Source: Naegleria gruberi
Taxonomy: Eukaryota
Reading direction: 5' to 3' (one strand)
Assembly (NCBI GenBank): GCA_000004985.1
Contig: GG738866.1
DNA length: 64,000 nucleotides
How positions within the stretch are numbered: position 1 is the stretch's first letter; each line of letters opens with the position of its first letter. The position numbers were made by a program, and so were the translations under genes. The notes below the pieces were generated by a model. It saw only the letters and a list, made by a program, of their open reading frames with translations, was not told where the DNA came from and did not search any database. Positions 1 through 64,000 of the stretch are shown piece after piece.

Positions 1-400
1 AACCCAAACCCAAACCCAAACCCAAACCCAAACCCAACCAAACCCAAACCCAAACCCAAACCCAAACCCAAACCCAAACCCAAACCCAAACCCAAACCCA
101 AACCCAAACCCAAACCCAAACCCAAACCCAAACCCAAACCCAAACCCAAACCCAAACCCAAACCCAAACCCAAACCCAAACCCAAACCCAAACCCAAACC
201 CAAACCCAAACCCAAACCCAAACCCAAACCCAAACCCAAACCCAAACCCAAACCCAAACCCAAACCCAAACCCAAACCCAAACCCAAACCCAAACCCAAA
301 CCCAAACCCAAACCCAAACCCAAACCCAAATCCAAACCCAAACCCAAATCCAAACCCAAACCCAAAACCTAAAACTAAAACTAAAAATAGAATTCTTCTA
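1..400. repeat. Terminal telomere-type repeat array (CCCAAA)n, about 65 units, C-rich strand reading 5' to 3' inward, which fits a left chromosome end; degenerate inner edge (CCAAAT, AAAACCT, AAAACT variants from about 330)
   Basis: Direct reading: near-perfect hexamer CCCAAA from base 1; one 1-nt deletion variant near base 38; decay into AAAACCTAAAACTAAAAC at 360-390. Confidence 0.9.
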
Positions 401-955
401 AACCCAACCTTCAAACCCTAGCCCAAAATTATAAACTTATTCAAATATCATTAAATTTTATATCATTCGATTGGAAATGATGAGTAGAACAACGTGGTAT
501 ATTTAGTTTTTCAATTTATAAAATATTAACTTTGTAAATAATGTCAGATTATAATTTGTAAAATGAAACCATAGGAAGAATGATAATTTCAAAATCCTTT
601 AATGAGATTATATAGTCTATATCACCATTAACAACATTCATAATCACTTTCATATAAAATTTCAAAAGTTCATGTCAGTAGGTATAAAAGTATCAAGTGA
701 AAGGGGAAGATGTGAGGTAAAAGAGGTCAACAATAACTTTTGAGTTTCTCATCAAAACATATTATAACCTGATATGAAAATGTTCCATTTGATTAGTAAA
801 CATCGAATATCAAATTTATTTTAACTTTCATATTTAAAGATTTCTTCCCTCAATCACACATGGTCTACTATGATGAAAAGGATGAAATCTTGAAAAAGGA
901 CCACCTATTGAAACTTTACCAAAATGATGTACATGATCTATAATGATATAGAATT

Positions 956-1005
956 NNNNNNNNNNNNNNNNNNNNNNNNNNNNNNNNNNNNNNNNNNNNN
1001 NNNNN
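956..1005. other. Assembly gap (50 N) joining two contigs
   Basis: Run of exactly 50 N, a conventional scaffold-gap size. Confidence 0.95.
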
Positions 1006-1388
1006 AAACCCAAACCCAAACCCAAACCCAAACCCAAACCCAACCCAAACCCAAACCCAAACCCAAACCCAAACCCAAACCCAAACCCAAACCCAAACCC
1101 AAACCCAAACCCAAACCCAAACCCAACCCAAACCCAAACCCAAACCCAAACCCAAACCCAAACCCAAACCCAAACCCAAACCCAAACCCAAACCCAAACC
1201 CAAACCCAAACCCAAACCCAAACCAAAACCCAAACCCAAACCCAAACCCAAACCCAAACCCAAACCCAAACCCAAACCCAAACCCAAACCCAAACCCAAA
1301 CCCAAACCCAAACCCAAACCCAAACCCAAACCCAAACCCAAACCCAAACCCAAACCCAAACCCAAACCCAAACCCAAACCCAAACCCA
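1006..1388. repeat. Second (CCCAAA)n telomere-type array (about 64 units) in the same orientation as the terminal array, ending abruptly at CCCACGACTAAGG
   Basis: Direct reading; occasional variants (CCCAACCCAAA at about 1040 and 1130, CCAAAACCC at about 1222). Confidence 0.9.
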
Positions 1389-2185
1389 CGACTAAGGTCA
1401 GACCCAACATTTTGACTTTTATTCATCTTAATTAATTATCTCAATAAATACTCATTATATATCAATATATTATATATCAATATACTCCAAATTGAATATA
1501 TAATCATAATATTACATAATATTACATCATTATAATGACTTATATAAGTTAATTTCATATAATAAATTAGACAATTAGAATATCAATGTAAAAATTTCAA
1601 AATCATTTCAAATCAATATATCACCTTATAAATCATGTTAATAACAATATATATCAATTTCAAATACTTTGGTATCATTTCAGGATGTTTACTATTCAAC
1701 TTGTCAACTGACCTATTCTAACATTGAAGGTAGAAATATATACCACTCCAATTCACTTCCAATACATATATACATGATAATAAAATATATTAATATCATT
1801 TTGACATTCATCCATATCATACATGGTACATGGCTGATCCACTTGATACCTATAGGGATGTGACAATGACATCTACTATACAGATCATTATGAAATTGAT
1901 ACAGTACCTTACCAATGATGATTTAACACCATAGTATCAGTTTCGTGACAATTTGAAATCATTCAACATGTCAGGAGTGTAATCATGAGAATTATGAATG
2001 TCAAGATAATCAAATCATATTAATTTTCAAATCTTTCAATTACAAGAGCATATATAGATCCATTAATCATGGTATTTCAATAATTGGTATTATATTTCAT
2101 ATCAATTCATTCAAACCTTAATGCCTTAGATGACCAACTCAATTTTAAACTATCATGAATCATATAACTATTGATACCATTGTGT

Positions 2186-2433
2186 NNNNNNNNNNNNNNN
2201 NNNNNNNNNNNNNNNNNNNNNNNNNNNNNNNNNNNNNNNNNNNNNNNNNNNNNNNNNNNNNNNNNNNNNNNNNNNNNNNNNNNNNNNNNNNNNNNNNNNN
2301 NNNNNNNNNNNNNNNNNNNNNNNNNNNNNNNNNNNNNNNNNNNNNNNNNNNNNNNNNNNNNNNNNNNNNNNNNNNNNNNNNNNNNNNNNNNNNNNNNNNN
2401 NNNNNNNNNNNNNNNNNNNNNNNNNNNNNNNNN
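2186..2433. other. Assembly gap (248 N)
   Basis: Run of N. Confidence 0.95.
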
Positions 2434-2559
2434 TCCCTTTATACCATCTAGTCACTGAGTAACATGGATGAAAATCTGGAAAATGACCTCTCTATGAAAC
2501 ACTTCCATCATGTTCACAAACTCAAATAATGTTGTAGAATTCAATTTTAGAGTTTTAAA

Positions 2560-3030
2560 ATGTAATTTGACAATATAGTAAGGTAAAGGTTGATATTTTA
2601 AGGTTGACTTGAAGGATTGAAAGGTGAAAATCAAGATATCAAAAACATCACTCCAGTCAATAAAACACATATGAAAATGTTGCAAATGATGAGTAGACAC
2701 CGAATTTATCATTTATTCTAACTGGAAATATCTCTAATATATACTTGGAAGTCAACTCTCTCTATAATGTACAAGTTGTTCCGCCAAGTTACCACTCTCA
2801 AATTAAATCATATACTCATGCTCTAAATCTCTAATAATATGTATACTTCAGTTTTCAGACGTTCTAGTGAACATTCCATCATATAGTAAGGTAAGGAGTG
2901 ATATATCAAGGTTGACTTTGAAGGATAGGGCAATATTCAATAAGAGAACTACATCCTCAATCTGCAAAATACATATCAATCGATTGTAAATCGATAGTAC
3001 ATCTCGAAAATATCATTTATTTTATGATTT
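2560..3030. repeat. Degenerate subtelomeric tandem repeat, period about 310 bp (unit at 2577-2720 resembles 2887-3030)
   Basis: Shared motif AGTAAGGTAA[A/G]G..TGATAT.T.AAGGTTGACTT(T)GAAGGAT.G...A.ATTCAA...ATCATTTATT at both positions. Confidence 0.5.
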
Positions 3031-3349
3031 GAAATCTCTCCTTGACTTCTTTTAGTCAATTAAGACAATTAAGGATGATACAATAGAAAAAGTTGACAAT
3101 CTCAAAATAAACTTTATTATCATGTAGTACATCTCAAATAAAGTGGACTTTATTCAAATTATATACTTTTATTTCAAGAAATGCATCCAGTAGATAGTAC
3201 TTGGTGATCTGTCATTTGTGGCTAGAAATCTGAAAGGTCCAAAAGCAAGTCTGTTTTCAAAGAAATTGATATAATGACATATAATCACTCTAATTAGTCA
3301 TGTGGTATCAATTTACTGAATACCTTAATGTCTACTCAACTTTTAACAA

Positions 3350-4510
3350 CAAGATGGCACTCCATCTCATCCAATTCAATATATGTATTACAAATATCAT
3401 ATATGAATAGAATCCTGAATCGAATACTCTTGATGCGTAGAACAATCTGAGAAAGTATCATACTCATGACTCAATTCCTCTTGATCATTGTTGTACTTTT
3501 CATTCATGCGTAGATAAAAATAACGTACATTCAAAAATACTCTCAAAAATTCTACGCATCAATATGAATGACAACCAAATTGATTGAATGTAAGTCCGTC
3601 CGCAAAGTGACGCAAAGTAACGGAATATCGAAATCGTTACTACTTTCGAATAGCTTGAAAACAACACATTTACACCACAACTCGATAACTAGATAAGAAC
3701 TATATACTTTTTTTAAAACTTTACTAAAAAAACCAACAAAATACCCAAACGGCGCTTAATAACCCTATATCAGATCATAAAGACCATGGAGCCACAGAAG
3801 AAACAAATCAAAACAACACGTTTCCTGAACCAACTATACCACCATCCATATAAGGACACGATCATCAAAATGAAAAAAACAAACTTCAACATCTTTATGA
3901 AAATGCAAACACATTGCCCCATTCCGATGATTGCACCCAATAATCAAGTTTAAACAGCACGTGGCGAGCCTGATATGTTAACAATTTCAAGAATATAGGC
4001 TCAGTAGATATTGAGATGTCAACTCTATCATTTTACTATAGAACTTTGACATAAAATAAAAGATTATGCTCCAAGTCACTTATTTTATATGCAATTAGTC
4101 TAGAATTGATAATACACATTCTGTACACCATTTATATACATATATACAAGTTTAGAAACAATTCATGATACTTTCATTCAGTCAATCAGTAAATGTTCAA
4201 TGTCAATAGTGCTTATATCCAATTGTACACACTGTCTCAATGAAAGTATATCCAAACATCATGTAACTTTACCAGATAAATTTAGTCACACTGATATACA
4301 TCTGGTATCAATTTTATTGTTTTAGAATTGAATTCAATATGATAATAATAACAATCTGTCCAATTGTCATATTTCAACATATAGAATGAATACCATCTCA
4401 GTCAATTTACAAAATATCATACTAGTATCAAATATGAATACACTTCCCTTGATGAGGAGAACAATCTGAGAAAGTTTTATATTCATGGCTCAATATCTTC
4501 AAGTCAACTA
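3350..4510. repeat. Diverged direct repeat about 1.03 kb apart (3350-3500 resembles 4384-4510)
   Basis: Shared string GAACAATCTGAGAAAGT.T.A.A.TCATG.CTCAAT..CTC preceded by ATATGAATA..CT(C)TTGATG.G.AG at both sites. Confidence 0.5.
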
Positions 4511-5846
4511 AGGAACATCTAAGGTAATCAATAGGGAATAATCTTAATTCCAAAATTAAATTTTACCATCATATCAAAGTCATTGAATAATGAATTAATT
4601 ATACAAGAATAATATATTCAATTGTCATATTCATGTCAGTAATCAGTGAAGGTGACACTTCTTAACCCTTAGTATACACATCTCAATATGTAGACAGTCA
4701 ATTCCACTGAAACTTGAAATATTACCTATCTAGATGATATAATAATGACTCTTCATAGTAAGATGCATGTGAAATTGAGTGTTGACCGTTTTCATCTTGT
4801 TATATTTATAGAGATGGTATCCAACAGAGTCAGTTCACAATATTAAATATTGAAACTCATTCTATAGGACAGATTTGATGTGCGGAACGGTTTTTTATTG
4901 AATGTAATCAGTTTGAAATAATCTGATGAAACTGACACTGTCTAGTCACCATTACATGACGAATAGACCAGAGTTTACATTCCCTCTCAGTCATTTCAAC
5001 GATTTATTGATTAATTCCACCACCATTATGTTTCTCGTACATTGTAGTACAGTTTATATTTCAAGAGTGATTTATGTGTAGATTTTTATAATCGTAATAC
5101 CATTCAATACCAATAAAACTAAATAGAAGAGTTAATTCTTCTCATTTTCAAATAGATTATTAAATATAGAACACATCTAGATAGTTTTTTTTCCAGATCA
5201 CAAAAGTCAAGATACTATATATGGTCTTTGATTAAATTTAAAAATAGACTGCCGTTGATTACTGGAATCTTGATTCAAAGCTTGATGATCAAGCTATTGA
5301 TTGAAATCAAACCGATTATTGAATATTGATCATTGAATTGGTGAATAATCACTTGAATCATGCTACATATTTCAGATTGCATGCAAATCAACCTGATTCA
5401 ATCTACAAAGGTTGGTACCGAAAACTACCATTCCACGATGAATCAACATTAGATTCACTTCCATTCAACTCAATTTGACCATTATAATCAATAAATCAAT
5501 GAAATGTTACTTTATTAGCAATACCTATTCAATCTAATGAGTAGATTCACGTCCCAAACATTTGACTTCTTAAAGTCGATATTTCAAAAGTTGATACTGA
5601 CCTGACCTTTAAATATCTATCAATATAAGAAATGAAACCATCAAATTTACATCATTAATAGATGATAAGAAATATAATCAATGATATAAATCTTCACTAA
5701 GTAATCTCTTAAATAACCCAAATAAATCAACTCTGAATCCACAATTACAAACTCGGAAAGAAATTCTTACAAAAAGAAATATCCTTAAACTTGATTGTAG
5801 TTATTGAACTACACTCAATTTAAATATTAACATGTTTCGCATATAA

Positions 5847-6980
5847 TTAGAAACACTTTCTGTGAACGATACCTGAGCCGGCATCTTCGTATTCCTCTTT
5901 CGTTATCCACATAGATTGAAAGGTCGAAAGTGAGGCAAAGATACTGCCTCCAATCCAGACAGAGTACTTTCTTTCTGGTGGAGCAATAACCGTAATCTTC
6001 ATTAAGGCAGGAGCCATAGCAGTCAATTCCTTGGTCATTCTTTCAGCAATACCTTCGAACATGGTTGTACCACCAGACAAGACAACGTTACCGTACAAGT
6101 CCTTTCTGATATCAATATCGCATTTACCAATTGAGTTGTAAGTAGTTTCATGAACACCAGCAGCTTCCATACCAATGAAGTTTGGTTGGAACAACACTTC
6201 TGGACATCTAAATCTTTCATTACCAACAGTAATGACATTACCATCTGGCAATTCGTATGACTTTTCAACAGATGATGATTCAGCAGCAACCTTCATTTCA
6301 GCTTCAAAGTCCAAAGCAATATAACAGAGCTTTTCCTTAATATCTCTGACAATTTCTCTTTCAGCAGTAGTATTGAATGAATAACCTCTTTCCATCAAAA
6401 TCTTCATCAAATAATCAGTCAAGTCACGACCAGCCAAATCCAATCTTAAAATAGCGTGTGGCAAAGCATAACCTTCATAAATTGGAACAGTGTGGGAAAC
6501 ACCATCACCAGAGTCCAAAACAATACCAGTAGTTCTACCAGAAGCATACAAGGACAAGACAGCTTGAATGGCAACATACATGGCTGGAACTGAGAAAGTT
6601 TCAAACATAATTTGAGTCATCTTTTCTCTATTGGCCTTTGGATTCAAAGGAGCTTCAGTCAACAAGACTGGATGTTCTTCTGGAGCAACTCTCAATTCAT
6701 TGTAGAAAGTGTGATGCCAAATCTTTTCCATATCATCCCAATTGGTAACAATACCATGTTCAATTGGATACTTCAAAGTCAAGATATCTCTCTTAGATTG
6801 AGCTTCATCACCAACATAGGCATCCTTATTACCCATACCAACCATGATTGATTTTTGCTTGGGTCTACCAATAATTGAAGGGAAGACAGCTATTGGAGCA
6901 TCATCACCAGCAAAACCAGCTTTACACATTCCAGAACCGTTGTCAACAACGAGGGCTTGAACGTCTTCACAGAAGGACAT
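5847..6980 (-). CDS. Actin (377 aa, complete, single exon); divergent at several usually invariant positions (for example [14 protein letters not shown] and [10 protein letters not shown])
   Basis: Full-length ORF with unmistakable actin sequence ([17 protein letters not shown]...[17 protein letters not shown]); stop TAA at 5847-5849. Confidence 0.95.
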
Positions 6981-7082
6981 GTTGAGAGTTTGTTTTTTTG
7001 TTTGTGAATAATGTCAAGATATCGGGATGTGAGTGTGATGACAGGTTAATGATTTGTTCAAGTTGGGTTGATGGGTGAATGC

Positions 7083-7090
7083 TATAAAAT
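7083..7090 (-). promoter_or_regulatory. Possible TATA element (TATAAAAT) about 100 bp upstream of the actin ATG
   Basis: Position relative to the start codon only; the motif is palindromic-like in AT-rich DNA. Confidence 0.2.
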
Positions 7091-8033
7091 ATGAAGGTCA
7101 ACAAGCAACTTGATGGTAACTTAAATTGTAAAATGAATTGTAAAAGATTATCAACACGCTTTCCTCACTAAAATCTAATCACCTTTACGCTATCCAAATC
7201 AAGAATTTTCCTAATACCAACTTGTTCAAAATATCTTTCTTTGTTTTTCCTTCATTAATTCCAAAGTGTTTTCCGCAATACTTAAACAACCTCTTTCTTA
7301 TTCTACATCATCCATTAAATCAAAAACTATTGCCAGTTGTTGAATTTATAAATTATCCTAAAGAAAATGAGAATAGAAAAATGTATTGAGAGGAATATAG
7401 AGGAAAGGGATTAGGTTGATAGTTATTGGAAAGAGTCATCCCAAAGGCTAAGGAAATGAATTATAAACAAGTGGAATTGGAGCACTTGCATTTGGATTTT
7501 CAAGAGTGGGTGATTGCACATTAATGTTCAAGATGTTATATTAGGTAGATAGGATTTAGTTTCTTAAAAATGGTTTTTATATTCTGTTGTGTGTCATAAT
7601 TATCGCACGATGAGCTGTGCCAATTTTATTCTTTCTACCTCATTTCAGTTCAGATAGTATCCAATCTATGTGGCTCTTCCAAATAATCATAGAATGAATT
7701 TCTCATCAAATTAAAATTCTCATCAAGAACAAAAGATTTAGTGACTGGATCCAGGTTTCAACACACTGAATTGTTTCAGGATCCATAAAAATTGAATTTG
7801 AAAGAAAACTCAATCTTCGTTGGAAACCTTTCGAACTATCATAAGTTAATGAAATGCTAATTCGTTGGAACAGTTTTTCTCTGGGGACCATTCTTGATTT
7901 AGAATTTTTACATTAACAACTCAACAGCAACAAAATTCCACAATATCACAAACTTGAGGTGATTAGTTTCCAATAATTGAACAGGATGATCTACGATATT
8001 CAACTCGGGTTGGTTGACTTAAAATAAAAAAAA

Positions 8034-8999
8034 ATGATTATAAGTGAAGAAAAGGAAAGCCGAGACTCTGCTGTCGTGCAATTAATCGATTTTAATTTAA
8101 ATAGAAACGAAAATTCACTAGTTCCTGATCTTTTCCAGAAATTAAACAACACAATGAAGAATTCTCCCTCCGTTAAGAATCATTTGAAATTTTCACAAAA
8201 CTTTGAAAAAATTGGTGTAGTGCTACTGATGGATGATGGTATTGATTTGGTCATATCGGAACAGTACGATTGTTTAATTATTAATGATGGAAATTATTTG
8301 AAAATTTATAACCTACCACAAGAAGGTGATGGAATTAATTTATCAGTTGATAGATTTAAGTGTTTGCTCTCTGTTCAATATGAGTATTCTTTTGCATGTA
8401 TGAAATTGGTGAATGAAAGAGGGGAGGATTTTATTTATGCAACTGCTAGAGGAGATTGTGTAGTAATTAAGATTAGAGTTTCAGATTTGATGAAGGGAGA
8501 ACCAACATTAATTTGGCAATCGATATTTGCTGTTGAAATTGAGAAATTGGATGTTTTCAAAAATAAGGTCTACATTACTAGTGGTTCAGAAATTATTATT
8601 TTGGATTCAAGCAATGGTCAACCACCTATTCTTGAGGTAAATATGCCAGCAATTGTTGATGGCTATTATCTGAAAATATTGTCAGAAAATCAAATATTAG
8701 TAGGTGATAATGAAAAATTGAAACTATATGGGAGGAATAATGGAGAATGGATCTTGATTAGTGATTTTTTAATTGGTGGCATTACATATATTTACCATGA
8801 AGAAGTTTCTAATTTGTTATACATTTCTATTAATCAAAATAAGGGTAATATTTCAGTGATTGAAATGAAGAATGGAAATTTTGAATTGGTAAAAACTTTT
8901 GGTGAATTTGTGTATAATACTGGAATGAAAATAGATAGAAGAAGTGGATATCTGTATGTTTGTAATACCTGTTCCTTTGAAGTGCTTATATATAAATAA
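8034..8999 (+). CDS. Hypothetical protein (321 aa), no recognisable domain
   Basis: Long ORF with AAAAAAAATG start context and codon usage like neighbouring genes. Confidence 0.55.
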   Translation: MIISEEKESRDSAVVQLIDFNLNRNENSLVPDLFQKLNNTMKNSPSVKNHLKFSQNFEKIGVVLLMDDGIDLVISEQYDCLIINDGNYLKIYNLPQEGDGINLSVDRFKCLLSVQYEYSFACMKLVNERGEDFIYATARGDCVVIKIRVSDLMKGEPTLIWQSIFAVEIEKLDVFKNKVYITSGSEIIILDSSNGQPPILEVNMPAIVDGYYLKILSENQILVGDNEKLKLYGRNNGEWILISDFLIGGITYIYHEEVSNLLYISINQNKGNISVIEMKNGNFELVKTFGEFVYNTGMKIDRRSGYLYVCNTCSFEVLIYK

Positions 9000-9103
9000 T
9001 AAAAACAGGTTCAATAACTGATTCCAAGTTTTGAAGTCTCCATGGTCAATGGAAATTTTGAATGAAAACATCAATCAAATAAACAAAGCTGATAAAAGGA
9101 AAT

Positions 9104-9176
9104 CGCCCACCGTGGGGGTCGAACCCACGACCACAAGGTTAAGAGCCTTGCGCTCTACCGACTGAGCTAGACGGGC
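9104..9176 (-). tRNA. tRNA-Lys(CUU): tRNA-Lys (anticodon CUU)
   Basis: Minus-strand sequence GCCCGTCTAGCTCAGTCGGTAGAGCGCAAGGCTCTTAACCTTGTGGTCGTGGGTTCGACCCCCACGGTGGGCG folds as a cloverleaf: 7-bp acceptor stem, D-loop AGCTCAGTCGGTAGAGC, anticodon loop CTCTTAA, T-loop GGTTCGA, 73 nt, no intron. Confidence 0.9.
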
Positions 9177-10364
9177 TGTATCATACTGAAAATATTAACA
9201 ATAAAAGCTATCCATACTTGTGCATGTTCCAGAAAGTTTCTTCTTATTCAAAATTATTCCCAAAATACTGTAATGTACATCCTCCTACGTAGCTGTCCTG
9301 TTCACTATTCTTTGAATTATTGGAAATATCAGAAACAGATTCTAACCTCCCTTATATAACTTTAATGCAATCGGTATTGACTGTTATTATTTTCTTCGAT
9401 ATTGAGAGATATTTATCATCCTGATTGGTCAATATACAAGTGTAAATTCATTAATCACTTGAACATTCCACACACAAAATCCAAAATCAATTTGTTCTAA
9501 AACTTTTCCATCAGACAAGCTTAATATCGAAAATTTCAAGTAAGGATCACAAAAATAGATAGTATTTCCATAATTTTGTAATCCAGCTGATCCATCAAAT
9601 AATTGACTCTTCCAAACACGTTTCAATTCATTGGGTTCTTTACATCAAACGGATATTTAAACCCCGAAATATTATCAGATAGAAAAGGCTTTCTTTCGTT
9701 TAGATTTGAATTTTTCCAACATGTGGGATGGAAAATTCACGTTAAAATCTATCAATTCGATATTTACTAAATTTCCATTAGTCAAAGATGAGGAATATTT
9801 TCTCTTCTTGGAGCAGCTTTCAAGGGAATTTTTAACAATTCGTTAGTGAAAGCTTCACCATTTTTTGTAACATTAGTTTGGATTGAAATTTTGTTTGTGT
9901 GATCTGATGGTCACTCCATGGTTGAAGAGAAACATCCAAGTTGAAAGTAGTAATTCATTGGAAGTTGATCATTTGCCATACTAAGATTCACTTTCAGGAA
10001 GAAGTTATTGTAATGATAGAAATACTTTTGAAAGGAATATGGTTACGTCATTCATTAAAGAAAGGTTTGGAAAGATTATCTTTTTTTTTATCCAATTTTA
10101 AAAAGCAGATTCCAAACATGTTTAATTCCAAAAATAGCACAAGTTCTTTCTAAGGAATTGATGTTAGACAACAATACAGTGAGTAATTTGCTTCAAGTTG
10201 AGGTCGATGAACTCTGAACAAATGTACTAAGTCTATTAAATCCCTTCAAATACGAAACTAATCCTCTAACCAATTTTTCTTTAAAACCTGAATCAATACA
10301 GCAATATTTTCAAAAACAACAAAACAAAAATACTTAAAAAACACTTCAAACTACTCACAACAAA

Positions 10365-11459
10365 ATGGAAGAACACCAAGCTCTTGTAATTGACAATGGT
10401 TCTGGAATGTGTAAAGCTGGTTTCGCTGGCGAAGATGCTCCTCGTGCTGTTTTTCCTTCATTAATTGGTAGACCAAAACAAAGGTCAATTATGGTTGGAA
10501 TGGGAAATAAGGATGCCTATGTTGGAGATGAAGCCATGTCAAAGAAGGGAATCCTCGCTCTCAAATATCCAATTGAGCACGGAATTATCACAAACTGGGA
10601 TGATATGGAAAAGATTTGGCATCATACTTTCTATAATGAATTGAGAGTTGGTCCTGAAGAGCATGGTGTCTTATTAACTGAGGCTCCATTGAATCCAAAG
10701 GCAAATCGTGAAAAGATGACACAAATTATGTTCGAAACCTTTAGAGTTCCAGCCATGTATGTTGCCATTCAAGCTGTCTTGTCCTTGTATGCTTCTGGAA
10801 GAACCACTGGTATTGTTTTGGATTCAGGAGATGGTGTTTCTCATACTGTTCCAATTTATGAAGGTTATGCTTTACCACATGCCATTTTGAGATTGGATTT
10901 GGCTGGTCGTGACTTGACTGATTATTTGATGAAGATCTTGATGGAACGTGGATACAGTTTCAATACCAGTGCTGAACGTGAAATTGTTAGAGATATTAAG
11001 GAAAAGCTTTGTTATGTTGCATTTGATTTTGAAACTGAAATGAAGAAAGCATCTGACAGTTCATCCATTGATACTTCATATGAATTACCAGATGGTAATG
11101 TTATCACAGTTGGTAACGAAAGATTCAGATGTCCAGAAGTGTTGTTCCAACCAAATTTCATTGGAATGGAAGCTGCTGGTGTTCATGAAACAACTTTCAA
11201 TTCTATTGGAAAGTGTGATATTGACATTAGAAAGGATTTATATGCCAATGTTGTACTTTCAGGCGGTACAACCATGTTTGAAGGAATTGCGGAGAGAATG
11301 AACAAGGAATTGACAGCTATGGCTCCAGCCTCAATGAAGATTACGGTTATTGCTCCACCAGAAAATTTGAAAAATAAATCAAATTCAAACATTTTCTTGA
11401 AATTAGATAGAAGTTTGTTGTTGTTGGAAAGCTCGTTGAATATCTTGACCAACTTTTGA
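10365..11459 (+). CDS. Actin paralog with an aberrant C-terminus (3'-truncated actin copy; possibly a pseudogene or neofunctionalised)
   Basis: Actin homology through residue 324 (…[10 protein letters not shown]), ending at nt 11364. The ORF then continues for 39 unrelated low-complexity codons ([31 protein letters not shown]) instead of the conserved [10 protein letters not shown]…HRKCF tail. No splice donor at the break. Confidence 0.8.
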
Positions 11460-13448
11460 ATTAAAACAACAAGATGAACGGCAGTGTTAGATAACATTCT
11501 GGAGATGTATTTATTGTTGTCTTGATGAAGATTGGCCAAGTAAATGATGCATCATTAATGTTAGGAAGCATGTAAAAATTCAACTCGACAATCACTACAA
11601 ATCACTTGAAAAACATTGTCAAAACACCCTTCCTGATGTGGTACAATAACAAATCTTTGTCCTCCCCTTGAAATTGAGCAAATCTGTTCAAAGGTGTTTT
11701 TTGTTTGGTTAAATTATTTTACTTTCATCTTCTCCAGCTCTTTGAATGTACGAATGAAAGTTTTCAAACTTTCTGGGGTGATGTAATTGATGATGAAGAA
11801 CAAGGAAATGATGTTGTTTTTGCTCTACCTGCTGTTGAAGGTGTTGAAAATAATAAAATTAATAAATTGATGAGATGTATTGTTGAGTGGAATTCATCGC
11901 ATTCATTTCAATGTTATTTACAAGCAATAATTAACAATCCATGAAGGTATTAATTCTTCAGTTCAACAAAATTTGCCGTAAATTTAATCTTTGCCTTCCA
12001 AATTTCGCAACTTTTCATAAAATCCACTAAATGTAACTCCTATTGTTCCTATATCATCACACCTTTCTACACGTGTAATATTTACTAGTTTCATCAAGAA
12101 TTGCTCCTGACAATCACCACATGCTGAATAATTTAAAATTATGCTGAGAATTTTTTTTGTCCAATTTTCAACCTATCCACTCCGATAACCGTTACAGAAA
12201 AATATTCTCGGAATTGTATCATCAACACGGTATTCATACTATAATAATTTTTATTGGATTATCATCATAATATTGGGCAATAATAACTTGGAAATTATTT
12301 TTCATTGGATTATCATTGTCCGAACACAAATCTGTTGTTGTACCTTACCATACTAACTTATCTTGATGATTTAAGTAGTTGGATACGGAGACGAACTAAT
12401 TGGATAATCTACACCATGATGATGATTTTGATATTAATAAGGTACTATTATTTAATGTGAGAAGGATTTGATAATTATCAAATAGAGAAGAGTAGATATT
12501 TCGGAGTTTGTAAAATCATGAGAATACATTGCATCACATAATAGTTTCTGATTTGTTATTGCTTGTTGCCATTAGAGAATCAAGAGTGTTTTGCAAATTA
12601 AACATGCAAATTATTGTTTATGCTATTATTACATCCAAACGAACTTTCCGAATAACAAACCACAACTCTGTTTTTTTTGAATTTAAAAAAAGAAATATAA
12701 TAATTATAATAATTCAATTTAATATTTATTTTCATCGAAAAGGGTTAATTTTCATTAAGGAGTGGAATACCAATCTGAATATTGTAAACTTATACAATAA
12801 TAATTGAATGAGGTTTCAATTACTATAATATCTGTTTAACAGACTTTTGTTTAAACAGTTTCCAATCAATGTTAATCCGCCAACTCAAGCATTCTACAAA
12901 AAAGTAATTATAACAATAGCCTCGCTTGCTGTTATCTACAGTTTCGAATATCTTTCAGATTCATCACCCAGGACAAGGGAACGAATCGGCTCATAAAATT
13001 GAAATTACAATATCTTCATATTATCCCTTTCAGTTCATGAAAAAATCTTGGTGAAACCGAATAGTTTACATAAGGAAAATGAAACCAATAATAAAATGAA
13101 AATTAAGACTAAACTAATCCTTATTCGAATGAAGGAATTATGAAAATCTGTACGTCGGACATTTATGGTCCAGTCACTTCTATTCAAACTAAATAAGATT
13201 CAACCGCCGGCAGTTTGTAAAGGACAAGTTTCGAATAGAATTTCCTTACTTGTTTGTCCTATGGGTTTTTTATGCGTGGTTTATATCTTGTTGGGGGTAT
13301 TGAGTAAATCGAATTATAATTAAAGAGTTTCATTACTGTTTAATAACAACCGTTAAAGAAATTGAGTTTTCAATTAAAGACAATTGACAATCGTCAAGTA
13401 TCTTCTTATCATCATTATAAAAAAATCTTGTTAAACTAAGACCTCAGA

Positions 13449-16400
13449 ATGCCTGAAATTCTTGGTAGCACCACTGCTTCAAAGCAAGTGCTTGGTTTAA
13501 ACATTTCTCTATTGGTATGTTTCGCTTACTTTCGTTTTATTTATCAGAATCAAATTATCTTCCAACATCTCATTCACTTCTTCACATTCGCATTCAACTC
13601 CAACAATACTCAATAGAAAGGTGGTACTATCAGTCAAACAATTGTAAGTATATTCTCCTCCTCATAAAAACTTATTCTAATCTCAACAAACTATTCTAAT
13701 CTCCTTTTTTATAAACAACACAATTCAATTAATGAACACAGGTTGGTGCCATTATCACTTCTCTAGTGATTGCCTCCACCGTCGCAACCATCGTTCTCGT
13801 AACCACTGGTATTGGTTACTCTCCACCAGTTGCAGAACTTGACGTTGCATCCACATTCAAACGTGTTCCAGTTACAATCGACGTTCTTCACAATGATCGT
13901 GATCCACGTGGTGGTAATTTGACACTCACTCAAATTGTTTCTCCCCCTTCATTTGGTACAGCTCGTATTTTGTCTCAATCAAAGATTGTTTATCAATCGA
14001 GAGGTGCCTTTATGGGTAATGATTCGTTTAGTTATGAAGTTACTAATGGTTATGCTACTGCTAATGCGACTGTCAGAGTGTCAGTTGTCAATAGACCACC
14101 ACAAGCTGTGCCAATTTATAAAAAGATTTCAAAGAATGCGAACAAGGCATTGATTGATATCTTTAATTATATTGGTGATTCAGATGAAAAGATTTTTGAC
14201 ATTGACAATGATGAATTATTGGCAGTTTCATTTGGTGATCAACAAATTATTAGTGGAAATAGTCATATTGTTGGTTCAATTCAAGTTGATCCATATAATG
14301 GTTATTTGTATACTCCTGTTCCTAATTTTAACGGTATTGAAATGTTTAATTATACCATAACTGATGGAAATGACACTGATTCTTCCACAGTGACAGTTGA
14401 AGTTGACAATGATGCTCCAACTGCTGTTGATGATTATTTCAGAACTCCAAAGTATTCTGGTATCAAACTCAATGTTTTAGCCAATGATTATGATATTAAC
14501 AATGATGAAGTTAACATTACAAATGCCATTGGTGCTGGTTACGGAGCTACTCAAGTGTCAGAAAAGTCAATTTATTATTATACATCATCTGTATTGAATA
14601 CCAAGTATACTGATACTTTCGAGTATAGTATTACTGATGGTCAAAAAGAGGCATCAGCTATTGTTTTCATTGAAGTTTACAATAGGTAAGTTTTTAACTA
14701 TTTTTTGTAATTTTATTTAAAACCCATATATAGTGAGCCAATTGTTTATTCTAAAGTTGTTCAAGTTGCCAAGTCAAGTTCTAACAACACTATTACTGTA
14801 GATTATAACGACCCAGATCGTAAGGATTTAGTCACCGTTTCAAGAATTACACCTGTCTTGTCATCACTCAATCCACCTGCCAAATTAATGTTAGCTAAAA
14901 CTTATGAACAAGTCAGATTTGAATGTTGTGATTGGATCAAGGTTGAAACTAACAATTACACCATTGTTTTTGCTCCAACTCCTGGAATTGTTTACACTCA
15001 AACACTTGACATTGTCATGTCAGATGGTGAAAGTGAAGGAAATGGTAGAATTACCATTCAAGTTGTTAATACTCCACCTGTTGCTGTTGATGATCATGCT
15101 GAATGTAACAAGAATCAACAAATTTATGTTAACGTTGCTGCTAATGACTATGATGTCAATGAAGGTGATACTGCTCTTATTCAATTGTCAAATGTCAATT
15201 GGAATTCCAATACTGAACAAGGTGGTTCCATCACTCGTATCAACTCTACTCATGTACTTTATATTCCAAAGAAGAATTTCTTAGGAACTGACATTGCTCA
15301 ATATGTCATTACTGATCAAAGCAAAGACCAAAATGGAAATCCAGATTCCACAAGTTATTCAACTGGTAAATTAATTGTTCAAGTTGTTAATAATCCACCT
15401 ACTCCTGCTGATGATGAATTCACTATTTCTAAGGGTATTTCATCTGTTTTGAATGTTTTAGATAATGATTCTGATCCAAATGATGGATATGGATCTGTTT
15501 CTGTAATTAATTCTGTTAGTACAAGTTCTATTAAGAATATTTTGGCTAGTATTGTTAAGGGTTCTAAGGATATTCTTGAATATCTTGCTGTCAATGAAGA
15601 ATATGTTGATTTCTTGACATATGACGTTACTGATGCTGATGGTATGACATCTACTTATAAGGCAAATGTCAAACTTAATGTTGTCAATGATGCTCCTGTT
15701 GCTGAAAATGATGTCTATGAAACCAAGTGGAATAGATCTGTCTCTTGTTCTGTCAAGGATAATGACAAGGATATTAATGGTGACTTGTCAAAGTCAACAA
15801 TTTCAATTTCTAAAAATCCAACTCATGGTTCTGTTCAAGTTATTGGTGATTTGGTTACTTACACTCCTTACAATGGATTTGTTGGTTCTGATTCCTTCCA
15901 ATATACTCTTAATGATGGTAGCTCTGCAAATGCCGTGTCAAATGCTGCAACTGTCACTGTCAATGTCATTAACAATGCACCTGTCACTCAACAAGATACT
16001 GCCACCACTCACTGGAGAAACACAGATGGTGTCTTTATCAATCCATTATTAAATGACAGTGATCCAGACAATGATGAAATTGTTCTTTCCAGAACTAGCT
16101 CAACAGATGGCACTTCCTCATTGGTTTCTACCACCTTCCTCAAATTTATTCCAAATCAATCAACTCCTTCCACTGGTGATAAACAAGTTTCTTATACAGT
16201 TTCAGATTGGAATAAGGAAAGTGATGGAAAGATTATTGTAACCATTACAAATACTAAACCAATTGCAAGTGATGATCAATATACACTTCACTGGGCTGCT
16301 TCTGCAACTAATTTGAATGTTTTGGAGAATGATGCTGATCCAGATAGTGATCCAATTAGTTTGGGAAATGTCAAGGGTTCAACAGCAGCTGTCAAGAATG

Positions 16401-19400
16401 GAAATTCTGTCAGTTATACTCCAAAGAAGGATGGTAAGCAAGATACTTTCCAATATTCTGCATTTGATAGAGTTGATTACTCTACTGATGCAACTGTCAC
16501 TGTCAGTTTCACAAATAATGACAAGCCAGTTGCTTCTGACGTTTCCACTACTCTTCACTGGAGAGTTTTTGCTTCTCAATCCAATCAACAAGATTTCACA
16601 GTTTATTCCAAACAAACTGATTTCGATGGTGATAGTTTAACCCTATCTGTCACTGAAACTGCCAACTGTGCCAAGACAACTGACAGCATTGCCAAAGTCA
16701 GAGTTAAAGGTCCAAGCAACCAAGTTGGTACCTATTCCTGCTCATTCTCTGTTTCTGATGGCTTAGACACTTCTGGCATTAAAACAGCAAGTGTCAATGT
16801 CTATAATAATGCTCCAACATGTTCTGACATTGTCGTTGCTTTTAATCCACAATTTGTTGAAAGTGGTCAAACTTATTTATTGGGATCTTCTGTTTCTGAT
16901 GCTGATTCTAATGATTTCCCATTCCTTGCCCCAGTTGATCCAGCAGGTACCATTCAAACAGGTGACATTTTCAGAGTGGACTTGTCAGATGCCAAGAAAC
17001 TTTATTTTAAACCTAATACAAATACTGGTGACAGAAATTATCGTTATAAGGTCAGTGATGGAATTTCCAAATCTGCTGAATGTAACTTTAAGATTATTGT
17101 AAACTCTTTGGATTCTGGTGATTACAATCAAGCGTATGATGTTCATTGGAATTCAACAAATTTCCAAGTTCCAATTTTGGCGCCATTTGTTGGTAAGAGT
17201 ATTACTATAAAGAGTAAAAAGACAAATCCATCACAAGGACAAGCAACTGTTGATGCTGATAATCAAAAGGTTTATTTCACTCCTGCAAGAAAGTTGTACG
17301 TTGATAGTTTTGTAGTGGTTGTGACAGATGGCACTTTTGATAATGATGTGACAGTTACATTGTCAACATATAATACTAATCCAACTGCTTCTGTTCCAAC
17401 ACAAACTATGAATTGGGGAACTTCCAAGACCATCAATCTTTTACAAAATTATGCTGACAAGGATATGACAGATGGTTTCGAATCGATTGGTAAAATTAGT
17501 TCAGTTTCTTCTGCTGTTAAGGGAACTGTTTCACTTTCTGGTAATAACGCCATTTACACTGCTCCAGATCTTTACATTGGAAGTGATTCATTTACTGCAA
17601 CTGCCACTGATGGACTTGCCACTGTCACTTTTACTGTCAATATTAATTTAATTAATTCTGCTCCTATTGTTACTAATAAGGATATTTCAATCCATTGGTC
17701 TAAACATGCCGCTGGATATGCTATTGATTTGTCAACTGGTTCTTCAGATCCTGAAAATAATCCATTGACATTTGCTGTCAGCTCTGCAAGTATTTCACCA
17801 TCAAGTGCTGGAACAGTGACATTTAGTTCACCATCCAGTGGTGTTGTAAAGGCTGGCTCTTCTGTCTATCTTGGTAAATTCACATTCTCCTTCTCTGCAA
17901 GTGACAGATTAATTTCAACTCCTGGTTCTGTAGCTGTCACTGTAATTAATGACATGGCCACACCAATTGCTGATTCTGCTAATGTCCATTGGAGACAAAC
18001 TGGTGTAGAATTGAATCCTATCACTAAATATGAACCTACTTTGAAAGATACAGATGGTGATAGTTTGACAATTAGTGCTGTCAAAGCTCAGAAAGGAAGT
18101 GTCACAATTCACACATCAAAGACTGCCATTGTTTACAATGCTCCTTCAAATGCCATTGGACAAGATGTTGTTACTTATAGATTCACTGATGGTGCTCAAT
18201 CCCTTGAAGATTCCAGAACTGTCGTAAATGTCAATTTATATAACAATGCCCCTTCAGCTGTTGCTCAATCAGCTTCAACTAAATGGCATTTACCTGTCCA
18301 AGTTCCATTGACAAGTGCTTGTACAGATACAGATAGTTGGGATTCTAACTTTGTTACATTCAATGGTGCTGTTTCCAATATTATTGGTGGTTCAGTTTCA
18401 GTTTCTAATAGAATCGTCACCTTTACTCCATCCTTAACTCTTGCTCAATACACCAAATCAGGAGATGTTTACACTGGTACTGCCTCTTTCAATTTCCAAT
18501 GTACTGATGGTTTGGCAACAGCTGTCAACCCAGGTGTCGCAACCATCACTGTCACTAATAATGCTCCAACTGGAACAGGCAAATCTGTCACAATTCAAAG
18601 AGATTATACAAGAACTTCATATGATTTTGCATGGACAGACATGGCTACTTACTCAGATATTGATGGAAATTCTGTTTCCTTAATTAAATTCTCATCATCT
18701 GATTCAGCAATTTCAATTTCTACAATTGGAAATACTATTAGATTGACAACTCCAAGAGATGTCAGAGGTGTCAAGATAATTTCATTCAAATTATTTGATG
18801 GACTTCATGAAAGTACTAACGAATTGAAATTTACTGTTGAATTCCTTAATACTGCTCCAGTTTGTAAAGCTGCATCAGTGTCACTTGCCAAGAGACAATC
18901 ATATGACCTGTCACAATTATTCTCAGCAACTGATGTCAATAATGATGTATTGAGACATACTTTGAGTGGTGCTGTTCCAGCTGAATTTGGTTCAACTTCT
19001 GGAACTGTTTTCACAAGTGCTGCCAGTAGAAGTGGTGTGACAAGTGTCAGTTATACCACAACTGATGGACAAGATACAAGCTCACCTTGTGTAATTACCA
19101 TTACTATTACCAATAATGCACCAATCGCTCAAGACGCTGGTTACAGTTTCAAACCAGATCCTGCAAACTTGATTCACACTTTCACATACACTGCTACTGA
19201 TCCTGATGGTGACAGTTTGACATATTCTTCATCCAGTAATAATTGTGTTTCTGGTGCTTTGGCTACTACTCTTTCTATTTCATCATCTGGTGTTATCACT
19301 TTCAATAGAAAATCATCAGCTGTTGCTGGAGTTTGTACCATGTCAGTAACCGTAGTTGACAATAACAATCCAAGTGCTTCTGACACTGCAACTGTTACAT

Positions 19401-20699
19401 TTACCATCACTGCTACTCCACCAACTGCCAGAGATGATAGATTCCAAATTAATCAAGGTCAAACTATCAGAATTTTCACAAGTCAAATTTTGGCAAATGA
19501 CAATGACGAATATGGTTCAGCAACTTCCTTGACATTTGTTTCTTTCGAATGTCCAGCTGGTTACTGCCACAGTACTCCTAGATTAGTCACTTACAATGGT
19601 CAACAAGCTATTGAACTCGACTCTGATCAAAAGACCTGTCAAGCTGACAAATTCAAATACACAATGCGTACTAATTTGGGAGCTGAACGTCAAGCAGATG
19701 TTTTCATTGAATTCAAGAATTGTTACTGTGCTGCCAAGATTGACTTTGTCTTTTTATACGATTCATCTGGTTCCATTGGTGGAACAAACTTTAACAAAAT
19801 GAGAGATTTAGGTAAACGAATTATTGGAAGAATGCAACTTGCTGAAGATGCCATTAAGGTTTCAATTGTAAGATTCCATTCATCAGGTGTTAGAGCATTG
19901 TCTTTAACTTCTAATGGTGCTACTGTTAATAATACTTTTACCTCCATGACTGTAAGTAGTTTTTTAATAATTTTGTAAAGTATTTAATAATTTAATTTAA
20001 CAATACTAGTATGATGCTGGAAATACTGCAACTATTGCTGGTATGAGAATGGCTGTTGATGCTTTGAGACCTGCTAATGGTGGTAGAGCTGATGCTGATA
20101 AGGTTATTTATGGTATGTTTTTTTATTTGAAAACTTTACAATAATTTACAATTTCTTCTTTTATAGTGCTCACTGATGGTCTCGGTAACGTACCATGTAG
20201 TTGTTCTCAATGTGAAACTGAATGGTCATCCACTCCAAGTGTCTATCCAAAAACAGTTCAACAAGACATTCTCAATACTCTCTCAGGAACTTCAAGAACC
20301 AATGCTCTCCGTAATATGTGTGCTTACCAATTCTCTGATTCATCTGTATTGAATGGAAAAACATGTTCCTATTGTAGTGGTGGTAATGCTGCCTATTGTT
20401 TACCATGTGCTGATGCTGTTCCAATTGCCAAGAAGATTAATAGTTGGAAACGTGATGCTAATGGAATTGTTCCAAATGATCCTGATAATCCATATAATGG
20501 TAATAATAGAGTTCAATGGAAGGTTGTTGCTATGGCTGTTGGTAATGCCATGACTGATGTTTGGGGAGCTAGACAAATTCAAGGTATGAATTATGATGCT
20601 AGTAGAGCAATTACAGTCTCTTGGACTGATTTGTCATCTACAATGAGTGAAATTGTCGATCAATCTTGTAATCAAGTCAATGTTGAAACTGCTCAATAA
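13449..20699 (+). CDS. Giant adhesin-like protein (about 2260 aa): N-terminal hydrophobic anchor, about 20 tandem 95-100-aa cadherin/VCBS-like repeats, C-terminal VWA domain and Cys-rich tail
   Basis: Exon structure: exon 13742-14685; intron 14686-14733 (GTAAGT..TAG, contains an in-frame stop); exon 14734-19951; intron 19952-20009; exon 20010-20112; intron 20113-20166 (GTATGT..TAG); exon 20167-20699. A tentative first exon 13449-13514 (MPEILGSTTASKQVLGLNISLL, donor GTATGT) is uncertain. Repeat motifs V.NNAP.A.DD…N.L.ND.D.DGD…YTP..F.G.D.F.Y…DG; VWA signature DFVFLYDSSGSIGG. Confidence 0.8.
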
Positions 20700-20775
20700 A
20701 TTCAATAACTAGTTTCTAATTAAATAATTAATTCTTTAAAATAATTAAATTAGAAAATTAATTAATAATAAAAAA

Positions 20776-22287
20776 CTATTCAGATTTCCTCCTCTTTTGA
20801 AATTCCAAATAATAAGATTTTCCAGAATGCCAAATCTTGTTATCTTCCAAAGCTCTTTGAACTTGAAATTTATCCAATAATGATGATTCATCAAAATTTG
20901 AATTTCCCATTCGTTCTTTCAATATTGATTCCAATTTATCCTGGAAAAAGTATGCTCTCTTTTTAAAGAGCTTGACAAGTGTTGATTTGTGAATTAAAAA
21001 CTTTGGCAGATGAATATCTGAATAGAGAACATTGATAAATCGAGTGGAATTATCATTAATCTTATCGAATCGATAGAAAAAGAAACCATCATACCGTCCC
21101 ATATCCTTTGGCTCGTGTCCAAACTCTGCAAAATTACCACTGTGTCCAATAATGACATAACTATTAGCCAACTCGTCATGAATACTTGTGTGAACTTGAG
21201 TAATGTCTCTATTCTTAAATCCTGGTAAATTCAAATCCAAAACTCCAACGGAATAATTCATTCCAAGTGAATCTTTAGTTGCTTCCTTGTAATGAATTGT
21301 TCTAATGTCTATCATGTTATCTTTTCCTTCCTCTATGGCAGTGACATGTAAAAAGACTTTCCAAACATCTTCCAATGGATATGGAACGGTCATATTGAAC
21401 TTTGTTAGGTGCATTGCAGTATCGTCCTGGAATACATATTGAGTTTTAGAATAAAAGAATTGAATCGAGTTGGAATTTTTGGAATTTTTGATCATTTCCC
21501 AATCTGGTGAATCTTCCATTAAACTATATCCAAAATAAATATCCTTCTCTGTTATTTCATTAGAATTTAAATGACTAGGTTTAAATCTAAAGTCTACATT
21601 GTAACCTTTCGATGTATCTATTGCTATTTGACGAGTAAAGTTTTCACCTTGTTTCTTCAAGAATGAAAATAACAATTCTGATCTAGAAAACCTTGGAAAT
21701 TGATCACATTTCAAATCAATCTCAATAGAAAGTAGTATATTCCTAAATAAATTATCTGGATTCAACGTTTCGAATACTTGTTCAATTTGTCCAATCAGAA
21801 ATTCAGCTTCTCCAAGAGAATTTGCATTAAACTGAACCGTCACAGATGATCTTCTTTTCAATTGAATTATTCCTGTTGTGGAAGAATAGGATTGACTTCC
21901 TACACTGAAATAGGGTTCAATTTTTTCATCCCAAATTGATAAAACTTCTCTTTTAGAAGATGACAAGTTTAATTCCATATCACTTCCGTTTCGAATGTAA
22001 GTATTCATGATTTGATGAGCTCTTTCGAAAGCCTTTTCACAACTTTTCATTAAATTTTCTACTTGATTCTTTTGGTTTGATTCCGAAGGTAGTTTCGAAT
22101 ATTCATTCCGATAAACTTCTACATCATTTACGAACAATAACGGCTCTTCATTTGATGCTACGGTTTTTAAATAATGAAGAAATAAATCCCTTGCTTCACT
22201 ATTTTCCATCACTTCATCATAGGTTACCACAAATTTACGAGCATCAAATCGTTTAGTGTCATCTTTCAACATTAGTTTTTTAAACAT
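20776..22287 (-). CDS. RGS (regulator of G-protein signalling) domain protein (about 503 aa from the AAAAAAATG start; the ORF extends to 22344)
   Basis: N-terminal region SEARDLFLHYLKTVASNEEPLLFVNDVEVYRNEY matches the RGS box pattern; long single-exon ORF. Confidence 0.6.
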   Translation of the reverse strand: MFKKLMLKDDTKRFDARKFVVTYDEVMENSEARDLFLHYLKTVASNEEPLLFVNDVEVYRNEYSKLPSESNQKNQVENLMKSCEKAFERAHQIMNTYIRNGSDMELNLSSSKREVLSIWDEKIEPYFSVGSQSYSSTTGIIQLKRRSSVTVQFNANSLGEAEFLIGQIEQVFETLNPDNLFRNILLSIEIDLKCDQFPRFSRSELLFSFLKKQGENFTRQIAIDTSKGYNVDFRFKPSHLNSNEITEKDIYFGYSLMEDSPDWEMIKNSKNSNSIQFFYSKTQYVFQDDTAMHLTKFNMTVPYPLEDVWKVFLHVTAIEEGKDNMIDIRTIHYKEATKDSLGMNYSVGVLDLNLPGFKNRDITQVHTSIHDELANSYVIIGHSGNFAEFGHEPKDMGRYDGFFFYRFDKINDNSTRFINVLYSDIHLPKFLIHKSTLVKLFKKRAYFFQDKLESILKERMGNSNFDESSLLDKFQVQRALEDNKIWHSGKSYYLEFQKRRKSE

Positions 22288-22352
22288 TTTTTTCTGAAAC
22301 CAATAAGAAAACTTTGAGAGATTTGAAAACAACTGTAGTGGCAATATCAGTT

Positions 22353-25300
22353 TTATCTAATATACATGTTTGCTTTTGTAACTCCATAATCTGGTACTGG
22401 GAATGTATAAGCCTTGAAAATGTTTGTAACACCACCTACTATACTACCACAATAACTTGTAATGGCTCCACTCTTTGTAGTTGGTCCTCCCAATGAACAT
22501 GTATCAGTACCATAATTACAAGGGCTACCATCTTCAACACGATACAATTCAGTGTCTAATAAGGATGATGCCAATGTTTTACAAACAAAAGAACCACCTG
22601 TTGATAAGGTAGAAATTGAGGCAAGACCATAGTATCCAGTTGGATCTCTCCAAAGAATATCAGAGGAAACATTTCTCAATGCTCCCCACTTGTCATCAGA
22701 GACTGAATAACCATATACATCAACCTTGACATAATCATTCGTTGCTAATGGAATGGCTATATTATTAGTGGTGGTTCTTGATGAAACCAAAGCCCAACCA
22801 CCTCCAAGGTACTCCATATCACAATAAACCTTAAACTTATTCATTGTATCTAATGGTTTCACCCAATAAACACCACTGGCAGCAGATGGAATCAAATCCT
22901 TGTATTCACGACATGACCTCAACACGTTACCAATAAAATAGGCACTATCAAGTGTTTGAAGAGCAATAACAACGCCTGTTGTAGTTGGCACGTATGGCTT
23001 AGTTTCATTGGCGAAATAAATTGAATGAATACTGATTGGAACATTAGGATTAGTTTTTAAAAAGTTTTGAGGTAAATCAACGGAGAATAAATTGAGCTTA
23101 TTGTTTAGAATCAATGTAGAGGTAATACCCATAGTTGGCATTGGTAATTTTTGATTGATATCTTCCCATACTAGAGGATTGCTCTTGAGAGCTCTAGAAA
23201 TTCCCTTCAATTCAGAATAAGTTGGACTAAAACCACCAGTCATGTACAAGTAAGTGTCATCACTAAACAGATTACTTTCTGTGTAAGGGTGAGGAAGAAC
23301 TCTATAACTATTTTGCCAAATCATCTCAGAAGCAGAGGCATACAAAATGTCAGAATTGAGAGCAAGTCTACCAACTCTACCCCCAAAAAGATAAATATTG
23401 TCGCCAATGACTTGAGCAACACCATTATAGATTGCTCTTGGTAGAACCTTTGAAACCTCTTCCCAAATCAATAGGTCGTTTAAATGACATCTCATCACTT
23501 TATATGTTGGGATTGTTGTTCCTCTATCATCTGTTAACCCACCAAAAATGTACAAGTACTCGTCAACAATTGCTAACATTCCTGAGGCAACAGGGTAGGG
23601 TAAAGTTTGATTAAAAATCTGAATAGAGTCAACTGATGTTTTAAGAGCAATTCTATTCGAAACAACATTATTCACAACACCACCAAAGTAAAAAACAGCA
23701 CCGTCCTTTGTAAAGTCGTGGGTATTACAGAAAGAGAAGGCAGCAAACATTTCGTAGGTTGTTTTTGCAATATTCACACTCATATCTGATTTACCAACCA
23801 TAATCATGTCCATATTATCATTAGAAAGGGAGATGAAGTTATTCTCAGAATAGACAATTCTAAGAGAAGACAAATCAAATACTGGAAACACCTTCTCGTA
23901 AGGAACAATGTAAGCGATTGAAAAGATGAATGCCTTAGTATAATAGTTTCTAAACCCAGAATATCCACTGCTAAAGAATGGAACTGAAAATTTACCACCA
24001 GCATAAAATCCCATCTCTCTGTCTTTGTTGTAAGCCAAGATGGCTGATTCTTTCATGATGTGAATTTCATGGACATAATCAAAGCCTGGAGGAGAAAGCA
24101 GAGAATCTGGTGCATACTGTGTTCCGCACCCTTTTCTGCCATAACTTGACCAACTGTAATCGTACCAATAATTAAATCTAGCAAGGCCAAGATTGCAAAC
24201 ATTGTCATCATTTCTACCCCATGCCCATATTGTTTGATCATCTGCCAAGGCAAATGCTTGTTCATTCTTGTGGAATAGCTTGACAATCTTTCTCGACCCA
24301 ATGTTGGTGGTAGAAATTGCAGATGGATTTATGGTTGAAGAACTGACGTCTGTTCCCAACTGACCATTATAATTATATCCCCAACCAAATACACGTCCAG
24401 TATCTAACAGAGCAAGAGTGGATGAATCACCACATTGAAAGTCGATAATACTTGAAGAAAAGTACACAAAAAAGTCAGAGGTAAAATTTGTTGGAGTGCA
24501 CTGAGAAATAACAAAGGTTCCGTTGACCTTTCCCAAGTTATCGTAGGTATATCTGACGTACGAAGAAGTTGGAATACTGTAACTGTCTATTCCTTCACTA
24601 TTCCTTCTTTGCCCCTATTTATAATTGTAAATTAACACATCAATTTGATAACATACCCAATAATACATTACACCTGAAGTGGTTCTTCCAACAGCATGGC
24701 TTTTGCCAAAACAAATCTTGGTAAACTTTAAGGTGTTAGAAATTTTAACAGGTGAAGAAGAAACTGCAGTAGAGCCAGTTCCTAGTTGACATTCAGATCC
24801 TCTTCCCCAACTAAAAGCATAGCCATCACTGTCAAGGTACACTGAATTATATGGTCCAGCATTGATAAAAGTAATGGTATTGGAATGACTCTTGATCTTG
24901 ACAGGATAGGTAACAACACCTTGATAACCAGCTCCAACTTCTCCATTGGCGTTTGTTCCCTGAAATTTCAATGAATAAATATATATAAAACAAAAATGTA
25001 AAAAGGCATGTAAGAACATAAAAACAAAGAATACAAACCCATGAATAGATAGCCCTATTGGTCAATATGAGTACATGTTGTTGACCACATGCAACTTGCT
25101 TAATGTACTCATCAGAGTCGAGAGGTAAATCAACTCGTCCAGGAGCTGGAGTAGCAGGAATTCTTCCCAACGTTGTGGTTCCCCAAGAATAAAGCACTCT
25201 GGTGGCTGGATCTAGGTGGATTCCAAAAGCATCTCCAGTGCACATGAACATTCTCTCCCTTGGTGGTTCAACCTTGGGAGATCTGAAATAAATTGATGTC

Positions 25301-26019
25301 GAATTGGCATTAAAGTAGGTCAGCTTTCCACTCACAAGTGGTGTTGTGAATGGTATTGGATTAATGGTCGAGTTCATCGTCTTCTCTAAACCATTTAATA
25401 AGGATACGGCAGATTTGTACTTTCCATTCAAGTAAAAATCCATTGCAACGTTAACAATAACATTATCAGATTTAGTAACTGTCAAGGTTTGAAGCTGTTG
25501 TAAATTTCTAGTCATGGCCCTTGTGATTCCCGCCTGACTGACAAAAGTTAAGGGTGTCTGATATGTGGAGTTTGAATTTGTTGAAACATTTGAATTTAGT
25601 GCAATAGAGGCGGTGGATATGGCTCTGTATTGTGCTCTAGCAAGTTGTTGTTGTTTCTGGACAGTGTCTGTGTAATTCTGAAGCAGTGCCCTTCTCTGCG
25701 CTGCATAGTCTCTAGCAATCCTTCTATCCCTAAGGAATTGAATATATTCCATTGAGGTGGAAGCAGAATAAACTACACCACTCTCAAAAGAGAGCATTAA
25801 AAATACAAATAGAATACATGTGAAAATATAAACCAATGAACGAATAGTGTATCGTTCTTGTTGTCGGTAAGGGAGCATGTTGGAAACGTTTAAGGTCTTT
25901 GAATTCATTTTAGATAACAATCCTTGCTCACTAATGAAGGATGTTGTTCTTCCACAGTAGCAGTTACCAGTAGTAACAAGAGATTTATCGCCTTTCAGTG
26001 GAAGCTGATCTTTAAACAT
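22353..26019 (-). CDS. Type-II membrane protein (about 1180 aa) with RCC1-like repeats, Kelch repeats and a C-terminal fibrinogen-related domain
   Basis: Three exons: 26019-25039, 24959-24657, 24614-22353. Introns 25038-24960 (79 bp, GTTTGT..CAG) and 24656-24615 (42 bp, GTATGT..TAG) restore the frame. TM helix SLVYIFTCILFVFLMLSF near the N-terminus; RCC1 motifs (WG.N..GQLG); Kelch-like LYIFGG and IYLFGG; fibrinogen-like VYWVKP…FKVYCDMEYLGGGWALVSSR. Confidence 0.7.
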
Positions 26020-26865
26020 TTTTTTAATAGGAAGTGGTGTGATTTCTTCATTAGATAACGTTGCTTGTGCTAACGCACAAATTAAGGCGCTCTATTTAGA
26101 ATGTGGGTACTCTTTTTTTCTCAGTAATTGAGAGCCGTAATCAACAGTGCAAACACCAACTGCCATAATGGCTTGTAATGTCGCGCTCAATGGTCGAGTA
26201 TTGTTGTATACATTCAGCATCATCTGAGAACAATAAATTAATATAATATAAAAATAATAATAACAATTACAGGTATTGAGGGAGCCATTAGTATCTCAAT
26301 TATCATTTTCCATTTCATGAAGTTTCACATTATTGTACATTGATAAGTGAGAGTTTACAGTTTGTAAGGAACATGGATTGATCAAAGAATCTTGTGTTCA
26401 GAGTTAAGAACTAGGGATATCGACATAATGGTTTTGCAATACTCTCTCAATGAGCAACACATGTTTGTATTTTCTTATTCTCCACAGGTGAATGTTCCTA
26501 GCAGCCTTGTTCGTCAAATTGGACAATATCAATTATCTCTCGCCCTTATTATTAGACTATAAATTAATTTTTTGAAAATTGTGTTTGAAAAACCGTAAAG
26601 TCAGTTTGATGAACTAAATATTTCTAATAAGCACTTGGAACTTAAGCGTCATAGATCAAAATGACACTCAAACACAAAATTGAAGTAATTTGTCACTGAT
26701 ACTTTGTGACTGGTGATGGGTTGGTTCGGATTAGTTGCATCTTTCGATATGCGCATAACCTATGCTAACTATTTTCTTCCAAACATGCTCATAGTTAAAC
26801 ATGAAGAAACGATTTCATCACATGCAGATGATGGAAGTTATTCGAAATCTAAACAACAAAAAAAT

Positions 26866-29800
26866 ATGAAGTTCGAAAGGTGTAACATGTTGGGACACGC
26901 AAGTCTCGTGTTATTTCATCTCATCACCTTGTTACTACTACTTTCGAATAGTAACAACAAGTTTATTCACGGAGCAGTGTCATGGAAACAACCAGACTAT
27001 CGAATCACCACAGTCAATCCTCTACAAGTATCAACAAATCCTGAAGGTAACAAACTATACGATTTCAAAACAAATGCTCCCTATGCTATTGATTTTGACG
27101 CACAAGATAACATGTACATTCTCGATTATTCAAAGTGGGTCCTAAAGGTCAATACAAGTAGTGGTACTATAAAAACATTAATGGGAGTTGCTGTAGGTAC
27201 AGAATCTGATGTGGATGGTGTTGATGGAACAACAGTACCTGTTGGATACTTTAAAGACATGTCAGTCAATCCAAAGAGTGGTGAAGTTTATCTTGTGGGA
27301 AACATGAAATTGAAGAAAATTAACACCAATGGTAAAATTTCCAACTATAATGTCAATAATTTTGATGTTACCAATATCTATGGAGATGGTGGAATGGCAA
27401 TCAATTCAAAAGTTTCGGATAATGTTGAAAGTGTTACAGTCAATTCGAAAGAAGAAATTATCTTTTCTGATAAGAACAGAATAAGAAAGATTTTTAATAA
27501 TGGCACCATAACCACAGTAGCTGGTACTGGTTCTCCTAGTGACTCACTCATGAACACTCCAAAGGGTGTATGCACCGATTTATCAAATAACATTATCTTT
27601 ATTGATTGGGGAACGAATAGAATTAAGAAAATTTCAGCAATTGATGGATCAATTTCTGTAGTGGCTGGTAAACTTAATCAAGTCGGTACTTTTCCTGCAG
27701 ATAAATCACTTGCCAATAACACAGCCATTACTCCAGTGAGCATTGCAGTGCATCCTGTGAGTGGTGAACTGTATTTTGCAACAATGTATACTATTTCAAA
27801 AATTGGCTCTGATGGATTGATTTACAGAATTGCAGGAAATGGTTCAATTGGAGTGGATAATACTGTACAAGCAGCCACTAATGCCATGCTTTCTTCAATT
27901 ATTCACATTTCTATTGGAAAGAATTCAGTCTTGTACATGATTGATGGTTTTCGTGTGAGACAAATTTCATCCAATGTTATCACCACACTATTAACTGAGA
28001 GTTCAACTTTCCCTCCTAAATTTGTCTATCATTACAACAGTTATGTTTACTATACAGTGTCATGTCAGATATTGAAATTCCCAGACAATAATCCTTCTGT
28101 TGTTACTACCATTCTTGGATTGAGAGGAACTTGTGTTCAATTTTTTGGTGTTAAGAGACAAGTTGATATGACTCAAAATTACCTCTCCTTTGATGCAATG
28201 ACAGCATTCACAATGTCAGCTTCAACAGGAAGAATGTACTTTTCAAATCCAAGAAGAATGTGGAACATTACAGATGGCTACATTTATCCAATGGTTTACA
28301 ATTATGGTGAGAATATTGATATTAAGGATGGTCTCATTGAAAATGACGCCTCGTCTTGCTTTGATAATTCTGGAAATTTAATTCTTGGAGATAATTTTAG
28401 ATTGAGAAAGTTGAATACAACCTCTCATATAGTCAACTCAATTATTGGTAATGAAAGTCCAATGGTGCCATTTGCTTGTACTGTTGCTCCTAATGGAGAC
28501 ATTTACTTTAAAGATAATCAAGCCATTAAGAAATTGGATGCTTCAACCGGTTTGACAACAACTTTAGATACTGTACTAGCAGATCACAGATCCCGCAATT
28601 ACAAAATCAAGTTATTGCCTTCTGGTGCTTTGATTTATACCGATTTACAATATGTCATTGCTTATTACAACAATCAAAAGACTACTATTGCTGGAAGTGT
28701 AGCCACTGGTCCATTTTCTGGAGAGGGTGGAAGGGCTGTTGATGTTGTTCAAAATGCTTTCCTTGTTGGTTTGACTGCTAACAGTAAGGGTGAAATCTTC
28801 TACTCTGACGAGACTGCCTATATCAGAAAATTAACACCATACTGTAGTGATACTTCAACCTATTTGGATTCAACGGGTACTAAATGTTTGGTTTCCTCAT
28901 GTTTTGGAGTTGATTATAATATTAATTCAGTTTGTTCAGGACATGGTAAATGTGTTTCGAATGATGTTTGTAAATGTAATGATGGCTACTCTGGATTAAA
29001 TTGTGAAAAGTTCACATGTTTTGGCTTGAACAATACAGATCCAAAGGTATGCTCAGGAAATGGAACTTGTGTCGATATTGATTACTGTTCATGTACTTCT
29101 GGTTATCAACCAGAATGTAAAGGTTACGTTTGTTTCGGTTATCCAATGGACAATTTTAAGGTCTGCTCCTCTCATGGAAAATGTATTGGCAATGATAAGT
29201 GTGAATGCGACCCAACTTACAATGGAACCAAGTGTGAAAATTACTATTGCTTTGGTTTATCTGCATCTGATCCTAATGTTTGTAATGGAAATGGAAAGTG
29301 TATAGAAACTGACACTTGTTCTTGCTCATTTGGCTTCCAACCAAATTGTTATGCTCACAAATGTTCAGGAAAGGTCTACAATGACTCATCAGTTTGTTCC
29401 TCAAGTGGTAAATGTGTTGCCGAAAATACATGCATATGTACTAATGGTACCAATGGACCTAATTGTGAATTCCTCTCACTCTTATTGGATATCCAAGGAA
29501 GACCAACTCTCAAAACTGTTGCGAGAATATTCACATTGCTAGGTAATCCTGTCGATAATTGTGCCACTATTTTTGCAAGCAAAGAATTGTCCTATCTTGG
29601 AAATGATCCAATTTGTAAATTTTCAGCTAGTGGTCTGGAAATTATTTTGGGATCTGGTTTCTCAATTGATAATGGAACTTTCTTGCCAACTCAATCATTT
29701 GACGGATGGAAGTATGATTTTAGAGTACAGGCTGGATCTGTTTGTGGTAGCTATGCTCAAACTTCCTTAACTCTCGATTTTAGTTCTCAAACAAACTCTT

Positions 29801-32800
29801 TGCAAAATTTGAATTCGGACACCATTTTGAGAATATCTGAAACTGATTATTCTCAATCATTTGGAAGAAGTATTTCATGGACAGGTCCTTCTGATTTAGT
29901 TCCTCTCGTTTCTCCAAATCAAAAGGTTGTGATCATTCCTAAAGGTTATTGGAAACCAGGAAATAATCTCCCTGTTACAGTCTCCACCAAGACTTCTCTG
30001 TGTGGAACCAATTCGAATAGTAGAACATTTACATTCAAGACTGATTCTACCGCTCCATCCATTGACATCATGACAGACACTCCTTCTGGTAAATTGAATT
30101 GTGTGGGTTATGATTGTTTATTTGAATTTTCTCTTTCACCTGCAGGATCATACTCTGCACAGATCAAATTTGATGGAGATTATTCATTGATTACCTCAAT
30201 TTCTTCAATTCCAAATTTACAAATTGCCAGATTATCAAACTATTATGACAGCACCACTTACTTGGGTGTTAAATATTATGGAACGGTCAATTTACAATTG
30301 CTGTTCAATTCAGTTATTTATTCTTCTACATATCCTATGCAGTATTTGGCATATGAAAGCTCTCAATTATTTATTAATAACTTGAACAGAGGTTTTAGAA
30401 AGGATCAATCTGAATTGACCTTTAGTTTGGTTTCTCAAAATCCGTTACTTCTCACGGTCAATCCAGGAGCTCTTCCAATCACTTACAATTGGACCATCTC
30501 AAGCGGAAACAAAATTATTGGACCATTCTATACCAATTCAATCAGTATTCCTAATCCAGGTGTTGGAAATTATTCTCTTTCACTTCAGGTCAATAACAAT
30601 GATGAATTTAGTGAAACCATTACTGGTACCTTCTCTGTTTTTGACACAGTTGGCGCAATTCCAGATGTTTCAGTAGATAGCTTTACCAATCCATATCCTT
30701 TTATCAAGACTCTTGATTTGACAGCTACTGTAAACTCTACAACATCTGTCAGTCAAATTTATTGGAATGTAATTTCAGGTTCCTTCTACAACTCACCTGT
30801 TCTATCAAACTTTGCATTTTCCCAAAATAATATCAAGACAAGTCTATCCATTCCTGTTTCCTATCTCAAGGAGGGTTCTAATTACGTTTTCGAACTCAGA
30901 GTGACCAACTCTGTTGGAACTAATATTCAAAGATTCAATGTAAAGATGGATTACAATCCTCGTTTCACATGTGATTATTTCACCAGCTACAATTCTTCTC
31001 AATTGAAGGTATATGAATCCAAATTGATAATTTCATGTAGTTCTTTTGAAAATAATATGGCATCATATGTCGTTGATTTGTTTGATGGAGATGTAAAGTT
31101 AATGACCTTGTCAAATACTGCTAAGAGTAGTGTTATTGCTAGATTACCTTATTCTTTGAATGCATTATCATTGAATGTGAGAGGAATTAATAGAAATGGA
31201 TCTTACAGAAAGGTTGTAAAATCAATTACTGGTCCTTTCCTTAATTTCCCTTCTTCTGATCTTTCTGCTAGAGTTTCGTATGTTTCCCAGCAATGGACAA
31301 GTGTGAAAGCTGAGAATATCAAGATGGATACTGCTTCCTCTATTTTATCATTATTGACCTATCTTCAAAATGGTAAACAAACATTCGATGATTTATCAGG
31401 ATTGAGTGATTCATCTAAGCAAACCTTGACAACTGTCATGGTTGAAATGATCTCTGCTTTAAAGTCTATTACAACAATTGGTTATCGTGCTGATGATAAG
31501 ATTTCTGCTGTTCTCCTCTCACCTACCCTTAGAGTTGTCAAACTGGTAAAGACCATCCTGCCAACTGTCTACTCCAATCAAAAGTCCGATATTCAATACT
31601 TGACTAGTTTTATTGTAAAGGGTGTTGAATCTGTGACTTCTTATTATTCAGCTAATATGGTCAGAGCATTGGTTGATGGATTAACCTTCAATGAAACTGT
31701 CTCCCTTGTACAAAATGCTTACTCCTCAGCCGCCACTAGTGGATTATTGGGTCAATTGACCAGATTACAACTCATTCTCAAGCCAGATTTTTCACCATTG
31801 AATTCTGTTTCCTATCAATCACCTCAGGAAATAAGTGGTAAAACAATCACATTGGGAGCTTCCATCTCATTCACATTCCCTTCAAACTTTTACTCACAAA
31901 TTTCCTCATCGGTTCCATTTAGTTTGATCAGCTCTCAGGAACAATCCAATTCCGATGCTTCATCAGCTACTGTAAGCATTTCTCTTTTCAAATCCGATGG
32001 TTCAGCATTTAAGGTTCAAGGATTGACAAGCTTTATTGAAATTGTCTTTGCTGACTTGGTTTTCAAGAGCGAAAATGTTAGTTGTGTCTATTTTGATGAA
32101 GTTTCGAATGCTTGGAGTAGGGATGGATTGATTACTACTCTTGTCAAGAAACAAACAGGTGGATTTAATGTCAAATGTGAAACTAATCACTTGACAGCTT
32201 TCTCTGTTGTTGTCAATGATGCAATCACACCAGTTCAACCAACTCAATCGCCAGCAAAGAGTGGCACCACTACTACAACTACTGACAATACATTGGCTAT
32301 TGTTCTGGGTGTGGTCATTCCTTCTGTTGTGATTATTGCAGCAATTGTCACAGTCATCATTGTTGTAGCAATTGTTTGCATGAGAAAGAAGAAGAAAGGA
32401 CAGTCAACAAATCAACCTAAGCTTACCAAACTTGACAGTGTCTATGAACAACCTAACATATCTGCTTATGAACATTCAAAACCTCATGACATTTTGACAG
32501 ATACTGAACTTTCTGTCATGTCTGATTTCCCATCAAACAATAGCATGTTAATCAAACCATTAATGAGTGTTTACACAAGCACTGGTTCAACATCAAGCAC
32601 TTCTTCTAAATTTGATCCAATGTCCAGATATAAGAATCTTGTTAGAATTGGTCAAGGCGGTTTTGGAAGTGTTTTCAAAGCAGAAGATGCCAAGTGTGGA
32701 AATCAACTCAAAGCCCTCAAAGTTATCAAATATTCATCAGTGGAAGAATTGAACAACATTTTGAAGGAAGGAAATCGTTTAATGAACATTTCACATCCAT

Positions 32801-33417
32801 ACATTCTCCATGTGAATGATGTCTTGATTGACTCTGATCAAATCCTATGTATTGATATGGACTATTATGAAAAGGGAGATTTAAATCAATTTGTAAAGGT
32901 TGGTTCTGAATGCCCTGAAAATATTCTCAAACAAATTCTCTATCAAATGTGTAATGCTCTCGATTATGTTCACAACACTTTACAAATTGTTCACAGAGAT
33001 ATCAAACCATCGAATATTTTCATTAAGGAAATGTCTCAAGATAGTATTCATTTGATTTTAGCAGATTTTGGATTGGCTAGACAAACTCAAGGAAGTGTCA
33101 TGTTTTCCTATGCAGGAACTCCATTGTTCATGTCAACTGAGTTAGCTCTCGGTGGTAAATATACTGCCAATACTGATATTTATTCATTGGGTGTGACATT
33201 GTATCAAATTATTACAAAGGATGTAGAAACTTCATTGTCTCACATATCGCTCACTATGGATACAGCCGAATTTGAAAAGACTATTAGAAATAAGATGAAA
33301 CAAGCCAACCCTGCACTTTCGGATGAATTATTGGACATTATTGTGAGCATGTTGAAGAGAGATTATGCCACAAGACCTTATCCAAAGGATATTCTCTCCA
33401 ATTCCTACTTCCAATAA
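26866..33417 (+). CDS. Receptor-like Ser/Thr protein kinase (about 2180 aa): signal peptide, NHL-repeat beta-propeller, tenascin-type EGF repeats, long ectodomain ending in a GPS-like motif, single TM, cytoplasmic kinase
   Basis: Single ORF (track 26713-33417; likely start is the AAAAATATG at 26866, giving the signal peptide MKFERCNMLGHASLVLFHLITLLLLLS). EGF-like Cys spacing CSGHGKCVSNDVCKCNDGYSGLNCE repeated about 6 times; C.YFDE..N.WSRDG…VKCETNHLTAFSVV just before the TM (VVIPSVVIIAAIVTVIIVVAIV); kinase motifs GQGGFGSVF, HRDIKPSN, DFGLAR. Confidence 0.85.
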   Translation: MKFERCNMLGHASLVLFHLITLLLLLSNSNNKFIHGAVSWKQPDYRITTVNPLQVSTNPEGNKLYDFKTNAPYAIDFDAQDNMYILDYSKWVLKVNTSSGTIKTLMGVAVGTESDVDGVDGTTVPVGYFKDMSVNPKSGEVYLVGNMKLKKINTNGKISNYNVNNFDVTNIYGDGGMAINSKVSDNVESVTVNSKEEIIFSDKNRIRKIFNNGTITTVAGTGSPSDSLMNTPKGVCTDLSNNIIFIDWGTNRIKKISAIDGSISVVAGKLNQVGTFPADKSLANNTAITPVSIAVHPVSGELYFATMYTISKIGSDGLIYRIAGNGSIGVDNTVQAATNAMLSSIIHISIGKNSVLYMIDGFRVRQISSNVITTLLTESSTFPPKFVYHYNSYVYYTVSCQILKFPDNNPSVVTTILGLRGTCVQFFGVKRQVDMTQNYLSFDAMTAFTMSASTGRMYFSNPRRMWNITDGYIYPMVYNYGENIDIKDGLIENDASSCFDNSGNLILGDNFRLRKLNTTSHIVNSIIGNESPMVPFACTVAPNGDIYFKDNQAIKKLDASTGLTTTLDTVLADHRSRNYKIKLLPSGALIYTDLQYVIAYYNNQKTTIAGSVATGPFSGEGGRAVDVVQNAFLVGLTANSKGEIFYSDETAYIRKLTPYCSDTSTYLDSTGTKCLVSSCFGVDYNINSVCSGHGKCVSNDVCKCNDGYSGLNCEKFTCFGLNNTDPKVCSGNGTCVDIDYCSCTSGYQPECKGYVCFGYPMDNFKVCSSHGKCIGNDKCECDPTYNGTKCENYYCFGLSASDPNVCNGNGKCIETDTCSCSFGFQPNCYAHKCSGKVYNDSSVCSSSGKCVAENTCICTNGTNGPNCEFLSLLLDIQGRPTLKTVARIFTLLGNPVDNCATIFASKELSYLGNDPICKFSASGLEIILGSGFSIDNGTFLPTQSFDGWKYDFRVQAGSVCGSYAQTSLTLDFSSQTNSLQNLNSDTILRISETDYSQSFGRSISWTGPSDLVPLVSPNQKVVIIPKGYWKPGNNLPVTVSTKTSLCGTNSNSRTFTFKTDSTAPSIDIMTDTPSGKLNCVGYDCLFEFSLSPAGSYSAQIKFDGDYSLITSISSIPNLQIARLSNYYDSTTYLGVKYYGTVNLQLLFNSVIYSSTYPMQYLAYESSQLFINNLNRGFRKDQSELTFSLVSQNPLLLTVNPGALPITYNWTISSGNKIIGPFYTNSISIPNPGVGNYSLSLQVNNNDEFSETITGTFSVFDTVGAIPDVSVDSFTNPYPFIKTLDLTATVNSTTSVSQIYWNVISGSFYNSPVLSNFAFSQNNIKTSLSIPVSYLKEGSNYVFELRVTNSVGTNIQRFNVKMDYNPRFTCDYFTSYNSSQLKVYESKLIISCSSFENNMASYVVDLFDGDVKLMTLSNTAKSSVIARLPYSLNALSLNVRGINRNGSYRKVVKSITGPFLNFPSSDLSARVSYVSQQWTSVKAENIKMDTASSILSLLTYLQNGKQTFDDLSGLSDSSKQTLTTVMVEMISALKSITTIGYRADDKISAVLLSPTLRVVKLVKTILPTVYSNQKSDIQYLTSFIVKGVESVTSYYSANMVRALVDGLTFNETVSLVQNAYSSAATSGLLGQLTRLQLILKPDFSPLNSVSYQSPQEISGKTITLGASISFTFPSNFYSQISSSVPFSLISSQEQSNSDASSATVSISLFKSDGSAFKVQGLTSFIEIVFADLVFKSENVSCVYFDEVSNAWSRDGLITTLVKKQTGGFNVKCETNHLTAFSVVVNDAITPVQPTQSPAKSGTTTTTTDNTLAIVLGVVIPSVVIIAAIVTVIIVVAIVCMRKKKKGQSTNQPKLTKLDSVYEQPNISAYEHSKPHDILTDTELSVMSDFPSNNSMLIKPLMSVYTSTGSTSSTSSKFDPMSRYKNLVRIGQGGFGSVFKAEDAKCGNQLKALKVIKYSSVEELNNILKEGNRLMNISHPYILHVNDVLIDSDQILCIDMDYYEKGDLNQFVKVGSECPENILKQILYQMCNALDYVHNTLQIVHRDIKPSNIFIKEMSQDSIHLILADFGLARQTQGSVMFSYAGTPLFMSTELALGGKYTANTDIYSLGVTLYQIITKDVETSLSHISLTMDTAEFEKTIRNKMKQANPALSDELLDIIVSMLKRDYATRPYPKDILSNSYFQ

Positions 33418-33533
33418 CTATATTACCTTTTTATTGTAATAAAATTTCCAATTTTTTCTAGAAAATAAATTCTCAAGTTCACCAACAGATGGAACTTGCA
33501 AAACTTTTTTTCAAATTAAAAATTACAAAAAAA

Positions 33534-34145
33534 ATGACTTGCATTGAGGCTGGTATTTTCTACGGAGTAAAATTGAGAAGACTCAACAAGAACCCATCAT
33601 TCCTAAACAAGGTTTTATTAATTTTGTACAAACAAGTGAATAATATTGAATTGACAAAGGGGGAGAAGGAATTTGCCGAAAACTTAAAGACAATTGAACC
33701 ACAAGCATCGTCTTCCAATCTAGAAGATGAAGAGGATGATAAACCTAAAGTGCCTCCTCCTAAAAGTGCACCAAAGAGAAGACATGTCGAAGATGATGAA
33801 GGAGAGGATGAGGATGAAGTTGATGAACAAGTTGATGAAGAATATAATGTAGAAGAAGAACAATTGGAAGAATATGATTACCAGTTAATTTACAAAGCTC
33901 AAGAGAATTTAGGATTTTCTGTGATTACTTCAAAGGGAAATACATGGAATAGAAGTGGATTTGATTGTTTAGAAATAGTTGAGCCAGTCAATTCGGATAA
34001 TTGTAGCTCATTCAATCCACAAGATTTACTCGATATGGAAAAGAGTGTTTCAGATGAGAAGAGAAATAATGTTGCCATGTATTTGAAAATGATTGGGCAT
34101 CCACCTGCTTCATTATCTTGGTATTTGTATCCAAGTGCTGGTTAA
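33534..34145 (+). CDS. Hypothetical acidic protein (about 203 aa; the ORF extends to 33489)
   Basis: ORF with AAAAAAAATG context at 33534; Asp/Glu-rich central region; no recognised domain. Confidence 0.45.
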   Translation: MTCIEAGIFYGVKLRRLNKNPSFLNKVLLILYKQVNNIELTKGEKEFAENLKTIEPQASSSNLEDEEDDKPKVPPPKSAPKRRHVEDDEGEDEDEVDEQVDEEYNVEEEQLEEYDYQLIYKAQENLGFSVITSKGNTWNRSGFDCLEIVEPVNSDNCSSFNPQDLLDMEKSVSDEKRNNVAMYLKMIGHPPASLSWYLYPSAG

Positions 34146-34273
34146 ACCATTAAATAATTTATTATTAAATTGTAAAGTGCATTTAAAAAATTGTAAACTT
34201 TTTAGGTTCCAAAAAGGAAATCATTAATAAAACACTAAAAAGGTCAATATTCAAATTGATCAACACACAAAAA

Positions 34274-35065
34274 ATGTCTCTACTTCTCACTCAAGCCAGT
34301 TCTTGGATCAATTCTAATGAAACTCTGAAAAACTCCTCCATAACATTACACATTCTCTATTCGATTTGTCACAATATATTCGAACATCCATCGGAAATTA
34401 AATTGAGAACCCTCAAGTTGGATAATGCAAAATTTAAAGCCAATGTTCTCAATGTTGAAGGAGCTGTCGATCTGTTATATTTGTGTGGATTTGAAATGGA
34501 TACAAATAGCAATTGTTTAATTCTCAAACAAGTGAATGAGAATATGTTGAAGGAATTACATGATTTGGGAAATTTATTTAATAGTTATTGTTCTGATGAT
34601 GTTAAATCACCAAAACCAACAACTGTTTCGCATCAATCATCACATACAACAGTATCATCACATGATCCTTTCACAAGTACTCCAGAAAGAGCTCCTCCAG
34701 TGGTTCGTCATCATGATTTATTTCATCATCATGACACATCTCCTCCACCAATTAGCACTACACAAACAGTAAGCCAACAACAACAACATTCAACAAGTCA
34801 TGATTTCAATGATGAAGAATATTTGAAAAAACAACATGATTTGGAGGAGAGAAGAAAGCAACTTGCTGAGGAGAAACGAATCAAGAAGGAGGAAGCCATG
34901 AAAATTAAGAATCAATCTAAATTGGATAGAAAGGAAAAACATGATGAAGATGAATATGAACATGGATTGAATATTCCACAACATCATGCCACTCATCATC
35001 AAGGAAATACCTCTTCAAATCCATTCTATTCAGGAATGACTACTTATAAGGATCTTGGTCAATAG
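34274..35065 (+). CDS. PUB (PNGase/UBA-or-UBX) domain-like protein with a His/Gln-rich tail
   Basis: N-terminal HPSEIKLRTLKLDNAKFKANVLNVEGAVDLLYLCGFE matches the PUB-domain pattern (..KYR.I.L.N..F...V…G…L..LGF); start refined to the ATG at 34274 (AAAAAATG). Confidence 0.45.
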   Translation: MSLLLTQASSWINSNETLKNSSITLHILYSICHNIFEHPSEIKLRTLKLDNAKFKANVLNVEGAVDLLYLCGFEMDTNSNCLILKQVNENMLKELHDLGNLFNSYCSDDVKSPKPTTVSHQSSHTTVSSHDPFTSTPERAPPVVRHHDLFHHHDTSPPPISTTQTVSQQQQHSTSHDFNDEEYLKKQHDLEERRKQLAEEKRIKKEEAMKIKNQSKLDRKEKHDEDEYEHGLNIPQHHATHHQGNTSSNPFYSGMTTYKDLGQ

Positions 35066-35114
35066 CTCTTTCTGCCTTTGTAAATATATTTCACATCACA
35101 CATTAAAAAAGCAA

Positions 35115-36826
35115 TTAAATCTTGACAAACAAATTATTATCAGCATCAATTTGACCATCAAATGTGGAAATGCCATTTGATGAATTATTGGATGGTAATC
35201 TCACTAAATTCAGAACACTAGCCAATAGTTTTGATTTCAAATTGAAATCTCCCTTAAGAATACGCGAATGACTCACTCCAGCCAAATCAGGCATTGAGTT
35301 TACTTCCAACAAGTGAGGTTGCAAATTGCTATCAATCATAATATCATAACCATATAATTGAAAACATTTGGATTTTGATTGGTGGAATGTTTCATCTTGT
35401 TTTTGTGGATTCAATATGGTGAATTGGAGAGATTCTCTCACCAGTAATTTGATTTGTTCTTCAATTACATTCCAATCAATGTCCATCTTTTCCAGACATG
35501 GTATCAGTTCAGGCAAATACATGTTCGAAAAGAAGCCAAACTTTTGTGTGATGGTCTCATTCTGAATCTTGTTTTTCTTATCATTGACTGAATTATTGGT
35601 AATGTGAATGAATGGATTCTTCAAAGTATCTAAATCTGTCGTATAATCCTCACTTGCGAATCGAACAATGGCATCTCTGTAAAAGTAGGTGTGAAATTCC
35701 TCAGTGTTGGATCCAAATCTTTCTTGAGAACCTCCACCAATCAAGAGAACATACATTCTCATGTCAAACTTTTTGTTTTCAATCAATAGTGGATTGTCAA
35801 TGTATTTAGAGACAACCATCTTGTGTTTGCCAAGTTTTAAACTCTTTTCCGAAATGATTCCACTCTCAATCTCACATGTTGGAATTTGTGGAAATTCCCC
35901 AACAATAACTTGTTGATAGGATTGATATATTTGAATTCCTCTTCCTTTTAATTATCATCATTATATTTAAATTAATATTATAATAAAAAGTATTAATTAA
36001 CAAAAAACAAACCTTCTCCAGATCTACCTGGTTTAACAATCCAAATAGATTTCTCTGTTTCCTCCTGATTTTCACAATGATTAATAAACAAATTCAATTG
36101 ATCTGGCAAATAGAATGATACGGGAACATATTGTGATTTGGATTTAACTTTCTTCTCGGATAAATCCTGAAAATTCAATGCCATCAAACTCTTATTACAT
36201 AATTCATGTGAATTAACAAAGTGATTAATTAGAGTATGGGATGGTAACTCGAACCATTTGACAATGTTATTCCTTGGAAAAACATGTCCCCAGAATAGAG
36301 GTAAACCTCTATAATTATCATCTTCCAGGTTAGACTTGTTGTTCTTGTTGAATTGTGCAAAATCTTCCTTGTTGATGAGGAGATTAAAACCATTCTCTTC
36401 AAAGGTTCTTCTTAGGACGGAGGCTGCAAACTTTAATTCCTTTGCCATTGATATCCAACAATAGGTTTTGTTGTTGTTGCTGATAGGAGAAGAAAAAGAA
36501 GTGGTATTGTTGTTATTAGAAGAACTTTCCAAGGATGGTGATGATGAAGATACAAGCGTAGTAGAGGTGGTACTAGAATTAATATTATTTAATGTTGTTG
36601 TAGACTTCTTCTTATATAAATCATCATTGGACGGGATAATGTGTTGGTAGGGACAATCATCGTGCTTGCAAAACCCATTACTTCTGTAGAACCAACAAAT
36701 TCCCTGCACTGTTTCCACTGTAGAAAAGTGAATAAACTTTCCTTCTGGTTGATGTTGTTTACTTGCTTCCTCATCACGATGCAATTCTGTAGAGGAACAA
36801 CAAGACATTTTTAATTTGATGGTCAA
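35115..36826 (-). CDS. Tubulin-tyrosine-ligase-like (TTL/TTLL, ATP-grasp) protein with an N-terminal CCCH zinc finger; 2 exons
   Basis: Exons 36826-36013 and 35944-35115; the intron 36012-35945 (68 bp, GTTTGT..AAAAG) restores the TTL signature WIVKPGRSGEG|RGIQIY. Downstream are KFDMRMYVLL, FQLYGYDIMIDSNLQPHLLEVNSMP; N-terminal C-x8-C-x4-C-x3-H (CWFYRSNGFCKHDDCPYQH). Confidence 0.8.
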
Positions 36827-37574
36827 AATTCAAGCAACATGCTGGTACAATCATCAATACCAATATTGACTTTGATGCTTACAGTTATTCAAAAATTCAC
36901 TTAATTATGGGAGAAAGGGTGGCTCCAAAACTGACGGATAGTGCAATGTCTGCTTGAAACCTACCAAAGGGTGCTCTCAACTTGTTTCCAAGGAGGCACA
37001 CCTCTGGACCCGACAAAAAATTGAGTTAATAGTAAACGCGCCCCGTAGGACGCTTTCAGCTATTAAACTGAAAAGAACAGATACTACACTCGATCAAAGC
37101 CAAAAGGCCGAGAAAGATGTTTTGTAGAAAAGGCTTACCAGTAGTGTATAAATGCCATTTCAAAGTGGCTTTGTTGGTGGAGAAAATTTGTGGGATTTGA
37201 ATATTTTTAAACAAGTTTGAAAATAAAATTGTGAGGAATGAAAAAGCCATCACATACCTTTCATTGATCCATATGTTCAGTTACAAAGCTTTTAGTTCTT
37301 TATTGGCTTCGTCTTTCATGATCACTGGAGCGGAAAGAAGAAAAGCGTTTCGTTTGAACATGTGCTTCGCTTCACATAGAACAAAGCAAACTTGGTACTA
37401 CCTAGGTATTGTTCTTGTGATGTCATATTGATGACATCGATTGATGGTGCGAAGATCGTTGTCGGCTGTTTTTTTTTTATTATTTAAAATAATTTGTTAA
37501 CGGTAATATTTTTAAAATTACCAAACTTAACACTAGAGGGTATATTAAACCTTTTATTTTACAATTAATGTGCT

Positions 37575-37645
37575 CGTCTCGTGGTGTAATGGTAGCATAG
37601 TGGACTTTGAATCCATTGACGGAGGTTCGATTCCTCCCGAGACGG
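37575..37645 (+). tRNA. tRNA-Gln(UUG): tRNA-Gln (anticodon UUG)
   Basis: CGTCTCGTGGTGTAATGGTAGCATAGTGGACTTTGAATCCATTGACGGAGGTTCGATTCCTCCCGAGACGG: acceptor CGTCTCG/CGAGACG, anticodon arm CTGGA-CTTTGAA-TCCAG by analogy to the canonical Gln-UUG arm, T-arm GGAGG-TTCGATT-CCTCC. Confidence 0.85.
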
Positions 37646-37925
37646 TAAACGTGGCGAGCCATGAAATTTTTATTTTCAAATTGTTCAAATTGATGCATCA
37701 CTTGCATGTTAATTTTGATGATACTCCAGTTCACTCCATCAATTCCACACAAAATTTCTCCATTAAGCTGAAATACCGTACTCAACGGTCCAAAATGAAC
37801 ACTTTTACAAAAACTGAAACAGCCCATTCAATGATTCACTTTGCACAATTTGCTATCCACGCAAACGCTCCCAACACCAAGATTTCAAAGATTTCGCAGC
37901 AAACCAACAATCCAAATTAAAAAAA

Positions 37926-38831
37926 ATGAAAATCTCAAGCCTTATTGTGTTCTCCGTATGTATCCTCCTCATCTTGGGAGGTGTTGCTTCGATGAATGCT
38001 GCTATTCCAATGCGTGATCAAAAGACTCATAAATCACTCTCTTTTACAATGAAGAAGATTTCTGATTCTACAGAATCACAAAAGCCAATTAAGGCTGGTT
38101 ATTTGTGCCCAACTTGTATTGGTAGGTTATTGTTGACTATTCATTCCTTATTTAATTGAACAATGTTTCTTCACTATTATTTATTTGTTCTTCATATAAT
38201 AGATATTCTCGATTTTGCATTGGCTGATTTGGCTGCTGCTGCTGATGCTGGTGTTATTGGTTCTTGTTACAAGTTGTGTAATGCCATTATTGGATCTGGT
38301 ACTTATGCCTGGGAAGGTTGCAATGTTATCTGTGATGCTATTGGTATCAATGTCTTTATTGACATTATCAAGAAGGCTGATTTGGATCCAATTTATGCCT
38401 GCCAATTGGCTAACATTTGTCCAGTTAAGGATTGTACTGCTAAGAGATGTGCTTCATTCCTCAACTCTGGCTTCATTCCAGAAAAGATCCAACACGGTTT
38501 TCCAACAACATTCTACTCTGGTTTGCAAGTTTATAATGCTTCAGGTCCTGGTGAAGTTGTCTTTACTTTGAATGGTGCCTTCTCCACTGAAAATATGATG
38601 CAACGTTTCTACCAACCTAATGGTTATACTCCTGGTACTTATTCTATCAAATTTACCGTTACTACTAAGGATGATGATGCTAAGGCCCTGGAATGGTTGC
38701 CAGGTCTTTATTATGCTGTTGTTGATGTATGTGAAGGTGTCTGTGGTGATCTAAAACCACACACAAGAACCCTTGCACAAGCTAAGGCTAACTTTACATT
38801 GACTCCTCCTCCATGGCCAGGCAAGAATTAA
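37926..38831 (+). CDS. Secreted saposin-like (SAPLIP; countin/amoebapore-like) protein, 2 exons
   Basis: Exon 1 37926-38121 (signal peptide MKISSLIVFSVCILLILGGVAS …CPTCIG); intron 38122-38202 (GTAGGT..ATAG); exon 2 38203-38831. Cys pattern CPTC…SCYKLC…CNVIC…C….C resembles the saposin-B fold. Confidence 0.55.
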
Positions 38832-38899
38832 ATTCTTTATTCTATTCGATCAATTATTTCTCTTTAATTCTTGTTGTATTGCTTAATTGGTAAAACAAT

Positions 38900-40177
38900 T
38901 TATTGTAAAACCCAATTATTCGATAATGTGGAAAGTTTTTGAGTAGGAACAGATCGATTGGTCATTCTATCTCTCATGAAAATGATACTCAACTGTTTCT
39001 TAACAGTGTTATATTTGAAAACATAGAAGTAGTGTGAAAAATCCAATCCTTTCAATGTGGAATTTTGCAATGTGGAATATTGTAAGGATTTCACCTTCTT
39101 TCCCTCTGATAAAAGACTTGTCAGGGTCTTGATATGCTTACTATCAGTGATGAGATTGTCCTCCAAAATAAATACCTCGTCACTTTCTAAATCTGCAAAG
39201 ATGTGAACAATAATTTCACATTCAGAATCAAAATTGGCAAATTGACAATATGCTTCACTTTCATTGACATTGAATGGATAGTGTAATACATCAACAGTAT
39301 AAATTCTCTGAATGATGACAATACCATTCGATTGCCTATGAAAATGGTTGGACGGAGAGAAATCTCTCTTCAGTCCTAATATTTCAAAATTCTTATACTT
39401 GACACTCTTCATACCTTCCATCAAGTTTAACAATTTCACAAGATATTCATTCAAAACCTTGCATGATTCCATTCTTCTTTGTGGCAATAATTGAGCATCA
39501 ACATTTTTGAATCGATTCATTAAATTTTCCAATTTGGAATCATACTTTTCAATCAGGTCACGTTTCGTATAAATTTCAACTCCTTCAATAAGCGAAACAG
39601 TTTGAGCCAATCTAAACGCCAAATATTTCAAATCTTCAATACTCAAACCTGATTCAATTTTGCTAAAATCCAATCCTTTCAATGCTTGAATTCTCGTGTT
39701 CAAATCAAACGATTTCAAAGCATTCACGACCAAAGTTCTAACACTTTCAATTCGTCTAATCTTTACAAGAATATTCTGAACAGTCATGACACACTTGAGT
39801 GGCACAATTCTCTCCACTCTCACCAGCCATTCATTTTCCAAAAATACATTATCCGAATGTAATTTCATAGTTTCCAACACTCCATTATTGACCTCATCAA
39901 CAATTCCTTTAAAAACCCTTCGAACACAACTCGGACTCTCTCCAAACAATTCTAAAACATTCAAATCTTCAGCATCCACTCCCATCTCAGCAATGAAACA
40001 ACACTCCCTATGAGAAGGCATCCTATTCGTCTCATAATTAAACAGGAAAATCCTATCCCTATCCAACGAATCAGAAGAGCCATGAATTAAACTTGGAGTA
40101 GCTTGCAACAATTCAATAATTCGTTCCTTCTCCTCATCAGAGAGAAGAACTTTTCTGAAAATTTTCATCATCATCAT
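38900..40177 (-). CDS. Hypothetical protein (425 aa)
   Basis: Long single ORF; no recognisable domain. Confidence 0.5.
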   Translation of the reverse strand: MMMMKIFRKVLLSDEEKERIIELLQATPSLIHGSSDSLDRDRIFLFNYETNRMPSHRECCFIAEMGVDAEDLNVLELFGESPSCVRRVFKGIVDEVNNGVLETMKLHSDNVFLENEWLVRVERIVPLKCVMTVQNILVKIRRIESVRTLVVNALKSFDLNTRIQALKGLDFSKIESGLSIEDLKYLAFRLAQTVSLIEGVEIYTKRDLIEKYDSKLENLMNRFKNVDAQLLPQRRMESCKVLNEYLVKLLNLMEGMKSVKYKNFEILGLKRDFSPSNHFHRQSNGIVIIQRIYTVDVLHYPFNVNESEAYCQFANFDSECEIIVHIFADLESDEVFILEDNLITDSKHIKTLTSLLSEGKKVKSLQYSTLQNSTLKGLDFSHYFYVFKYNTVKKQLSIIFMRDRMTNRSVPTQKLSTLSNNWVLQ

Positions 40178-40236
40178 ATCATCATCATTTAAAAATATAA
40201 ATAAAATTATTATTATTATTTAATGATGATCAATTC

Positions 40237-40437
40237 CTATAGTAAACTTACTCCGGATTGTTGTCGAGGAGAAAGAACCTTTTCTTTTTCCTTATTGTTC
40301 AAATCCATAATCTTTTGATTAATCTTCTTTCCTCTTGCATTGTTTTGATTGTAATCATTATCATCACCATCATCATCAATAATTGATGTGGGTTTCATCT
40401 TCTTGGTGGAAGCAGCAGCAACTTTCTTTGACTTCAT
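40237..40437 (-). CDS. Small basic/acidic ORF (66 aa), possibly a separate small gene or an unspliced 5' exon of the downstream gene
   Basis: ORF ends in …QQSG immediately followed by GTAAGT, but no in-phase acceptor into the 38900-40177 ORF was found. Confidence 0.2.
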   Translation of the reverse strand: MKSKKVAAASTKKMKPTSIIDDDGDDNDYNQNNARGKKINQKIMDLNNKEKEKVLSPRQQSGVSLL

Positions 40438-40747
40438 TTTTTTTCAAAGATTTCAATTTGGGATTTGATTCAAGTTTACAATAAAAATTTCACTTGTATC
40501 AATTGAGAAATATGATAAATATCATTGTAATAGGAGGAATTTCACAGAACGAGTTTGGTTTGTTAACTTGAAAAAGTATCCATCAGTTTCGTCTAAAAAT
40601 TGTTGAAAATGGTCACCTTCCCAATTTGACAAATACCCAATTCAATCCTTCCAAACAATCAATATGCTTTCCTATTTGCAAAACCACTTTAATTCTTTCA
40701 TATCCCACCTTACAAAAAAAAACTATTCGAAATCAAAATAATCAAAC

Positions 40748-41929
40748 ATGGTCGAACAAAAATTTCAATACAATCAACAACAATGCATTCTCAAAGTTAT
40801 GATCTGCACAGGTGAGGACGATCCATTAGGTTTCCTCCTTGCTGAACAATTACTCACTCGTGGTTCGAAACAATTCGAACAAAATCCATTCGCTGAAGCA
40901 TTAGAAAGTAACATTTCACCATTTGCTAGATGTGTTCATGTTGGATTATTGGTTCATCCCACTCATGTAGAATCTGACAATGTCAAGAATCTCATTCAAA
41001 AGTATCAATCTACAAATTTATTAACCTGCATCGTTGGAGATGCTTTGGAGGAGAAACCAACCGAATTGTGTAAGAAACTTGATCATTATCAAGTGATTGT
41101 TTCGGCTGCCTTGAGAAACTCCATTCTCCATCCACATACTCAGTTTAGAACAGAAATGAATTTGATTGAAACTTGCAAATTGTTATCTCAACAACCATAT
41201 GGAATTTTCAAAAGTTTCGTTCCATGTCAATTCATGTTTGATTTTTCCAAGTTACAACAAAGTATGGTACTTGGAATGGGAAGTAACTTTTCAATTGTTT
41301 GGTCTTTCATTCAGGAACGTAAATTAATTGTTGAAGCATTGAGGGCCAAGTCAATTCCATATATGGTATTTAATTGTGGATTGTGCACTGACTATTTAGT
41401 TGAGTTTCTCACATTTTCAGATATTATCGAAGAGAGGAATATCAGAGGTTATGGAGGAGATATGACTGTTCAACTCTATTTAGATGGAGACTTCTCAGAT
41501 TTGACAATTGACTGCACTTCCCTTAAAGACATTGTCCAAATTGCTGCTTGTAAAATTTCACAAATTGGAACTGATGTTCCCTGTGGATTCCAAGAGTATT
41601 CATTCAGGGGAGATCGAATTAACTTGTTGCAAATTGCACAATCCCTAAATTGGAAATTGGTCAAGTTGGGTTCCACCAAGGATTGTGAACAGTATATTCA
41701 CAAACTTGTGTCCATTATTCAACAAGATGAAAATCATGGACACGATCAAGATAAGTACAGACTCGCTGCTCTATTGATGAAATACTTGATCGGAACCAAT
41801 CAAGCTGTAATGTCTGATTCACTCCTAACTCCGAAAGCTAAATTGGTTGAGAAGGGTTTCAACTTTGAAAATGTCATTCATTTCACCACTGAACATTTCC
41901 CAATTTCACAAACCAATCCAATCCACTAA
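40748..41929 (+). CDS. Hypothetical protein (393 aa); weak Rossmann-like N-terminus
   Basis: Long ORF with AAACATG start. Confidence 0.5.
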   Translation: MVEQKFQYNQQQCILKVMICTGEDDPLGFLLAEQLLTRGSKQFEQNPFAEALESNISPFARCVHVGLLVHPTHVESDNVKNLIQKYQSTNLLTCIVGDALEEKPTELCKKLDHYQVIVSAALRNSILHPHTQFRTEMNLIETCKLLSQQPYGIFKSFVPCQFMFDFSKLQQSMVLGMGSNFSIVWSFIQERKLIVEALRAKSIPYMVFNCGLCTDYLVEFLTFSDIIEERNIRGYGGDMTVQLYLDGDFSDLTIDCTSLKDIVQIAACKISQIGTDVPCGFQEYSFRGDRINLLQIAQSLNWKLVKLGSTKDCEQYIHKLVSIIQQDENHGHDQDKYRLAALLMKYLIGTNQAVMSDSLLTPKAKLVEKGFNFENVIHFTTEHFPISQTNPIH

Positions 41930-42269
41930 CTCAACCTTAATATTATTATTTTCTTGTTCTATATGTAAATATATTTATATGATAATAAACAACAAAATTC
42001 CGATCAAGGAATGAAAACAAACCACTGAAAGGTCTCACAAGGAGCTGTAAACGGATCGCAATTACGATAGCACGCTAATATCTTCTCTCAGAGAAAGAAA
42101 AATCCTTAATGATTCATAGTGGAGTCTTAATTGATGGAACGTTTAATCATTGACAATAGTAGCAACTTTAATTCAATATATTTATATTTGTAATAATAAG
42201 AATAGCAAAATTAATTGTTCATTTGTAAGATAGTGGAAGCGGAATAAGATATTGAAAAAACGGTTAAAT

Positions 42270-44033
42270 ATGAAGAGTAAATCAATGAATAGTGTATTTA
42301 ATAGTACTGTAGTTGTTACATGTAGTTTTATGTTGGTGATTTTAGTGATGAATTTATTGTTTGCAGATTGTTCATCAAATAATAATAATTTTAATAATGT
42401 TAAGGCAAATACCATCACATCATTCTTAGGAAATTTAACAACTAACAACAATAATAATCATTCTAAATCAAAAGTATCATCCCCAATACATTATTTCGGA
42501 GAATGTATTTCGATAGAATCTAATCTTTCTACCAATCAAGAATTTATCTACCGAGTGAATGGCTCACGATCAAATCTCTATATTTCCATTCCAAGCTATT
42601 CACTACTAAGTGGTTCAATGTGTTTAGAATTGATCCAAACGTACAGACCGTACAATGATGAAATTCTTCCTCTTCCGAAAACCAAACAATTACTTCATCC
42701 TTTAACCTTATTCAAAATGAATTTAACATTTGTAAATATTAGCTCTGAATATGATGAAAATTCAGATATTGTGTATAATAGAACCTTAATTAATTTAGCA
42801 TTGGTTAGTGATATTCCATCTGCCTATCCAATAGATCCTTATTCATTGAGAGTGTTGACAATGATTGATCAGAGGTTTGAATTTCCGGATGGAAGTAAGG
42901 ATGAACCAACAGATCGATATGAATTCTTCATTCCTCAAGCGTTTAAGATGAAGTATACAACTTTGGGAGTTTTTGCTTTCAATGGTGAGTTGGACTCTGA
43001 CTTTGGAAAGTTTGTCCCAATAACCTATCCAATGAAGGTGAGGTTTAAACCAGTGAATGAGATTAAGAGTATGATGGTTGGTTATTCGTATTCTAATTTC
43101 TATCCACCTTCGACCCCTTTCGAAAGTATTCCAAATATGAAAGTGGGAGTAATTCAAGAATTGTTCTCTCCTATTCAATTGAATTTGGTGCCACTGGCAA
43201 GATATTCCTTTCAAACCTCAACATTTTTTCCAAACATGACTTCTGTAGCTCATGTTTTTCAATTTAAAACAAATTCTGACTTTTTCATAACCCAAGAACA
43301 CAAGCTGGTGGAAATTGAAAGAAAATCCCTACACTGTTTATATGTTTACAATCAGAAAGTGATTGCAAAAGAAGGAGTCTATACTAAAACTGGAGGGATA
43401 CCAAGACTTATTTGTAGACCAGTGTTGAAGAATGACATTGCTGGATTTGAATTGTTGGTTTTGGCAAGAATTAAAAATCCTCCTCATCCCTCAGATGATG
43501 TCAAAATTCATACTCTGAGGAATAATGTCCAACACTTGGCCAAGTTGGCAGAGAATTCAAAGGTGACCTTTAAGTATACGCTTTCAAGAAGATCTTCAGT
43601 AAGAATTGACACTGCTCTTGATAAGGTCAATGACCCATTCTATCCTCCTCCAACCTTCTACTTTGGATCTGGATATGCTCCAACAAATGTTGATTTTGAC
43701 GGTGTAATTGTTGGTCAGAGCTTTGATGTTTACTTCAATGACTATGATATTCCTTTGGATTTGTTCATTGTTGCCTACTCACCATCAGAGCACACAATAA
43801 CAATTACGCCAAGAGAACGAGCAATTCCCCCTAGTCCACTTGATTCGCATTCATCTTTCCATACTGAACAGGATGATATTGAGTTGACCATTTTGGTTGT
43901 GTGTGCATCTGTATTGTTGGTTGCTGTTGTTTTGGTTTGTTTGGCAACTATTATTGGAGTTGCCTGCATTATGAAAAAGACAGAAAAAAGTGAAGAATCG
44001 ATATCCTTACTTGGGAAAGGAAATAAAGTTTGA
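42270..44033 (+). CDS. Type-I membrane glycoprotein, hypothetical (about 587 aa)
   Basis: Signal peptide MKSKSMNSVFNSTVVVTCSFMLVILVMNLLFA, many N-x-S/T sites, C-terminal TM LVVCASVLLVAVVLVCLATIIGVACI followed by a basic stop-transfer MKKTEK. Confidence 0.6.
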   Translation: MKSKSMNSVFNSTVVVTCSFMLVILVMNLLFADCSSNNNNFNNVKANTITSFLGNLTTNNNNNHSKSKVSSPIHYFGECISIESNLSTNQEFIYRVNGSRSNLYISIPSYSLLSGSMCLELIQTYRPYNDEILPLPKTKQLLHPLTLFKMNLTFVNISSEYDENSDIVYNRTLINLALVSDIPSAYPIDPYSLRVLTMIDQRFEFPDGSKDEPTDRYEFFIPQAFKMKYTTLGVFAFNGELDSDFGKFVPITYPMKVRFKPVNEIKSMMVGYSYSNFYPPSTPFESIPNMKVGVIQELFSPIQLNLVPLARYSFQTSTFFPNMTSVAHVFQFKTNSDFFITQEHKLVEIERKSLHCLYVYNQKVIAKEGVYTKTGGIPRLICRPVLKNDIAGFELLVLARIKNPPHPSDDVKIHTLRNNVQHLAKLAENSKVTFKYTLSRRSSVRIDTALDKVNDPFYPPPTFYFGSGYAPTNVDFDGVIVGQSFDVYFNDYDIPLDLFIVAYSPSEHTITITPRERAIPPSPLDSHSSFHTEQDDIELTILVVCASVLLVAVVLVCLATIIGVACIMKKTEKSEESISLLGKGNKV

Positions 44034-44067
44034 GATAATATAAAGAGAATTACATAAAATTCAAAAT

Positions 44068-47000
44068 TTATTTGCTCACATAAGAAATTATATCAGCATA
44101 AGACATGGTAACAGGCAAAGTCTTGTCTTCCGTCAATTTCTTCAAGAATGTTCTGTGGAAATCATTGAAAAGTACCTTCTTGAATTTTTCATTGTTTGAA
44201 GTTTCATTAATAGCATTGGCAATTCTGACTGGCATTTCTGACTTGAGTTGAACTCTGAAAAGTTCGCACAAATCAAAAACTTTGGTAAGGAGAGCATCAT
44301 CAGAGTATGGCACTTCGCTTGGTTCTTCTTGTAAAGAGAATTTGTTAAAGTTCAAATCATGAATCAAGTCAAAGAACTTTTCTCTATCACCATCCCATTG
44401 CTTCTTACCTAACCAAATGTAGATAGCAACACCATCACAGAGCAAGTAAACACCATCGTCTGGATTAATGAGCTTTCTGGAGAGAGGTTCTAATTTGAGA
44501 ACCTTTGGCTTATCATTTTCTTGTTCGGCCGATTCTTCAGCAAGTAATTGTGAAACATTAATCATGAGTGGGTGAACCATCAATGTAGATTGTTGAATAG
44601 AACATGATGAGAAGAATAAAGAAGCAGCACTTCTACCATCAGCTCTAACTTCCTTACCACCAATAAGCATGGCAGACTTTGAAAGTCCACAAATGAAAAG
44701 AGGTAAGTATTGAAGAGCTGTAGGCATGACAATTCCCATACTTCCAACATTGGCAACAGTCTTATATCCAGCAACAGCTCCCTTAAGCCACTTATCAATG
44801 AGAATGTTCTTGGAATTGGTAATACCTTCCTTTGGTAAATCTGCAGCCAAAATCTTACCCATCAAATTAGTTAAACAAGTAGTTTGAGTACTATTATAGA
44901 GAACAGACAATGAAGTAGTAATTGGAAGAAGAAGGTTACAAACACGAATCTTTCTTTGACCTTGATCAGAAGTGTACAATACAGCAACTTGAACGCTGAC
45001 ATTAGGAGTAGAAAGCATTGCACCAGTGTGAACCATTTGGAAACCAAAAGTTTGAGTACCAGAAATGTTTGGTAAAGCCATCAAGTCGTGACCTCTAATG
45101 AAGAAGTTACCAAAGAAGTTAACAATCTTCATACCACTGCTCACTCTAATTCTCATAACACTTTCAAATCCTGTAATTTCTTCAATGATATTTTGTTTCA
45201 AATCAGAAGCCAATTGATGAGATAATTGATCTGGATATTCGTACAATTTACACCAACCACCAGTAAATTTAGAAAGATTGGAAATGGTGGAAATGTCCAA
45301 GAAGGAGTTACGTGATTCTGGAATTGAATAACAATACAAGTCAATACAAATTTGATCCTTATTGAAGAGGAGAGCAAAATCTCTATAGCTTTGATCAGCT
45401 GGTTGGAGTAATTTGGCTTCAGCCTTTTCATTACCGTAATCGTTCAAATTTTCACGATTGGTGAGTTTGTTTGGTCCAATAGTTGGCAATTGAGAAAGGA
45501 AGATGGAAACCTTTCCTCCAAATCTACCGATCAATCTACCAGCAGCATTCAAAGCAGATCCCAAACAACATTCAGCATTGGTTGATCCCTTAAACATCAA
45601 TTCCAATTTGTCCAATAAAATTTCAACTAAATGATAGCTTTCTTCCAAGTTGACGAGCAAATCGTTAGGAAGTGGTAAGAGAGATTCATTCAATTCACCA
45701 ACAACTAATTGCTGAGGATTTGAGAGTGTTGGTCTCAAATTGAAAAAGTGAATCTTGGTATCAAAACAGAGAATTCCAACCATGGTTCTTGGTGATTTTT
45801 CTTTCAATTCCTTCAAACAATTCTTGATAGCCTTAACAGCACTTTGGAAAAGTCCTCCATTAATACTATGGAAACTGGTATCAATCAAGAATAAGTATGC
45901 TGGTGGTTGAGGTGGACGAGACATGTATTCTTGTGGTGCCAAATATTCATAAACACCATTGACAAGTTCAGGTCTCTCGAAAAAGTCTTGTCTAACACCA
46001 TTATTATCAGTTGGGCTATAGTATCTCTTTGGAACTTCATTGATATTCTTACAAACGTTACATTGCCACTTGTTTCCGTATTCGATAAATTGAACAAATG
46101 GATTGATATAAGTTCTACAATTGTTACAACGAACAATAAAGTTTCCTCCAATGGTTGGTACTTCCTTTTGATAGAATGGATTTAAAACACAACCAAATGG
46201 TAAGCCATATCTGTTCAAAAGTTCTAAACTTTGTGGAACAGCATTACAACTCATTTTCATTGTGTTTTCATCACTTTGCAGGAATTTAAAAACTTCACTT
46301 GCTGGTCTATTTTCAGTGGATCCATATTTTTCTCTGAAAAGATTATAATGTGCTTGATAGAGAGGAGCAACATCAGGTTGTCCAGAAACATGAGAGGTAA
46401 GTAACTCGGCAGCATCCTTTGGTTGAGGCATATTATTTGGAGGTACAATTTGAACAAAAGGTTGTTGGTTTTGTTGTTGATTTAAAGTTAGTGTTCCCAT
46501 GTGAGAAATAACATCTTGAACCATGAAATTATGTCCTTGTTCAAAGGCTGATTCAGATTGAACACTTGATCCTTGAAGAGCAGATCCTGAAATTCCAACA
46601 CTTGGAGGTGGAGGTTGAACAACACCTGTAGTTGGTGGTTGGTGATGAGATTGTCCTACTGCACCATGTACATTCTCTCCAAATTTAAGTTCTGTTGGTG
46701 GTGGACCAACTGGCTTTGATAAAGCAGAAGTAGTAGGATTGAAAAAGCTGTTTCCGGTTGGAGGAGGTGGAAGGCTTGATCCAAATGTATTTGTTGTTGT
46801 TGGAATGGTAGAACTCGGATCATAAAAACCACTACTTGTTCCTGTCGATGGTTGATAAGAAGATGAAGAAGAAACAGGATTATAAAAACCGTAGCCTGTT
46901 GTTGGAGTGGATGGAGAGGAAAATCCTCCAACACTAGAACCTCCCATCATCATACCACCTGAAGTAGTAGGTGTAGTTGTTGTTGTTGTATTGGTACCAT

Positions 47001-47082
47001 AATTTCCGTATGGATTTGAAGTAGTTGTCTGAGATGGTTGATTCGTAGAGGTAGCTTGGAGAGGATTATAAAAGTTGTTCAT
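44068..47082 (-). CDS. SEC24: COPII coat component Sec24
   Basis: 1004-aa ORF; Pro/Gly/Thr-rich N-terminus; Sec23/24 zinc finger [34 protein letters not shown]; trunk, helical and gelsolin-like regions. Confidence 0.85.
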   Translation of the reverse strand: [1004 protein letters not shown]

Positions 47083-47402
47083 TTTTTCGATCCTGATTCT
47101 TTATTAAAATTTTTCAATTTTTTATGTTTGAGTTGCTGTTGGTTGTGCTGCGTCATCATTGCGTCACTTGTTGTGTAGGCTTGTTGGATTTTTCTCCAAC
47201 TCTGGAAGACGAGGGATCATCGTAACACGTAGCTTCATCACTGGATGAAGATTTGATATTGATAAAGGATACATATTGTGATGAGGAAGAAGGACAGTCT
47301 AACAATTTATCAAGTAAGCTAACGAGTAGTAATTGATCTCAAAATACAAAAATTACCAAGTACCTATGGTAATTGGAAACTTTTTCATGAACAAGCAAAA
47401 AA

Positions 47403-48680
47403 ATGTCCGAAGGAAGAAGTAGAATACACGAGCATGATGAAGAATTAACTGATGAAGAGACAAGAGATGTAGAATTAGGAGGTAATTCTGCTAACGATAA
47501 TCATCATCATCATAATAGATTACATTATTATGAACGTGATGAAGTGAGTAGAGTGAATCATGAGAGAGGAAAACAATTTAAAACTCTTGCTGGACGTCTT
47601 GCTTGGGTTGTTATTTGTTTTACTATTTTCGTATTGCTTTTATTGATTATATTATATTCGATTCGATCTGCTTATTTATTTTCCTATGATGAATCCTATA
47701 CGAGTAGTATTGAAAAGACTCCATCATTGAATGTTCAAGTTTATACAACAGGAAGAAGAGATCGAGTTTTATTTAATTATTTGACAAAAGTTGATGATTC
47801 GAGGAAGAAACCAACGAAGGGAAATATGTATCTGGAAATGGATGATAATGGAAATACCAAACCAACACTCTTGTTTGTTAATCCATTCCCAGAGAGTTGT
47901 GAAGGAGCTTTTTTACCAGCCATTACTGAATTGAAAGCTGATTTTACCATTCATTGTATTAATTTGAGAGGATTCGGAACAACTGAATCTACCAATGCAA
48001 ATGATGACAATTATTTAACACTTGCAGCTATGGCTAATGAATTGGCAGTTATTGTTGAAACTAAGAAACCACAAGATGAATTAATATTGATTGGACAAGA
48101 ATTTTCAGGAACAATTATTTATCTTCTTCTTCATCAAAAAGGTAAAACTTGGGTTGATAATTATTTGAAAGCTGTCATTTTGCTTAACAGTCCTCATCCA
48201 AAGATTTATTCTAGTCTATTGATTGCCAACGAAAGACAAAAGTTCTTCACCCAAAAGGTAATGACTGCCAAGACTGTAGGTGATTGGACTTCACTCTACT
48301 ATTCAAACAGTTCAACAGAACAAATCAAAAAGGTTGAAACTGAATGGGGCTCAAACAATCATTTTGAAATTATTAGAAAGTACATTTCTGTTAATTTTTT
48401 GGGTAGTGTTGATAGAGGAGTAACCTATGCCTTCCCAACAGACATTTCTACAGATTATGATTTTACTGATTTATTGGTCATATTCTCCAATAACCATCCA
48501 CTTATGGTCTATCCAGAAAATGTCATTGGGTTGGAAGATGTCAAAACAAAGGAAGTTAAGGGAGGTGTTTGGTTTGCCAGAGATCATCCACAAGAGTTTT
48601 CTGAAATTGTCAGAAATTTCGTCTTTTCTCTCATTCATGATAAATCTGATGACAAAGTGTCCAACTCTCCAACCCTCTGA
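47403..48680 (+). CDS. Membrane-anchored alpha/beta-hydrolase-fold protein (epoxide-hydrolase/esterase-like)
   Basis: N-terminal TM LAWVVICFTIFVLLLLIILYSI; LLFVNPFPESCEGAF…INLRGFG…LIGQEFSG… resembles the a/b-hydrolase core, but the nucleophile elbow is atypical. Confidence 0.4.
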   Translation: MSEGRSRIHEHDEELTDEETRDVELGGNSANDNHHHHNRLHYYERDEVSRVNHERGKQFKTLAGRLAWVVICFTIFVLLLLIILYSIRSAYLFSYDESYTSSIEKTPSLNVQVYTTGRRDRVLFNYLTKVDDSRKKPTKGNMYLEMDDNGNTKPTLLFVNPFPESCEGAFLPAITELKADFTIHCINLRGFGTTESTNANDDNYLTLAAMANELAVIVETKKPQDELILIGQEFSGTIIYLLLHQKGKTWVDNYLKAVILLNSPHPKIYSSLLIANERQKFFTQKVMTAKTVGDWTSLYYSNSSTEQIKKVETEWGSNNHFEIIRKYISVNFLGSVDRGVTYAFPTDISTDYDFTDLLVIFSNNHPLMVYPENVIGLEDVKTKEVKGGVWFARDHPQEFSEIVRNFVFSLIHDKSDDKVSNSPTL

Positions 48681-48799
48681 GACTGTTAAAATTCACACAC
48701 AACCACAATCAACAAATCCTTATTTATTTAATTCCTTTCCACAAAAACTTGATTTTCCACCTACAGGTTGAAAGGATTTTACAATCACACACAAAAAAA

Positions 48800-50350
48800 A
48801 TGTCTCCTCACACGAATGTGTTACATAATCAGCAACAAGAAGAACACCAGGTGGATAGCGATTCGGAAGGAGACGCAATTATGAGTGAGTCGTCAAAAGA
48901 TAATCAACATCAGCTTGAAAAGAATAATTTAATAAATGATCATAGCCTTGATGATGTAACAAATAGTATTAACAATAATTTAATAATTATTCCTGATGAT
49001 AGTAATAATAACAATAATTTAATTTCGGAAGGAAATAATACATCAACTAATAATAATACTAATAACAATGAAATTGAAATGTATGATGATTGGTACAAGG
49101 AGGAACATATTCAATTCCTTCAAGCCTTTAAAAGATATGGAACTGATTGGGAGAAGGTTATGCAATGTCTTCCATCGAGAAATGATTTGGAACAAGTGAA
49201 ATCACATGGTATTAGATATTTGCAGAATGGTAAATTGGGACCTGCCTATTATGAGTATGTGGAAAGGCAAGAACAAATTCGAGAAAGTGCAATGAATGAT
49301 TCAATATCAGATGAGGAAGAATCAGATGAGGAGGATGCTATTGTGAGACATAGTCCATACTTGACTACTCCAGAAAGTTTGGCAAGTGCATTCTTGACCA
49401 ATAGGGAGAGTGTTAGAGAGTGGAATTTGGAAACGAGACGATTTGAAACTAATGTGGAAAAGGTCAAGAATAAGGAACCTGTTGATTGTTCTGCTGCCTC
49501 ATCAAGTAGTCTTCATACTGATAAGCTTTCTCTCATTCAATCAAATTATGGAGAATTATTGGACACATTGGATGTTGAAAAGCAAACTCAAATGATGGAT
49601 GAGGAGGTTAAATTAATGAGACAGGATTATAGAATGAAGAAATTAACGCCATTCGAAAGAATTGTAGTGCAAGAATCTAGGGAGAAAATTGAACAATTAA
49701 TTGGAAAGCAAGTTCAAGATGAACCACCAATTATTGAACCAATTTCAATAATTGAATCCAATCCTCAATCATTGAATGATGAGGATACACAAACAAATGG
49801 AGCATTACCATCTGCATCTAATAATTCAACACCATCCACCACTACTGCCAATAATAATCCAACAATAGTAACACCACCAATCAATCCAGAACTACTTACC
49901 AATCAACCAAACTTTAGAAATATTTACACATTTTTGGGAGCTCTATTTGAACCAACCAGATATGATACAGAAGAGCTAGGTGCCATGTTATCACCACAGG
50001 AGAAGGAAATTCTTCAAATTCTGCTTCATAATCTTTCAATTACACTTTCCACCCAACAATTCCAAGAGGAATACTCTACCTATGTACAACAAATATCCTC
50101 TAGCCAAACATTAAGGCAGCAGCAACAACAACAAGCCTCTTCAAATTTGGCTGTCAATCCAGCGAACAATGCTTCCTCATCTACAAGTAATGACACCACT
50201 ACAACAAATAATGAAACCACTGCAGTAAATGCTTCAACAAGCATTGTAAATCCATTTGCAGGTCAATCCCAAATGTCAATGTTACAATTACTTTCTAGTG
50301 AAGATCCACAACAACACCCACCACCTTTTAATAATATTAATTTCTTTTAA
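48800..50350 (+). CDS. Myb/SANT-like DNA-binding domain protein with N- and Q-rich low-complexity regions
   Basis: WYKEEHIQFLQAFKRYGTDWEKVMQCLPSRNDLEQVKSHGIRYLQ fits the SANT/Myb helix-turn-helix pattern (SHAQKYF-like); start refined to the AAAAAAATG at 48800 (the ORF extends to 48749). Confidence 0.55.
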   Translation: MSPHTNVLHNQQQEEHQVDSDSEGDAIMSESSKDNQHQLEKNNLINDHSLDDVTNSINNNLIIIPDDSNNNNNLISEGNNTSTNNNTNNNEIEMYDDWYKEEHIQFLQAFKRYGTDWEKVMQCLPSRNDLEQVKSHGIRYLQNGKLGPAYYEYVERQEQIRESAMNDSISDEEESDEEDAIVRHSPYLTTPESLASAFLTNRESVREWNLETRRFETNVEKVKNKEPVDCSAASSSSLHTDKLSLIQSNYGELLDTLDVEKQTQMMDEEVKLMRQDYRMKKLTPFERIVVQESREKIEQLIGKQVQDEPPIIEPISIIESNPQSLNDEDTQTNGALPSASNNSTPSTTTANNNPTIVTPPINPELLTNQPNFRNIYTFLGALFEPTRYDTEELGAMLSPQEKEILQILLHNLSITLSTQQFQEEYSTYVQQISSSQTLRQQQQQQASSNLAVNPANNASSSTSNDTTTTNNETTAVNASTSIVNPFAGQSQMSMLQLLSSEDPQQHPPPFNNINFF

Positions 50351-50453
50351 TTAGCTCATAGTCAACCAACCTAGGAAAAACATAACATTCAATAATAGCA
50401 ATAAATTAAGATAGTTTATATTTACAAAACTGTTCATCTATTCAATTCTGAAT

Positions 50454-51225
50454 TTAATTGAATGGTTGAGGTGGATAACCATAAGGATTGAATGGTTGTG
50501 GTTGCATACCGTATGGTTGAGGTGGCATACCATATGGTTGAGGAGGAGGAACTCCCATACCCATATTCATATTCATTCCCATGCCCATATTCATTCCCAT
50601 TCCCATTCCCATACCTCCAAAACGATGTCTGTAAGATGGAATTGGTTGAATGTATGAAGCACCTCCAGCCATAATGAACAAGTAAGCTGCAAATGAATTA
50701 GTCACAAATTATTGAATAATTTCAAAACATACCATTAACAAATTCATCAATGGTCATGACTCCATTACCATCACGATCCTATTTCAAATTTCTAATAAAA
50801 TTGCAAAATAAAACTAAAACTTACCATCATTCTGAAAAGGAATTTAGCTTGATGTGGAGGAATACCACTATTTTAAATCAATCATATTAATATTACTATT
50901 TAAAAAATCATTATAAAACATACAAATGAGTAGCAGCAGCAAATTTGAATTCCTTCTTTGAAAGAGTTCCACTACGATTGAGATCGTATTGCCAGAAAAT
51001 TTGTTGAGCTGCTTGCATGTAATTCATACGATTGACCATGACATGAGGAGGCTAATTAGGGAGAAATTTGGGAATTTTTCATCATTATGAGAAAAATGTA
51101 AAAAAACAACTTACAACAACGAAACCTTGTGGCAACCAAGTTGGTTGACCCATTCCTTGCCAATAAGTGGTAACAGTAGTTGTGGTAGTAGAACCTGGTT
51201 GTTGATATGATCCGTAGCCGTACAT
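50454..51225 (-). CDS. EF-hand Ca2+-binding protein (about 185 aa, 5 exons) with a G/Y-rich N-terminus and a (GM)n / PQPYG-repeat C-terminus
   Basis: Exons 51225-51115, 51051-50924, 50867-50825, 50778-50733, 50686-50454; introns of 63, 56, 46 and 46 bp, all GTAAGT or GTATGT to AG and all frame-restoring. EF loops DLNRSGTLSKKE and DRDGNGVMTIDE. Confidence 0.7.
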
Positions 51226-51656
51226 TTTTTCTATAAATTTTCATCATCACCCACCGATAAATCATTCATCATCATCATGATGAAAATATTTTCATTCGAA
51301 TAATTATTATTATGTAAATAGATATTGGATCACACAATTGTTTTTCAAGACGTGTGTATTTTGGTCAATCATTTAATAAATATATTGATCAAATAATTTG
51401 TTGAGAGTAGGAAGAGAGAAAATCAACGGTTAGTGGTAGTGTGGGAATATGACAAGATCAAAAATTTATCCGAACATTAGAATTGTTACATACAGTTGTT
51501 GTGAATTTTTTTGCTTGTTTTGGGGCGATTTCCAGGTCATGATTTATTATTAGAGTGCCAAATTAGAATCACCCTGTAACAAGTTAATTTGGAACAAACT
51601 TTACAATACAAGTACATGTAAATTTCGACTGTTTTTATCAATTAAAGATACATTTA

Positions 51657-54600
51657 TTAAGGATGAAGAGTATTGTCAATTGAAGTCAGTGTATACTCAC
51701 AAACATCTTCTTGGCCTGTTTTTGATCTGTCCTGTTTTGGGGTTTGATTTTGGAATTGATATAAATTTTGTTGTGATCCATTGTTGGAACCACCATACAT
51801 GGAATTAGATCTGGAGCGAGCTCTTTCAACTTCACCCAAATCAACTCTGAGTGGTGGATATTCTCTCTGTTGAATTTCTGGACATTTCACTTCAAATATT
51901 CTTGTTGATTCAGAAAGCCCTTTTAGTGGATAAACTCCCAAATCTCTAGCAGAGAACACTCTCTCAGCTTGAATTCTCTGTCTTTTCTTGGAGAAACTTG
52001 AACTGGACGAGAAGCTGGCACTATTGGTTTCATCAACATTTAAAAAGTTACTATAACCTGCTTCAACATTTGCTTCATCCAAGTATTGGACATCCTTATA
52101 AAGAGATCTGGTCTTGTAGAATAAATCCTCGCTCACACATACTTGACCACCATGGGCCAAGGCTTCAATACGGGCAGACTTGTTTACAACAGTACCAAAA
52201 TAATCATATCTCTTCATTGTCTTGTCAAAAACACAGTCACCCTTACCATAATGCAAACCAATTCTCACTCTCAAACCACTCCAATAGGCTTTTCTTGTCT
52301 TAGAGTCCCACTCTTGTCTACAATCCCATTCATGATATAGATCACTAGGCCATTTAGCTGAAAGCAATTCTAATTGAACAGCCATAGCCCACAACATGGC
52401 ATCATATGGATCTCTGAAAGCAACATAAAAACTGTCACCGTTCGTCTTTACTTCATACCCTCTATAGAGTTGGAGATTTCTTCTCATTATTTGATTGTGA
52501 ATTTCCAAAGATTCCCTCATAGCCTTCTCATTACCTTGCCACAACTTGGTACTATTCTGAACATCAGTGAATGCACAAGTGATAAAACCTGATTTAGGTG
52601 CATACTTTTCGCTTGAATCCTTTCTAAAACAGCATAAAAGCAGTGTCATTATAGAACATGCACAAATAATGCAAACGGCAGAACCAATAGAAATACCAAC
52701 AATTGCACCAGTTGAAAGTGTTCTTACTATTGGTTTCAATCCACATGTGTCTAGATCTAATTTATAGGTGGTATTCAAATTTGAAGAAGCATATTGCAAG
52801 TACAACATTTTAGAACCTTGATTACATCCACAAGTAGTCATATCCAAATCACAATTAGATGAGGAAATAGATCTTGCACTAATTGTTGTTGAAGAAGTGG
52901 TAGGACAGGTGTCCCCATAAGGTCCAAAATAATCTTCACCTAACTCAAAAACTGATCTCAAAAATAACGAAGAAGTAAATGTTGATCTAGTCATTTCAAT
53001 ATTTGCTTGTTGCATATAGCTTAAAATGTTCGATACCATTGTTGCAAGGGCATAGCCTTCATAGGCTTCCATAGTCTTATTCAAATTAGGGAAATATGCT
53101 GGATAATCAATCAGAAATTCTCTGGCCATTATATTTGTTGAGCCCGCTTTAGCAAATGAAATAAGGAAAGAAGTGGAAATAATATTGGAAGGGAATGTGA
53201 ATCCTTTGAATTCCACATCTGACATGACCTCAGATGGAATGAGAATAAGTGAAGATGATCCTGTATATCTGTTCAAAAAGTCCTTCACATCCACAGCACT
53301 GGCCATCACAATAACAACATCTCCCAAACTTTGTGTCCAATCAACAACACTTCTGGATCTAGAAAATTGCTTGTATGAAGGAGTTATATCTTCATTACTT
53401 GTCTTGAAGAAGTAAGTTACGTTAGCCACGGCTGATTTCCAATACTGATCAGTACTGTGAATGATTGTAACATCTGGTTCCGTAATGATGCTACTCGCAT
53501 ATCTTGTTGCTGAAACTACTTCTTCAACAATACTTGGTCTCAAATTCACTACATATCTTGAGTATGGATATCTCAACTCTGGATGTCCTGAAACAGATCC
53601 TATCATTGCTACTTGGTATGAGTTCAACACATCTCTAATAGCAGATACATTACCAGTAATTACAGAGCCCAAAATACCAAATACCTTATTCTTTTCAATA
53701 AGGGTTTTAGCCTTTGAAATAATATCTGTCTCATCAGTATAATACTCTGAATAAATGTGTACTTGTGTATCGATAGTACCTTTCTCATTCATTTTGGAGA
53801 AGAGTGATTGAATACCAGTTACCAGATCATTGTTGACATTCTTATATGAAGAGGGATAAAGTCCTCCAAATATGATTGGACTCTTGATACCAGTAGAAGC
53901 TATAATGCTGTCCTTCTGAGCTCCACATTTTTCCTTGTTGTACACAAAATTATCAACCAACTCAAAGGATGTGCCAGTGTATTGGTAAATAAAATGAGAT
54001 CTCATGCCTTGATTACAGGAACCAGACATAAATTTACCAAATGGAATTTGGTATTTCAAAAATTCCTTACTGGAATATAATGTTTCATAGATGGATTTAC
54101 CATTGATAGTTGAAGTAAGAGGAATATTATCTAACACTTCAATAATAAAACTTCCAACAAGGAAACCTTCGACTGCTCCCAAAGTGGTTGGATTTGTTTC
54201 ATAGTATTTAGCCATTATTGAAGAATAAGAATCTATGAGAGTATGTTTCACGCTGAGATAAGGGAATGATTGTGAAATGTAGAATTTAACACTAGACATA
54301 GAAGGATTAGAAAGAAGATTGGATAGTTCTGCCTCCCATGAAATCTGCCTAAAGAAGAGACAAAAGACATGAATCTCATTTCTCAGACCAACAGATTTGA
54401 TACCTTCCAATACTGATTGTAAATATTTGAAACTAGTAACATCTTCAGGAATGGAAATGATAACTACTTGAGGATTTGCATCTTGGGAAAGTGAGTTGGT
54501 AATCAAAGATGAATTAACAGTTTGATCCATAGAAAATAGATAGCTACTGTCAATAGCTAGTCCATATGCTGAAATGATGGAAGAGAATTCTGAAAAGATG

Positions 54601-56647
54601 TTCTGACCATCCTTGCAGTTAGATCCCACAAACGAAAATCTGGACAATCCCAAAGTATTCATTCCAAAACTCATAATTGCTAGTATTCTTTCTCTAACAG
54701 TTAGTGTAACGAGAGCAACATTATTATAGAAGGTTGATCTCAATGCTGGTGAATCGTAGCCAGTTAGAGGTGAAATCATGACAATACTAGGGAAATTCGA
54801 GGAAAATTCCCCAATAAAATCCTTCATTACAGACTCGGCAGCTTTGCTTCCTACTAAGCCGACAATATCATGATCTACCACAAAGTTCCTTGTTGCTGAA
54901 ATCAAAGTTGAGGAGTTGTAGCTTTCCGAGACTGACAATACTTCAATTCTTCTTCCTCTGACTCCTTTCTGTAAATCATTTCTGTCATTAAAAGCAGCCA
55001 ACAATCCCATTAAAAAGTCATTGTCGTAAACACTTCCATCAGATGTATGCCCAAAAATGATTGGAAGCGAAATCTTTGTTGGATCAAAAAAGCAAGTAAA
55101 AGTGGAGGATCCAGGTAAATCCCAAGTCATTGGCTCACCAATTTCCGAGAATGAATTGTCTGTGTTTTGAATGGTTTTCCACACAGCCCTCATACCTTGG
55201 TTACATGAGCAAGAGGACATGTATGCATCATCTAATGTTATTAGACTTCTCTTATTGAGCTTGATACTTGGTGCAAGAGAAGCTGTCAAACTGTGTAGCA
55301 CAAGAGGATTAGAAATTTGCTCCTCGAAAAAGAAATATCGTCTTCTGCTCTGAACAGTTGTGCATTTAGTATAAGGACCTACTACTTGATTGTCCATAAT
55401 GTAGGTAGAGGATGAATAAATTAAGTTGATAAAATTGTCTCTGGTCAAGTCGCCTGAAACTCTCTGGGTGAGTACACTGATTGCAAGTTTACCAGCCATG
55501 TATCCTTCCAATTCTACAATGGATGGTACGTAGGATGGATTCAGAGCTTTCATGGCTCTTTGATAAGACAACACAATTGGATATTTGGTATTTGTTGGAG
55601 CTGGATATACTTGGGTAATTACAATGCTTGATCGATAGGGTAATGGATTTGATCCAATGAATGATCCTGTCATGAAAATGATATTCGAATCAAAGTCAGT
55701 CCTATTCTTTACAGCCTCAATAAAAGCAACTGTTGGCTTGTAGGTTGACATGCAAATGATTGCTTGTGGTTTTCCCTTGACAATATCCTCTACTGCCTGG
55801 GCAACATTAATGGTATTTCTCTCGTATTTACCCTATTAAGGTGAGATAGTAGCAACATTACTCAGTTGTGTTGTAATTTTGAGAATTATAATAATAACAT
55901 ACCATTGAGGTCAAATTCATTCCCAGTGGTTTAAGCGCAAGGGTTGATCCATCCACTCCTGACAGACCAAATGCATCGTTTTGATAAAAGATGGAGATTC
56001 TTCTCACCATTTTGACATTTACCAAATACTCAACCATTGCGGCGCACTCGTCCTGATAACTGGCTCTCACATTAATAATATTTGGTACGAAAGGATGTCT
56101 CATAAAAAGACCACCTGTTAAGGCTCCAACAAATGGCATTTTAGATGCAGTAATAAGGTCAAGAATTGCCTGACTGGTACCAGTTCCCATAAACCCAATA
56201 AATCCAAATATTGTATGGTTGCTAAGAAGAGTGAGTGTATTGTTGACACATCGAGCTGGCTCATAGCCATCATCAACAGAGTACAGGCGAAGTTTCTTAC
56301 CTCCCCACACACCTCCTAATTCGTTGATTTCCTTAAATGCAGCTTGAATGCCAACCATGAGCGGATAGCCCAGTCTGTTTTTCAACAGTGATGAATCATA
56401 CATAATGTTAAATTCATTGCAAATAACAAAAATACAGTATTATTCACACCTCATCTTTAACATTTAAAACTTACTCTCTGGTCTGTCCAGTAAGGGCAGT
56501 TGATTGCCCGAACCAAATATCGGTCTCATCATTCCATTTTTTGTCGTACTCTGTCTGGTCAAAGGTAAAAGATGTGTTAACAGTATTTCTATTCATCAAT
56601 ACAATAAGCAGCACGATTAATATTAATATTTTCAAAATATTCTTCAT
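51657..56647 (-). CDS. Receptor-type class III adenylate/guanylate cyclase (about 1600 aa): signal peptide, tandem periplasmic-binding-protein (ANF-receptor-like) ligand-binding modules, TM, cyclase homology domain
   Basis: Three exons: 56647-56475 (signal peptide MKNILKILILIVLLIVLM), 56374-55903, 55832-51657. Introns 56474-56375 (GTAAGT..ACAG) and 55902-55833 (GTATGT..ATAG) are in phase. PBP-like motifs (LMVGIQAAFKEINELGG, IVGLVGS…). CNQG motif recurs three times (SCNQGMRAVW, SCNQGMRSHF, CGCNQGSKML). TM AIVGISIGSAVCIICACSIMTLLLCCF; CHD FTDVQNSTKLW…VKTNGDSFYVAF…. Confidence 0.85.
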
Positions 56648-57012
56648 TTTAGTTGTACTGCTCTTACTATATATCGGCGTAAGGTGCCCTATATTACTAG
56701 AACTACTATTATATTTACAATTTGATGAATTCATCCTAGAGTTTTTAAATTTCCTCCTTAATGCAATTTGTTATTAAAGTTTCTTAGTAGAGCAAGAACC
56801 AAACGCTCCACAATTTTTCGGTATTGCTGTTGTTTTTTTCGCTTGTTCAAAGTTGCTTCTTCTTTGAGACCAGCCTTTCCCTCGATTGAACTACGCGCTT
56901 GTGGGGGCTGTAATTTGAGGCGTTTGTTACGTTGTTTTTTGTACGTTCCTTAATAGCGGCAAGTATTTTTGTCTTTGGTTAAATTATCACTGTTTTAGAA
57001 AGAAAGAATCTC

Positions 57013-57306
57013 TTAACAAGATTCATAGTCAACCGATGAGGAGGACATTAAGGTCCATTCACTAATGTTCACCACACCTACTTGATCGCCTCCAACATGA
57101 ATTCCTATTAACATGCCTTCTGAATTTAAAACAGGAGCATCACTTATTCCTCTCAATGTTGGACAAGTGTGAGTAGAGAGGCATTTTGGAGAATTGGCCT
57201 TCACCTCACATGCAATCTTGGTTTCGAAGTAGCCCATCACATTACCTTCCTTAGAGTCCGTGGTGCTATTCACCTGCTGAATGTCTTCTAAGGCTGGCTG
57301 TTCCAT
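57013..57306 (-). pseudogene. Trypsin-fold serine protease C-terminal half only (gene relic or isolated exon)
   Basis: 97-aa ORF with …CPTLRGISDAPVLNSEGMLIGIHVGG… aligning to the GDSGGP…G.V.GI.S.G region of chymotrypsin/HtrA-like proteases; no room or ORF for the His/Asp-bearing N-terminal half before the divergent gene at 57508. Confidence 0.35.
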
Positions 57307-57507
57307 ATAGCTGGTGCCACGAACATTTCAAAGACATAATCAACTGATTGGATTAATCTTTTAATTCAGCTTGTTGATTCTCAATCTTTTTGTTAATTGT
57401 TATTTGATTGGATGTTTCTAAATATTTGCTTCTCCAAATTTTAAAAAAGCTCTGTTACTTCCCATTCAATTTAAATATTAAATAATATTAAAAATAATTA
57501 AAAAAAA

Positions 57508-58305
57508 ATGTCAAATTCTTCATCCAATGAAATCCAACCACACGTTCAAGCCATTTCCAATCTTTCCGATAGAATCGCATCCACAATAACACCTCTTGAG
57601 AATCATGTAAATGATCATCTCTCCAAGGAACAATTAATTTCCATATTTTTCCATGATGAATCCGAGTATCAGTCCTCAACTTTGCAATATACGGCTCCTT
57701 TCAAGGCTACAATTAGAATTTGTACACCTCCGAACGATCAAGAATCTTGTATTATTAATTCATCGGAAGAGTTTCATCTCTATGTGATGAGTGAGCACTT
57801 GTTATTGTTTAATATGGTACATGCTTACAAGATTCACTTTTCTGATATTCTAATGCATGGTGTTCAGAAACAACCACAAATTTGTATGTATTGTCAATTG
57901 GCTTGTGATAGTGGAGTTGCCAAAGATGAAAAGGATGAATCACAAATGGATGAAGATGATGATGAAGGATTTGAAAGTGTTTGTGAAATGATTATTCAAT
58001 TGCAAGTTCAATCATCAGCTTTGGAACAAATTTATAATCAAATGTATCAGGCCTTTTCGAGAGCTGCTGAAAATGTACCTCTCTCTGATATGCAAGATGA
58101 TGATGAAAGTAATTCCATTAAATTTGATCCAAAATCATTGGATGATAAATTGAGCATTAGCACTGATGGATGGATTTATAATGTTGAGGAAATGAGAAGG
58201 GGTGTTCTTATTAGAGATCGTACTGAAAGAGAGGAAGATGATGACGAAGATGGATGGGAGGATGTGGATGAAGAGGATGAAAAGAATAAGAAATTGAAAA
58301 TGTAA
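57508..58305 (+). CDS. Acidic protein, possibly pICln (methylosome subunit)-like
   Basis: 265-aa ORF with AAAAAAAATG start; HLYVMSEH…, central and C-terminal acidic tracts (MDEDDDEGFE; EREEDDDEDGWEDVDEEDE) loosely resemble pICln organisation. Confidence 0.3.
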   Translation: MSNSSSNEIQPHVQAISNLSDRIASTITPLENHVNDHLSKEQLISIFFHDESEYQSSTLQYTAPFKATIRICTPPNDQESCIINSSEEFHLYVMSEHLLLFNMVHAYKIHFSDILMHGVQKQPQICMYCQLACDSGVAKDEKDESQMDEDDDEGFESVCEMIIQLQVQSSALEQIYNQMYQAFSRAAENVPLSDMQDDDESNSIKFDPKSLDDKLSISTDGWIYNVEEMRRGVLIRDRTEREEDDDEDGWEDVDEEDEKNKKLKM

Positions 58306-58580
58306 ATGAAATTCTTGTTGTTGCCTTCTATCCAATTAGTTTTTTAATGCTTCTGCACAAATTTAACTCATTCTTTAATCATCAGTCAGCAACAGATTTC
58401 ATTGTTATAATTTTTAATAATATGAGGATGAAAAGAACAGAGGAGATAATAGTTCTATAAATTAATTACTATTTAATTTATTATTATTACAAATATTGTA
58501 CATGGTGTATGCCACTTTGTTGGCACTACTACTGCTATATTATACAAGGAAGAAGTGTGAAATTATTAGAATTATTACGT

Positions 58581-58757
58581 TTAGAATACCATTCCAATAA
58601 CAGCCAAGATGGCAATCAACAACATGGCAGTGAATCCTTGTTCAGCAGCACCAGCATAAACTTCAGATTCGTAATATTGAGCATTAATTGGTGAGGCAAA
58701 GAAGAACATGATACAAGCCAAGAGCATCATGACAATCATAGTTTGTTGGGCAGACAT
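58581..58757 (-). CDS. Small hydrophobic micro-protein (58 aa, two predicted TM segments); not in the ORF track (below the 60-aa cut-off)
   Basis: MSAQQTMIVMMLLACIMFFFASPINAQYYESEVYAGAAEQGFTAMLLIAILAVIGMVF; preferred codons; lies in an otherwise empty 1.2-kb gap. Confidence 0.3.
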   Translation of the reverse strand: MSAQQTMIVMMLLACIMFFFASPINAQYYESEVYAGAAEQGFTAMLLIAILAVIGMVF

Positions 58758-59529
58758 TTTTGAGTTTTAATTGAGAGTTTGAATTATTGAATTGTTTTTT
58801 TGTTTGTTGTTATTGAGTGAATCAACGGCAATAGTAGCTTCATTTATAGGGTTGGCAAGTAGTCTATCAACAATTTAATTTACAATAATAGAAGGGCAAT
58901 GCACAAAGAAGATGTCTAACTAAATCCATTGCAAAGTTTAATTTGGTTACCGTGTTCTATACTTGGTAAAGTAGAATCATTAATGGAAATCAAGGTTTTT
59001 TGAAGGGATACCTTGAAAAAGTGTTCGGCAATTGAATTTGTGTTGCCGTGAAAATCTATGCTTGAATGAGGAGTCCTTAAAGTTCGATCCGAGTGAGCTT
59101 TTCTTTCCAATAACTGTAAATTCCTATTGAGGGGATTTAAATTGTCAATTTATTAATAATAAAATACTCTATTAATAAATAATAAATGCTCGAAAGTATT
59201 ATTGTTACAATGCTTTACAATGCCAATCTGAATTGAGAGGCATGAACTGTAAATTTGGTTATTCTGTTCGAATGATTGGAGCGACACATATACCACGTTC
59301 ACTGACACTCTTCAATTTCAAGAGCAGTTGGAGAAATAGATTCAAGTTCGAACAATTACAGTTGTTTTGAAGAATCTGCTCAGATCCATATTACTCCTCT
59401 CACTTCTGTAATAATTTGCAAGGAAAATCCAATCATAATGATAATTCTTGTTGTTAATACAGGTTTTATGAGAAGGTCAAAAGAGTTGAAAGATAGATTG
59501 TGGCAATAAATGTATTACTTTCATTTGGT

Positions 59530-60723
59530 TCAACAACAATTTCTGTGAACAATTGATGGACCAACATCGTCATAATCTTGTTTTGAAATGTAATTCTGTT
59601 GGGTTTCAGAGGATGCCATTATTGAACCACCAATCCAACTGAGGTAATGTCTTTCTGGTGGGGCAGTAACCTTGATACTCATGGAAACAGGGGCTAAACT
59701 ACATAATTCCCTTTGCAATCTTTCTCCAATACCTTCAAACATGGTATTTCCACCACTAAGCACAATGTTGTTGAATAGATCTGGTCTCAATTCAAGGTTA
59801 CACTTTCCAATTGATTTAAATATCATTTCATGAATTCCACCCTCATCCAATCCTATTGATTCTGGATGAAACAATACTTCTGGACATCTGAATCTTTCAC
59901 TTTCAATCGTGATCATGTTTCCATCTGGTAATTCATATTGTTTCGATTTAAATTGTTCAAGTTCCTTATCAAAATCCAAAGCCACGTAACAAAATTTCTT
60001 AATTTCTGCAGACAACCACCTCTCATTCACATTTACCTTCTTTCCATTACGCTCCAAAAAGCAACGTCCACTTCTTGTCTCAGCCCCATAGCATGGCTCT
60101 TCAAAATACCTCGTCAATTTAAATTTACCCTGTTCGTTTAGAATCTGATATAACCAATCAGACAAATCCTCTCCACCCAATTCCAATCTAGAAACTGCAT
60201 GTTTAATAGCACGTCCCTCATGAATTGGAACTGATTGAGTAATTCCACCCCCACTCTCCAACACCACACCAGTTAGACAATCACAAGCTACCATCGACAA
60301 AGCTGCCTGATTTGCCAAACACAACAATGGTACCATAAAAGATTCAAACATGATCTGTGTTGTCTTTTCACGACTTGCCTCATCACTCAACACACTCTCT
60401 GTCACTAATACACCTAGATCCTCAGGATCAGTTCTCAATTCATTGTAAAATATGTGATACCACACCTTCTCCATGCCTTCCCAATCCACAACAGTGCCAC
60501 GTTCGATGGGAAACTTGGCCCACGTTGTACCAATCTTGCAAAATACTTCATCTCCAACTCTCCCAAATTTATCCTTATAACCGAACATGATTGAATTACT
60601 ACTAATCTTGTGATATTCGACAACGGAAGGGAATATGGCGATAGGTGTTTCATCTCCTGCAAAACCTACATTGCACATTGATGATCCACAGTCAATCACT
60701 ACGTTTTGAATAAGTGAAGACAT
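59530..60723 (-). CDS. Divergent actin-like / actin-related protein (397 aa)
   Basis: Actin fold motifs retained (VIDCGSSMCNVGFAGDETP, WIGGSIMAS, GPSIVHRNCC) but about 35-40% identity to actin, with an insertion around residues 200-235. Confidence 0.8.
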   Translation of the reverse strand: MSSLIQNVVIDCGSSMCNVGFAGDETPIAIFPSVVEYHKISSNSIMFGYKDKFGRVGDEVFCKIGTTWAKFPIERGTVVDWEGMEKVWYHIFYNELRTDPEDLGVLVTESVLSDEASREKTTQIMFESFMVPLLCLANQAALSMVACDCLTGVVLESGGGITQSVPIHEGRAIKHAVSRLELGGEDLSDWLYQILNEQGKFKLTRYFEEPCYGAETRSGRCFLERNGKKVNVNERWLSAEIKKFCYVALDFDKELEQFKSKQYELPDGNMITIESERFRCPEVLFHPESIGLDEGGIHEMIFKSIGKCNLELRPDLFNNIVLSGGNTMFEGIGERLQRELCSLAPVSMSIKVTAPPERHYLSWIGGSIMASSETQQNYISKQDYDDVGPSIVHRNCC

Positions 60724-60915
60724 TTTTTCTATTAGTGATCAAAGTTGCAAGTTCATAGGTAATGATGAAGTTGACTTCGGTATTGTATTAAACCCTAATT
60801 TGAAATAGAAAGACAGAAATGGAGTGTTTTTGGCAATATGTCACTGATATCTTACAATTTTTGTACTTTGGAAAGTTTTAAAAACTCTTAATTTTATCGA
60901 AATGAGAATCAACTC

Positions 60916-62097
60916 TTACTTCTTTTCAACAAATTCAGCATCCATAATACCAACATTCATACTAGTACCAGAATCATTTGAAGATAATTCATCGAATGAA
61001 ATTAAAATTTCACCTCCATCAAGTTCTTCCTTTTCTGTTGTGAGAATGTCCAATTTTTTGAATTGTTTCCACTCTCCATATTCATAAGTTGCATGAATAT
61101 CCAAGTAGAGAGGTAAACTCAACTTGTACTCTTTCAAAATTTCATTATCCTCATTAAGTGTCATTCCCAACATTGGTTCTGGTTTGGCATTCTTCAATTG
61201 TTCAATTTCTTTCTCACTCATTTTAACCATAATGAATATTGGTACACGCCTAATCATGGTATTGCCTGCTCCTGAGACCTGTCTTGTTGAAATCATTTGT
61301 GGATCAGTAACGAGTCGAATGAATTTTGAATTGCTGAAACACATCTTATTGGATTCTCCATTATCTCTTTCAACCTTCTCTTTAGAATCATGAAGTGAAA
61401 TACTAAAAGATTCCTTCATAGAGTCACTTCTCTTGATAGCTTCCTCCTTCAATCTTTCATAGACTAATTGATTATTATCCATAAAATTTAAGCAATCTTC
61501 CAATACTTCATCAACCAGACTTGGTTGTCCAGTCATCATATCTCTAAAGAATATTTGTCCCTCTGTGAATTTATCGTTTCTATACAAGGTATTCAAAGAT
61601 TTGACATTTCTCAATGTTGTTCGAGTCATCATTTGTTCCATTTCCTTTAATTTTCTCCTAAATATCATCTTTCCAACAAATAGAGCTCCAAACATTAGAA
61701 TAGATCCAACAATCTTGAAGGGCAATGTAATAATTTTCCATACAAGACTAACCAAAGTGCCCACAAGAGTTCTTTTCTCTGGAAGAAAAGGTCCATCAAA
61801 ACCATGCCCACTTGGATTTCTATAATGTTTAAAATTACGTTTGTTTCTTAAAAACTCTTCAAATCTTGGATCATCAAAAGGCATTCGGAAATTCTTTAAA
61901 TTTGTATGAAAGCACTGTTGTTGAGTAGTTATTGTTGTGTTTCCATTTGTAAGGTTATTATTCTTCTTATTGATTGAATAATGATGATTATTAAATTGAT
62001 TGGATATAAATAATTTGTTAGTGCTATTGCTCGATGATGACAATCCCGACGAAAGAATTTTTGATCGTGATGAGTTAATTCTTCCAAATCGATACAT
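60916..62097 (-). CDS. Hypothetical single-TM protein with a mitochondrial-presequence-like N-terminus (TIM21-like?)
   Basis: N-terminus MYRFGRINSSRSKILSSGLSSSS (Arg/Ser-rich, no acidic residues); TM LVGTLVSLVWKIITLPFKIVGSILMFGALFVG; AAAAAAAATG start. Confidence 0.4.
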   Translation of the reverse strand: MYRFGRINSSRSKILSSGLSSSSNSTNKLFISNQFNNHHYSINKKNNNLTNGNTTITTQQQCFHTNLKNFRMPFDDPRFEEFLRNKRNFKHYRNPSGHGFDGPFLPEKRTLVGTLVSLVWKIITLPFKIVGSILMFGALFVGKMIFRRKLKEMEQMMTRTTLRNVKSLNTLYRNDKFTEGQIFFRDMMTGQPSLVDEVLEDCLNFMDNNQLVYERLKEEAIKRSDSMKESFSISLHDSKEKVERDNGESNKMCFSNSKFIRLVTDPQMISTRQVSGAGNTMIRRVPIFIMVKMSEKEIEQLKNAKPEPMLGMTLNEDNEILKEYKLSLPLYLDIHATYEYGEWKQFKKLDILTTEKEELDGGEILISFDELSSNDSGTSMNVGIMDAEFVEKK

Positions 62098-63275
62098 TTT
62101 TTTTGATTTTTAATTTATTTAATATATAATAGAGTAATATATTTAATATTAAATAATATAATTACAATCATATTTCCAATATTTCCATGATATTTTACAA
62201 TATGTAATATTCACATTATTAATAATTTTTACAATCAAAAATTAGTTTAAAATAACTACTGTTAGGGTTAATTTGTTGAAGAAGAATCAAAAACAATTCC
62301 GATGCCTGACAATACATGCAAAACATTTCCATTAAGCATAAAACCAATCATTCCGATTATGGAAAACCAAGAATAATGGAAAGTAAACAAATTCCTTCAA
62401 CGTTCCTATCTCTCCCGCATTACAATAACAACCTCCAACCTCCTCAATAATGAGAGAATCTATTCATACAACAACCACCTACCTTCTTAACGTACAACAA
62501 TCGAGAGAGAAGTGAGAATATAAATATTTTTAATTTTCTTTCATGCATCTTCATAGTTCTTCATACAACCACAGGAACAACTAGTCCTCATTCAATGAAT
62601 GATTCCGGCTATCCAATATTGAATGATACCTTACTCAAAGTCAGTACCAAATATTCTTCATCTCTACATCATCTTTACGCGGAGCTTCTTTTGTTCTCAT
62701 TTAAAATACCTCCCACTCAATAAGGTGGTGAAAATATTATAAATGAACCCTCAGTTTGTTCTATTTTTAAAACCAAACATCAAAAAAAATCTAGAGACTC
62801 GAACAACACTCCTAATAGTGTAGTAAAAACTCTCCGCGCAAAACAAACCAACGCTTTTTTTTAAACCCTCCTTTTTTCTTTGCTTTGTGCACTTCATCTA
62901 GAGATCTTATTATCTCCTTATAATACTAGATAGAATATACGGCTTTGCAGGCGAGCGATGCAAAAGTTTTTCCATATTAATTGCAAAAAGAATTTGAATT
63001 ATAACCCAAGTAATCATAATAATAGTGATTTTCCAATCATTACCATTAATTATTAATTAATACTCACATTAATATTAATAGTAATACTCTACATTTATTA
63101 ACTATATCAATGCAAAATTGCTCTCTATAAGCATTTCCATTTCATTTAAACTAAACAGTTTTTTTATATATAATATCCATCATAATAGTAGTATATATAT
63201 ATCCACTCTATTATTTTATATTAAATAACCAAACCATATAATTTCATCAATTAACCTCTCAACACTTCATTGAAA

Positions 63276-64000
63276 ATGTCTATTTTAATGATTCCATCAG
63301 TAGAAAACGCAACCAGCTCCAATATTAACAAGAAGAATAGTAGTAGTGGTATCTTGTCCAACGATGTTTTAGCCAAGACCATTCCAACTCCAACCAAGGC
63401 AACAACCAATGTTGTTGAAGTTGGACACGCTGCCGTTACTTCCCCTCAACCAATTGCAGACCAATTTGATATTGTTCTCTTCACTCAAGAGTATGTACAA
63501 CAAGTAGCCGTAGCTCTCTCTGTTGTTTTTGCTCAAGAAGAACCTCTCTGTATTGCCACTCGTACCAATCCAATCAACTTTTTCGCCTACTCTCTTGTCT
63601 ATGCACAACAATGTTGTGATGGCAAGTTGAGCATGTTGGCCATTGACAGAAACTCCAAGATGGTTGTTGGATTCCACTTGTGCCATGACTATGAAACCTG
63701 GGTTGAACCTCACAGTGATGATCCTGGTGTTACTGTTCAAGGTGAATTGCTTGAACGTTTGCATGAAGTTTTTCATGCTAACGAAAAGGCTATTCAAGAA
63801 GAACCAGAATCACCATTCGAATCTCATGGTTCCCCTCGTACTTCATTCGATGGCATCAAAAGCGGCGAAAAGAAGAAGAAGACTATGAAAGTCTGTAGTG
63901 CTGGTGTCTTTGCCTTTGCTCGTAGAATGAGATTGGCTACCAGAATGCTCGAGAAGAACCTCGAATATGCCAAACAACTTGGATACAACGAAGTCCTTGT
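63276..64000 (+). CDS. 5'-complete, 3'-partial ORF running off the window end; hypothetical, possibly a GNAT-type acetyltransferase
   Basis: ATG at 63276, open through base 64000 (241 or more codons) with preferred codons; weak resemblance to the GNAT motif near …VFAFARRMRLATRMLEKNLEYAKQLGYNEV. Confidence 0.35.
   Translation, partial: MSILMIPSVENATSSNINKKNSSSGILSNDVLAKTIPTPTKATTNVVEVGHAAVTSPQPIADQFDIVLFTQEYVQQVAVALSVVFAQEEPLCIATRTNPINFFAYSLVYAQQCCDGKLSMLAIDRNSKMVVGFHLCHDYETWVEPHSDDPGVTVQGELLERLHEVFHANEKAIQEEPESPFESHGSPRTSFDGIKSGEKKKKTMKVCSAGVFAFARRMRLATRMLEKNLEYAKQLGYNEVL

Follow-up and report, generated by a model that had tools for sequence, protein, structure and literature searches.

Telomere repeats lying between blocks of subtelomeric DNA have several precedents. 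In yeast, Y' subtelomeric elements stand in tandem with internal TG1-3 tracts between them, and in human chromosomes degenerate (TTAGGG)n is found at the boundaries of subtelomeric duplicons. To our knowledge, the internal telomeric tracts described so far are short, degenerate, or both. As for the repeat unit, the telomeres of Paramecium are a mixture of TTGGGG and TTTGGG. Genome assembly offers a further precedent: in a 2010 article in Genome Biology, Kelley and Salzberg reportedly described false duplications in draft scaffolds, where contigs of alternative haplotypes are set side by side across a gap. For Naegleria gruberi, TTTGGG was given as the candidate telomere repeat by a database scan, which found arrays at scaffold ends (Fulneckova 2013, PMC3622300). 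The motif itself is already known. That study and the present one have the organism, the hexamer and the detection at scaffold ends in common, and in both of them the terminal location comes from sequence. The earlier study named the motif only, while the present one describes, at a single end, two junctions, a family of telomere-associated sequence (TAS) and a repeat of about 305 bp.

The window analysed here, 64 kb (64,000 nucleotides) in length, is the left start of a Sanger scaffold of N. gruberi NEG-M, whose assembly (ACER00000000) consists of 1977 contigs in 784 scaffolds (PMC6831594). For the species, Nanopore reads were produced in a study of 6mA (PMC12695648). Runs of N in the window are contig joins, and 956-1005 and 2186-2433 are the only gaps in the 64 kb. 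The second gap went unmentioned in the sequence-only reading made of this DNA before. Two small contigs are thus set ahead of the main one. Contig 1 (1-955) is read-sized, 955 bp, and holds array 1 plus 555 nt, with 40% of its length being telomere repeat. Contig 2 (1006-2185) is also read-sized, 1180 bp, and holds array 2 and a further 797 nt. Contig 3, the main one, begins at 2434, and neither small contig has a sequence join to the main scaffold. The features of this end are as follows.

1..366, plus strand: telomere array 1, (CCCAAA)n, which opens the scaffold and contig 1 on the 5' side.
367..428, plus strand: junction of array 1, a gradient of degenerate telomere-like units (CCTAAAA, CTAAAA, ACCCAAC, AAACCCTAGCCCAAAA), from reading of the sequence and unit parse.
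429..955, plus strand: TAS1, the rest of contig 1, non-coding, from local alignment, BLAST and identity to the external contig described below.
956..1005, no strand: scaffold gap separating the two small contigs, a run of 50 N with no joining sequence evidence.
1006..1388, plus strand: telomere array 2, (CCCAAA)n, its first base being the first base of contig 2.
1389..2185, plus strand: TAS2, the rest of contig 2, non-coding, from local alignment, BLAST and junction alignment.
2186..2433, no strand: second scaffold gap, an N run of 248 N, between contig 2 and the main scaffold.
2434..2942, plus strand: distal part of contig 3, degenerate subtelomeric repeat units of about 305 bp, from self-BLAST and block identities.
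2943..4110, plus strand: proximal subtelomeric DNA common to the window and to the TAS1-type end of the external contig, from block identities.

The two arrays are very much alike. With TRF, array 1 has a period of 6, 61.3 copies, 97% matches and a score of 704, and array 2 a period of 6, 64.2 copies, 98% matches and a score of 745. Array 1 reads (TTTGGG)n on the strand whose 3' side points to the end. A unit-by-unit parse counts 56 canonical units in it, and the stretch 43-330 is perfect; past 330 the array degrades stepwise (TCCAAA, CCCAAAA, CCTAAAA, CTAAAA) and leaves telomere-like remnants until about 428. Array 2 consists of 60 canonical units and three one-base variants (at 1039, 1122 and 1223), all three in its distal two-thirds. 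Its proximal junction is abrupt: 26 perfect units (1229-1384) adjoin it with no degenerate transition zone, and the last CCCA is followed directly by CGACTAAGG, or in a longer reading by CGACTAAGGTCAG; the junction string quoted in the sequence-only reading, ending in CCCACGACTAAGGTCAG, is found at 1385-1401. The arrays, the 50-N gap and the abrupt junction were thus all confirmed where that reading had placed them, by TRF, the N runs and the sequence. The arrays are not chance products, because CCCAAACCC is confined to them, with 113 occurrences in the two arrays and 0 in the other 62.6 kb of the window; its reverse-complement form GGGTTTGGG is absent from the plus strand of the window. No CCCCAA unit appears in the parse of either array. 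Both are long tandem arrays of a short G/T-rich unit, as terminal arrays of the telomerase type are. In both the C-rich strand runs 5' to 3' on the plus strand, which is the polarity expected at a left chromosome end, so that the G-rich strand runs 5' to 3' toward the end, and both are located at the end of a sequenced molecule, array 1 at base 1 of the window and array 2 at base 1 of contig 2. The view that the window marks a chromosome terminus holds, with a real array in the correct polarity at its left end. The lengths of the arrays, 366 and 383 bp, are probably similar through read length and not through biology.

Is there then a telomere inside a telomere? The internal placing of array 2 comes from the scaffold order only and not from sequence, for on its distal side lies the 50-N gap, and zero bases of unique DNA are attached there. 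The explanation that we prefer, at a probability of about 0.78, is that the double telomere represents two alternative telomere-bearing end pieces which the scaffolder placed serially, in other words an ordinary telomere plus an assembly artefact. Both (CCCAAA)n blocks would be terminal TTTGGG arrays made by telomerase, each heading its own read-length contig with its own TAS member. The two termini might be those of the two homologues of a heterozygous diploid, as Naegleria has been described (PMC9928731), or one of them might be a paralogous end with a near-identical proximal subtelomere. One version of the end (version A) would be array 2, 1389-2185, the gap and 2434-2942, and the other (version B) would be array 1, 401-955 and about 400 nt unassembled here, both entering the same proximal sequence from about 2943. 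We infer that the clone mate pairs of both small contigs pointed into this common proximal sequence, just as we infer the allelic or paralogous nature of the versions. Pieces so dissimilar could not have been overlapped, and the scaffolder would have set them in series with a placeholder gap, which would produce the apparent internal telomere. The artefact is favoured because each array lies at a contig edge with no distal read-through, and because the window has no gaps other than those bounding these read-sized contigs.

What is the DNA between the two arrays? It had been taken as 550 bp of unique DNA, and this does not hold: it is a diverged member of the TAS family of 1445-1666 and of the repeats of about 305 bp at 2434-3141. 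TAS1 at 430-656 matches TAS2 at 1445-1666 with 65% identity by BLAST, or in 70.7% of ungapped columns by local alignment. The local alignment score of TAS1 and TAS2 is 42, against 21+-3 in 300 dinucleotide shuffles (z 6.8), and the best score elsewhere, among 300 other pieces of the window, is 29. The tail of TAS1 (772-955) is one copy of the subtelomeric repeat of about 305 bp. By BLAST, 772-826 is 80% identical to 2669-2723 and 846-955 is 67% identical to 2434-2541, and the matches of contig 1 to contig 3 are collinear once the period of about 305 bp is allowed for. In contig 3 the period is seen from self-BLAST, in which 2481-2837 resembles 2786-3141 (65% over 368 nt), being too diverged for TRF. 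Further copies are found in the contig 1 tail (772-955) and in the external contig (1650-2130). The resemblance begins beside the telomere itself. In a three-way alignment the stretch 367-428 aligns with the junction of contig 2 and with a telomere relic in the external contig, and ACCCAAC serves as a landmark (contig 1, 402-408; contig 2, 1409-1415). Across the junctions this ACCCAAC aligns together with the final telomere units that precede it, and the arrays are at homologous positions. On these alignments, contig 1 on the one hand and contig 2 with the head of contig 3 on the other are two diverged, collinear copies of one telomere-associated architecture, at about 65-70% identity. This gives a first view of a Naegleria TAS family, with a conserved start beside the array followed by degenerate repeats of about 305 bp.

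The homologous positions of the arrays bear on the possibility that array 2 is a healed break. In that case a terminal deletion in part of the culture would have left a breakpoint at 1388, to which telomerase added array 2 de novo, while intact copies would reach out to TAS1 and array 1. The abruptness of the junction at 1388 and the 26 perfect units next to it, with no degenerate transition, are what such an addition would look like. The intact copies, however, would carry unique DNA distal to 1388 that would assemble with 1389 onward, and the contig enters 383 bp of repeats instead; the unique continuation that unbroken copies should retain is not among the assembled sequences. What is more, the place of array 2 corresponds to those of array 1 and of the external relic, so that it is the native telomere site of the family and not a random break. 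We regard a healed break as extremely improbable.

A coding or RNA role was considered for 401-955 and 1389-5846 and was rejected. There is no ORF of at least 70 aa in either interval outside gaps, no reading frame is conserved between the window and the external contig, and no Rfam family is matched from 1389 up to the actin gene that comes first. The external contig holds no tRNA gene. Another, dispersed subtelomeric repeat is also present in this region, with 3336-3589 resembling 4367-4599 at 63%.

The natural continuation of TAS1-type DNA beyond 955 is seen in another genome. A 31-mer from 899-929 was scanned against metagenome contigs and gave a single match, the contig VFQN01031297.1 of NCBI assembly GCA_006365155.1 (2627 bp), which is the external contig of this text, a single contig from a genome different from NEG-M. 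Its positions 1196-1725 are 92% identical to window 424-955, reaching the last base of contig 1. Beyond the position equivalent to 955 it runs on (CAATTTCACGTCC...) for about 900 nt without one telomere unit. In this continuation the identity to the window is about 70% for 2559-2926, 90% for 2943-3218, 80-83% for 3219-3322 and 93.5% for 3973-4110, while window 3323-3972 is missing. The external contig thus passes from TAS1-type distal DNA through about 400 nt to the proximal sequence that is seen past 2942 in the window, and TAS1-type DNA is linked there to 2943-3218 and 3973-4110 (90-93%) in one contig. Because its continuation rises to 90-93.5% identity with proximal window DNA, the TAS1-type distal DNA may be read as an alternative to 1389-2942. 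The repeat units of 2434-2942, at about 70% to the external continuation of TAS1, are peculiar to this version of the end. Judged from sequence, TAS1 with about 400 nt, and array 2 with TAS2, the gap and 2434-2942, look like two versions of the end, each distal to one and the same proximal sequence. The artefact is favoured also because the natural sequence after 955 is, in the external contig, not a telomere.

From its 90-93% identity to a non-coding subtelomere of N. gruberi, the assembly GCA_006365155.1 would include a close Naegleria relative. Scans of genome and viral contigs with a 29-mer of TAS1 gave 0 matches, and a protein search with a chance ORF of the external contig, made for more TAS copies, returned that contig alone. 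Look-ups of exact proteins encoded in the window, meant to reach other ends or independent assemblies of N. gruberi, gave 0 records. Some smaller observations belong here. The stretch 3323-3972, missing from the external contig through an insertion/deletion difference between the genomes, contains one copy of the dispersed repeat, and positions 1-76 of the external contig are 82-87% identical to window 4447-4522 and 3429-3473, again the dispersed repeat. At the end of contig 1, 898-955 and external 1668-1725 share 58 identical bases in a row against a background of 92%, which is probably a coincidence. Contig 1 stops at ...GAATT where the external contig reads GAATTC. A vector or EcoRI-site cause of the contig 1 end was rejected, since TAGAATTCAATTT recurs at 2537-2550 and is part of the repeat unit.

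Could contig 1 instead come from an unrelated chromosome end? In such plain mis-scaffolding it would have been linked through telomere-repeat or low-quality mates, with no common proximal sequence. Contig 1 is indeed read-sized and 40% telomere repeat, and telomere repeats are common to all ends and can misguide linking. But the external contig ties TAS1-type DNA to 2943-3218 and 3973-4110 at 90-93%, so that TAS1 has this proximal sequence, or a very near copy of it, as its natural neighbour, and the locus is not unrelated. An unrelated origin is therefore very doubtful; it also merges into the preferred explanation of two alternative ends, whose paralogous-end variant is similar.

The external contig tells something about the distal side too. 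Where the NEG-M contigs bear long arrays, it has a relic of 2.5 units, AACCAAACCCAAACC, at about 1143-1159, and AACCAAACCC at about 1107 is part of the same short telomere relic (about 1100-1215). Distal to the relic are 1.1 kb with no window match, plus the 76 nt resembling 4447-4522, so that there is non-telomeric DNA on both sides in contiguous sequence, as in a true interstitial tract. On this sequence the external contig, from a close relative of N. gruberi, carries a telomere-associated module that now lies internally, and modules of this kind do turn internal in the lineage. These points count against a mere artefact in NEG-M: the external contig differs distally, with a 2.5-unit relic and other DNA in place of a long array, and it provides an example of telomere-bounded TAS modules turning internal in the lineage.

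They also lend some weight to the possibility that the tandem is genuine. The order at this end would be telomere, TAS1, a gap that may be far longer than 50 nt, a long interstitial (CCCAAA)n and TAS2, and it would have arisen when an existing end captured a telomere-plus-TAS module or gained a duplicate of one, in the manner of the tandem Y' elements of yeast. The scaffolder did choose this arrangement of the contigs, in order and in orientation; the homologous modules TAS1 and TAS2 each have telomere repeats at their head, and in the external contig the TAS1 module is internal, behind the relic and 1.1 kb of other DNA. Yet no unique DNA has been read into the distal side of array 2, which begins at the contig edge; contig 1 ends at 955 with no telomere repeat, and its external homologue goes on for about 900 nt with none. 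Over its 383 bp array 2 keeps a purity of 98%, between flanks that are 65-70% alike, and a long-standing interstitial tract would be expected to show decay, like the external relic. If the event was recent, an extra and collapsed duplicate of the proximal DNA and a hidden larger gap would be required. An interstitial tract is expected to have non-telomeric DNA on both sides in contiguous sequence and a purity that has decayed in keeping with the age of the flanking duplication, and array 2 shows neither. Both arrays are taken as terminal because they are 97-98% pure though their flanks diverged to 65-70%, which is expected only under continual resynthesis at an end. This purity suggests that both are maintained by telomerase, and hence terminal. 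We consider a genuine tandem unlikely, and equally it is unlikely that NEG-M carries a near-perfect interstitial TTTGGG array of at least 383 bp between diverged TAS modules as a recently captured or duplicated unit. If such an array were true, the external relic would record an earlier event of this kind, since decayed, and recurrent end-capture would be a way in which Naegleria subtelomeres grow.

Compared with the known systems, the modules of this end are like the yeast Y' elements and human duplicons in that telomere repeats stand at the head of each, all in one orientation, and the external relic, 2.5 units between two subtelomeric blocks, looks just so. Array 2 is unlike the internal tracts of yeast and human, for it is 383 bp long, 98% pure and has no sequenced distal flank. 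The locus also resembles the false duplications of draft scaffolds. Two diverged versions of a locus stand in the same orientation with an N run between them, in a Sanger assembly of a heterozygous diploid, and at least one of them is in a very small, read-sized contig, as is seen here with contigs of 955 bp and 1180 bp. The difference from the ordinary alleles of such cases is that the versions here are 65-70% alike, so they may be paralogous ends.

The sequence-only reading had left two options, an interstitial array or healed-break structure flanking a 550-bp element, and a scaffolding artefact joining two telomere-bearing contigs. The second is the one that the evidence favours, while the first loses ground, with no distal read-through, with array 2 as pure as a terminal array despite flanks at 65-70%, and with the external contig passing 955 without telomere repeats. 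Its further view, that the inner array defines the true telomere-subtelomere junction, is not established, as contig 2 is itself cut off from the main scaffold by the 248-N gap; each of the two junctions has the look of a genuine passage from telomere to subtelomere, belonging to one of two alternative ends. At least two TAS versions would then run into one proximal DNA, and the relative has an internalised copy with a telomere relic. For users of the N. gruberi reference, 1006-1388 should not be taken as an internal telomere tract, and 1-955 is best handled as a separate alternative end. No long-standing question is opened by this, and the value is mainly practical, with a small biological gain.

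There is a further question of whether TTTGGG might point to a ciliate of the Paramecium type. The hexamer and the AT-rich DNA of the window (34% GC) are like Paramecium. Unlike in Paramecium, the standard code gives long ORFs here, the proteins are those of N. gruberi, and the arrays have no CCCCAA. The ciliate reading was rejected on the first two of these grounds. Read with the standard code, the window has dense, long stop-to-stop ORFs of up to 2235 aa, and the domains found in them include actin, Sec23/24, a receptor kinase and a receptor-type cyclase. In a protein search, the Sec24 ORF is 100% identical to an N. gruberi predicted protein, 74% to N. fowleri and 63% to Willaertia. The same search gave no Sec24 orthologue at the level of 90-93% identity, and given this the coverage of the relative's genome in GCA_006365155.1 seems partial. 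The genes nearest to the telomere are the following.

5847-6980, minus strand: actin, the first gene from the telomere.
9104-9176, minus strand: tRNA gene between the two actins.
10365-11459, plus strand: second actin gene.

The two actins are inverted relative to each other, 4.5-10 kb from the telomere, and have 997 nt in common at 85%. In the second one homology is lost after ...APPE, and coding for the 10-residue sequence was not found within 570 nt downstream; this gene (10365-11459) looks like a 3'-truncated paralogue. Farther in, 13736-19975 on the plus strand is occupied by very large ORFs of 317 and 1755 aa, which use adjacent frames; a frameshift or an intron may lie at about 14690-14710. 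These ORFs start with VWA and contain many bacterial Ig-like (Big_9) and cadherin-like repeats, an unusual domain set for a eukaryotic gene. Two other large genes are each a single uninterrupted ORF, a 2235-aa receptor kinase with EGF/teneurin-like repeats at 26710-33414 on the plus strand, and a 1391-aa receptor-type adenylate/guanylate cyclase with periplasmic-binding-protein domains at 51660-55832 on the minus strand.

Follow-up and report, generated by a model that had tools for sequence, protein, structure and literature searches.

A truncated actin gene and an apparently chimeric neighbour in a head-to-head pair from Naegleria gruberi

In the NEG-M reference genome of Naegleria gruberi, a single contig of 469,335 bp carries two actin genes that stand head to head; one of them, actin B, has lost its C-terminal coding sequence, and the other, actin A, appears to be a chimera whose 3' end differs in origin from the rest of the gene. 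The account that we favour, with a little better than even confidence, is that B is truncated, that A is chimeric, that a single recombination took place between A and B, and that the remainder of the mosaic identity between the two genes is not specific to this pair. Both genes were already annotated, a point absent from the original prediction, which had been made from a window of 64,000 nucleotides (the whole stretch of DNA analysed here, and the one to which all positions refer). To specialists in gene-family evolution the locus is ordinary gene-family turnover and will come as no surprise. The sexual cycle and recombination of Naegleria are poorly characterised, and this locus, together with the identity confined to coding sequence among actin copies of N. 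fowleri and N. lovaniensis, provides a tractable case for ectopic recombination within the actin family.

The head-to-head pair and the truncation of actin B

Actin A (NAEGRDRAFT_56150, XP_002677561.1, UniProt D2VE39) occupies positions 5847-6980 on the minus strand and is an intact gene of 377 codons' worth of protein, its open reading frame and translation being identical to protein record P0091. The open reading frame of actin B (NAEGRDRAFT_33387, XP_002677472.1, UniProt D2VE41) extends from 10365 to 11459 on the plus strand and encodes 364 amino acids. The two divergent start codons are separated by a spacer of 3384 nt (6981-10364) containing a 321-codon open reading frame without a Pfam match (8034-8999, plus strand) and a gene for tRNA-Lys(CTT) (9104-9176, minus strand), and these four features lie where the original prediction had placed them. 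A third actin-family gene is present at 59536-60711. The assembly is a draft, and the scaffold contains gaps of N at 956-1005 and 2186-2433. A literature search returned no discussion of the gene identifiers NAEGRDRAFT_56150 or NAEGRDRAFT_33387; D2VE39 is listed in a proteomics paper.

A repeat search recovered A and B as inverted arms (5972-6968 and 10368-11364) of 997 nt at 85% identity, and ungapped comparison of the two genes gave 84.5% nucleotide identity over 999 nt, with 303 of 333 residues identical. Homology between A and B is confined to the coding sequences and is absent from the spacer, which rules out an inverted duplication that included the flanks. The two genes belong to ancient paralogue types, A being of the conventional type (A-type) and B of a second type (B-type).

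The actin homology of B stops exactly at position 11364, directly after CCACCAGAAA, and gives way to unrelated sequence, as had been claimed. The actin-homologous, B-type part (10365-11364, plus strand) comprises codons 1-333 plus one base, and is followed by a non-actin read-through (11365-11459, plus strand) of 31 novel codons that ends at a TGA stop. The Pfam Actin profile is matched in B over positions 2-368 of 410, a fragment rather than a full-length domain. Residues 2-334 of B pair with residues 3-335 of Dictyostelium actin 3chw, and the last of these pairs, N334/R335, is mismatched, so that homology ends at Glu334 of the 3chw chain. The loss amounts to 41 conserved C-terminal residues, with 333 of 374 codons retained in frame; the earlier figure of roughly 50 missing residues was too large, and it was the one sequence fact of the original prediction that did not hold. 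These 41 residues occur in every other Naegleria actin examined. In the actin fold the missing segment makes up the C-terminal helices of subdomain 1; they are part of the core of that subdomain and of the barbed-end cleft, the site of profilin binding.

An intron at 11364 that restored the actin C-terminus had been named as an observation that would overturn the truncation. When both strands downstream of B were searched by tblastn with a whole actin and with the 41-residue C-terminus at E-values up to 100, no such exon was found, and within the 64 kb the C-terminal segment was detected by tblastn only in A and in the gene at 59536-60711. The restoring intron is rejected within this window, and the truncation stands. 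Insertion of a mobile element at 11364 was also rejected, as the 3.6 kb downstream occur only once in the window. The 2.4 kb between B and the next gene has no Pfam match, and actin sequence does not resume there. The tail showed no similarity to the rest of the 64-kb window, a protein-database search with the junction peptide returned no match, and a scan of metagenome contigs for an exact 27-nt junction sequence was likewise negative. An exact-protein look-up indicated that contigs on record encode neither the 364-residue B product nor actin A, and the absence is uninformative.

Over its retained portion the B protein equals the intact paralogue NAEGRDRAFT_48298 at 331 of 333 residues, the sole differences being T327 and I329. 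Relative to intact paralogues, B carries a disabling lesion, the replacement of 41 conserved residues by 31 unrelated codons, and this truncation is its only disabling change. Judged from its sequence, actin B is probably a dead or dying copy, that is, a pseudogene. A functional role for B, as a deliberately shortened actin-like protein ending in a new tail of 31 residues, strikes us as most improbable. In favour of such a role are its open frame of 364 codons, its annotation as a protein and its near-identity to 48298; against this, the segment that it alone lacks among the Naegleria actins examined is core structure of subdomain 1, its tail matched nothing in the protein database, and by our estimate a 31-codon read-through is not unusual in AT-rich DNA. 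The record D2VE41/XP_002677472.1, labelled 'Actin' in UniProt, describes a fragment cut short at its C-terminus and ought to be kept out of counts and models of functional actin isoforms.

The 3' end of actin A

Actin A matches the Pfam Actin profile over positions 2-410 of 410 (E=3.5e-145), a full-length domain. In a codon alignment whose columns are numbered on the coding sequence of A, it is 95.2% identical to the paralogue 55094 over columns 1-960; 55094, taken from a Logan contig, was the only N. gruberi paralogue compared as DNA, with 48298, 49788, 55489 and the 'conventional actin' P0085 left out. The 3' segment of A, which we call segment X (5847-6009, minus strand; columns ~972-1134), encodes the actin C-terminus and is divergent, the last ~100 nt showing 76.5% identity to every sequence compared. 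Synonymous divergence (dS) between A and 55094 rises from 0.25 in columns 1-1008 to 1.52 in columns 1009-1131, a jump that is absent when 55094 is compared with N. fowleri or N. lovaniensis. A maximum chi-square test placed a changepoint in A after column 1031 (chi-square 52, permutation P<0.0005), and the 2-lnL support interval of the switch point, columns 967-1034, brackets column 1009. The GC content at third positions is 0.49 in segment X and 0.315 in the remainder of A.

These comparisons indicate that A is a recombinant gene, of which the 5' ~970-1030 nt are 55094-like and the 3' end is not; this chimerism is a new finding that the original prediction had missed. Relaxed selection on the whole of A was considered and rejected, since columns 1-1008 give a dN/dS of 0.03 relative to 55094, a normal value for these genes. 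In segment X itself dN/dS is 0.05, and the last ~100-160 nt of A probably derive from a long-diverged actin lineage that has been kept under purifying selection. The DNA of segment X resembles neither B-type nor A-type sequences, and the closest of the sequences available, 80 metagenome actin loci included, reaches 83% identity to it. A protein search with the C-terminus returned short fragments only, and this search was not exhaustive, as it missed the self-hit too. As a recombinant, XP_002677561.1 would mislead actin phylogenies in which its 5' and 3' parts are analysed jointly.

Mosaic identity between A and B

The DNA of A and B had been described as a patchwork of perfect identity and dense synonymous differences, the result of repeated short gene-conversion tracts, with three identical runs as examples. 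All three runs exist and are perfect: run 1 has 50 nt (10749-10798 in B, 6538-6587 in A), run 2 has 44 nt (10893-10936 in B, 6400-6443 in A) and run 3 has 31 nt. On this explanation the closeness and inverted orientation of A and B allowed them to swap short tracts repeatedly, which generated all three runs, and the truncation was a separate event; we regard it as unlikely. Some of the evidence is in its favour. When only the sites that vary among six Naegleria actin sequences are counted, the three quoted runs prove to be the longest matches between A and B; their summed length exceeds permutation (P=0.0035), as does the finding of three such matches spanning 8 sites or more (P=0.0006), and the longest by itself gives P=0.084. 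Such an excess of long runs is seen only in within-species pairs, namely A-B and an N. fowleri pair (P=0.019), and nothing comparable appears in cross-species pairs of A-type and B-type genes (P=0.05-0.75) or in the unlinked within-species pair 55094-B (P=0.29). In addition, A has 14 derived states in common with B and 55094 has 4.

A pairwise permutation test of the patchwork at synonymous codons was marginal, with P ranging from 0.03 to 0.19 according to the statistic. Against repeated exchange, half of the derived states common to A and B (7 of 14) are third-position C>T changes. Run 1 is conserved in A-type and B-type genes alike across the three species N. gruberi, N. fowleri and N. lovaniensis, where it shows 0-3 mismatches. 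Runs 1 and 2 each contain a single mismatch between 55094 and B, one of which is private to 55094 while the other is a C>T change of a kind that recurs in A. In sliding-window alignment, which had been proposed as a check, the identity profile of A against B is nearly the same as that of the unlinked 55094 against B (r=0.96), and it correlates also with the profile of the N. fowleri A-type gene against N. gruberi B (r=0.85) and with that of the fully independent N. fowleri A-type and B-type pair (r=0.69), none of which can have exchanged sequence with A. Because the A-B profile recurs in other pairs, the patchwork largely reflects site-specific conservation. Most of the A-B mosaic thus appears not to be specific to this pair, its probable sources being strong conservation of synonymous sites across the genus and an older conversion between actin types. 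Between paralogues of a gene that is highly expressed and codon-biased, extended perfect identity does not on its own count as a sign of conversion, because the same runs recur between long-diverged species.

The older conversion is suggested by the central region of B (10749-10936, plus strand), which holds runs 1 and 2. Within run 2, two codons read CGT GAC in all three N. gruberi sequences; in N. fowleri and N. lovaniensis they read AGA GAT throughout, whichever the actin type. Four-taxon site patterns grouped sequences by type at 43 sites, by species at 20 and crosswise at 4 (binomial P=8e-4). In columns 380-600, boundaries that were chosen post hoc, 8 sites grouped by species and 1 by type, compared with 12 and 42 elsewhere (Fisher P=2.4e-4). 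Two Arg codons have switched between AGA and CGT in opposite directions between species, so that a shift in codon preference does not explain the pattern. The block containing run 2 appears to have been homogenised between actin types within species, through an older conversion covering the central ~200 nt. Since 55094 has run 2 as well, this event predates the split of A from 55094 or was family-wide, and the head-to-head arrangement did not give rise to it.

Of the three quoted runs only run 3 is private to A and B, as part of a ~35-nt tract (columns 975-1009), and to that extent the proposal of A-B conversion survives. The 31-nt core lies at 5972-6002 on the minus strand in A (ATGAAGATTACGGTTATTGCTCCACCAGAAA) and at 11334-11364 on the plus strand in B, where it abuts the breakpoint. 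Its changes are AAG>ACG (K>T) and GTT>ATT (V>I). Further states in which A equals B and differs from 55094 are GCT>GCC at column 975 and GAA at column 1008, although at the latter 55094 has GAG and the other species have GAA as in A and B. Across columns 975-1008, A equals B at all four sites where B and 55094 differ. The resulting KITVI motif is found in A and B alone among 250 fetched proteins; I329 is also present in the paralogue 49788 (KIKVI), which leaves K>T as the only change strictly unique to A and B.

A proposed single exchange and its parallels in other actin families

Three boundaries lie within ~60 nt of one another: the switch in A (columns 967-1034), the private tract (975-1009) and the loss of homology in B (column 1009). 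From this coincidence of positions we infer that a single recombination may link them. Against it counts that, by a rough estimate, the 68-nt interval in A would contain the breakpoint of B by chance in ~6% of cases. The event would have been one ectopic recombination between the inverted copies, either as a crossover accompanied by conversion of a neighbouring tract, in which case the spacer would have been inverted, or as repair of a break in B that used A as template and was finished by end-joining. Either route would yield both the shared tract and the present end of B. Distal to the exchange point, however, B has no A-type sequence and ends in non-actin DNA, whereas a simple reciprocal crossover predicts A-type sequence there; the model therefore needs either a further step of conversion or a B that was already truncated.

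The same boundaries might have come together by coincidence, B having lost its end in a simple deletion or having arisen as a partial duplicate of 48298, the 3' end of A having come from a third actin and the 31-nt tract from an independent conversion. Fragments are common in actin families, the Dictyostelium discoideum actinome being an example (PMC2441452), and the dissimilarity of segment X to both B-type and A-type DNA fits such an origin, but three boundaries within ~60 nt of a 1.1-kb gene make it doubtful. Segment X moreover runs to the stop codon, so that no more than 15 nt of homology remain in which a second boundary of conversion could lie, and this favours a single exchange point.

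An assembly artefact, in which the junction at 11364, the 3' end of A or both were chimeric joins in a draft Sanger assembly of a multicopy gene, we consider very unlikely. The N gaps and the multiplicity of actin genes lend it some plausibility, as does the failure to find the junction in any independent contig or protein among those searched. Neither gene is near a gap, however, and beyond 11364 the DNA is unique and unrelated to actin, so that a repeat-induced misjoin is not expected. The frame of B is clean, as is the full-length frame of A with its low dN/dS in the divergent segment, and the tract bearing K>T and V>I is present in two separately assembled places.

Both actin types exist in N. 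fowleri as well, where FDP41_007473 has the B-type signature residues. Actin loci of N. gruberi shared no flanks with those of N. fowleri or N. lovaniensis by tblastx, and a 321-residue gene beside one N. lovaniensis actin proved unrelated. Actin copies within N. fowleri and N. lovaniensis are 97-100% identical over the coding sequence ± 50 nt and have unrelated flanks. The central species-specific codons of A-type and B-type genes resemble such conversion limited to coding sequence; in contrast to these copies, A and B have not been homogenised (85%), and their private tract is only ~35 nt long.

In N. fowleri, contig VFQX01000080.1 has the upstream flank that belongs to one actin copy and the downstream flank that belongs to another, inverted copy. 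This is exactly the combination expected from crossover between inverted copies and makes such exchange more plausible in the genus, although the contig could be an assembly chimera. We raise tentatively, as more doubtful than not by some distance, the idea that flip-flop crossover recurs within the coding sequences of inverted Naegleria actin pairs, with 56150/33387 as a fossil and VFQX01000044/VFQX01000080 as a live polymorphism. The inverted 997-nt arms 3.4 kb apart and the 5'/3' chimerism of A, the left gene, resemble such inversion, whereas the reciprocal product is absent at B. If true, promoters and 5' bodies would be moved onto other 3' ends, giving chimeric isoforms and occasional truncated by-products.

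The D. discoideum actinome offers a parallel in its near-identical actin genes beside partial or disabled copies, seven of which are potential pseudogenes, most with short partial actin domains (PMC2441452). Unlike those fragments, B keeps 333 of 374 codons, encodes a protein near-identical to an intact paralogue over that length and lies head to head with a chimeric gene.

An actin pair with one truncated member

Actin A (5847-6980, minus strand; 377 aa) and the actin B open reading frame (10365-11459, plus strand; 364 aa) lie head to head on a single 469,335-bp contig, in a window whose base composition is that of AT-rich eukaryotic DNA (34% GC). They form inverted arms of 997 nt with 85% identity, the homology being restricted to coding sequence, and their ungapped alignment shows 84.5% nucleotide identity and 303 of 333 identical residues. 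The 3384-nt spacer contains a tRNA-Lys(CTT) gene and a 321-aa ORF lacking Pfam hits. A is identical to NAEGRDRAFT_56150 of N. gruberi NEG-M, and B is publicly annotated under the name "Actin" (NAEGRDRAFT_33387; XP_002677472.1; UniProt D2VE41); a literature search found no papers discussing either gene. A resembles conventional, A-type actins. B and its intact N. gruberi paralogue 48298 have B-type signature residues in common with N. fowleri FDP41_007473, indicating that the A-type/B-type split is older than the species split. The most apt description of the locus is a truncated fragment of a B-type actin beside a chimeric intact actin; as a product of gene-family recombination it is ordinary, had already been annotated and is modestly interesting.

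The original prediction was accurate overall as an observation of the sequence, and the truncation of B is real by alignment, tblastn and Pfam. Homology between A and B ends exactly after CCACCAGAAA, at nt 11364, the predicted position, which alignment bore out. In B the Pfam Actin match spans positions 2-368 of 410, and similarity to solved structures ends at 3chw residue 334. B therefore lacks 41 residues, rather than the roughly 50 first proposed. An intron at 11364 that restores the C-terminus had been set beforehand as one refuting test; tblastn revealed none within the window. Queried with either the complete protein or its last 41 residues, the 64-kb window showed no actin C-terminus downstream of B on either strand; the C-terminal segment was matched only in A and in a gene at 59536-60711. 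DNA 3' of the breakpoint has no second copy in the window, and no recognisable coding sequence was found in the 2.4 kb separating the breakpoint from a gene at 13766-19978. B carries no lesions besides the truncation. The lost residues comprise the C-terminal helices of actin subdomain 1, at the barbed-end cleft. As these are kept in every other Naegleria actin examined, we consider B, judged by its sequence, to be a probably non-functional fragment.

The gene at 59536-60711 (minus strand; 392 aa; Pfam Actin E=2.7e-99) is a third actin-family member, 49% identical to A, and may encode an actin-related protein. Large ORFs of 307 and 1706 aa at 13766-19978 (plus strand), which encode dense Big_9 and cadherin-like repeats and then a VWA domain, are probably a single gene. 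The window also contains a tRNA-Gln(TTG) gene (37574-37646) and, as a draft scaffold, assembly gaps (N runs) at 956-1005 and 2186-2433.

Sources of the A-B identity patchwork

Alternating identical and divergent stretches had been ascribed to gene conversion between A and B, and the three perfect identity runs quoted in support (runs 1 to 3; 50, 44 and 31 nt, at 10749-10798, 10893-10936 and 11334-11364 in B) are all present. Positions below are columns of a codon alignment of six Naegleria actin sequences, numbered on the A CDS. Comparators were paralogue 55094, an unlinked N. gruberi gene whose CDS came from a Logan contig (L001), A-type genes from N. fowleri (three, L002-L004) and N. lovaniensis (three, L006-L008), and the B-type N. 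fowleri gene FDP41_007473 (L005).

Nucleotide identity between types is 82-86% irrespective of species. In 60-nt sliding windows, the A-B identity profile correlates with that of 55094 versus B (r=0.96), with those of N. fowleri or N. lovaniensis A-type genes versus N. gruberi B (r=0.85-0.86), and with that of the wholly independent N. fowleri A-type versus B-type pair (r=0.69, P=1.5e-5). Codons that A and B share tend to be those shared by the two N. fowleri genes (odds ratio 2.6, P=8e-4), and run 1 matches every A-type gene from the three species with 0-1 mismatches and the N. fowleri B-type gene with 3. By the profile correlations, the cross-species codon overlap and the conservation of run 1, most of the patchwork is due to particular synonymous sites being conserved in a gene with biased codon usage.

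Some conversion between actin types does appear to be real, but older and not specific to the A-B pair. In a four-taxon comparison of 55094, B and the A-type and B-type genes of N. fowleri, 43 sites group by type, 20 by species and 4 in the third way (20 versus 4, P=8e-4). The ratio of species to type sites is 8:1 in columns 380-600 versus 12:42 elsewhere (P=2.4e-4, with boundaries picked post hoc). Within these columns one Arg codon separates N. gruberi (always AGA) from N. fowleri and N. lovaniensis (always CGT), another has the two codons the other way round, and a Leu codon differs between species (TTG versus CTC). A shift in codon preference is excluded as the source of the AGA/CGT differences, since the two Arg codons change in opposite directions. 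A GENECONV-style permutation over 273 polymorphic sites found more long matches than expected between A and B (P=0.0035) and within the N. fowleri A-type/B-type pair (P=0.019); cross-species A-type/B-type pairs gave P=0.05-0.75, and the unlinked within-species pair 55094-B showed no excess (P=0.29). Both run 1 and run 2 recur in 55094 with one differing site each, and so are independent of the divergent gene layout. The idea of gene conversion therefore survives in spirit, and its assignment to this pair largely does not. NAEGRDRAFT_49788 (P0073), on another scaffold, encodes a protein mosaic with a B-type N- and C-terminus and an A-type middle block, further evidence that the actin types of N. 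gruberi have exchanged sequence.

A private tract and a chimeric actin A

The real story of the locus is its 3' end, where three features coincide. Besides the B breakpoint, these include a tract private to A and B. Run 3 was found in A and B alone among the sequences compared, and in columns 975-1008 A has the B state at all four sites where B and 55094 differ. Two of these states alter residues, AAG>ACG (K>T) and GTT>ATT (V>I); they are the sole differences between B and 48298 across 333 residues, and the resulting KITVI motif is restricted to A and B among 250 proteins fetched.

The third feature is a changepoint in A (permutation P<0.0005), whose 2-lnL support interval, columns 967-1034, includes column 1009, the end of B homology. 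A and 55094 are 95.2% identical over columns 1-960, and the last ~100 nt of A are just 76.5% identical to any sequence available for comparison. Toward the 3' end dS between A and 55094 rises from 0.25 to 1.52, with dN/dS still 0.05; no comparable jump occurs in 55094 versus N. fowleri or N. lovaniensis. The tail encodes an 11-residue peptide matching N. fowleri B-type proteins, and its DNA is equidistant from all sequences compared. A is thus chimeric, its divergent segment occupying 5847-6009 (minus strand). A also carries seven replacements (R30I, G65D, S326L, K330T, L348F, Q356S and P369S) at sites that do not vary among the remaining A-type Naegleria actins examined, and its overall dN/dS is normal despite them.

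The truncation of B, the chimerism of A and the private tract are established. From the coincidence of tract, changepoint and breakpoint we infer that the two inverted copies recombined ectopically in a single event around columns 961-1009; any direction of transfer between A and B is tentative. Two variants fit the data. In the first, A and B would have crossed over, with conversion of a neighbouring tract, inverting the spacer and swapping the 5' gene bodies; this would account for a foreign segment reaching the stop codon of A with one exchange point, and would need the right-hand copy to have been truncated beforehand. In the second, a break in the 3' region of B would have been repaired by invasion of A, with ~35-50 nt copied from A before end-joining to downstream DNA; this would account for a tract adjoining the breakpoint and would leave the switch in A at the same place unexplained.

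Possible actin recombination in other Naegleria

Such an event is plausible for Naegleria, given the CDS-limited identity and apparently recombinant flanks seen in N. fowleri. There, L003 and L004 (GCA_008403515.1, VFQX01000044.1) are convergent, 23 kb apart and identical at 1128 of 1128 positions, with identity confined to the CDS +/- 50 nt. Contig VFQX01000080.1 (45.6 kb), which bears L002, joins the L003 upstream flank to the L004 downstream flank at 99.5% identity; it could be either an assembly chimera or an inversion isomer formed when L003 and L004 crossed over inside their actin CDS. Actin coding sequences are homogenised within N. lovaniensis. L007 and L008 (GCA_003324165.2) are inverted on one contig, ~44 kb apart, with 100% identical actin CDS and similarity reaching ~700 nt or more upstream; L006 and L007 are 97% identical, over the CDS +/- 50 nt only.

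Follow-up and report, generated by a model that had tools for sequence, protein, structure and literature searches.

A 20-repeat protein of Naegleria gruberi combining a bacterial-type cadherin-like array with a von Willebrand A module: a candidate cell-surface adhesin

How does an array of repeats belonging to a mostly bacterial sequence family come to be encoded in an amoeba, is the gene carrying it a genuinely eukaryotic one, and what might its product be doing for the cell? These questions are raised by a locus of Naegleria gruberi (contig GG738866.1 of assembly GCA_000004985.1) lying within the 64,000-nucleotide stretch of DNA analyzed here as a whole (“the window”). We know of no recognised integrins in Naegleria. 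Antibody-cross-reactive “integrin-like” bands are all that is known of its adhesion molecules (Jamerson et al., 2012). In N. fowleri, attaching to matrix and cells forms part of pathogenesis, and the family described below would offer a concrete candidate adhesion receptor for a lineage without a known one; its metal-dependent binding head would lend itself to targeting with antibodies, point mutations or chelators.

Window positions 13449–20699 (plus strand) hold a single gene, for which a hand-built model comprises six exons and five introns, all of them GT-AG (Table 1), and gives a CDS of 6891 nt that runs without interruption and encodes 2296 aa. A preliminary description of the same DNA had placed the start (ATG, 13449) and stop (TAA, 20697–20699) exactly as they are placed here; its length estimate (~2260 aa) came out too low, and its “4–5 exons with 48–58-bp introns” captured the three downstream introns but missed the two ~100-nt 5′ introns and the micro-exon. 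All of the splice junctions, including those of the 9-codon micro-exon, are colinear with full-length orthologues, and intron 1 is part of the model because the in-frame joining of exon 1 to the micro-exon requires it. The N-terminus encoded by exon 1 lines up colinearly with that of the orthologues in N. lovaniensis and N. fowleri (their start being MPE.ITLGSTTA..QVVGFNLSLL), and the micro-exon supplies the second half of a juxtamembrane motif, N[LF]SL[LV]K.GT[IL].Q, conserved throughout the eukaryotic family. At the other end, the adjacent downstream gene, encoding an RGS-domain protein on the minus strand, ends at 20776, so further 3′ exons would not fit.

Table 1. Features of the gene and of its product (window positions; residues refer to the 2296-aa protein).
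Feature	Position	Strand	Description
Exon 1	13449–13514	+	Start codon and first 22 residues, conserved N-terminal tail (MPEILGSTTASKQVLGLNISLL)
Intron 1	13515–13616	+	102 nt, GTATGT..CAATAG; junction backed by orthologue colinearity
Exon 2	13617–13643	+	27-nt micro-exon, encodes KGGTISQTI
Intron 2	13644–13741	+	98 nt, GTAAGT..ACACAG
Exon 3	13742–14685	+	
Predicted single TM helix or signal anchor	13742–13819	+	Residues ~32–57 (VGAIITSLVIASTVATIVLVTTGIGY), start of exon 3
20 tandem cadherin-like/tandem-95 repeats	13808–19717	+	Residues 54–2007; end of exon 3, intron 3 and most of exon 4
Intron 3	14686–14733	+	48 nt, inside the repeat array
Exon 4	14734–19951	+	
Repeat 20	19403–19717	+	Residues 1903–2007, modified last repeat; family-invariant C1952, C1957, C1981
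VWA N-terminal half	19718–20180	+	Residues 2008–2124, beta1 to beta4; crosses intron 4, exon 5 and intron 5
Intron 4	19952–20009	+	58 nt, inside the VWA N-terminal half
Exon 5	20010–20112	+	VWA N-terminal half
Intron 5	20113–20166	+	54 nt, inside the VWA N-terminal half
Exon 6	20167–20699	+	
Cys-rich insertion	20181–20516	+	Residues 2125–2236, ~112 aa, 8 Cys; between beta4 (VLTDG) and beta5 (WKVVAMAVG)
VWA C-terminal half	20517–20699	+	Residues 2237–2287, ending at invariant C2287; then 9-residue C-terminus and stop TAA

The gene is truly eukaryotic, as evidenced by its spliceosomal introns, by the Naegleria-type telomere (TTTGGG) that opens the window ~12 kb upstream of it, and by neighbouring genes for actin, an RGS protein and a receptor kinase. 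Its GC3 of 0.22 lies at or just under the low end of its neighbours (0.24–0.35) and is typical of this AT-rich genome. The closest matches are those from N. lovaniensis and N. fowleri (54% identity over the full length), where colinear orthologues of ~2310 aa are present (two of them in N. fowleri); the family is conserved in Naegleria and Willaertia, and a polyadenylated environmental transcript of 6.8 kb encodes a homologue. Bacterial contamination, or a recently transferred and non-functional bacterial gene misread as eukaryotic, could be suspected from the repeat family being overwhelmingly bacterial, with most of the 2174 matches at E ≤ 1e-10 being bacterial-type proteins; however, a reading frame requiring five canonical introns, the host-like GC3, the neighbours and telomere, the orthologues, and a derived H-W signature that is common to eukaryotic repeats and lacking in bacterial ones make this explanation vanishingly improbable and effectively refute it.

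The array itself consists of exactly 20 contiguous repeats of ~97 aa, arranged head-to-tail, each recovered at an E-value of 1e-18 to 1e-27 by an HMM iterated on the protein itself; the “about 20 tandem ~97-aa modules” of the preliminary description are thus confirmed, and its signature fits the computed consensus (V.N.AP.A.DD .. ND.D.DGD .. YTP .. G.D.F.Y..DG). Among the 19 full-length repeats, N4 and D82 are conserved in 17 each, P7 in 18 and D33 in all. Pfam Big_9 (PF17963; E 2.6e-129, 422.9 bits vs. a cut-off of 23.6, 17 stretches), Cadherin_4 (PF17803; E 5.6e-87, 286.7 bits vs. 25.1) and Cadherin_5 (PF17892; E 4.5e-49, 164.7 bits vs. 26.5) are all well above their cut-offs, as is the NCBIfam “tandem-95 repeat” model NF012211, a model for prokaryote annotation (242.7 bits vs. 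90 in 10 stretches of the exon-4 product; 265.1 bits in 12 stretches of orthologue P0001). Neither classical Cadherin (PF00028) nor the cadherin cytoplasmic domain was matched in the protein by Pfam, and the HMM search returned no ordinary eukaryotic Ig/FN3 matches, which would have spoken against the bacterial-type assignment made earlier. By sequence, the repeats hence belong to the bacterial cadherin-like/Big_9/tandem-95 family, and not to classical metazoan cadherin, Ig or FN3 domains; only the VCBS part of the earlier assignment has to be dropped, with no VCBS family seen at E ≤ 1 in Pfam (PF13517) or at E ≤ 0.01 in NCBIfam.

Pairwise identity among the repeats averages just 20.5% (maximum 34%), Tandem Repeats Finder run on 12000–22500 detected no DNA-level repeat (the periodicity being visible in the protein alone), and 20 repeats are also found in four out of four full-length orthologues from two other Naegleria species. 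Given this low identity and constant count, the suggestion that the array is prone to copy-number variation is unsupported. The AF2 model of repeats R7–R8 (pLDDT 95.9) is all-beta, and its Foldseek matches include the cadherin-like modules of S. aureus SraP (TMq 0.58), the A. hydrophila RTX extender 6XI1, N-cadherin, Pcdh15 and Cdh23; as modelled, the repeats fold into cadherin-like beta-sandwiches in tandem, their likeness to classical cadherins being one at the fold level only. The N-x-A-P linker of the repeats resembles the DxNDNxP Ca2+ linker of cadherins. Sequence searches of the PDB gave a VWA match only and no close solved repeat for the exon-4 product, and only weak matches for the repeat profile (endofucoidanase Ig-like domains at 1.6e-7, an “RTX protein” at 3e-4, and the PKD domains of KIAA0319L).

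Might such repeats themselves be the binding elements, trans-dimerising between amoebae (e.g., in mating or aggregation) in homophilic cell–cell recognition, with the VWA domain being an accessory? The cadherin-like fold, with metazoan cadherins among the Foldseek matches, would be in keeping with it, as would the fact that some heteroloboseans (acrasids) aggregate; for Naegleria, however, we know of no adherent multicellular stages, and the classical Cadherin model does not match. The most conserved parts of the family, furthermore, are both of its ends (the tail/TM and the VWA module) rather than the membrane-distal repeats, and the bacterial relatives of these repeats are extenders, not binding sites (PMC7493085), which leaves homophilic recognition distinctly improbable.

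Where could the repeats have come from? A core of N4, P7, D33, D35, D37, Y64, G72, F76, Y78 and D82 is shared with bacterial tandem-95 proteins, and the near-consensus pair R7–R8 shares 30–39% identity with repeat pairs from bacteria, making it at least as close to them as to its own sister repeats. Unlike in the bacterial proteins, there are introns, E18 is replaced by W/K, and D12 (down from 91% to 36%) and N30/D31 (from 95% to 40–48%) are often lost; since these losses affect acidic positions, the Ca2+ occupancy of eukaryotic repeats may be below that of bacterial extenders. The ~20% identity within the array also differs from the near-identical arrays seen in several of the bacterial matches inspected, and the array is flanked here by a eukaryotic-style TM anchor on its N-terminal side and by a Cys-rich VWA module, the latter having been seen only in eukaryotic members among those examined. 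An ancient bacterial (horizontal) origin of the repeats, already raised in the preliminary description, is plausible. In the amoeba Vermamoeba, a tandem-95 homologue is the highest-expressed among the bacterial-like genes examined (PMC7125106), and this expressed gene and the present family together suggest that bacterivorous amoebae took over bacterial extender repeats either on several occasions or long ago.

Repeat 20 runs into an NCxC motif at the start of the VWA domain, the invariant cysteines here being C50, C55, C79, C107 and C109 in family-alignment numbering. That a VWA domain follows the repeats, as had been proposed, is borne out by Pfam VWA (PF00092; E 7.7e-18, 65.7 bits vs. a cut-off of 23.8), which covers profile positions 1–113 of 174, and by VWA_2 (39.4 bits vs. 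27). The MIDAS motif DxSxS..T..D is complete (D2022, S2024, S2026, T2091 and D2123), and in 18 family members its residues either never vary or are conserved to at least 90%. What had been described as a Cys-rich tail is actually an insertion within the VWA fold, as indicated by the family alignment, in which its pattern (PCSC..C ... C..C ... C.PC) is conserved, and by an AF2 model of the N. gruberi paralogue P0007 (66% identical), standing in for the window protein, in which the insertion lies between strands 213–220 and 335–342. With both of its halves found, the alpha/beta Rossmann-like VWA fold is complete; the C-terminal module holds ~14 cysteines, and its fold matches include the vWFA structures of LapA and AhLap. 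When a profile of the VWA domain plus insertion was searched against a representative library, ~12 of the best 150 matches covered the whole profile including the insertion, and the rest were dominated by multi-VWA collagen-like proteins; the protein search with the corresponding alignment gave nine mostly fragmentary matches and missed known members.

As to how the protein would be held at the cell surface, its sole strongly hydrophobic stretch is the N-terminal one (Kyte–Doolittle 19-residue mean of 2.34), and no C-terminal hydrophobic anchor was seen in the protein on the same scale (maximum of 1.32 beyond residue 80), which points to a stalk anchored by its N-terminus and tipped by the VWA head. 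A hydrophobic peak occupies the matching place (positions 26–36) in orthologues and distant family members, and the tail motif together with the TM segment is conserved in at least 16 of the members, down to ~30% identity; inspection of the 31-aa tail revealed no NPxY or other recognisable cytoskeleton-linking motif. The topology is derived solely from hydropathy, which would also allow for a signal peptide that is cleaved off; the protein might then be a secreted matrix or cyst-wall component, released into an extracellular adhesive or structural layer in the manner of the VWA-containing collagen VI or mussel PTMP1. The ~14 cysteines of the C-terminal module do suggest a disulfide-stabilised extracellular protein, and a short tail lacking a cytoskeleton-binding motif would suit a secreted one; on the other hand, a ~26-residue hydrophobic segment placed after a ~31-aa N-region is atypical for cleaved signal peptides, and the conservation of the tail with its N[LF]SL[LV]K.GT..Q motif down to ~30%-identical members is hard to reconcile with the N-terminal segment being discarded, which makes secretion rather unlikely. 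Two further candidates were rejected: a classical cadherin, for lack of any PF00028 or cytoplasmic domain match and with the only hydrophobic segment being N-terminal, and an integrin beta subunit, as the beta I-like domain (Pfam Integrin_beta), PSI and EGF stalk that together characterize one were not found.

We therefore favour, as reasonably probable, the reading that the gene encodes a Naegleria cell-surface adhesion protein made of an N-anchored 20-repeat stalk with a MIDAS-bearing VWA head at its tip. In the mechanism that we infer from this architecture, membrane topology, Ca2+ binding, rod length, ligand binding and adhesive function included, the conserved ~31-aa N-terminal tail would stay cytosolic and the single TM helix would act as a signal anchor, giving a type II topology. 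The 20 cadherin-like beta-sandwich domains would form a rod of roughly 80–90 nm (at ~4–4.5 nm per domain, if extended), probably stiffened by Ca2+ at the acidic inter-domain linkers, as is the case in all RTX extenders solved so far (PMC7493085). At the membrane-distal C-terminus, the VWA domain with its intact MIDAS metal site would bind ligands on substrates or prey, and the disulfide-rich inserted subdomain may modify or extend its binding surface; AhLap sets a precedent for a vWFA with an insertion in mid-fold within a distal ligand-binding region (PMC12077191).

This predicted anchor/extender/tip-binding layout is like that of bacterial RTX adhesins and the reverse of that in integrins and the Dictyostelium Sib proteins. 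The RTX adhesins (MpIBP, LapA, AhLap, MhLap, SiiE, FrhA) would have in common with it a surface-held N-terminus, an array of beta-sandwich extenders, and one or more distal C-terminal ligand-binding domains, and the distal regions of LapA and AhLap include a vWFA, with that of AhLap carrying a mid-fold insertion (PMC7493085, PMC12077191). The layout is as much of the earlier “RTX-type” label as holds: no RTX nonapeptide (PF00353, HemolysinCabind) was matched at E ≤ 1 in Pfam, and the protein ends nine residues after the VWA domain, with neither the nonapeptide repeats nor the C-terminal T1SS signal that mark RTX proteins, and its N-terminal anchor is a TM helix predicted from hydropathy instead of a retention module. 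The Sib proteins (SibA–E), Dictyostelium's principal receptors for adhesion to substrate and particles (PMC9453864, PMC9197732), are likewise amoeba surface proteins combining bacterial-adhesin-type repeats, a VWA domain and cysteine-rich sequence; unlike the protein described here, with its predicted N-terminal anchor and neither a C-terminal TM nor an NPxY, they have a type I topology, in which a C-terminal TM precedes a cytosolic tail bearing talin-binding NPxY motifs. The present heterolobosean family is set beside Sib by architecture and published description, and none of the 120 matches listed in the homologue search was a Dictyostelium protein. As Sib has been reported to be dictyostelid-restricted and to comprise the sole eukaryotic proteins with such bacterial repeats and a VWA domain, this family would be a second eukaryotic case, from a very distant supergroup and in the opposite membrane orientation. 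Apicomplexan TRAP/MIC2 adhesins and integrin alpha I-domains differ as well: those proteins are type I, carry their VWA close to the N-terminus, and lack both a cadherin-like array and a 112-aa Cys-rich insertion.

A much bolder proposal, which we ourselves find doubtful, is that the family is the principal substrate and prey adhesion receptor of heteroloboseans (Naegleria, with the brain-eating pathogen N. fowleri, and Willaertia among them) and of some other eukaryotes: a chimera of bacterially derived cadherin-like extenders and a eukaryote-type MIDAS VWA, N-anchored and coupled to the actin machinery by its conserved 30-aa cytosolic motif. If true, it would be an independently evolved, inverted-topology functional analogue of both integrins and Sib. 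The existence of the family is already on record, and what is new is the reading of its architecture and this specific paralogue; database entries name the orthologues hypothetical, “VWFA domain-containing” or “tandem-95 repeat” proteins.

The protein encoded at 13449-20699 (+) is probably an adhesin, and the core of the preliminary description, i.e., that bacterial-style cadherin-like repeats are combined with a VWA domain in a probable adhesin, stands, with its VCBS label, Cys-rich tail, exon count and supposed proneness to copy-number variation being either mistaken or lacking support. Three large same-strand reading frames (307, 1706 and 177 aa) are found there, and reading the DNA and fusing them at canonical splice sites resulted in a model of six exons (rather than the four to five suggested previously, two 5' introns having been overlooked) and five GT..AG introns of 102, 98, 48, 58 and 54 nt, whose unbroken 6891-nt coding sequence specifies 2296 aa. 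Both the ATG at 13449 and the stop codon at 20697-20699 are exactly where they had been placed, and this model, together with the domain searches, bears out the original observation of a gene for repeats and a VWA domain at this location. All five splice junctions, including those of the two 5' introns and of a 27-nt micro-exon (KGGTISQTI), are colinear with the full-length orthologues, the sequence of which reads MPE.ITLGSTTA..QVVGFNLSLLKGGTITQTIVGG..., ..VYN(T/S)PP.., ..M.YDAG.TA.., ..KVIY(I/V)LTDG.. across the junctions.

The protein belongs to the tandem-95/bacterial cadherin-like repeat family: Pfam Big_9 matches it over 17 stretches (E 2.6e-129), Cadherin_4 (5.6e-87) and Cadherin_5 (4.5e-49) also match, Cadherin_3 is marginal, and the sole NCBIfam match is the “tandem-95 repeat” NF012211 (242.7 bits vs. 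a cut-off of 90), with no match to VCBS models, classical Cadherin (PF00028) or the RTX nonapeptide family in either collection. An HMM built iteratively from the protein's own sequence delimits exactly 20 head-to-tail repeats (residues 54-2007), and the consensus computed from them,.v.N.aP.a..d.....w...l.nd.D.d.d....y...G.d.f.y..tDg...vtv.v, agrees with the signature noted initially. The copies are old. Their pairwise identity averages 20.5% (maximum 34%), neighbouring repeats are no closer to each other than distant ones, Tandem Repeats Finder found no DNA-level repeat in the array, and the count is also 20 in each of the full-length N. lovaniensis and N. fowleri orthologues (P0001-P0004) and in a shorter N. 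lovaniensis paralogue (P0005), which leaves the idea of copy-number variation unsupported. Repeat 4 is enlarged and harbors a vicinal Cys pair (residues 410-411, window ~14924-14929, motif FECCD(W/F)) that is kept in all Naegleria orthologues.

An AlphaFold2 model of the seventh and eighth repeats, for which in-register di-repeats from the window protein, eukaryotic relatives and bacteria were aligned, is all-beta (pLDDT 95.9, pTM 0.84), and a Foldseek search of the PDB with it returned tandem beta-sandwich modules, the best superposition being with S. aureus SraP, on its cadherin-like modules (TMq 0.58); also returned were many metazoan cadherins, extender 6XI1 from the RTX adhesin of A. hydrophila and a bacterial endofucoidanase, matched in its Ig-like C-terminal domains. 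Sequence-profile searches of the PDB with the repeats gave weak matches only, so no close structure has been solved for them. Among the 19 full-length repeats, D33 is retained in all, P7 in 18, and D82 and N4 in 17 each; both their N-x-A-P linker and their D-x-D-x-D loop are reminiscent of the Ca2+-binding linker motifs of cadherins. The stalk may, by analogy, be stiffened by Ca2+. Such stiffening of the rod by linker Ca2+ is seen in all solved RTX extenders (PMC7493085).

Pfam VWA matches residues 2016-2124, covering just positions 1-113 of the 174 in the profile, and an alignment of the C-terminal parts of 18 family members explains why: after beta4 (V/I-L-T-D-G), the domain is interrupted by a conserved Cys-rich segment (PCSC..C ... 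C..C ... C.PC), past which it restarts as WK.VAMGVG ... MNYD ... L....IVD..C. The residues of the MIDAS metal site (D2022, S2024, S2026, T2091 and D2123) are invariant or nearly so in the 18 members. In a model of the VWA domain of P0007, an N. gruberi paralogue with 66% identity (pLDDT 84.2, pTM 0.75), strands 213-220 and 335-342 flank an insert of ~112 residues; the values that go with this model are 23-24 for collagen VI, about 22-23 for vWF A2/A3 and 22.1 for the integrin alpha1 I-domain. What had been described as a Cys-rich tail is thus a subdomain inserted within a classic MIDAS VWA fold, and the VWA domain is bona fide. The vWFA domain of the RTX adhesin from A. hydrophila has a comparable mid-fold insertion, for which two roles have been proposed, modifying binding or serving as a separate binding domain (PMC12077191).

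The sole strongly hydrophobic stretch spans residues ~31-57 (Kyte-Doolittle 2.34; at most 1.32 past residue 80), the protein ends nine residues past the VWA domain, and 76 bp past its gene lies the end of an oppositely oriented neighbour, leaving no room for an exon encoding a C-terminal anchor. The most economical reading of the sequence is that of a type II, N-anchored protein, in which a stalk of 20 domains (~80-90 nm when extended, at ~4-4.5 nm for each domain) would carry the VWA head at its tip. The main rival reading is that the hydrophobic stretch is a signal peptide and is cleaved off, which would make the protein a secreted component of the matrix. An N-terminal tail of ~25-35 aa carrying N[LF]SL[LV]K.GT[IL].Q and followed by one predicted transmembrane helix is common to the orthologues and recurs in ~30%-identical relatives, including those from Willaertia magna, EukProt and JGI. 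Taken as N-anchored, the protein would resemble RTX adhesins in its workings (anchor, extender and distal binding head), but is not one of them, as it lacks RTX repeats, a T1SS signal and a retention module. It likewise shares its ingredients, and probably its role, with the Sib proteins of Dictyostelium, a likeness at the level of architecture, yet has the opposite predicted topology and no NPxY. According to reviews, bacterial repeats of this kind occur among eukaryotic proteins in Sib alone, which is confined to dictyostelids; the heterolobosean family is, at the architecture level, a counter-example. No published description of the family was found in the literature searched on this question, and Naegleria “integrin-like” proteins are known from immunoblots only; the window protein gives a testable candidate adhesion receptor for this genus.

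The best full-length match is from N. lovaniensis (2314 aa, 54% identity, 100% coverage), followed by N. fowleri (53%), and none exceeded 54% overall identity in a collection of 5.8 billion protein sequences, this paralogue or species being, accordingly, absent so far from the protein sets searched. N. gruberi is represented there only by the shortened models P0007 (1515 aa, 13 repeats) and P0008 (1343 aa, 10 repeats), which are probably mispredicted rather than truly shorter; both show abrupt internal junctions, and the former also lacks the micro-exon. Naegleria and Willaertia magna also have longer paralogues (~3400-3560 aa), several of which include a C-type lectin domain. One homologue with the VWA and insert is encoded on a metagenomic contig of 253 kb, in the company of RGS, Arf, MORN and ankyrin genes, and another, P0024, on a 6.8-kb JGI contig that terminates (6740-6840) in AATAAA, a stretch of poly(A) and adapter-like sequence, marking it as environmental mRNA and showing that transcription of a family member yields a mature message free of introns.

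The repeats belong to a family dominated by bacteria, and core residues are common to 507 repeats of eukaryotic members and 1931 repeats of bacterial hits; position 18 sets them apart consistently, the former having W (52%) or K (26%) there and the latter E (74%), and D12, N30 and D31 are partially lost in the eukaryotic repeats. This common derived signature argues, as far as sequence comparison goes, for a single, old eukaryotic lineage of repeats over recent or repeated transfer. Positions 17-18 read H-W in the eukaryotic family vs. (D/N)-E in bacterial tandem-95 repeats, which could be used to sort the two in metagenomes. A match over the whole profile of the VWA-plus-insert module was confined to eukaryote-type members, which made up about 12 of the 150 highest-ranking 50%-identity representatives. 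A tandem-95 homologue of the amoebozoan Vermamoeba had the highest expression among the bacterial-like genes examined there, and its presence was read as gene trafficking (PMC7125106).

The window opens with two (CCCAAA)n arrays of the same orientation (1-370 and 1006-1387), between which lie ~585 bp of unique sequence plus a scaffold gap of 50 N (956-1005). They match TTTGGG, which has been reported as the candidate telomere repeat of N. gruberi (PMC3622300), so that the window starts at a chromosome end and the adhesin gene lies ~12 kb from it; the doubling suggests either that two telomeric contigs were joined in scaffolding or that there is an interstitial tract of telomere repeats. The neighbouring genes are eukaryotic, and the GC3 of the adhesin gene (0.22, typical of an AT-rich genome) is at or just under the low end of theirs (0.24-0.35).

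Genes neighbouring the adhesin gene (window coordinates)
Feature	Coordinates	Strand	Remarks
Actin gene	5847-6980	-	Pfam Actin E 3.5e-145; subtelomeric, between telomere and adhesin gene
Actin gene	10365-11459	+	Pfam Actin E 1.1e-120, partial profile match; within subtelomeric 12 kb; may be divergent or truncated
RGS-domain gene	20776-22344	-	Tail-to-tail with adhesin gene
RCC1/Kelch ORF, 727 aa	22353-24536	-	RCC1 and Kelch repeats, short fibrinogen C-terminal match
Receptor kinase ORF, 2234 aa	26713-33417	+	Single ORF; teneurin-like NHL and EGF, TM-like region, C-terminal kinase; ~6 kb downstream of adhesin gene

The RCC1, Kelch and fibrinogen C-terminal combination within one ORF is uncommon. 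The homologue P0013, on L003 (an unrelated eukaryotic contig from metagenomic data), likewise has an RGS gene (6316-6966, -) ~1 kb away, and the recurrence of such a gene beside both could be chance or conserved linkage.

Follow-up and report, generated by a model that had tools for sequence, protein, structure and literature searches.

What does the minus-strand locus between 26019 and 22353 encode, and is it a gene of its own? It lies in the window (the whole 64,000-nucleotide stretch analysed, which is the end of one Naegleria gruberi scaffold) and is already public (XP_002677562.1, P0001; NAEGRDRAFT_48803; UniProt D2VE43), in a model that uses different introns and is fused to the downstream RGS gene. 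On balance, we favor a separate three-exon gene whose product would be a double-propeller protein of the secretory pathway, with a fibrinogen-like, probably glycan-binding head and a role in surface recognition.

A three-exon gene and its RGS neighbor

Translation of the minus strand from 26019 to 22353 stays open with exactly two splices and yields a product of 1181 aa, ending at a TAA at 22355-22353. Exon 1 (25039..26019; aa 1-327) is open from the ATG at 26019 and encodes an N-terminal tail, a hydrophobic segment, an R/Q/A-rich stalk and the first RCC1 repeats. Intron 1 (24960..25038; 79 bp, GTTTGT...TTTCAG) shifts the frame by one, and no GT..AG pair other than its splice sites gives a stop-free passage from frame 0 to frame 1. 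Exon 2 (24657..24959; aa 328-428) carries further RCC1 repeats, intron 2 (24615..24656; 42 bp, GTATGT...AAATAG) ends with an in-frame TAG, and exon 3 (22353..24614; aa 429-1181 plus the TAA) encodes the last RCC1 repeats, a Kelch propeller and a C-terminal fibrinogen-like domain; all five features are on the minus strand. RCC1 repeat motifs are regained across both splices. The N. gruberi paralogue NAEGRDRAFT_73810 (P0355) is colinear at 40% identity across aa 56-1150, a span that takes in the two segments missing from the public model. The segments kept by the three-exon model (VLILTNRAIYSW and GQRRNSEGIDSY...VISQ) are conserved in this paralogue, as are the residues flanking intron 1, and the 38 aa downstream of intron 2 that the public model removes align with it. 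Frame, RCC1 motifs and paralogue conservation all agree with the three exons and the 79-bp and 42-bp introns of the initial annotation. There was no transcript-derived sequence among the protein-search matches to this gene, and tblastn within the window found no paralogue of any part of the gene elsewhere in the stretch.

Were the RefSeq model correct, a third intron, running from a GTAGGT donor at ~22443 (following ...CGSI) to a TTTCAG acceptor at ~22297, would lead into the RGS ORF and produce a 1561-aa RCC1-Kelch-fibrinogen-RGS protein, as P0001 (XP_002677562.1) is annotated. The GT..AG signals of this intron are acceptable, the RGS ATG lies just 65 bp beyond the stop, and another protist protein (P0029) pairs RCC1 ectodomains with a C-terminal RGS domain. 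In P0029, however, hydrophobic stretches can be read in the sequence between the EGF repeats and the RGS domain, whereas the fusion would have no membrane segment between an extracellular-type domain and a cytosolic RGS domain (maximum hydropathy of the RGS protein, 0.67). The third intron would also remove the last 29 aa of the fibrinogen-like domain, although the last strand of this domain is modelled with a pLDDT of ~90, and this strand and a Y[VIL][RK]-stop ending recur in the paralogues from N. gruberi and in the majority of bacterial members. P0001 additionally deletes the two segments conserved in P0355, and the RGS ORF has its own ATG, in a context (AAAAAAATGTTT) identical to that of M1. 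We regard the fusion as most improbable; the full-length paralogue and the conserved C-terminus of the domain family both favor the three-exon model. As read from the sequence, the locus is a single real N. gruberi gene of three exons with its stop at 22353, separate from the RGS gene, and the public model joins two genes into a chimera and mis-calls two introns. The chimeric RefSeq/UniProt entry would thus place a spurious RCC1-Kelch-fibrinogen-RGS architecture in domain databases.

A hydrophobic segment followed by two propellers

The only hydrophobic segment in the protein (aa 61-79, LVYIFTCILFVFLMLSFES; 25783..25839, minus strand) reaches 2.23 in a 19-residue Kyte-Doolittle window, and is flanked by 3 K/R and 1 D/E on its N-terminal side (net positive) and by 0 K/R on its C-terminal side. 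The single peak and the positive N-terminal flank bear out the N-terminal hydrophobic anchor segment proposed initially, through which the 1181-aa product would enter the secretory pathway. The description "type II membrane protein" hangs on the start codon: initiation at M1 would give a type II signal anchor, and initiation at M48 a cleaved signal peptide and a soluble secreted protein of matrix, cyst-wall or agglutinin type. M48 sits 13 residues upstream of the hydrophobic core and is the start in the public model, P0355 likewise has a Met (M42) just ahead of its core, three short N. gruberi paralogues with classical signal peptides are plainly secreted, and biofilm-matrix proteins are found among the bacterial relatives. 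Yet 47 open codons precede M48 (chance roughly estimated at ~0.03 at 35% GC), the A-rich context of M1 is shared with the neighboring RGS gene while that of M48 is TCCAACATG, and the public model of P0355 also retains a tail of ~46 aa. Soluble secretion is in our estimate the less likely outcome, though one to be taken seriously, and we infer an extracellular location for the protein, membrane-anchored or secreted. The six Cys of the end domain, four of them at invariant or near-invariant family columns, were counted toward the extracellular reading; N-glycosylation sequons are not enriched in the ectodomain (10 observed vs 12.3 +/- 3.1 in shuffles).

The RCC1-like beta-propeller region (24099..25257, minus strand; aa ~255-600) spans both introns. 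In a Pfam scan, aa ~275-600 matched WD40_RLD (PF25390; 152 bits, E 3.5e-44, cut-off 150), and RCC1 (PF00415; 99 bits, E 2.3e-28, cut-off 21.7) and RCC1_2 (PF13540; 87.2 bits, E 4.3e-25, cut-off 22) also scored above their curated thresholds, confirming the RCC1 repeats. Six WG motifs lie between aa 285 and 560 (YSWG twice, FSWG, YYWG, FGWG and WAWG), a reading that does not settle a count of seven blades. The best RCC1 matches are bacterial proteins with PF09479, PF00746 or PF18962, which we take to be surface or sorting domains.

The Kelch-type beta-propeller region follows (22947..24098, minus strand; aa ~601-984). With 33.9 bits, Kelch_6 passed its gathering score of 25.3, and a Kelch_KLHDC2 match spans aa 733-937 (Pfam). 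Four blades of a propeller that may close with six, bearing the GG motifs FYFGG, YIFGG, YLFGG and YMTGG are confidently modelled at aa 727-925 (pLDDT 80-92), and the flanks at aa 596-726 and 925-985 (~190 aa) fall below a pLDDT of 50. The profile score lies above its threshold and the predicted fold agrees with that of solved Kelch domains; the Kelch-like blades of the initial annotation also hold.

A compact fibrinogen-like domain at the C-terminus

The end domain (22356..22946, minus strand; aa ~985-1181) closes with a family-conserved ...ANMYIR immediately before the stop. Its NEC/A-subdomain core, with the YCDxxxxGGGW motif (22785..22916, minus strand; aa 995-1038), is supported by NCBIfam NF040941 (GGGWT_bact; 58.3 bits vs a cut-off of 30, aa 995-1038 covering positions 1-46 of the full 46-position model), by Pfam Fibrinogen_C and by the structural model, in which the NEC part is a helix (H996-1002) followed by three strands. 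The family alignment shows no variation at C996, C1026 and G1033-G1034-W1035, so that the A-subdomain disulfide and the GGGW motif are both present, and the peptide quoted in the initial annotation (FKVYCDMEYLGGGWALVSSR) lies at aa 1022-1041. Fibrinogen_C (PF00147) exceeds its gathering score (26.7 bits vs 22), but only as a partial match confined to aa 1005-1042 (profile positions 13-50 of 221). Ten relatives compared with the same profile matched mostly positions 2-56 and at most 86; the family profile aligned to PDB sequences over positions 11-70, at most 95-97; and hhalign against fibrinogen gamma C covered 52 columns, which we treat as a lead only. Against the full ~220-residue profile (A, B and P subdomains), the match thus stops after the NEC/A-subdomain, at ~45-55 residues (~95 for a few PDB chains).

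The P-subdomain of canonical fibrinogen-related domains (FReDs) holds a Ca2+ loop and a ligand pocket, with the motifs DxDxD...NCA....GGWW...C. In profile, PDB and hhalign comparisons, none of the motifs by which ficolins, fibrinogen gamma or intelectin hold Ca2+ or ligand was recognizable. Instead, aa ~1120-1170 bear a different conserved pattern (E..GC...G.DYC...C) in a region that is partly of low confidence in the model (aa 1141-1171). The predicted model has the overall FReD fold and its structural neighbors are lectins, with Foldseek TM-scores of only 0.35-0.42 to intelectin-1 and fibrinogen-related structures. Of the C-terminal fibrinogen-related domain claimed initially, membership in the fibrinogen/intelectin fold class therefore stands, and the canonical metazoan type does not: the end domain is a compact, always C-terminal variant of this fold class. 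We picture it as a disulfide-containing unit of ~190 aa, in which the YCDxxxxGGGW-bearing NEC/A-subdomain would be followed by a B-like sheet, and a short Cys-rich loop region (consensus H.E..GC...G.DYC) would replace a recognizable P-subdomain. A canonical metazoan FReD acquired from animals was considered and rejected, the full-length relatives being bacterial and no alignment extending beyond the NEC part.

We defined the family by an alignment (A1) on four features: the whole ~190 aa, the Cys pattern, the extreme C-terminal position and a terminal Y[VIL][RK]. The window's domain shows these features and is 27-39% identical over its full length to nine family members. Among 275 fetched proteins that match the family profile, 35 have the full-length domain, which in 21 of the 35 ends within three residues of the protein end at Y[VIL][RK]. 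When the Kelch and C-terminal part (aa 601-1181) was compared with 5.8 billion protein clusters in a word-indexed search, just five weak matches came back; recovery of the family needed an exhaustive HMMER search with the C-terminal domain. Profile searches found the domain in aquatic gammaproteobacteria, in five N. gruberi proteins and on one Naegleria-like contig, the closest full-length relatives being bacterial "fibrinogen-like YCDxxxxGGGW" proteins and the four other N. gruberi proteins. Among matches from cnidarians, bacteria and protists, ten named angiopoietin, collagen or intelectin agreed with Fibrinogen_C in the NEC part alone, and could not provide a canonical FReD reference alignment. 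The RCC1-Kelch-fibrinogen-like combination was recovered again only in one N. gruberi paralogue (word-indexed and exhaustive HMMER searches), in keeping with the unusual architecture noted at the outset.

The five N. gruberi domains and the Naegleria-like contig are monophyletic in 82 of 100 NJ bootstraps, which supports a single origin of the domain within the Naegleria lineage. A further scenario, which we consider doubtful, is that this lineage took up the compact domain from aquatic gammaproteobacteria, or has it in common with them as an ancient domain older than metazoan FReDs, and that after duplication one copy was grafted onto a membrane-anchored double-propeller stalk as a prey- or microbe-recognition receptor in phagocytosis. 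If true, a protist would have built its own counterpart of ficolin- or intelectin-type recognition, separately from animals.

Possible role and known counterparts

Outward from the hydrophobic segment, the order would be the R/Q/A-rich stalk, the RCC1-type propeller, whose closest relatives appear to be bacterial cell-surface RCC1 proteins, the Kelch propeller and the end domain. The last is most likely a ligand-binding head, probably for glycans, and the whole protein may serve at the surface in adhesion to, or recognition of, bacterial prey, matrix or other cells. A binding module is consistent with the bacterial relatives, which carry the domain in fusion with RbmA-like FnIII (biofilm matrix) and discoidin domains, although sequence likeness to real lectins ends after ~55 residues. 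At several of the loop positions that the family conserves best, this copy also deviates from the consensus, with R for H at 1120, S for G at 1125, T for Y at 1133 and a Cys displaced by one position, and it may thus bind differently or not at all. The end domain could instead be an assembly or oligomerization module, like the NEC-containing C-propeptide of fibrillar collagens, with the propellers as functional surfaces; we think this very unlikely. A glycan- or prey-binding surface role, close to the carbohydrate or microbe receptor first suggested, is plausible, and we infer ligand binding and biological role.

Fibrinogen-related domains are usually regarded as an animal innovation for recognition and clotting. 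Our literature searches returned nothing that connects Naegleria with fibrinogen, nothing about non-animal fibrinogen-related domains or about fibrinogen-like domains in conjunction with RbmA or Pseudoalteromonas, and nothing about the tags and accessions of this locus. The compact ~190-aa relative of FReDs forms a family of its own in aquatic gammaproteobacteria and a free-living amoeboflagellate, of which current curated models capture just the first ~46-55 residues. To our knowledge, phagocytic recognition in Naegleria is poorly defined molecularly; if the domain binds glycans, this protein and its four paralogues in N. gruberi would become candidates for receptors or agglutinins of bacterial prey.

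Among known proteins, intelectins (X-type lectins) have a domain of ~280 aa with a specific C-terminal half and Ca2+-coordinated binding of exocyclic diols, and this half is absent from the Naegleria end domain, which is ~90 aa shorter than intelectin and ~30 aa shorter than the 221-position FReD. With intelectin-1 (PDB 4wmq), ficolin-3 (2j5z), FGL1 (7tz2), fibrinogen beta/gamma (3ghg) and ANGPTL3 (6eua), the sequence alignment extends over only ~45-55 residues, or as many as ~95 in a few chains. The N. fowleri protein FDP41_001832 (XP_044563475.1, P0356) likewise has an RCC1 propeller followed by a related Kelch region (a weak phmmer match of 46 bits over the Kelch part), but ends in EGF repeats and has no fibrinogen-like domain.

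The NEC module, a ~45-aa disulfide-stabilized unit of one helix and three strands with a proposed sugar-binding role, was defined in apicomplexan CCp/LCCL adhesion proteins, neurexins, fibrillar collagens and fibrinogens, and extracellular multidomain proteins of protists contain it too (Pradel et al. 2004, PMC2211786). The predicted helix H996-1002 and three strands of the Naegleria domain resemble it; unlike a stand-alone NEC, this domain adds ~140 family-conserved residues that continue the FReD-like fold.

Bacterial NF040941 proteins (for example Aeromonas WP_210601529.1, 222 aa, and the Pseudoalteromonas "RbmA family biofilm matrix protein" P0236/P0237) align over the whole ~190-aa domain at 25-32% identity, although the curated NF040941 model is a 46-aa motif only. 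They share the invariant Cys, the GGGW, DDKW-like and E..GC...G.D motifs, the extreme C-terminal position and a terminal Y[VIL]R, but are secreted proteins that carry either just a signal peptide or, in addition, RbmA-like FnIII or discoidin partners; none has propellers. Closest in architecture is NAEGRDRAFT_73810 (XP_002671279.1, 1109 aa), likewise an uncharacterized predicted protein, which differs in its shorter stalk and in lacking the 17-aa insert NYWYDYSWSSYGRKG, and otherwise has the same tail, hydrophobic segment, stalk, RCC1 and Kelch regions and compact fibrinogen-like C-terminus.

Gene structure and the RGS-domain neighbour

The window is AT-rich (GC ~35%) and starts with (CCCAAA)n telomere-type repeats, which together with identity to a public N. 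gruberi protein place the gene ~21–25 kb from an N. gruberi scaffold end. Within 1–1387, two telomere-type blocks (1–~400 and 1006–1387) flank a unique AT-rich stretch of ~550 bp and a gap of 50 N (956–1005); the arrangement resembles a scaffold end that has either an assembly join or an interstitial block of telomeric repeats, and GC skew in the first 2 kb is -0.63. Very long single ORFs also occur in this subtelomeric window at 14858–19978 (plus strand, 1706 aa), 44068–47082 (minus, 1004 aa) and 51657–55751 (minus, 1364 aa). The divergent neighbour (26713–33417, plus) is a single 2234-aa ORF that resembles a giant receptor kinase: it encodes a teneurin-like NHL region, numerous EGF repeats of the teneurin type and a transmembrane region, with a protein kinase domain (Pkinase, E 6.5e-48) at the C-terminus.

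Minus-strand translation gave a frame from an ATG at 26019 to a TAA at 22355–22353 that is open only when two short segments are spliced out, yielding a product of 1181 aa. Intron 1 (25038–24960; GTTTGT...TTTCAG) is the sole GT..AG pair joining frame 0 to frame 1 stop-free, and intron 2 (24656–24615; GTATGT...AAATAG) has an in-frame TAG at its end. The coordinates and the 79-bp and 42-bp introns of the initial annotation were thus reproduced exactly.

The window protein is identical to 'predicted protein [Naegleria gruberi]' (XP_002677562.1 / EFC44818.1 / UniProt D2VE43 / NAEGRDRAFT_48803) across the overlapping parts of the two models. The public model starts at M48, loses 12 further residues at intron 1 and 38 at intron 2, and has the last 29 residues and the stop spliced out, joining ...SYCGSI to KKMFKK... 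of a downstream RGS ORF. In XP_002677562.1 / D2VE43, a predicted intron fuses that RGS-domain gene (503 aa; minus strand, ATG 22287, stop 20776) to the upstream gene within 20776–22443; the distance from the stop at 22353 to the RGS ATG is only 65 bp. This ATG is the gene's own and shares the AAAAAAATGTTT context of M1; both genes begin with AAAAAAATGTTTAAA, and no hydrophobic segment was found in the RGS protein. An exhaustive search recovered a full-length N. gruberi paralogue (NAEGRDRAFT_73810, 1109 aa) that is colinear with the three-exon model at 40% identity, has counterparts of the segments deleted in the public model (HALVLTNKAIYGWG and YYWGRRGNNGVDRYVIPTTT...) and ends in ...ANIYLK, without an RGS domain. 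Among 35 full-length-domain proteins (drawn from 275 fetched proteins matching the family profile), 21 end the fibrinogen-like domain ≤3 residues from the C-terminus, at Y[VIL][RK]; in the predicted structure, the final strand of the end domain has a pLDDT of ~90. Because of the colinear paralogue, the conserved domain ending and the separate RGS start, the three-exon model appears superior to that of RefSeq at the sequence level. The fusion is most plausibly an artefact of annotation, and a genuine one is very improbable.

A compact fibrinogen-like end domain

The C-terminal fibrinogen domain proposed in the initial annotation stood in part: Pfam Fibrinogen_C scored above its cut-off (26.7 bits; cut-off 22), but only over aa 1005–1042, profile positions 13–50 of 221. 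NCBIfam NF040941 ('fibrinogen-like YCDxxxxGGGW domain', 46 positions) scored 58.3 bits (cut-off 30), and the best PDB sequence match, intelectin-1 (E 3.4e-6), covered ~50 residues; the similarity to known families is genuine yet short. The matched stretch is the NEC module, in which a disulfide stabilises one helix and three strands; Pradel et al. 2004 named it and described it as common to fibrinogens, the C-propeptides of fibrillar collagens, ficolin and intelectin (PMC2211786). In all 10 members tested of the compact family to which this domain (aa ~985–1181) belongs, Fibrinogen_C matched the N-terminal part only (mostly positions 2–56, at most 86). The family profile aligned with PDB fibrinogen-related domain (FReD) sequences at positions ~11–70 only (at most ~95), and hhalign aligned 52 columns with fibrinogen gamma C, which counts as a lead only.

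Foldseek returned a fibrinogen/intelectin-type fold at probability 1.0 with TM-scores of only 0.35–0.42; with the sequence matches, this places the end domain in the fibrinogen/intelectin/COLFI fold class over about its first three quarters. A canonical FReD is ~30 residues longer. Where its P-subdomain would be expected, the end domain has a different conserved pattern, H.E..GC...G.DYC...C; the P-subdomain region of ficolins and fibrinogen gamma holds the Ca2+ loop and ligand pocket, and we conjecture that the pattern may represent a ligand loop in reduced form. The window copy departs from it at R1120, S1125 and T1133, with a Cys moved by one.

Distribution and ancestry of the family

An exhaustive phmmer search against 1.84 billion representatives returned 758 matches, most to the NEC module only and often in many copies within giant proteins; the whole ~190-aa domain was matched in ~35. 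These include four further N. gruberi proteins, namely a double-propeller paralogue and three proteins of 361–370 aa (signal peptide, helical region with or without EGF, then the domain), one protein on a Naegleria-like contig, and proteins of Aeromonas, Pseudoalteromonas, Photobacterium, Hahella and Gallaecimonas, in some of which the domain is joined to RbmA-like FnIII or discoidin domains. The contig (Logan SRR26902795_1167, 2665 bp, 34% GC) probably comes from another Naegleria-like organism; its gene at 338–1246 encodes a 302-aa protein (signal peptide, helical region, compact domain) that clusters with the N. gruberi copies, and a kinase gene lies 41 bp away on the opposite strand. The NEC/YCDxxxxGGGW part was matched 12–14 separate times each in a 4035-aa IMG metagenome protein and a 3103-aa protein from a Phalansterium solitarium transcriptome, so the module is massively repeated in some organisms, an amoebozoan included.

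Neighbour-joining of 29 full-length domains placed the five N. gruberi copies and the Naegleria-like contig in one clade in 82 of 100 bootstraps; all remaining members were bacterial or metagenomic. This monophyly suggests that the domain was acquired once or descends from a single ancestral copy, with later duplication and domain shuffling, and the tree is compatible with any direction or age of transfer. One N. fowleri protein shares the RCC1 and a related Kelch region but ends in EGF repeats instead of a fibrinogen-like domain; no N. fowleri protein with the latter was among the matches listed, which does not prove its absence.

The locus sequence is already public with precomputed Pfam hits, and no paper in the literature searched mentions the locus or protein. 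New relative to curated knowledge are the corrected gene model, the identification of the fibrinogen match as the portion, led by the NEC module, of a separate compact family common to aquatic gammaproteobacteria and Naegleria, and the rarity of the RCC1-Kelch-fibrinogen-like arrangement, rightly called unusual at the outset, which our searches found in only two proteins, both from N. gruberi. These are of moderate interest for FReD evolution and amoebal prey recognition, and no categorical surprise.

Topology and a putative ligand-binding head

The single hydrophobic segment (aa 61–79) has a net positive N-terminal flank. It is a predicted type II signal anchor if translation starts at M1; a start at M48 would give it the appearance of a cleavable signal peptide. 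The 47 open upstream codons and the A-rich context of M1 mildly favour M1, and we consider secretion instead of anchoring rather unlikely. Either way, all downstream parts are predicted to face the lumen or outside. An R/Q/A-rich stalk (residues ~85–250) matched no Pfam family. The RCC1 repeats claimed initially were recovered by Pfam at residues ~255–600 (WD40_RLD, E 3.5e-44; RCC1, E 2.3e-28; RCC1_2, E 4.3e-25), with six WG motifs readable; in the database search they matched best to long bacterial proteins that also carry domains for cell-surface anchoring or sorting, in keeping with extracellular use of the propeller. A 1681-aa protist protein from EukProt has two RCC1 propellers, many EGF repeats and several hydrophobic stretches, with an RGS domain at its C-terminus; this suggests that in some protists extracellular RCC1 propellers form the ectodomains of receptors linked to G-protein regulation.

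The best-supported reading is of an outward-facing protein, N-terminally anchored or secreted, in which two propellers would provide a spacer and surfaces for interaction, and the disulfide-bonded fibrinogen-like head at the distal end would bind a ligand, probably a glycan. The NEC module also occurs in collagen C-propeptides, and the end domain could likewise be an assembly module, which we hold to be improbable. A ligand-binding head is favoured on indirect grounds: its structural neighbours are lectins, its bacterial relatives carry matrix- or carbohydrate-associated domains, Naegleria is a bacterivore, and the short N. gruberi paralogues have the layout of ficolins and angiopoietins, a coiled region followed by a head.

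Follow-up and report, generated by a model that had tools for sequence, protein, structure and literature searches.

A predicted polycystin-1-type GAIN domain precedes the single transmembrane helix of a Naegleria gruberi receptor Ser/Thr kinase

Can a GAIN domain be placed in front of a single transmembrane (TM) helix and a kinase? To our knowledge, GAIN domains have so far been described solely ahead of adhesion GPCRs and polycystins. The question is raised by a reading frame located in a window of 64,000 nucleotides of Naegleria gruberi contig GG738866.1. A sequence-only reading of this locus had regarded the coupling of a GPS/GAIN element to a single-pass kinase as an unusual receptor design, and this agrees with the literature, in which no publication on a GAIN-kinase fusion or receptor, nor any citing the protein (D2VE44), was found. 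All nucleotide positions given below refer to this window and to its plus strand.

Gene structure

The coding sequence starts with the ATG at position 26866, ends at 33417 (+) and encodes 2183 amino acids plus stop. In the raw window sequence it is part of a stop-free single ORF (26713–33417, about 6.7 kb) which covers the ectodomain, the TM helix and the kinase. The public model (XP_002677474.1 / EFC44730.1 / UniProt D2VE44) is 100% identical at 100% query coverage and comprises 2210 residues, a length which fits an upstream in-frame ATG at 26785 of the same ORF. The gene therefore consists of one exon, in line with the single exon of roughly 6.5 kb proposed before. The sole annotation of D2VE44 is 'protein kinase [Naegleria gruberi]', probably because the GPS profile (PF01825) is missing from its precomputed Pfam list.

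The complete architecture, NHL – EGF array – β-rich stalk – FN3-like domain – GAIN – one TM helix – kinase, recurs at 27–30% identity in three paralogs of N. gruberi and an ortholog of N. fowleri, which defines a small Naegleria family with four N. gruberi members and at least one from N. fowleri. Since one uninterrupted frame runs from the ectodomain into the kinase, and since the same domain order recurs in N. fowleri and in the three paralogs, which map to other scaffolds, it is very improbable that an artefact of gene modelling or assembly joined the gene of an adhesion protein to an adjacent kinase gene. No support for such an artefact was found, although Naegleria gene models are imperfect, as illustrated by the truncated and mis-annotated kinase ends of the paralog models D2VMZ5 and D2VPM5.

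Ectodomain

Hydropathy analysis of the whole protein reveals two segments only, a signal-like segment at the N-terminus (residues 8–26) and one TM segment. The former represents the hydrophobic core of the signal peptide region (residues 1 to about 36; 26866–26973), with a hydropathy peak at MLGHASLVLFHLITLLLLL. It is followed by an NHL-repeat β-propeller region (residues ~37–659; 26974–28842), for which a Pfam scan of residues 1–650 yields PF25021 (TEN_NHL) in four stretches with 49.8 bits; NHL-repeat proteins are also the best database relatives. Across the whole protein, the Pfam matches comprise TEN_NHL, five EGF_2, four EGF_Teneurin and one Pkinase match (residues 1922–2182, 163.9 bits). 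The EGF matches fall into a Cys-rich stretch (residues 660–868; 28843–29469), which starts with the extra pair C660/C674 and continues with 30 Cys arranged as five 6-Cys units at residues 679–867. The presence of EGF modules had been recognized before, but their number is five and not about six.

The remainder of the ectodomain had been described as about 1000 Ser/Thr-rich residues. It amounts to 930 residues with a Ser plus Thr content of 23–25% and is mostly folded (FN3-like and GAIN domains); a real Thr-rich low-complexity linker (33% Thr) is restricted to residues 1783–1809. Adjoining the EGF array is a β-rich stalk of about 500 residues (869–1364; 29470–30957), which is conserved in the family and aligns end to end with four relatives at 23–27% identity. 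In Pfam searches of the stalk, K319L-like_PKD (E 0.0025), PKD_6, PKD and Ig_3 all remain under the cut-off, as do FN3-like signals, and REJ gives no match to either fragments or the family stalk. The stalk leads into a FN3/Ig-like β-sandwich (residues 1365 to about 1455; 30958–31230; strands at positions 4–90 of the AlphaFold2 (AF2) model), which adjoins the GAIN domain and has FN3 domains as local Foldseek matches.

GAIN domain and GPS motif

The AF2 model of the juxtamembrane region, which was built on an alignment of 24 sequences, is confident (pLDDT 83.9, pTM 0.78) and displays a two-subdomain GAIN fold of approximately 320 residues. In order along the chain, the model shows the β-sandwich, a helical bundle and an 11-stranded β-subdomain, with the GPS forming five β-strands. 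The bundle of about nine helices corresponds to GAIN subdomain A (residues ~1466–1638; 31261–31779; model helices 102–274, pLDDT mostly 75–96) and the 11-stranded β-sandwich to subdomain B (residues ~1642–1783; 31789–32214; model strands 278–419). GAIN domains rank top among the PDB matches of the model by two independent methods, the best two Foldseek matches being the GAIN domains of BAI3 (E 7e-9) and CELSR1 (E 4e-6). Global TM-scores against GAIN structures are low (0.29–0.34), owing to the larger subdomain A and to an extra N-terminal domain in the model.

The GPS motif (residues 1739–1781; 32080–32208) reads C1740-VYFDEVSNAW-SRDGLITTLVKKQTGGFNVK-C1771-ETNHL/TAFSVV, with the slash marking the predicted autoproteolysis site between H1775-L1776 and T1777 (32188–32196). 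In the model this HL/T site is situated in a four-residue turn between the last two strands (403–409 and 414–419). The motif quoted in the sequence-only reading is found verbatim directly before the TM helix, but at residues 1739–1781 and not at about 1750–1820 as supposed. The GPS assignment proposed there is also borne out by profile search: three different fragments match PF01825 over profile positions 2–44/45 with 24.1–25.3 bits (E 2e-5 to 5e-5), about 3 bits above the curated Pfam cut-off of 22.5 bits. The absence of a significant GPS/GAIN profile match, which that reading had named as its refutation, did not occur.

The GPS is of the one-disulfide type. Only C1740 and C1771, the latter at position P6, are present together with W1750, while the Cys pair equivalent to C820/C834 is absent and the first Trp of the GPS consensus is replaced by Phe. 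The homologous pair in CL1, C801-C832, is likewise 31 residues apart (PMC3321182). This Cys/Trp framework fits the polycystin-type variant and not the four-Cys consensus of adhesion GPCRs; in PC1 the GPS contains a single disulfide, C3015-C3043, and is cleaved at HL/T (PMC4810088). As modelled, the GAIN domain is complete and, with its one disulfide, of the polycystin-1 type. It is immediately N-terminal to the first TM helix, which starts at residue 1810, 33 residues after T1777.

Could the C...W...C..HLT pattern be a chance resemblance within a Ser/Thr-rich stalk that contains no GAIN domain? Such an origin might be suspected from the narrow margin over the Pfam cut-off, the lack of a reported PF01825 match in a scan of the whole 2183-residue protein, and the loss of two of the four canonical Cys and of the first Trp. 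Moreover, sequence alone retrieves no significant match from the PDB: phmmer finds nothing, and the family profile, which places the GAIN domain of ADGRG1 first and in register at HL/T, reaches an E-value of only 0.052. These points are opposed by the confident model with its full two-subdomain topology and by the family, where 21 of the 24 aligned relatives, each searched by itself, also match PF01825 (best E 1.3e-9). Cleaved polycystin-1, in addition, lacks the very same Cys pair. Both optional Cys are present in three and absent in 21 of the 24 sequences, never one alone, and this perfect covariation is as conserved disulfide geometry predicts. Chance resemblance is effectively refuted.

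Conservation within the GPS is high. Among the four full-length relatives C, Y, D, W, G, C, H, L and F are invariant, and the GPS has a higher share of invariant columns (11 of 43 compared with 30 of 383; Fisher p = 0.001). Within the cleavage triad of the 24 relatives, the His is invariant, the Leu is at least 90% conserved and the next residue is Thr or Ser.

Transmembrane helix and kinase

A Thr-rich extracellular linker of 26 residues (1784–1809; 32215–32292; 33% Thr), in which the pLDDT falls towards the end of the model, connects the GAIN domain with the single TM helix (residues 1810–1838; 32293–32379). The hydropathy peak of the latter (residues 1821–1839, value 3.45) is the sole strong one after the signal peptide, and a stop-transfer sequence, RKKKK, follows. 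The cytoplasmic juxtamembrane segment (residues 1839–1921; 32380–32628) is rich in Ser (19%) and gives no domain match in the whole-protein Pfam scan. It precedes the Ser/Thr protein kinase domain (residues 1922–2183; 32629–33414), which covers the full PF00069 profile (positions 1–263, 163.9 bits). One hydropathy segment and a complete kinase match agree with the earlier proposal of a single TM helix followed by a cytoplasmic Ser/Thr kinase. All catalytic motifs are found (GQGGFG, ALKV, HRDIKPSN and DFG), and from this complete set the kinase domain is intact and predicted to be competent. The closest solved kinases are ULK3, NEK1 and STK24.

Comparison with known receptors

Several features are shared with polycystin-1. 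As in polycystin-1, PKD1-like and sea-urchin REJ proteins, the GAIN domain directly precedes the first TM helix, and β-sandwich modules (FN3/PKD-like) are located directly upstream of it. Both GPS motifs contain one disulfide, a Cys at P6 and a Thr at P4, which in the Naegleria protein gives C-x-T-x-H-L/T-A-F. Subdomain A is enlarged in a PKD1-like manner, comprising about nine helices compared with up to eight in models of PKD1 (PMC11697300). However, polycystin-1 spans the membrane with 11 TM helices and carries a PLAT domain and a TRP-like channel part, in contrast to one TM helix and a kinase here, and the N-terminal adhesive part of the Naegleria protein differs from that of the polycystin-1 group in consisting of NHL and EGF repeats. 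Pfam searches of the whole protein, the fragments and the family stalk raise none of REJ, PKD, PLAT and PKD_channel to threshold. With a single TM helix, and without REJ module, PLAT domain and 11-TM/PKD channel region, membership of the polycystin-1/PKD1-like proteins was rejected.

With adhesion GPCRs such as BAI3, CELSR1, ADGRG6 and CD97, which rank first in the structural comparison of the model, the protein shares a large modular adhesive N-terminus with EGF repeats and a GAIN domain with HL/T. The strand following the cleavage site, T-A-F-S-V-V, resembles the tethered-agonist core TxFAVLM of these receptors (PMC12716839). In contrast to them, the Naegleria GPS contains two Cys instead of four, and the output is a Ser/Thr kinase. 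A single hydrophobic segment after the GPS and the lack of any match to 7tm_2 or another 7TM family led to rejection of adhesion GPCR membership as well. Since a 7TM domain is missing, there is neither a tethered-agonist pocket nor G-protein coupling.

The NHL and EGF repeats score best with teneurin-derived Pfam models (TEN_NHL, EGF_TEN and EGF_Teneurin). Teneurins themselves adopt a type-II topology, carry a YD-repeat shell and end in a toxin-like (Tox-GHH) C-terminus, and they possess neither GAIN nor kinase. The Naegleria protein starts with a signal peptide, ends with a kinase and gives no YD, RHS or Tox match in Pfam, so that teneurin membership was rejected; the likeness is limited to repeat type. 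Autoproteolytic or force-sensitive juxtamembrane modules of single-pass proteins are otherwise represented by SEA (MUC1-type mucins), the Notch NRR and ZU5 (UNC5/PIDD). SEA and NRR are folds other than GAIN, and ZU5 is cytoplasmic in UNC5 and PIDD; we know of none that is joined to a kinase in the Naegleria manner.

Proposed mechanism

The architecture is that of a type-I single-pass receptor Ser/Thr kinase. With a probability of roughly 0.55, the best explanation for its working is that self-cleavage of the polycystin-1-type GAIN domain, force-driven shedding and trans-activation of the kinase would act together. The GAIN domain would cleave itself in the ER at the L1776-T1777 bond, T1777 undergoing an N-to-O acyl shift for which H1775 would serve as base. 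This would generate an adhesive fragment of about 1740 residues with the NHL, EGF, stalk and GAIN parts and a membrane fragment of 407 residues, which would start with the last β-strand (TAFSVVV) and run through the Thr-rich linker and the TM helix to the kinase. Both fragments would stay together as long as the last strand is buried in the GAIN β-sandwich. If the NHL/EGF head binds to a surface, prey or matrix, pulling by the cell might extract the strand and shed the outer fragment. Cleavage and force-gated activation of the kinase, which the sequence-only reading had cautiously suggested, are what we infer from this arrangement. As the 7TM bundle for docking of a tethered agonist is absent, the single helix must transmit the signal. 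Most plausibly, once the bulky ectodomain is lost, the short membrane fragments would be free to cluster and their kinase domains to trans-activate; purely by analogy with ectodomain-truncated receptor kinases we infer this sequence of shedding, clustering and trans-phosphorylation.

Alternatively, the GAIN domain could be a genuine but structural or maturation module, either uncleaved or cleaved in a constitutive checkpoint of folding or trafficking as argued for polycystin-1. The kinase would then be controlled by ligand-induced dimerisation via the NHL/EGF head, and release of the N-terminal fragment (NTF) would be irrelevant. This is a serious possibility, to which we assign less than even odds. 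An intact motif does not guarantee cleavage, since the GAIN domain of BAI3 was crystallised uncleaved (PMC3321182), and trafficking of PC1 is governed by GPS cleavage (PMC4810088). One Naegleria NHL-EGF-GPS protein ends in a tail of 12 residues without signalling domain, which fits a generic stalk or shedding function of the cassette better than a specific kinase switch. Furthermore, one paralog, D2VGC0, is predicted to be a pseudokinase, so a kinase output is not obligatory in the family. Against a purely structural role stands the retention of His, Leu and the Thr/Ser nucleophile at 27–30% overall identity, which speaks for selection on the catalytic triad and not on the fold alone; this supports cleavage, not gating. 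If the GAIN domain gates the kinase, this would make the protein the first kinase receptor coupled to GAIN and give direct access to 7TM-independent GAIN function. The receptor offers a way to test GAIN function without a 7TM partner.

The GAIN/7TM module is regarded as holozoan (PMC12716839), in contrast to the heterolobosean host described here. We tentatively consider that GAIN might be an ancient, output-independent release module which predates 7TM coupling; in Naegleria, autoproteolysis at HL/T would yield a non-covalent complex of NTF and C-terminal fragment, and mechanical removal of the NTF would activate the kinase without a tethered-agonist pocket. A force-sensitive release module that is agnostic to its output fits the Naegleria proteins, in which GAIN is placed before a kinase, before a TM anchor alone and before a 7TM-RGS block. 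The latter two are found in proteins which resemble the kinase receptor in their NHL and/or EGF head and the GPS before the membrane, but all lack a kinase: A0AA88KCU4 and A0AA88GDF9 of N. lovaniensis, FDP41_006543 of N. fowleri, and D2VFB9. The N. lovaniensis and N. fowleri proteins, of the layout (NHL-)EGF-GPS-1 TM, differ in a short tail after the single TM helix, and A0AA88KCU4 and FDP41_006543 share the two-Cys GPS of the kinase receptor. D2VFB9 combines NHL and GAIN with seven hydrophobic segments and an RGS domain, and its GPS contains four Cys and H-T/T at the cleavage position.

Domain architecture of the receptor

A GAIN-domain receptor with a single-pass Ser/Thr kinase as its output is encoded in the window; this architecture is real, defines a small Naegleria family and is undescribed in the literature searched. 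The gene lies within a stop-free single ORF at 26713..33417 (+) and, counted from the ATG at 26866, specifies 2183 aa. A single-exon gene, as the sequence-only reading had it, is confirmed by this one uninterrupted ORF and by its full match to a public 2210-aa protein (XP_002677474.1 / EFC44730.1 / UniProt D2VE44; 100% identity over the whole length of the window protein), which is named merely 'protein kinase [Naegleria gruberi]'. This match identifies the window as nuclear DNA of N. gruberi. The public model starts at an in-frame ATG at 26785, 81 nt (27 codons) upstream of 26866. Since a hydrophobic signal core is found directly after the ATG at 26866 (or after the ATG at 26887), the downstream start is at least as plausible. 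Both the G+C content of the window (27-39% per 2-kb bin) and the neighbouring genes are typical of the N. gruberi genome.

Apart from a signal-like segment (residues 8-26), hydropathy reveals only one strong transmembrane (TM) segment, in agreement with the single TM helix proposed earlier. Scanning the whole protein with Pfam yielded TEN_NHL, five EGF_2 and four EGF_Teneurin matches and, behind the TM segment as predicted, a Ser/Thr kinase domain (Pkinase, residues 1922-2182, 163.9 bits), all encoded on the + strand, and every catalytic residue of the kinase is present. The protein is thus shown to be a type-I single-pass receptor with an adhesive-type head, composed of an NHL propeller region and EGF repeats, of which five were counted instead of the anticipated six or so. 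Membership of the teneurins, raised by the TEN_NHL and EGF_TEN matches, is ruled out by topology and missing domains. The ectodomain that had been described as about 1000 aa of Ser/Thr-rich sequence does contain 23-25% Ser+Thr, but it comprises 930 aa and is largely folded, and its sole true Thr-rich stretch is a linker at residues 1783-1809.

The juxtamembrane GAIN/GPS module

The GPS is the cleavage-site motif within GAIN, the autoproteolytic domain that precedes the membrane region of adhesion GPCRs (aGPCRs) and polycystins. A GPS-like motif quoted from the sequence was found verbatim at residues 1740-1782, and the profile search suggested for it (PF01825) was positive on three different fragments, clearing the curated 22.5-bit cut-off at 24.1-25.3 bits (E 2e-5 to 5e-5, profile positions 2-44 of 45). 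The match places the GPS at residues 1739-1781, and the range of about 1750-1820 originally assigned to it has to be corrected. Upon scanning the whole protein with Pfam the GPS match is lost, and the precomputed Pfam list of D2VE44 does not contain it either, which is probably why the architecture went unremarked.

Single-sequence AlphaFold2 prediction of residues 1440-1800 gave a pLDDT of 36.7. Using an alignment (A2) of 24 related sequences that carry a GPS and stem from Naegleria and metagenomes, a confident model of residues 1365-1790 was obtained (mean pLDDT 83.9, pTM 0.78), which consists of a beta-sandwich (model residues 1-90), about nine bundled helices (102-274) and an 11-stranded beta subdomain (278-419). 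The last five strands correspond to the GPS, and N-H-L-T (1774-1777) forms the four-residue turn joining the last two strands, the same geometry as described in GAIN crystal structures (PMC3321182). According to this model, the window protein possesses a complete GAIN domain positioned 33 residues from the membrane. A Foldseek search of the PDB ranked the GAIN and HormR domains of BAI3 first (4dlo; E 7e-9, probability 1.0), followed by CADH9-GAIN of CELSR1 (8vy2; E 4e-6), and global TM-scores of the model against GAIN structures are low (about 0.3).

Whether the motif resembles a GPS merely by chance has to be weighed against these results. Sequence searches of PDB chains with the GAIN region returned TM-region noise (dystroglycan) or nothing relevant, none of it significant, and the family profile searched against PDB sequences placed the GAIN domain of ADGRG1 first, in register at the HL/T site (the slash denoting the scissile bond), with a non-significant E of 0.052. 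On the other side, 21 of the 24 aligned relatives match PF01825 independently (best E 1.3e-9). Chance resemblance is effectively excluded. Across the divergent GAIN-kinase family described below, nine GPS residues (C, Y, D, W, G, C, H, L and F) do not vary, and the GPS shows a roughly four-fold enrichment of invariant columns (11/43 versus 30/383; Fisher p = 0.001).

In the canonical GPS of aGPCRs, four cysteines form two disulfides, which in latrophilin-1 are C801-C832 and C820-C834, and cleavage of latrophilin-1 occurs at H836-L837/T838 (PMC3321182). The GPS of the window protein contains only C1740 and C1771, 31 residues apart exactly like C801-C832, with L1755 and T1773 in place of C820 and C834. 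Within A2 this optional pair is either complete (3/24, 'GC ... CxC') or entirely absent (21/24, 'G[LIVM] ... CxT'), a single cysteine being found in 0/24. Such covariation is a prediction of conserved disulfide geometry and provides independent evidence for GAIN-like folding of these motifs. The one-disulfide, polycystin-type GPS appears to be the common form among these protist-like sequences. Polycystin-1 (PC1) has a single disulfide too, C3015-C3043 (PMC4810088, in which the cleavage site is numbered for mouse only). With the human cleavage site at L3048/T3049, C3043 would occupy position P6. In addition, the enlarged helical subdomain A and the FN3-like domain just upstream resemble polycystins more than aGPCRs (PMC11697300). 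The juxtamembrane module belongs to the GAIN/GPS family and represents its polycystin-type variant.

Profiles for REJ, PKD, PLAT and channel domains did not reach threshold in the window protein, its fragments or the family stalk. In particular, no REJ domain was detected in the stalk of about 500 aa by profile scans of fragments, the whole protein, the four relatives described below and five aligned stalks, and the signals obtained in these scans were restricted to sub-threshold PKD, Ig and FN3 matches. With zero REJ matches, a PC1-style REJ module in the stalk was rejected as unsupported at the sequence level.

A family of GAIN-kinase receptors in Naegleria

Similarity searches with the full-length protein returned mostly bacterial NHL proteins; the true paralogs surfaced when residues 870-1800 were used as query in an exhaustive phmmer/HMMER scan that covered 1.84 billion representative proteins. 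Four full-length relatives align over the whole stalk and GAIN domain with 27-30% identity: D2VMZ5, D2VGC0 and D2VPM5 of N. gruberi, and FDP41_013523 / A0A6A5C4P6 of N. fowleri. NHL region, EGF array, stalk, GPS, one TM helix and kinase are common to 4/4 of them, and a gene-fusion artefact as the origin of the architecture is effectively excluded. Together, the PF01825 score, the model fold, the Foldseek matches to GAIN domains and these four relatives uphold the earlier identification of a GPS in front of a single-TM kinase.

Intact catalytic motifs are present in the kinases of the window protein and its N. fowleri ortholog as well as in those of D2VMZ5 and D2VPM5. D2VGC0 (our labels P0145/P0123) displays the full family architecture otherwise, but in its kinase the Gly-loop is deleted, HRD is replaced by HGN and the activation segment is shortened; due to the first two changes it is predicted to be a pseudokinase. 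In the public models of D2VMZ5 (P0122) and D2VPM5 (P0124) the kinase stops right after GTP[LI]FM and is followed by unrelated residues, so that both 3' ends are probably mis-annotated, reading through an unannotated intron.

Another 17 matches, single-pass or multi-pass and many of them metagenomic fragments, cover the GPS region only and are devoid of the kinase HRD motif. A metagenome scan with a single protein query revealed no relative. Within the reach of single-sequence HMMER searches, the GAIN-kinase receptor thus seems to be restricted to Naegleria.

Relatives with other outputs display the modularity of the NHL-GAIN cassette. A 'GAIN-B domain-containing protein' of N. lovaniensis combines NHL, EGF and GPS with one TM helix and a tail of 12 aa; as automatic annotation labels GAIN-B in this Naegleria relative, the domain of D2VE44 may already be flagged in databases. 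The N. gruberi protein D2VFB9 (XP_002677176.1; our label P0014; 2103 aa) starts with a long array of NHL repeats and a stalk, followed by a canonical four-Cys GPS (PF01825, 23.1 bits; site C-A-C-N-H-T/T), exactly seven hydrophobic segments and finally an RGS domain. Here GAIN/GPS stands directly before a 7TM-type block in a heterolobosean. The GAIN/7TM linkage has been described as holozoan-restricted (PMC12716839). A scan of the seven-segment block for 7TM families gave no Pfam 7TM match.

Proposed mechanism

Conservation of the H-L-T triad argues that cleavage is under selection. The GAIN domain would cleave itself at L1776/T1777, yielding an N-terminal fragment (NTF) that ends in ...CETNHL and a C-terminal fragment (CTF, residues 1777-2183) predicted to begin with TAFSVVVNDAITPV; the corresponding neo-N-terminal peptide would be TAFSVVVNDAITPVQPTQSPAK. 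NTF and CTF might remain joined via the buried last strand TAFSVVV until pull on the head draws this strand out and the NTF is shed. As there is no 7TM pocket, loss of the ectodomain itself could be the signal, upon which the short CTFs would cluster and their kinase domains trans-activate. In this scheme the kinase would be gated mechanosensitively. The main rival regards GAIN as a structural or maturation module and has the kinase controlled in the conventional way, through dimerisation induced by a ligand. Relatives devoid of a kinase and the D2VGC0 pseudokinase fit this rival at least as well as they fit signalling by ectodomain loss.

Relation to known GAIN proteins

Research on GAIN domains has centred almost wholly on adhesion GPCRs and polycystins, where cleavage frees a strand that serves a multi-pass membrane domain as its tethered agonist. 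Lacking a 7TM domain, the window protein is not an adhesion GPCR; nor is it PKD1-like, as it has no REJ, no PLAT and no 11-TM region. GAIN has been regarded as limited to aGPCRs and PKD1-like proteins (PMC11697300), and GAIN/7TM as a module invented in holozoans, non-holozoan GAIN being merely 'encoded in other genes' (PMC12716839). GAIN domains of Dictyostelium and Tetrahymena were pointed out by Arac et al., whose main text does not contain the word 'kinase' (PMC3321182). The literature searched contained neither a description of a GAIN-kinase receptor nor papers citing the window protein or its paralogs.

A conserved family with a complete polycystin-type GAIN domain in front of one helix and a kinase shows that this module can be coupled to an output of quite another kind, in a heterolobosean very distant from animals. 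Taken with the kinase-less GPS-1TM relatives and the NHL-GAIN-7TM-RGS paralog, the GAIN-kinase family suggests that GAIN ancestrally served as a general-purpose device for shedding or force sensing next to the membrane. This bears on the role of autoproteolysis and NTF release beyond agonist exposure, for which one helix with a kinase read-out offers a simple test system. Moreover, it draws attention to a receptor-kinase family with an ectodomain built for adhesion in Naegleria, the pathogen N. fowleri included.

Other features of the window

The window starts with two hexamer arrays, (AACCCA) x61 at 1-366 and (AAACCC) x64 at 1006-1388 (97-98% matches), separated by an N run, and its first 2 kb show a strong GC skew of -0.63; this start looks like a telomere-like scaffold end. 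The 1706-aa ORF at 14858-19978 (+), with the start of a VWA domain and 11 repeats of the cadherin-like and bacterial Ig (Big_9) types, encodes a predicted adhesin-like protein with bacterial-type repeats in a eukaryotic genome. At 51657-55751 (-), an ORF of 1364 aa combines two periplasmic-binding-protein / ANF-receptor-like domains with a subsequent adenylate/guanylate cyclase catalytic domain, as expected of a putative receptor-type cyclase. Of three adjoining ORFs at 20776-26019 (-), the first (20776-22344) carries an RGS domain, the second (22353-24536) RCC1, Kelch and a fibrinogen-C fragment, and the third (24847-26019) an RCC1-like fragment; the second and third may be exons of one gene.
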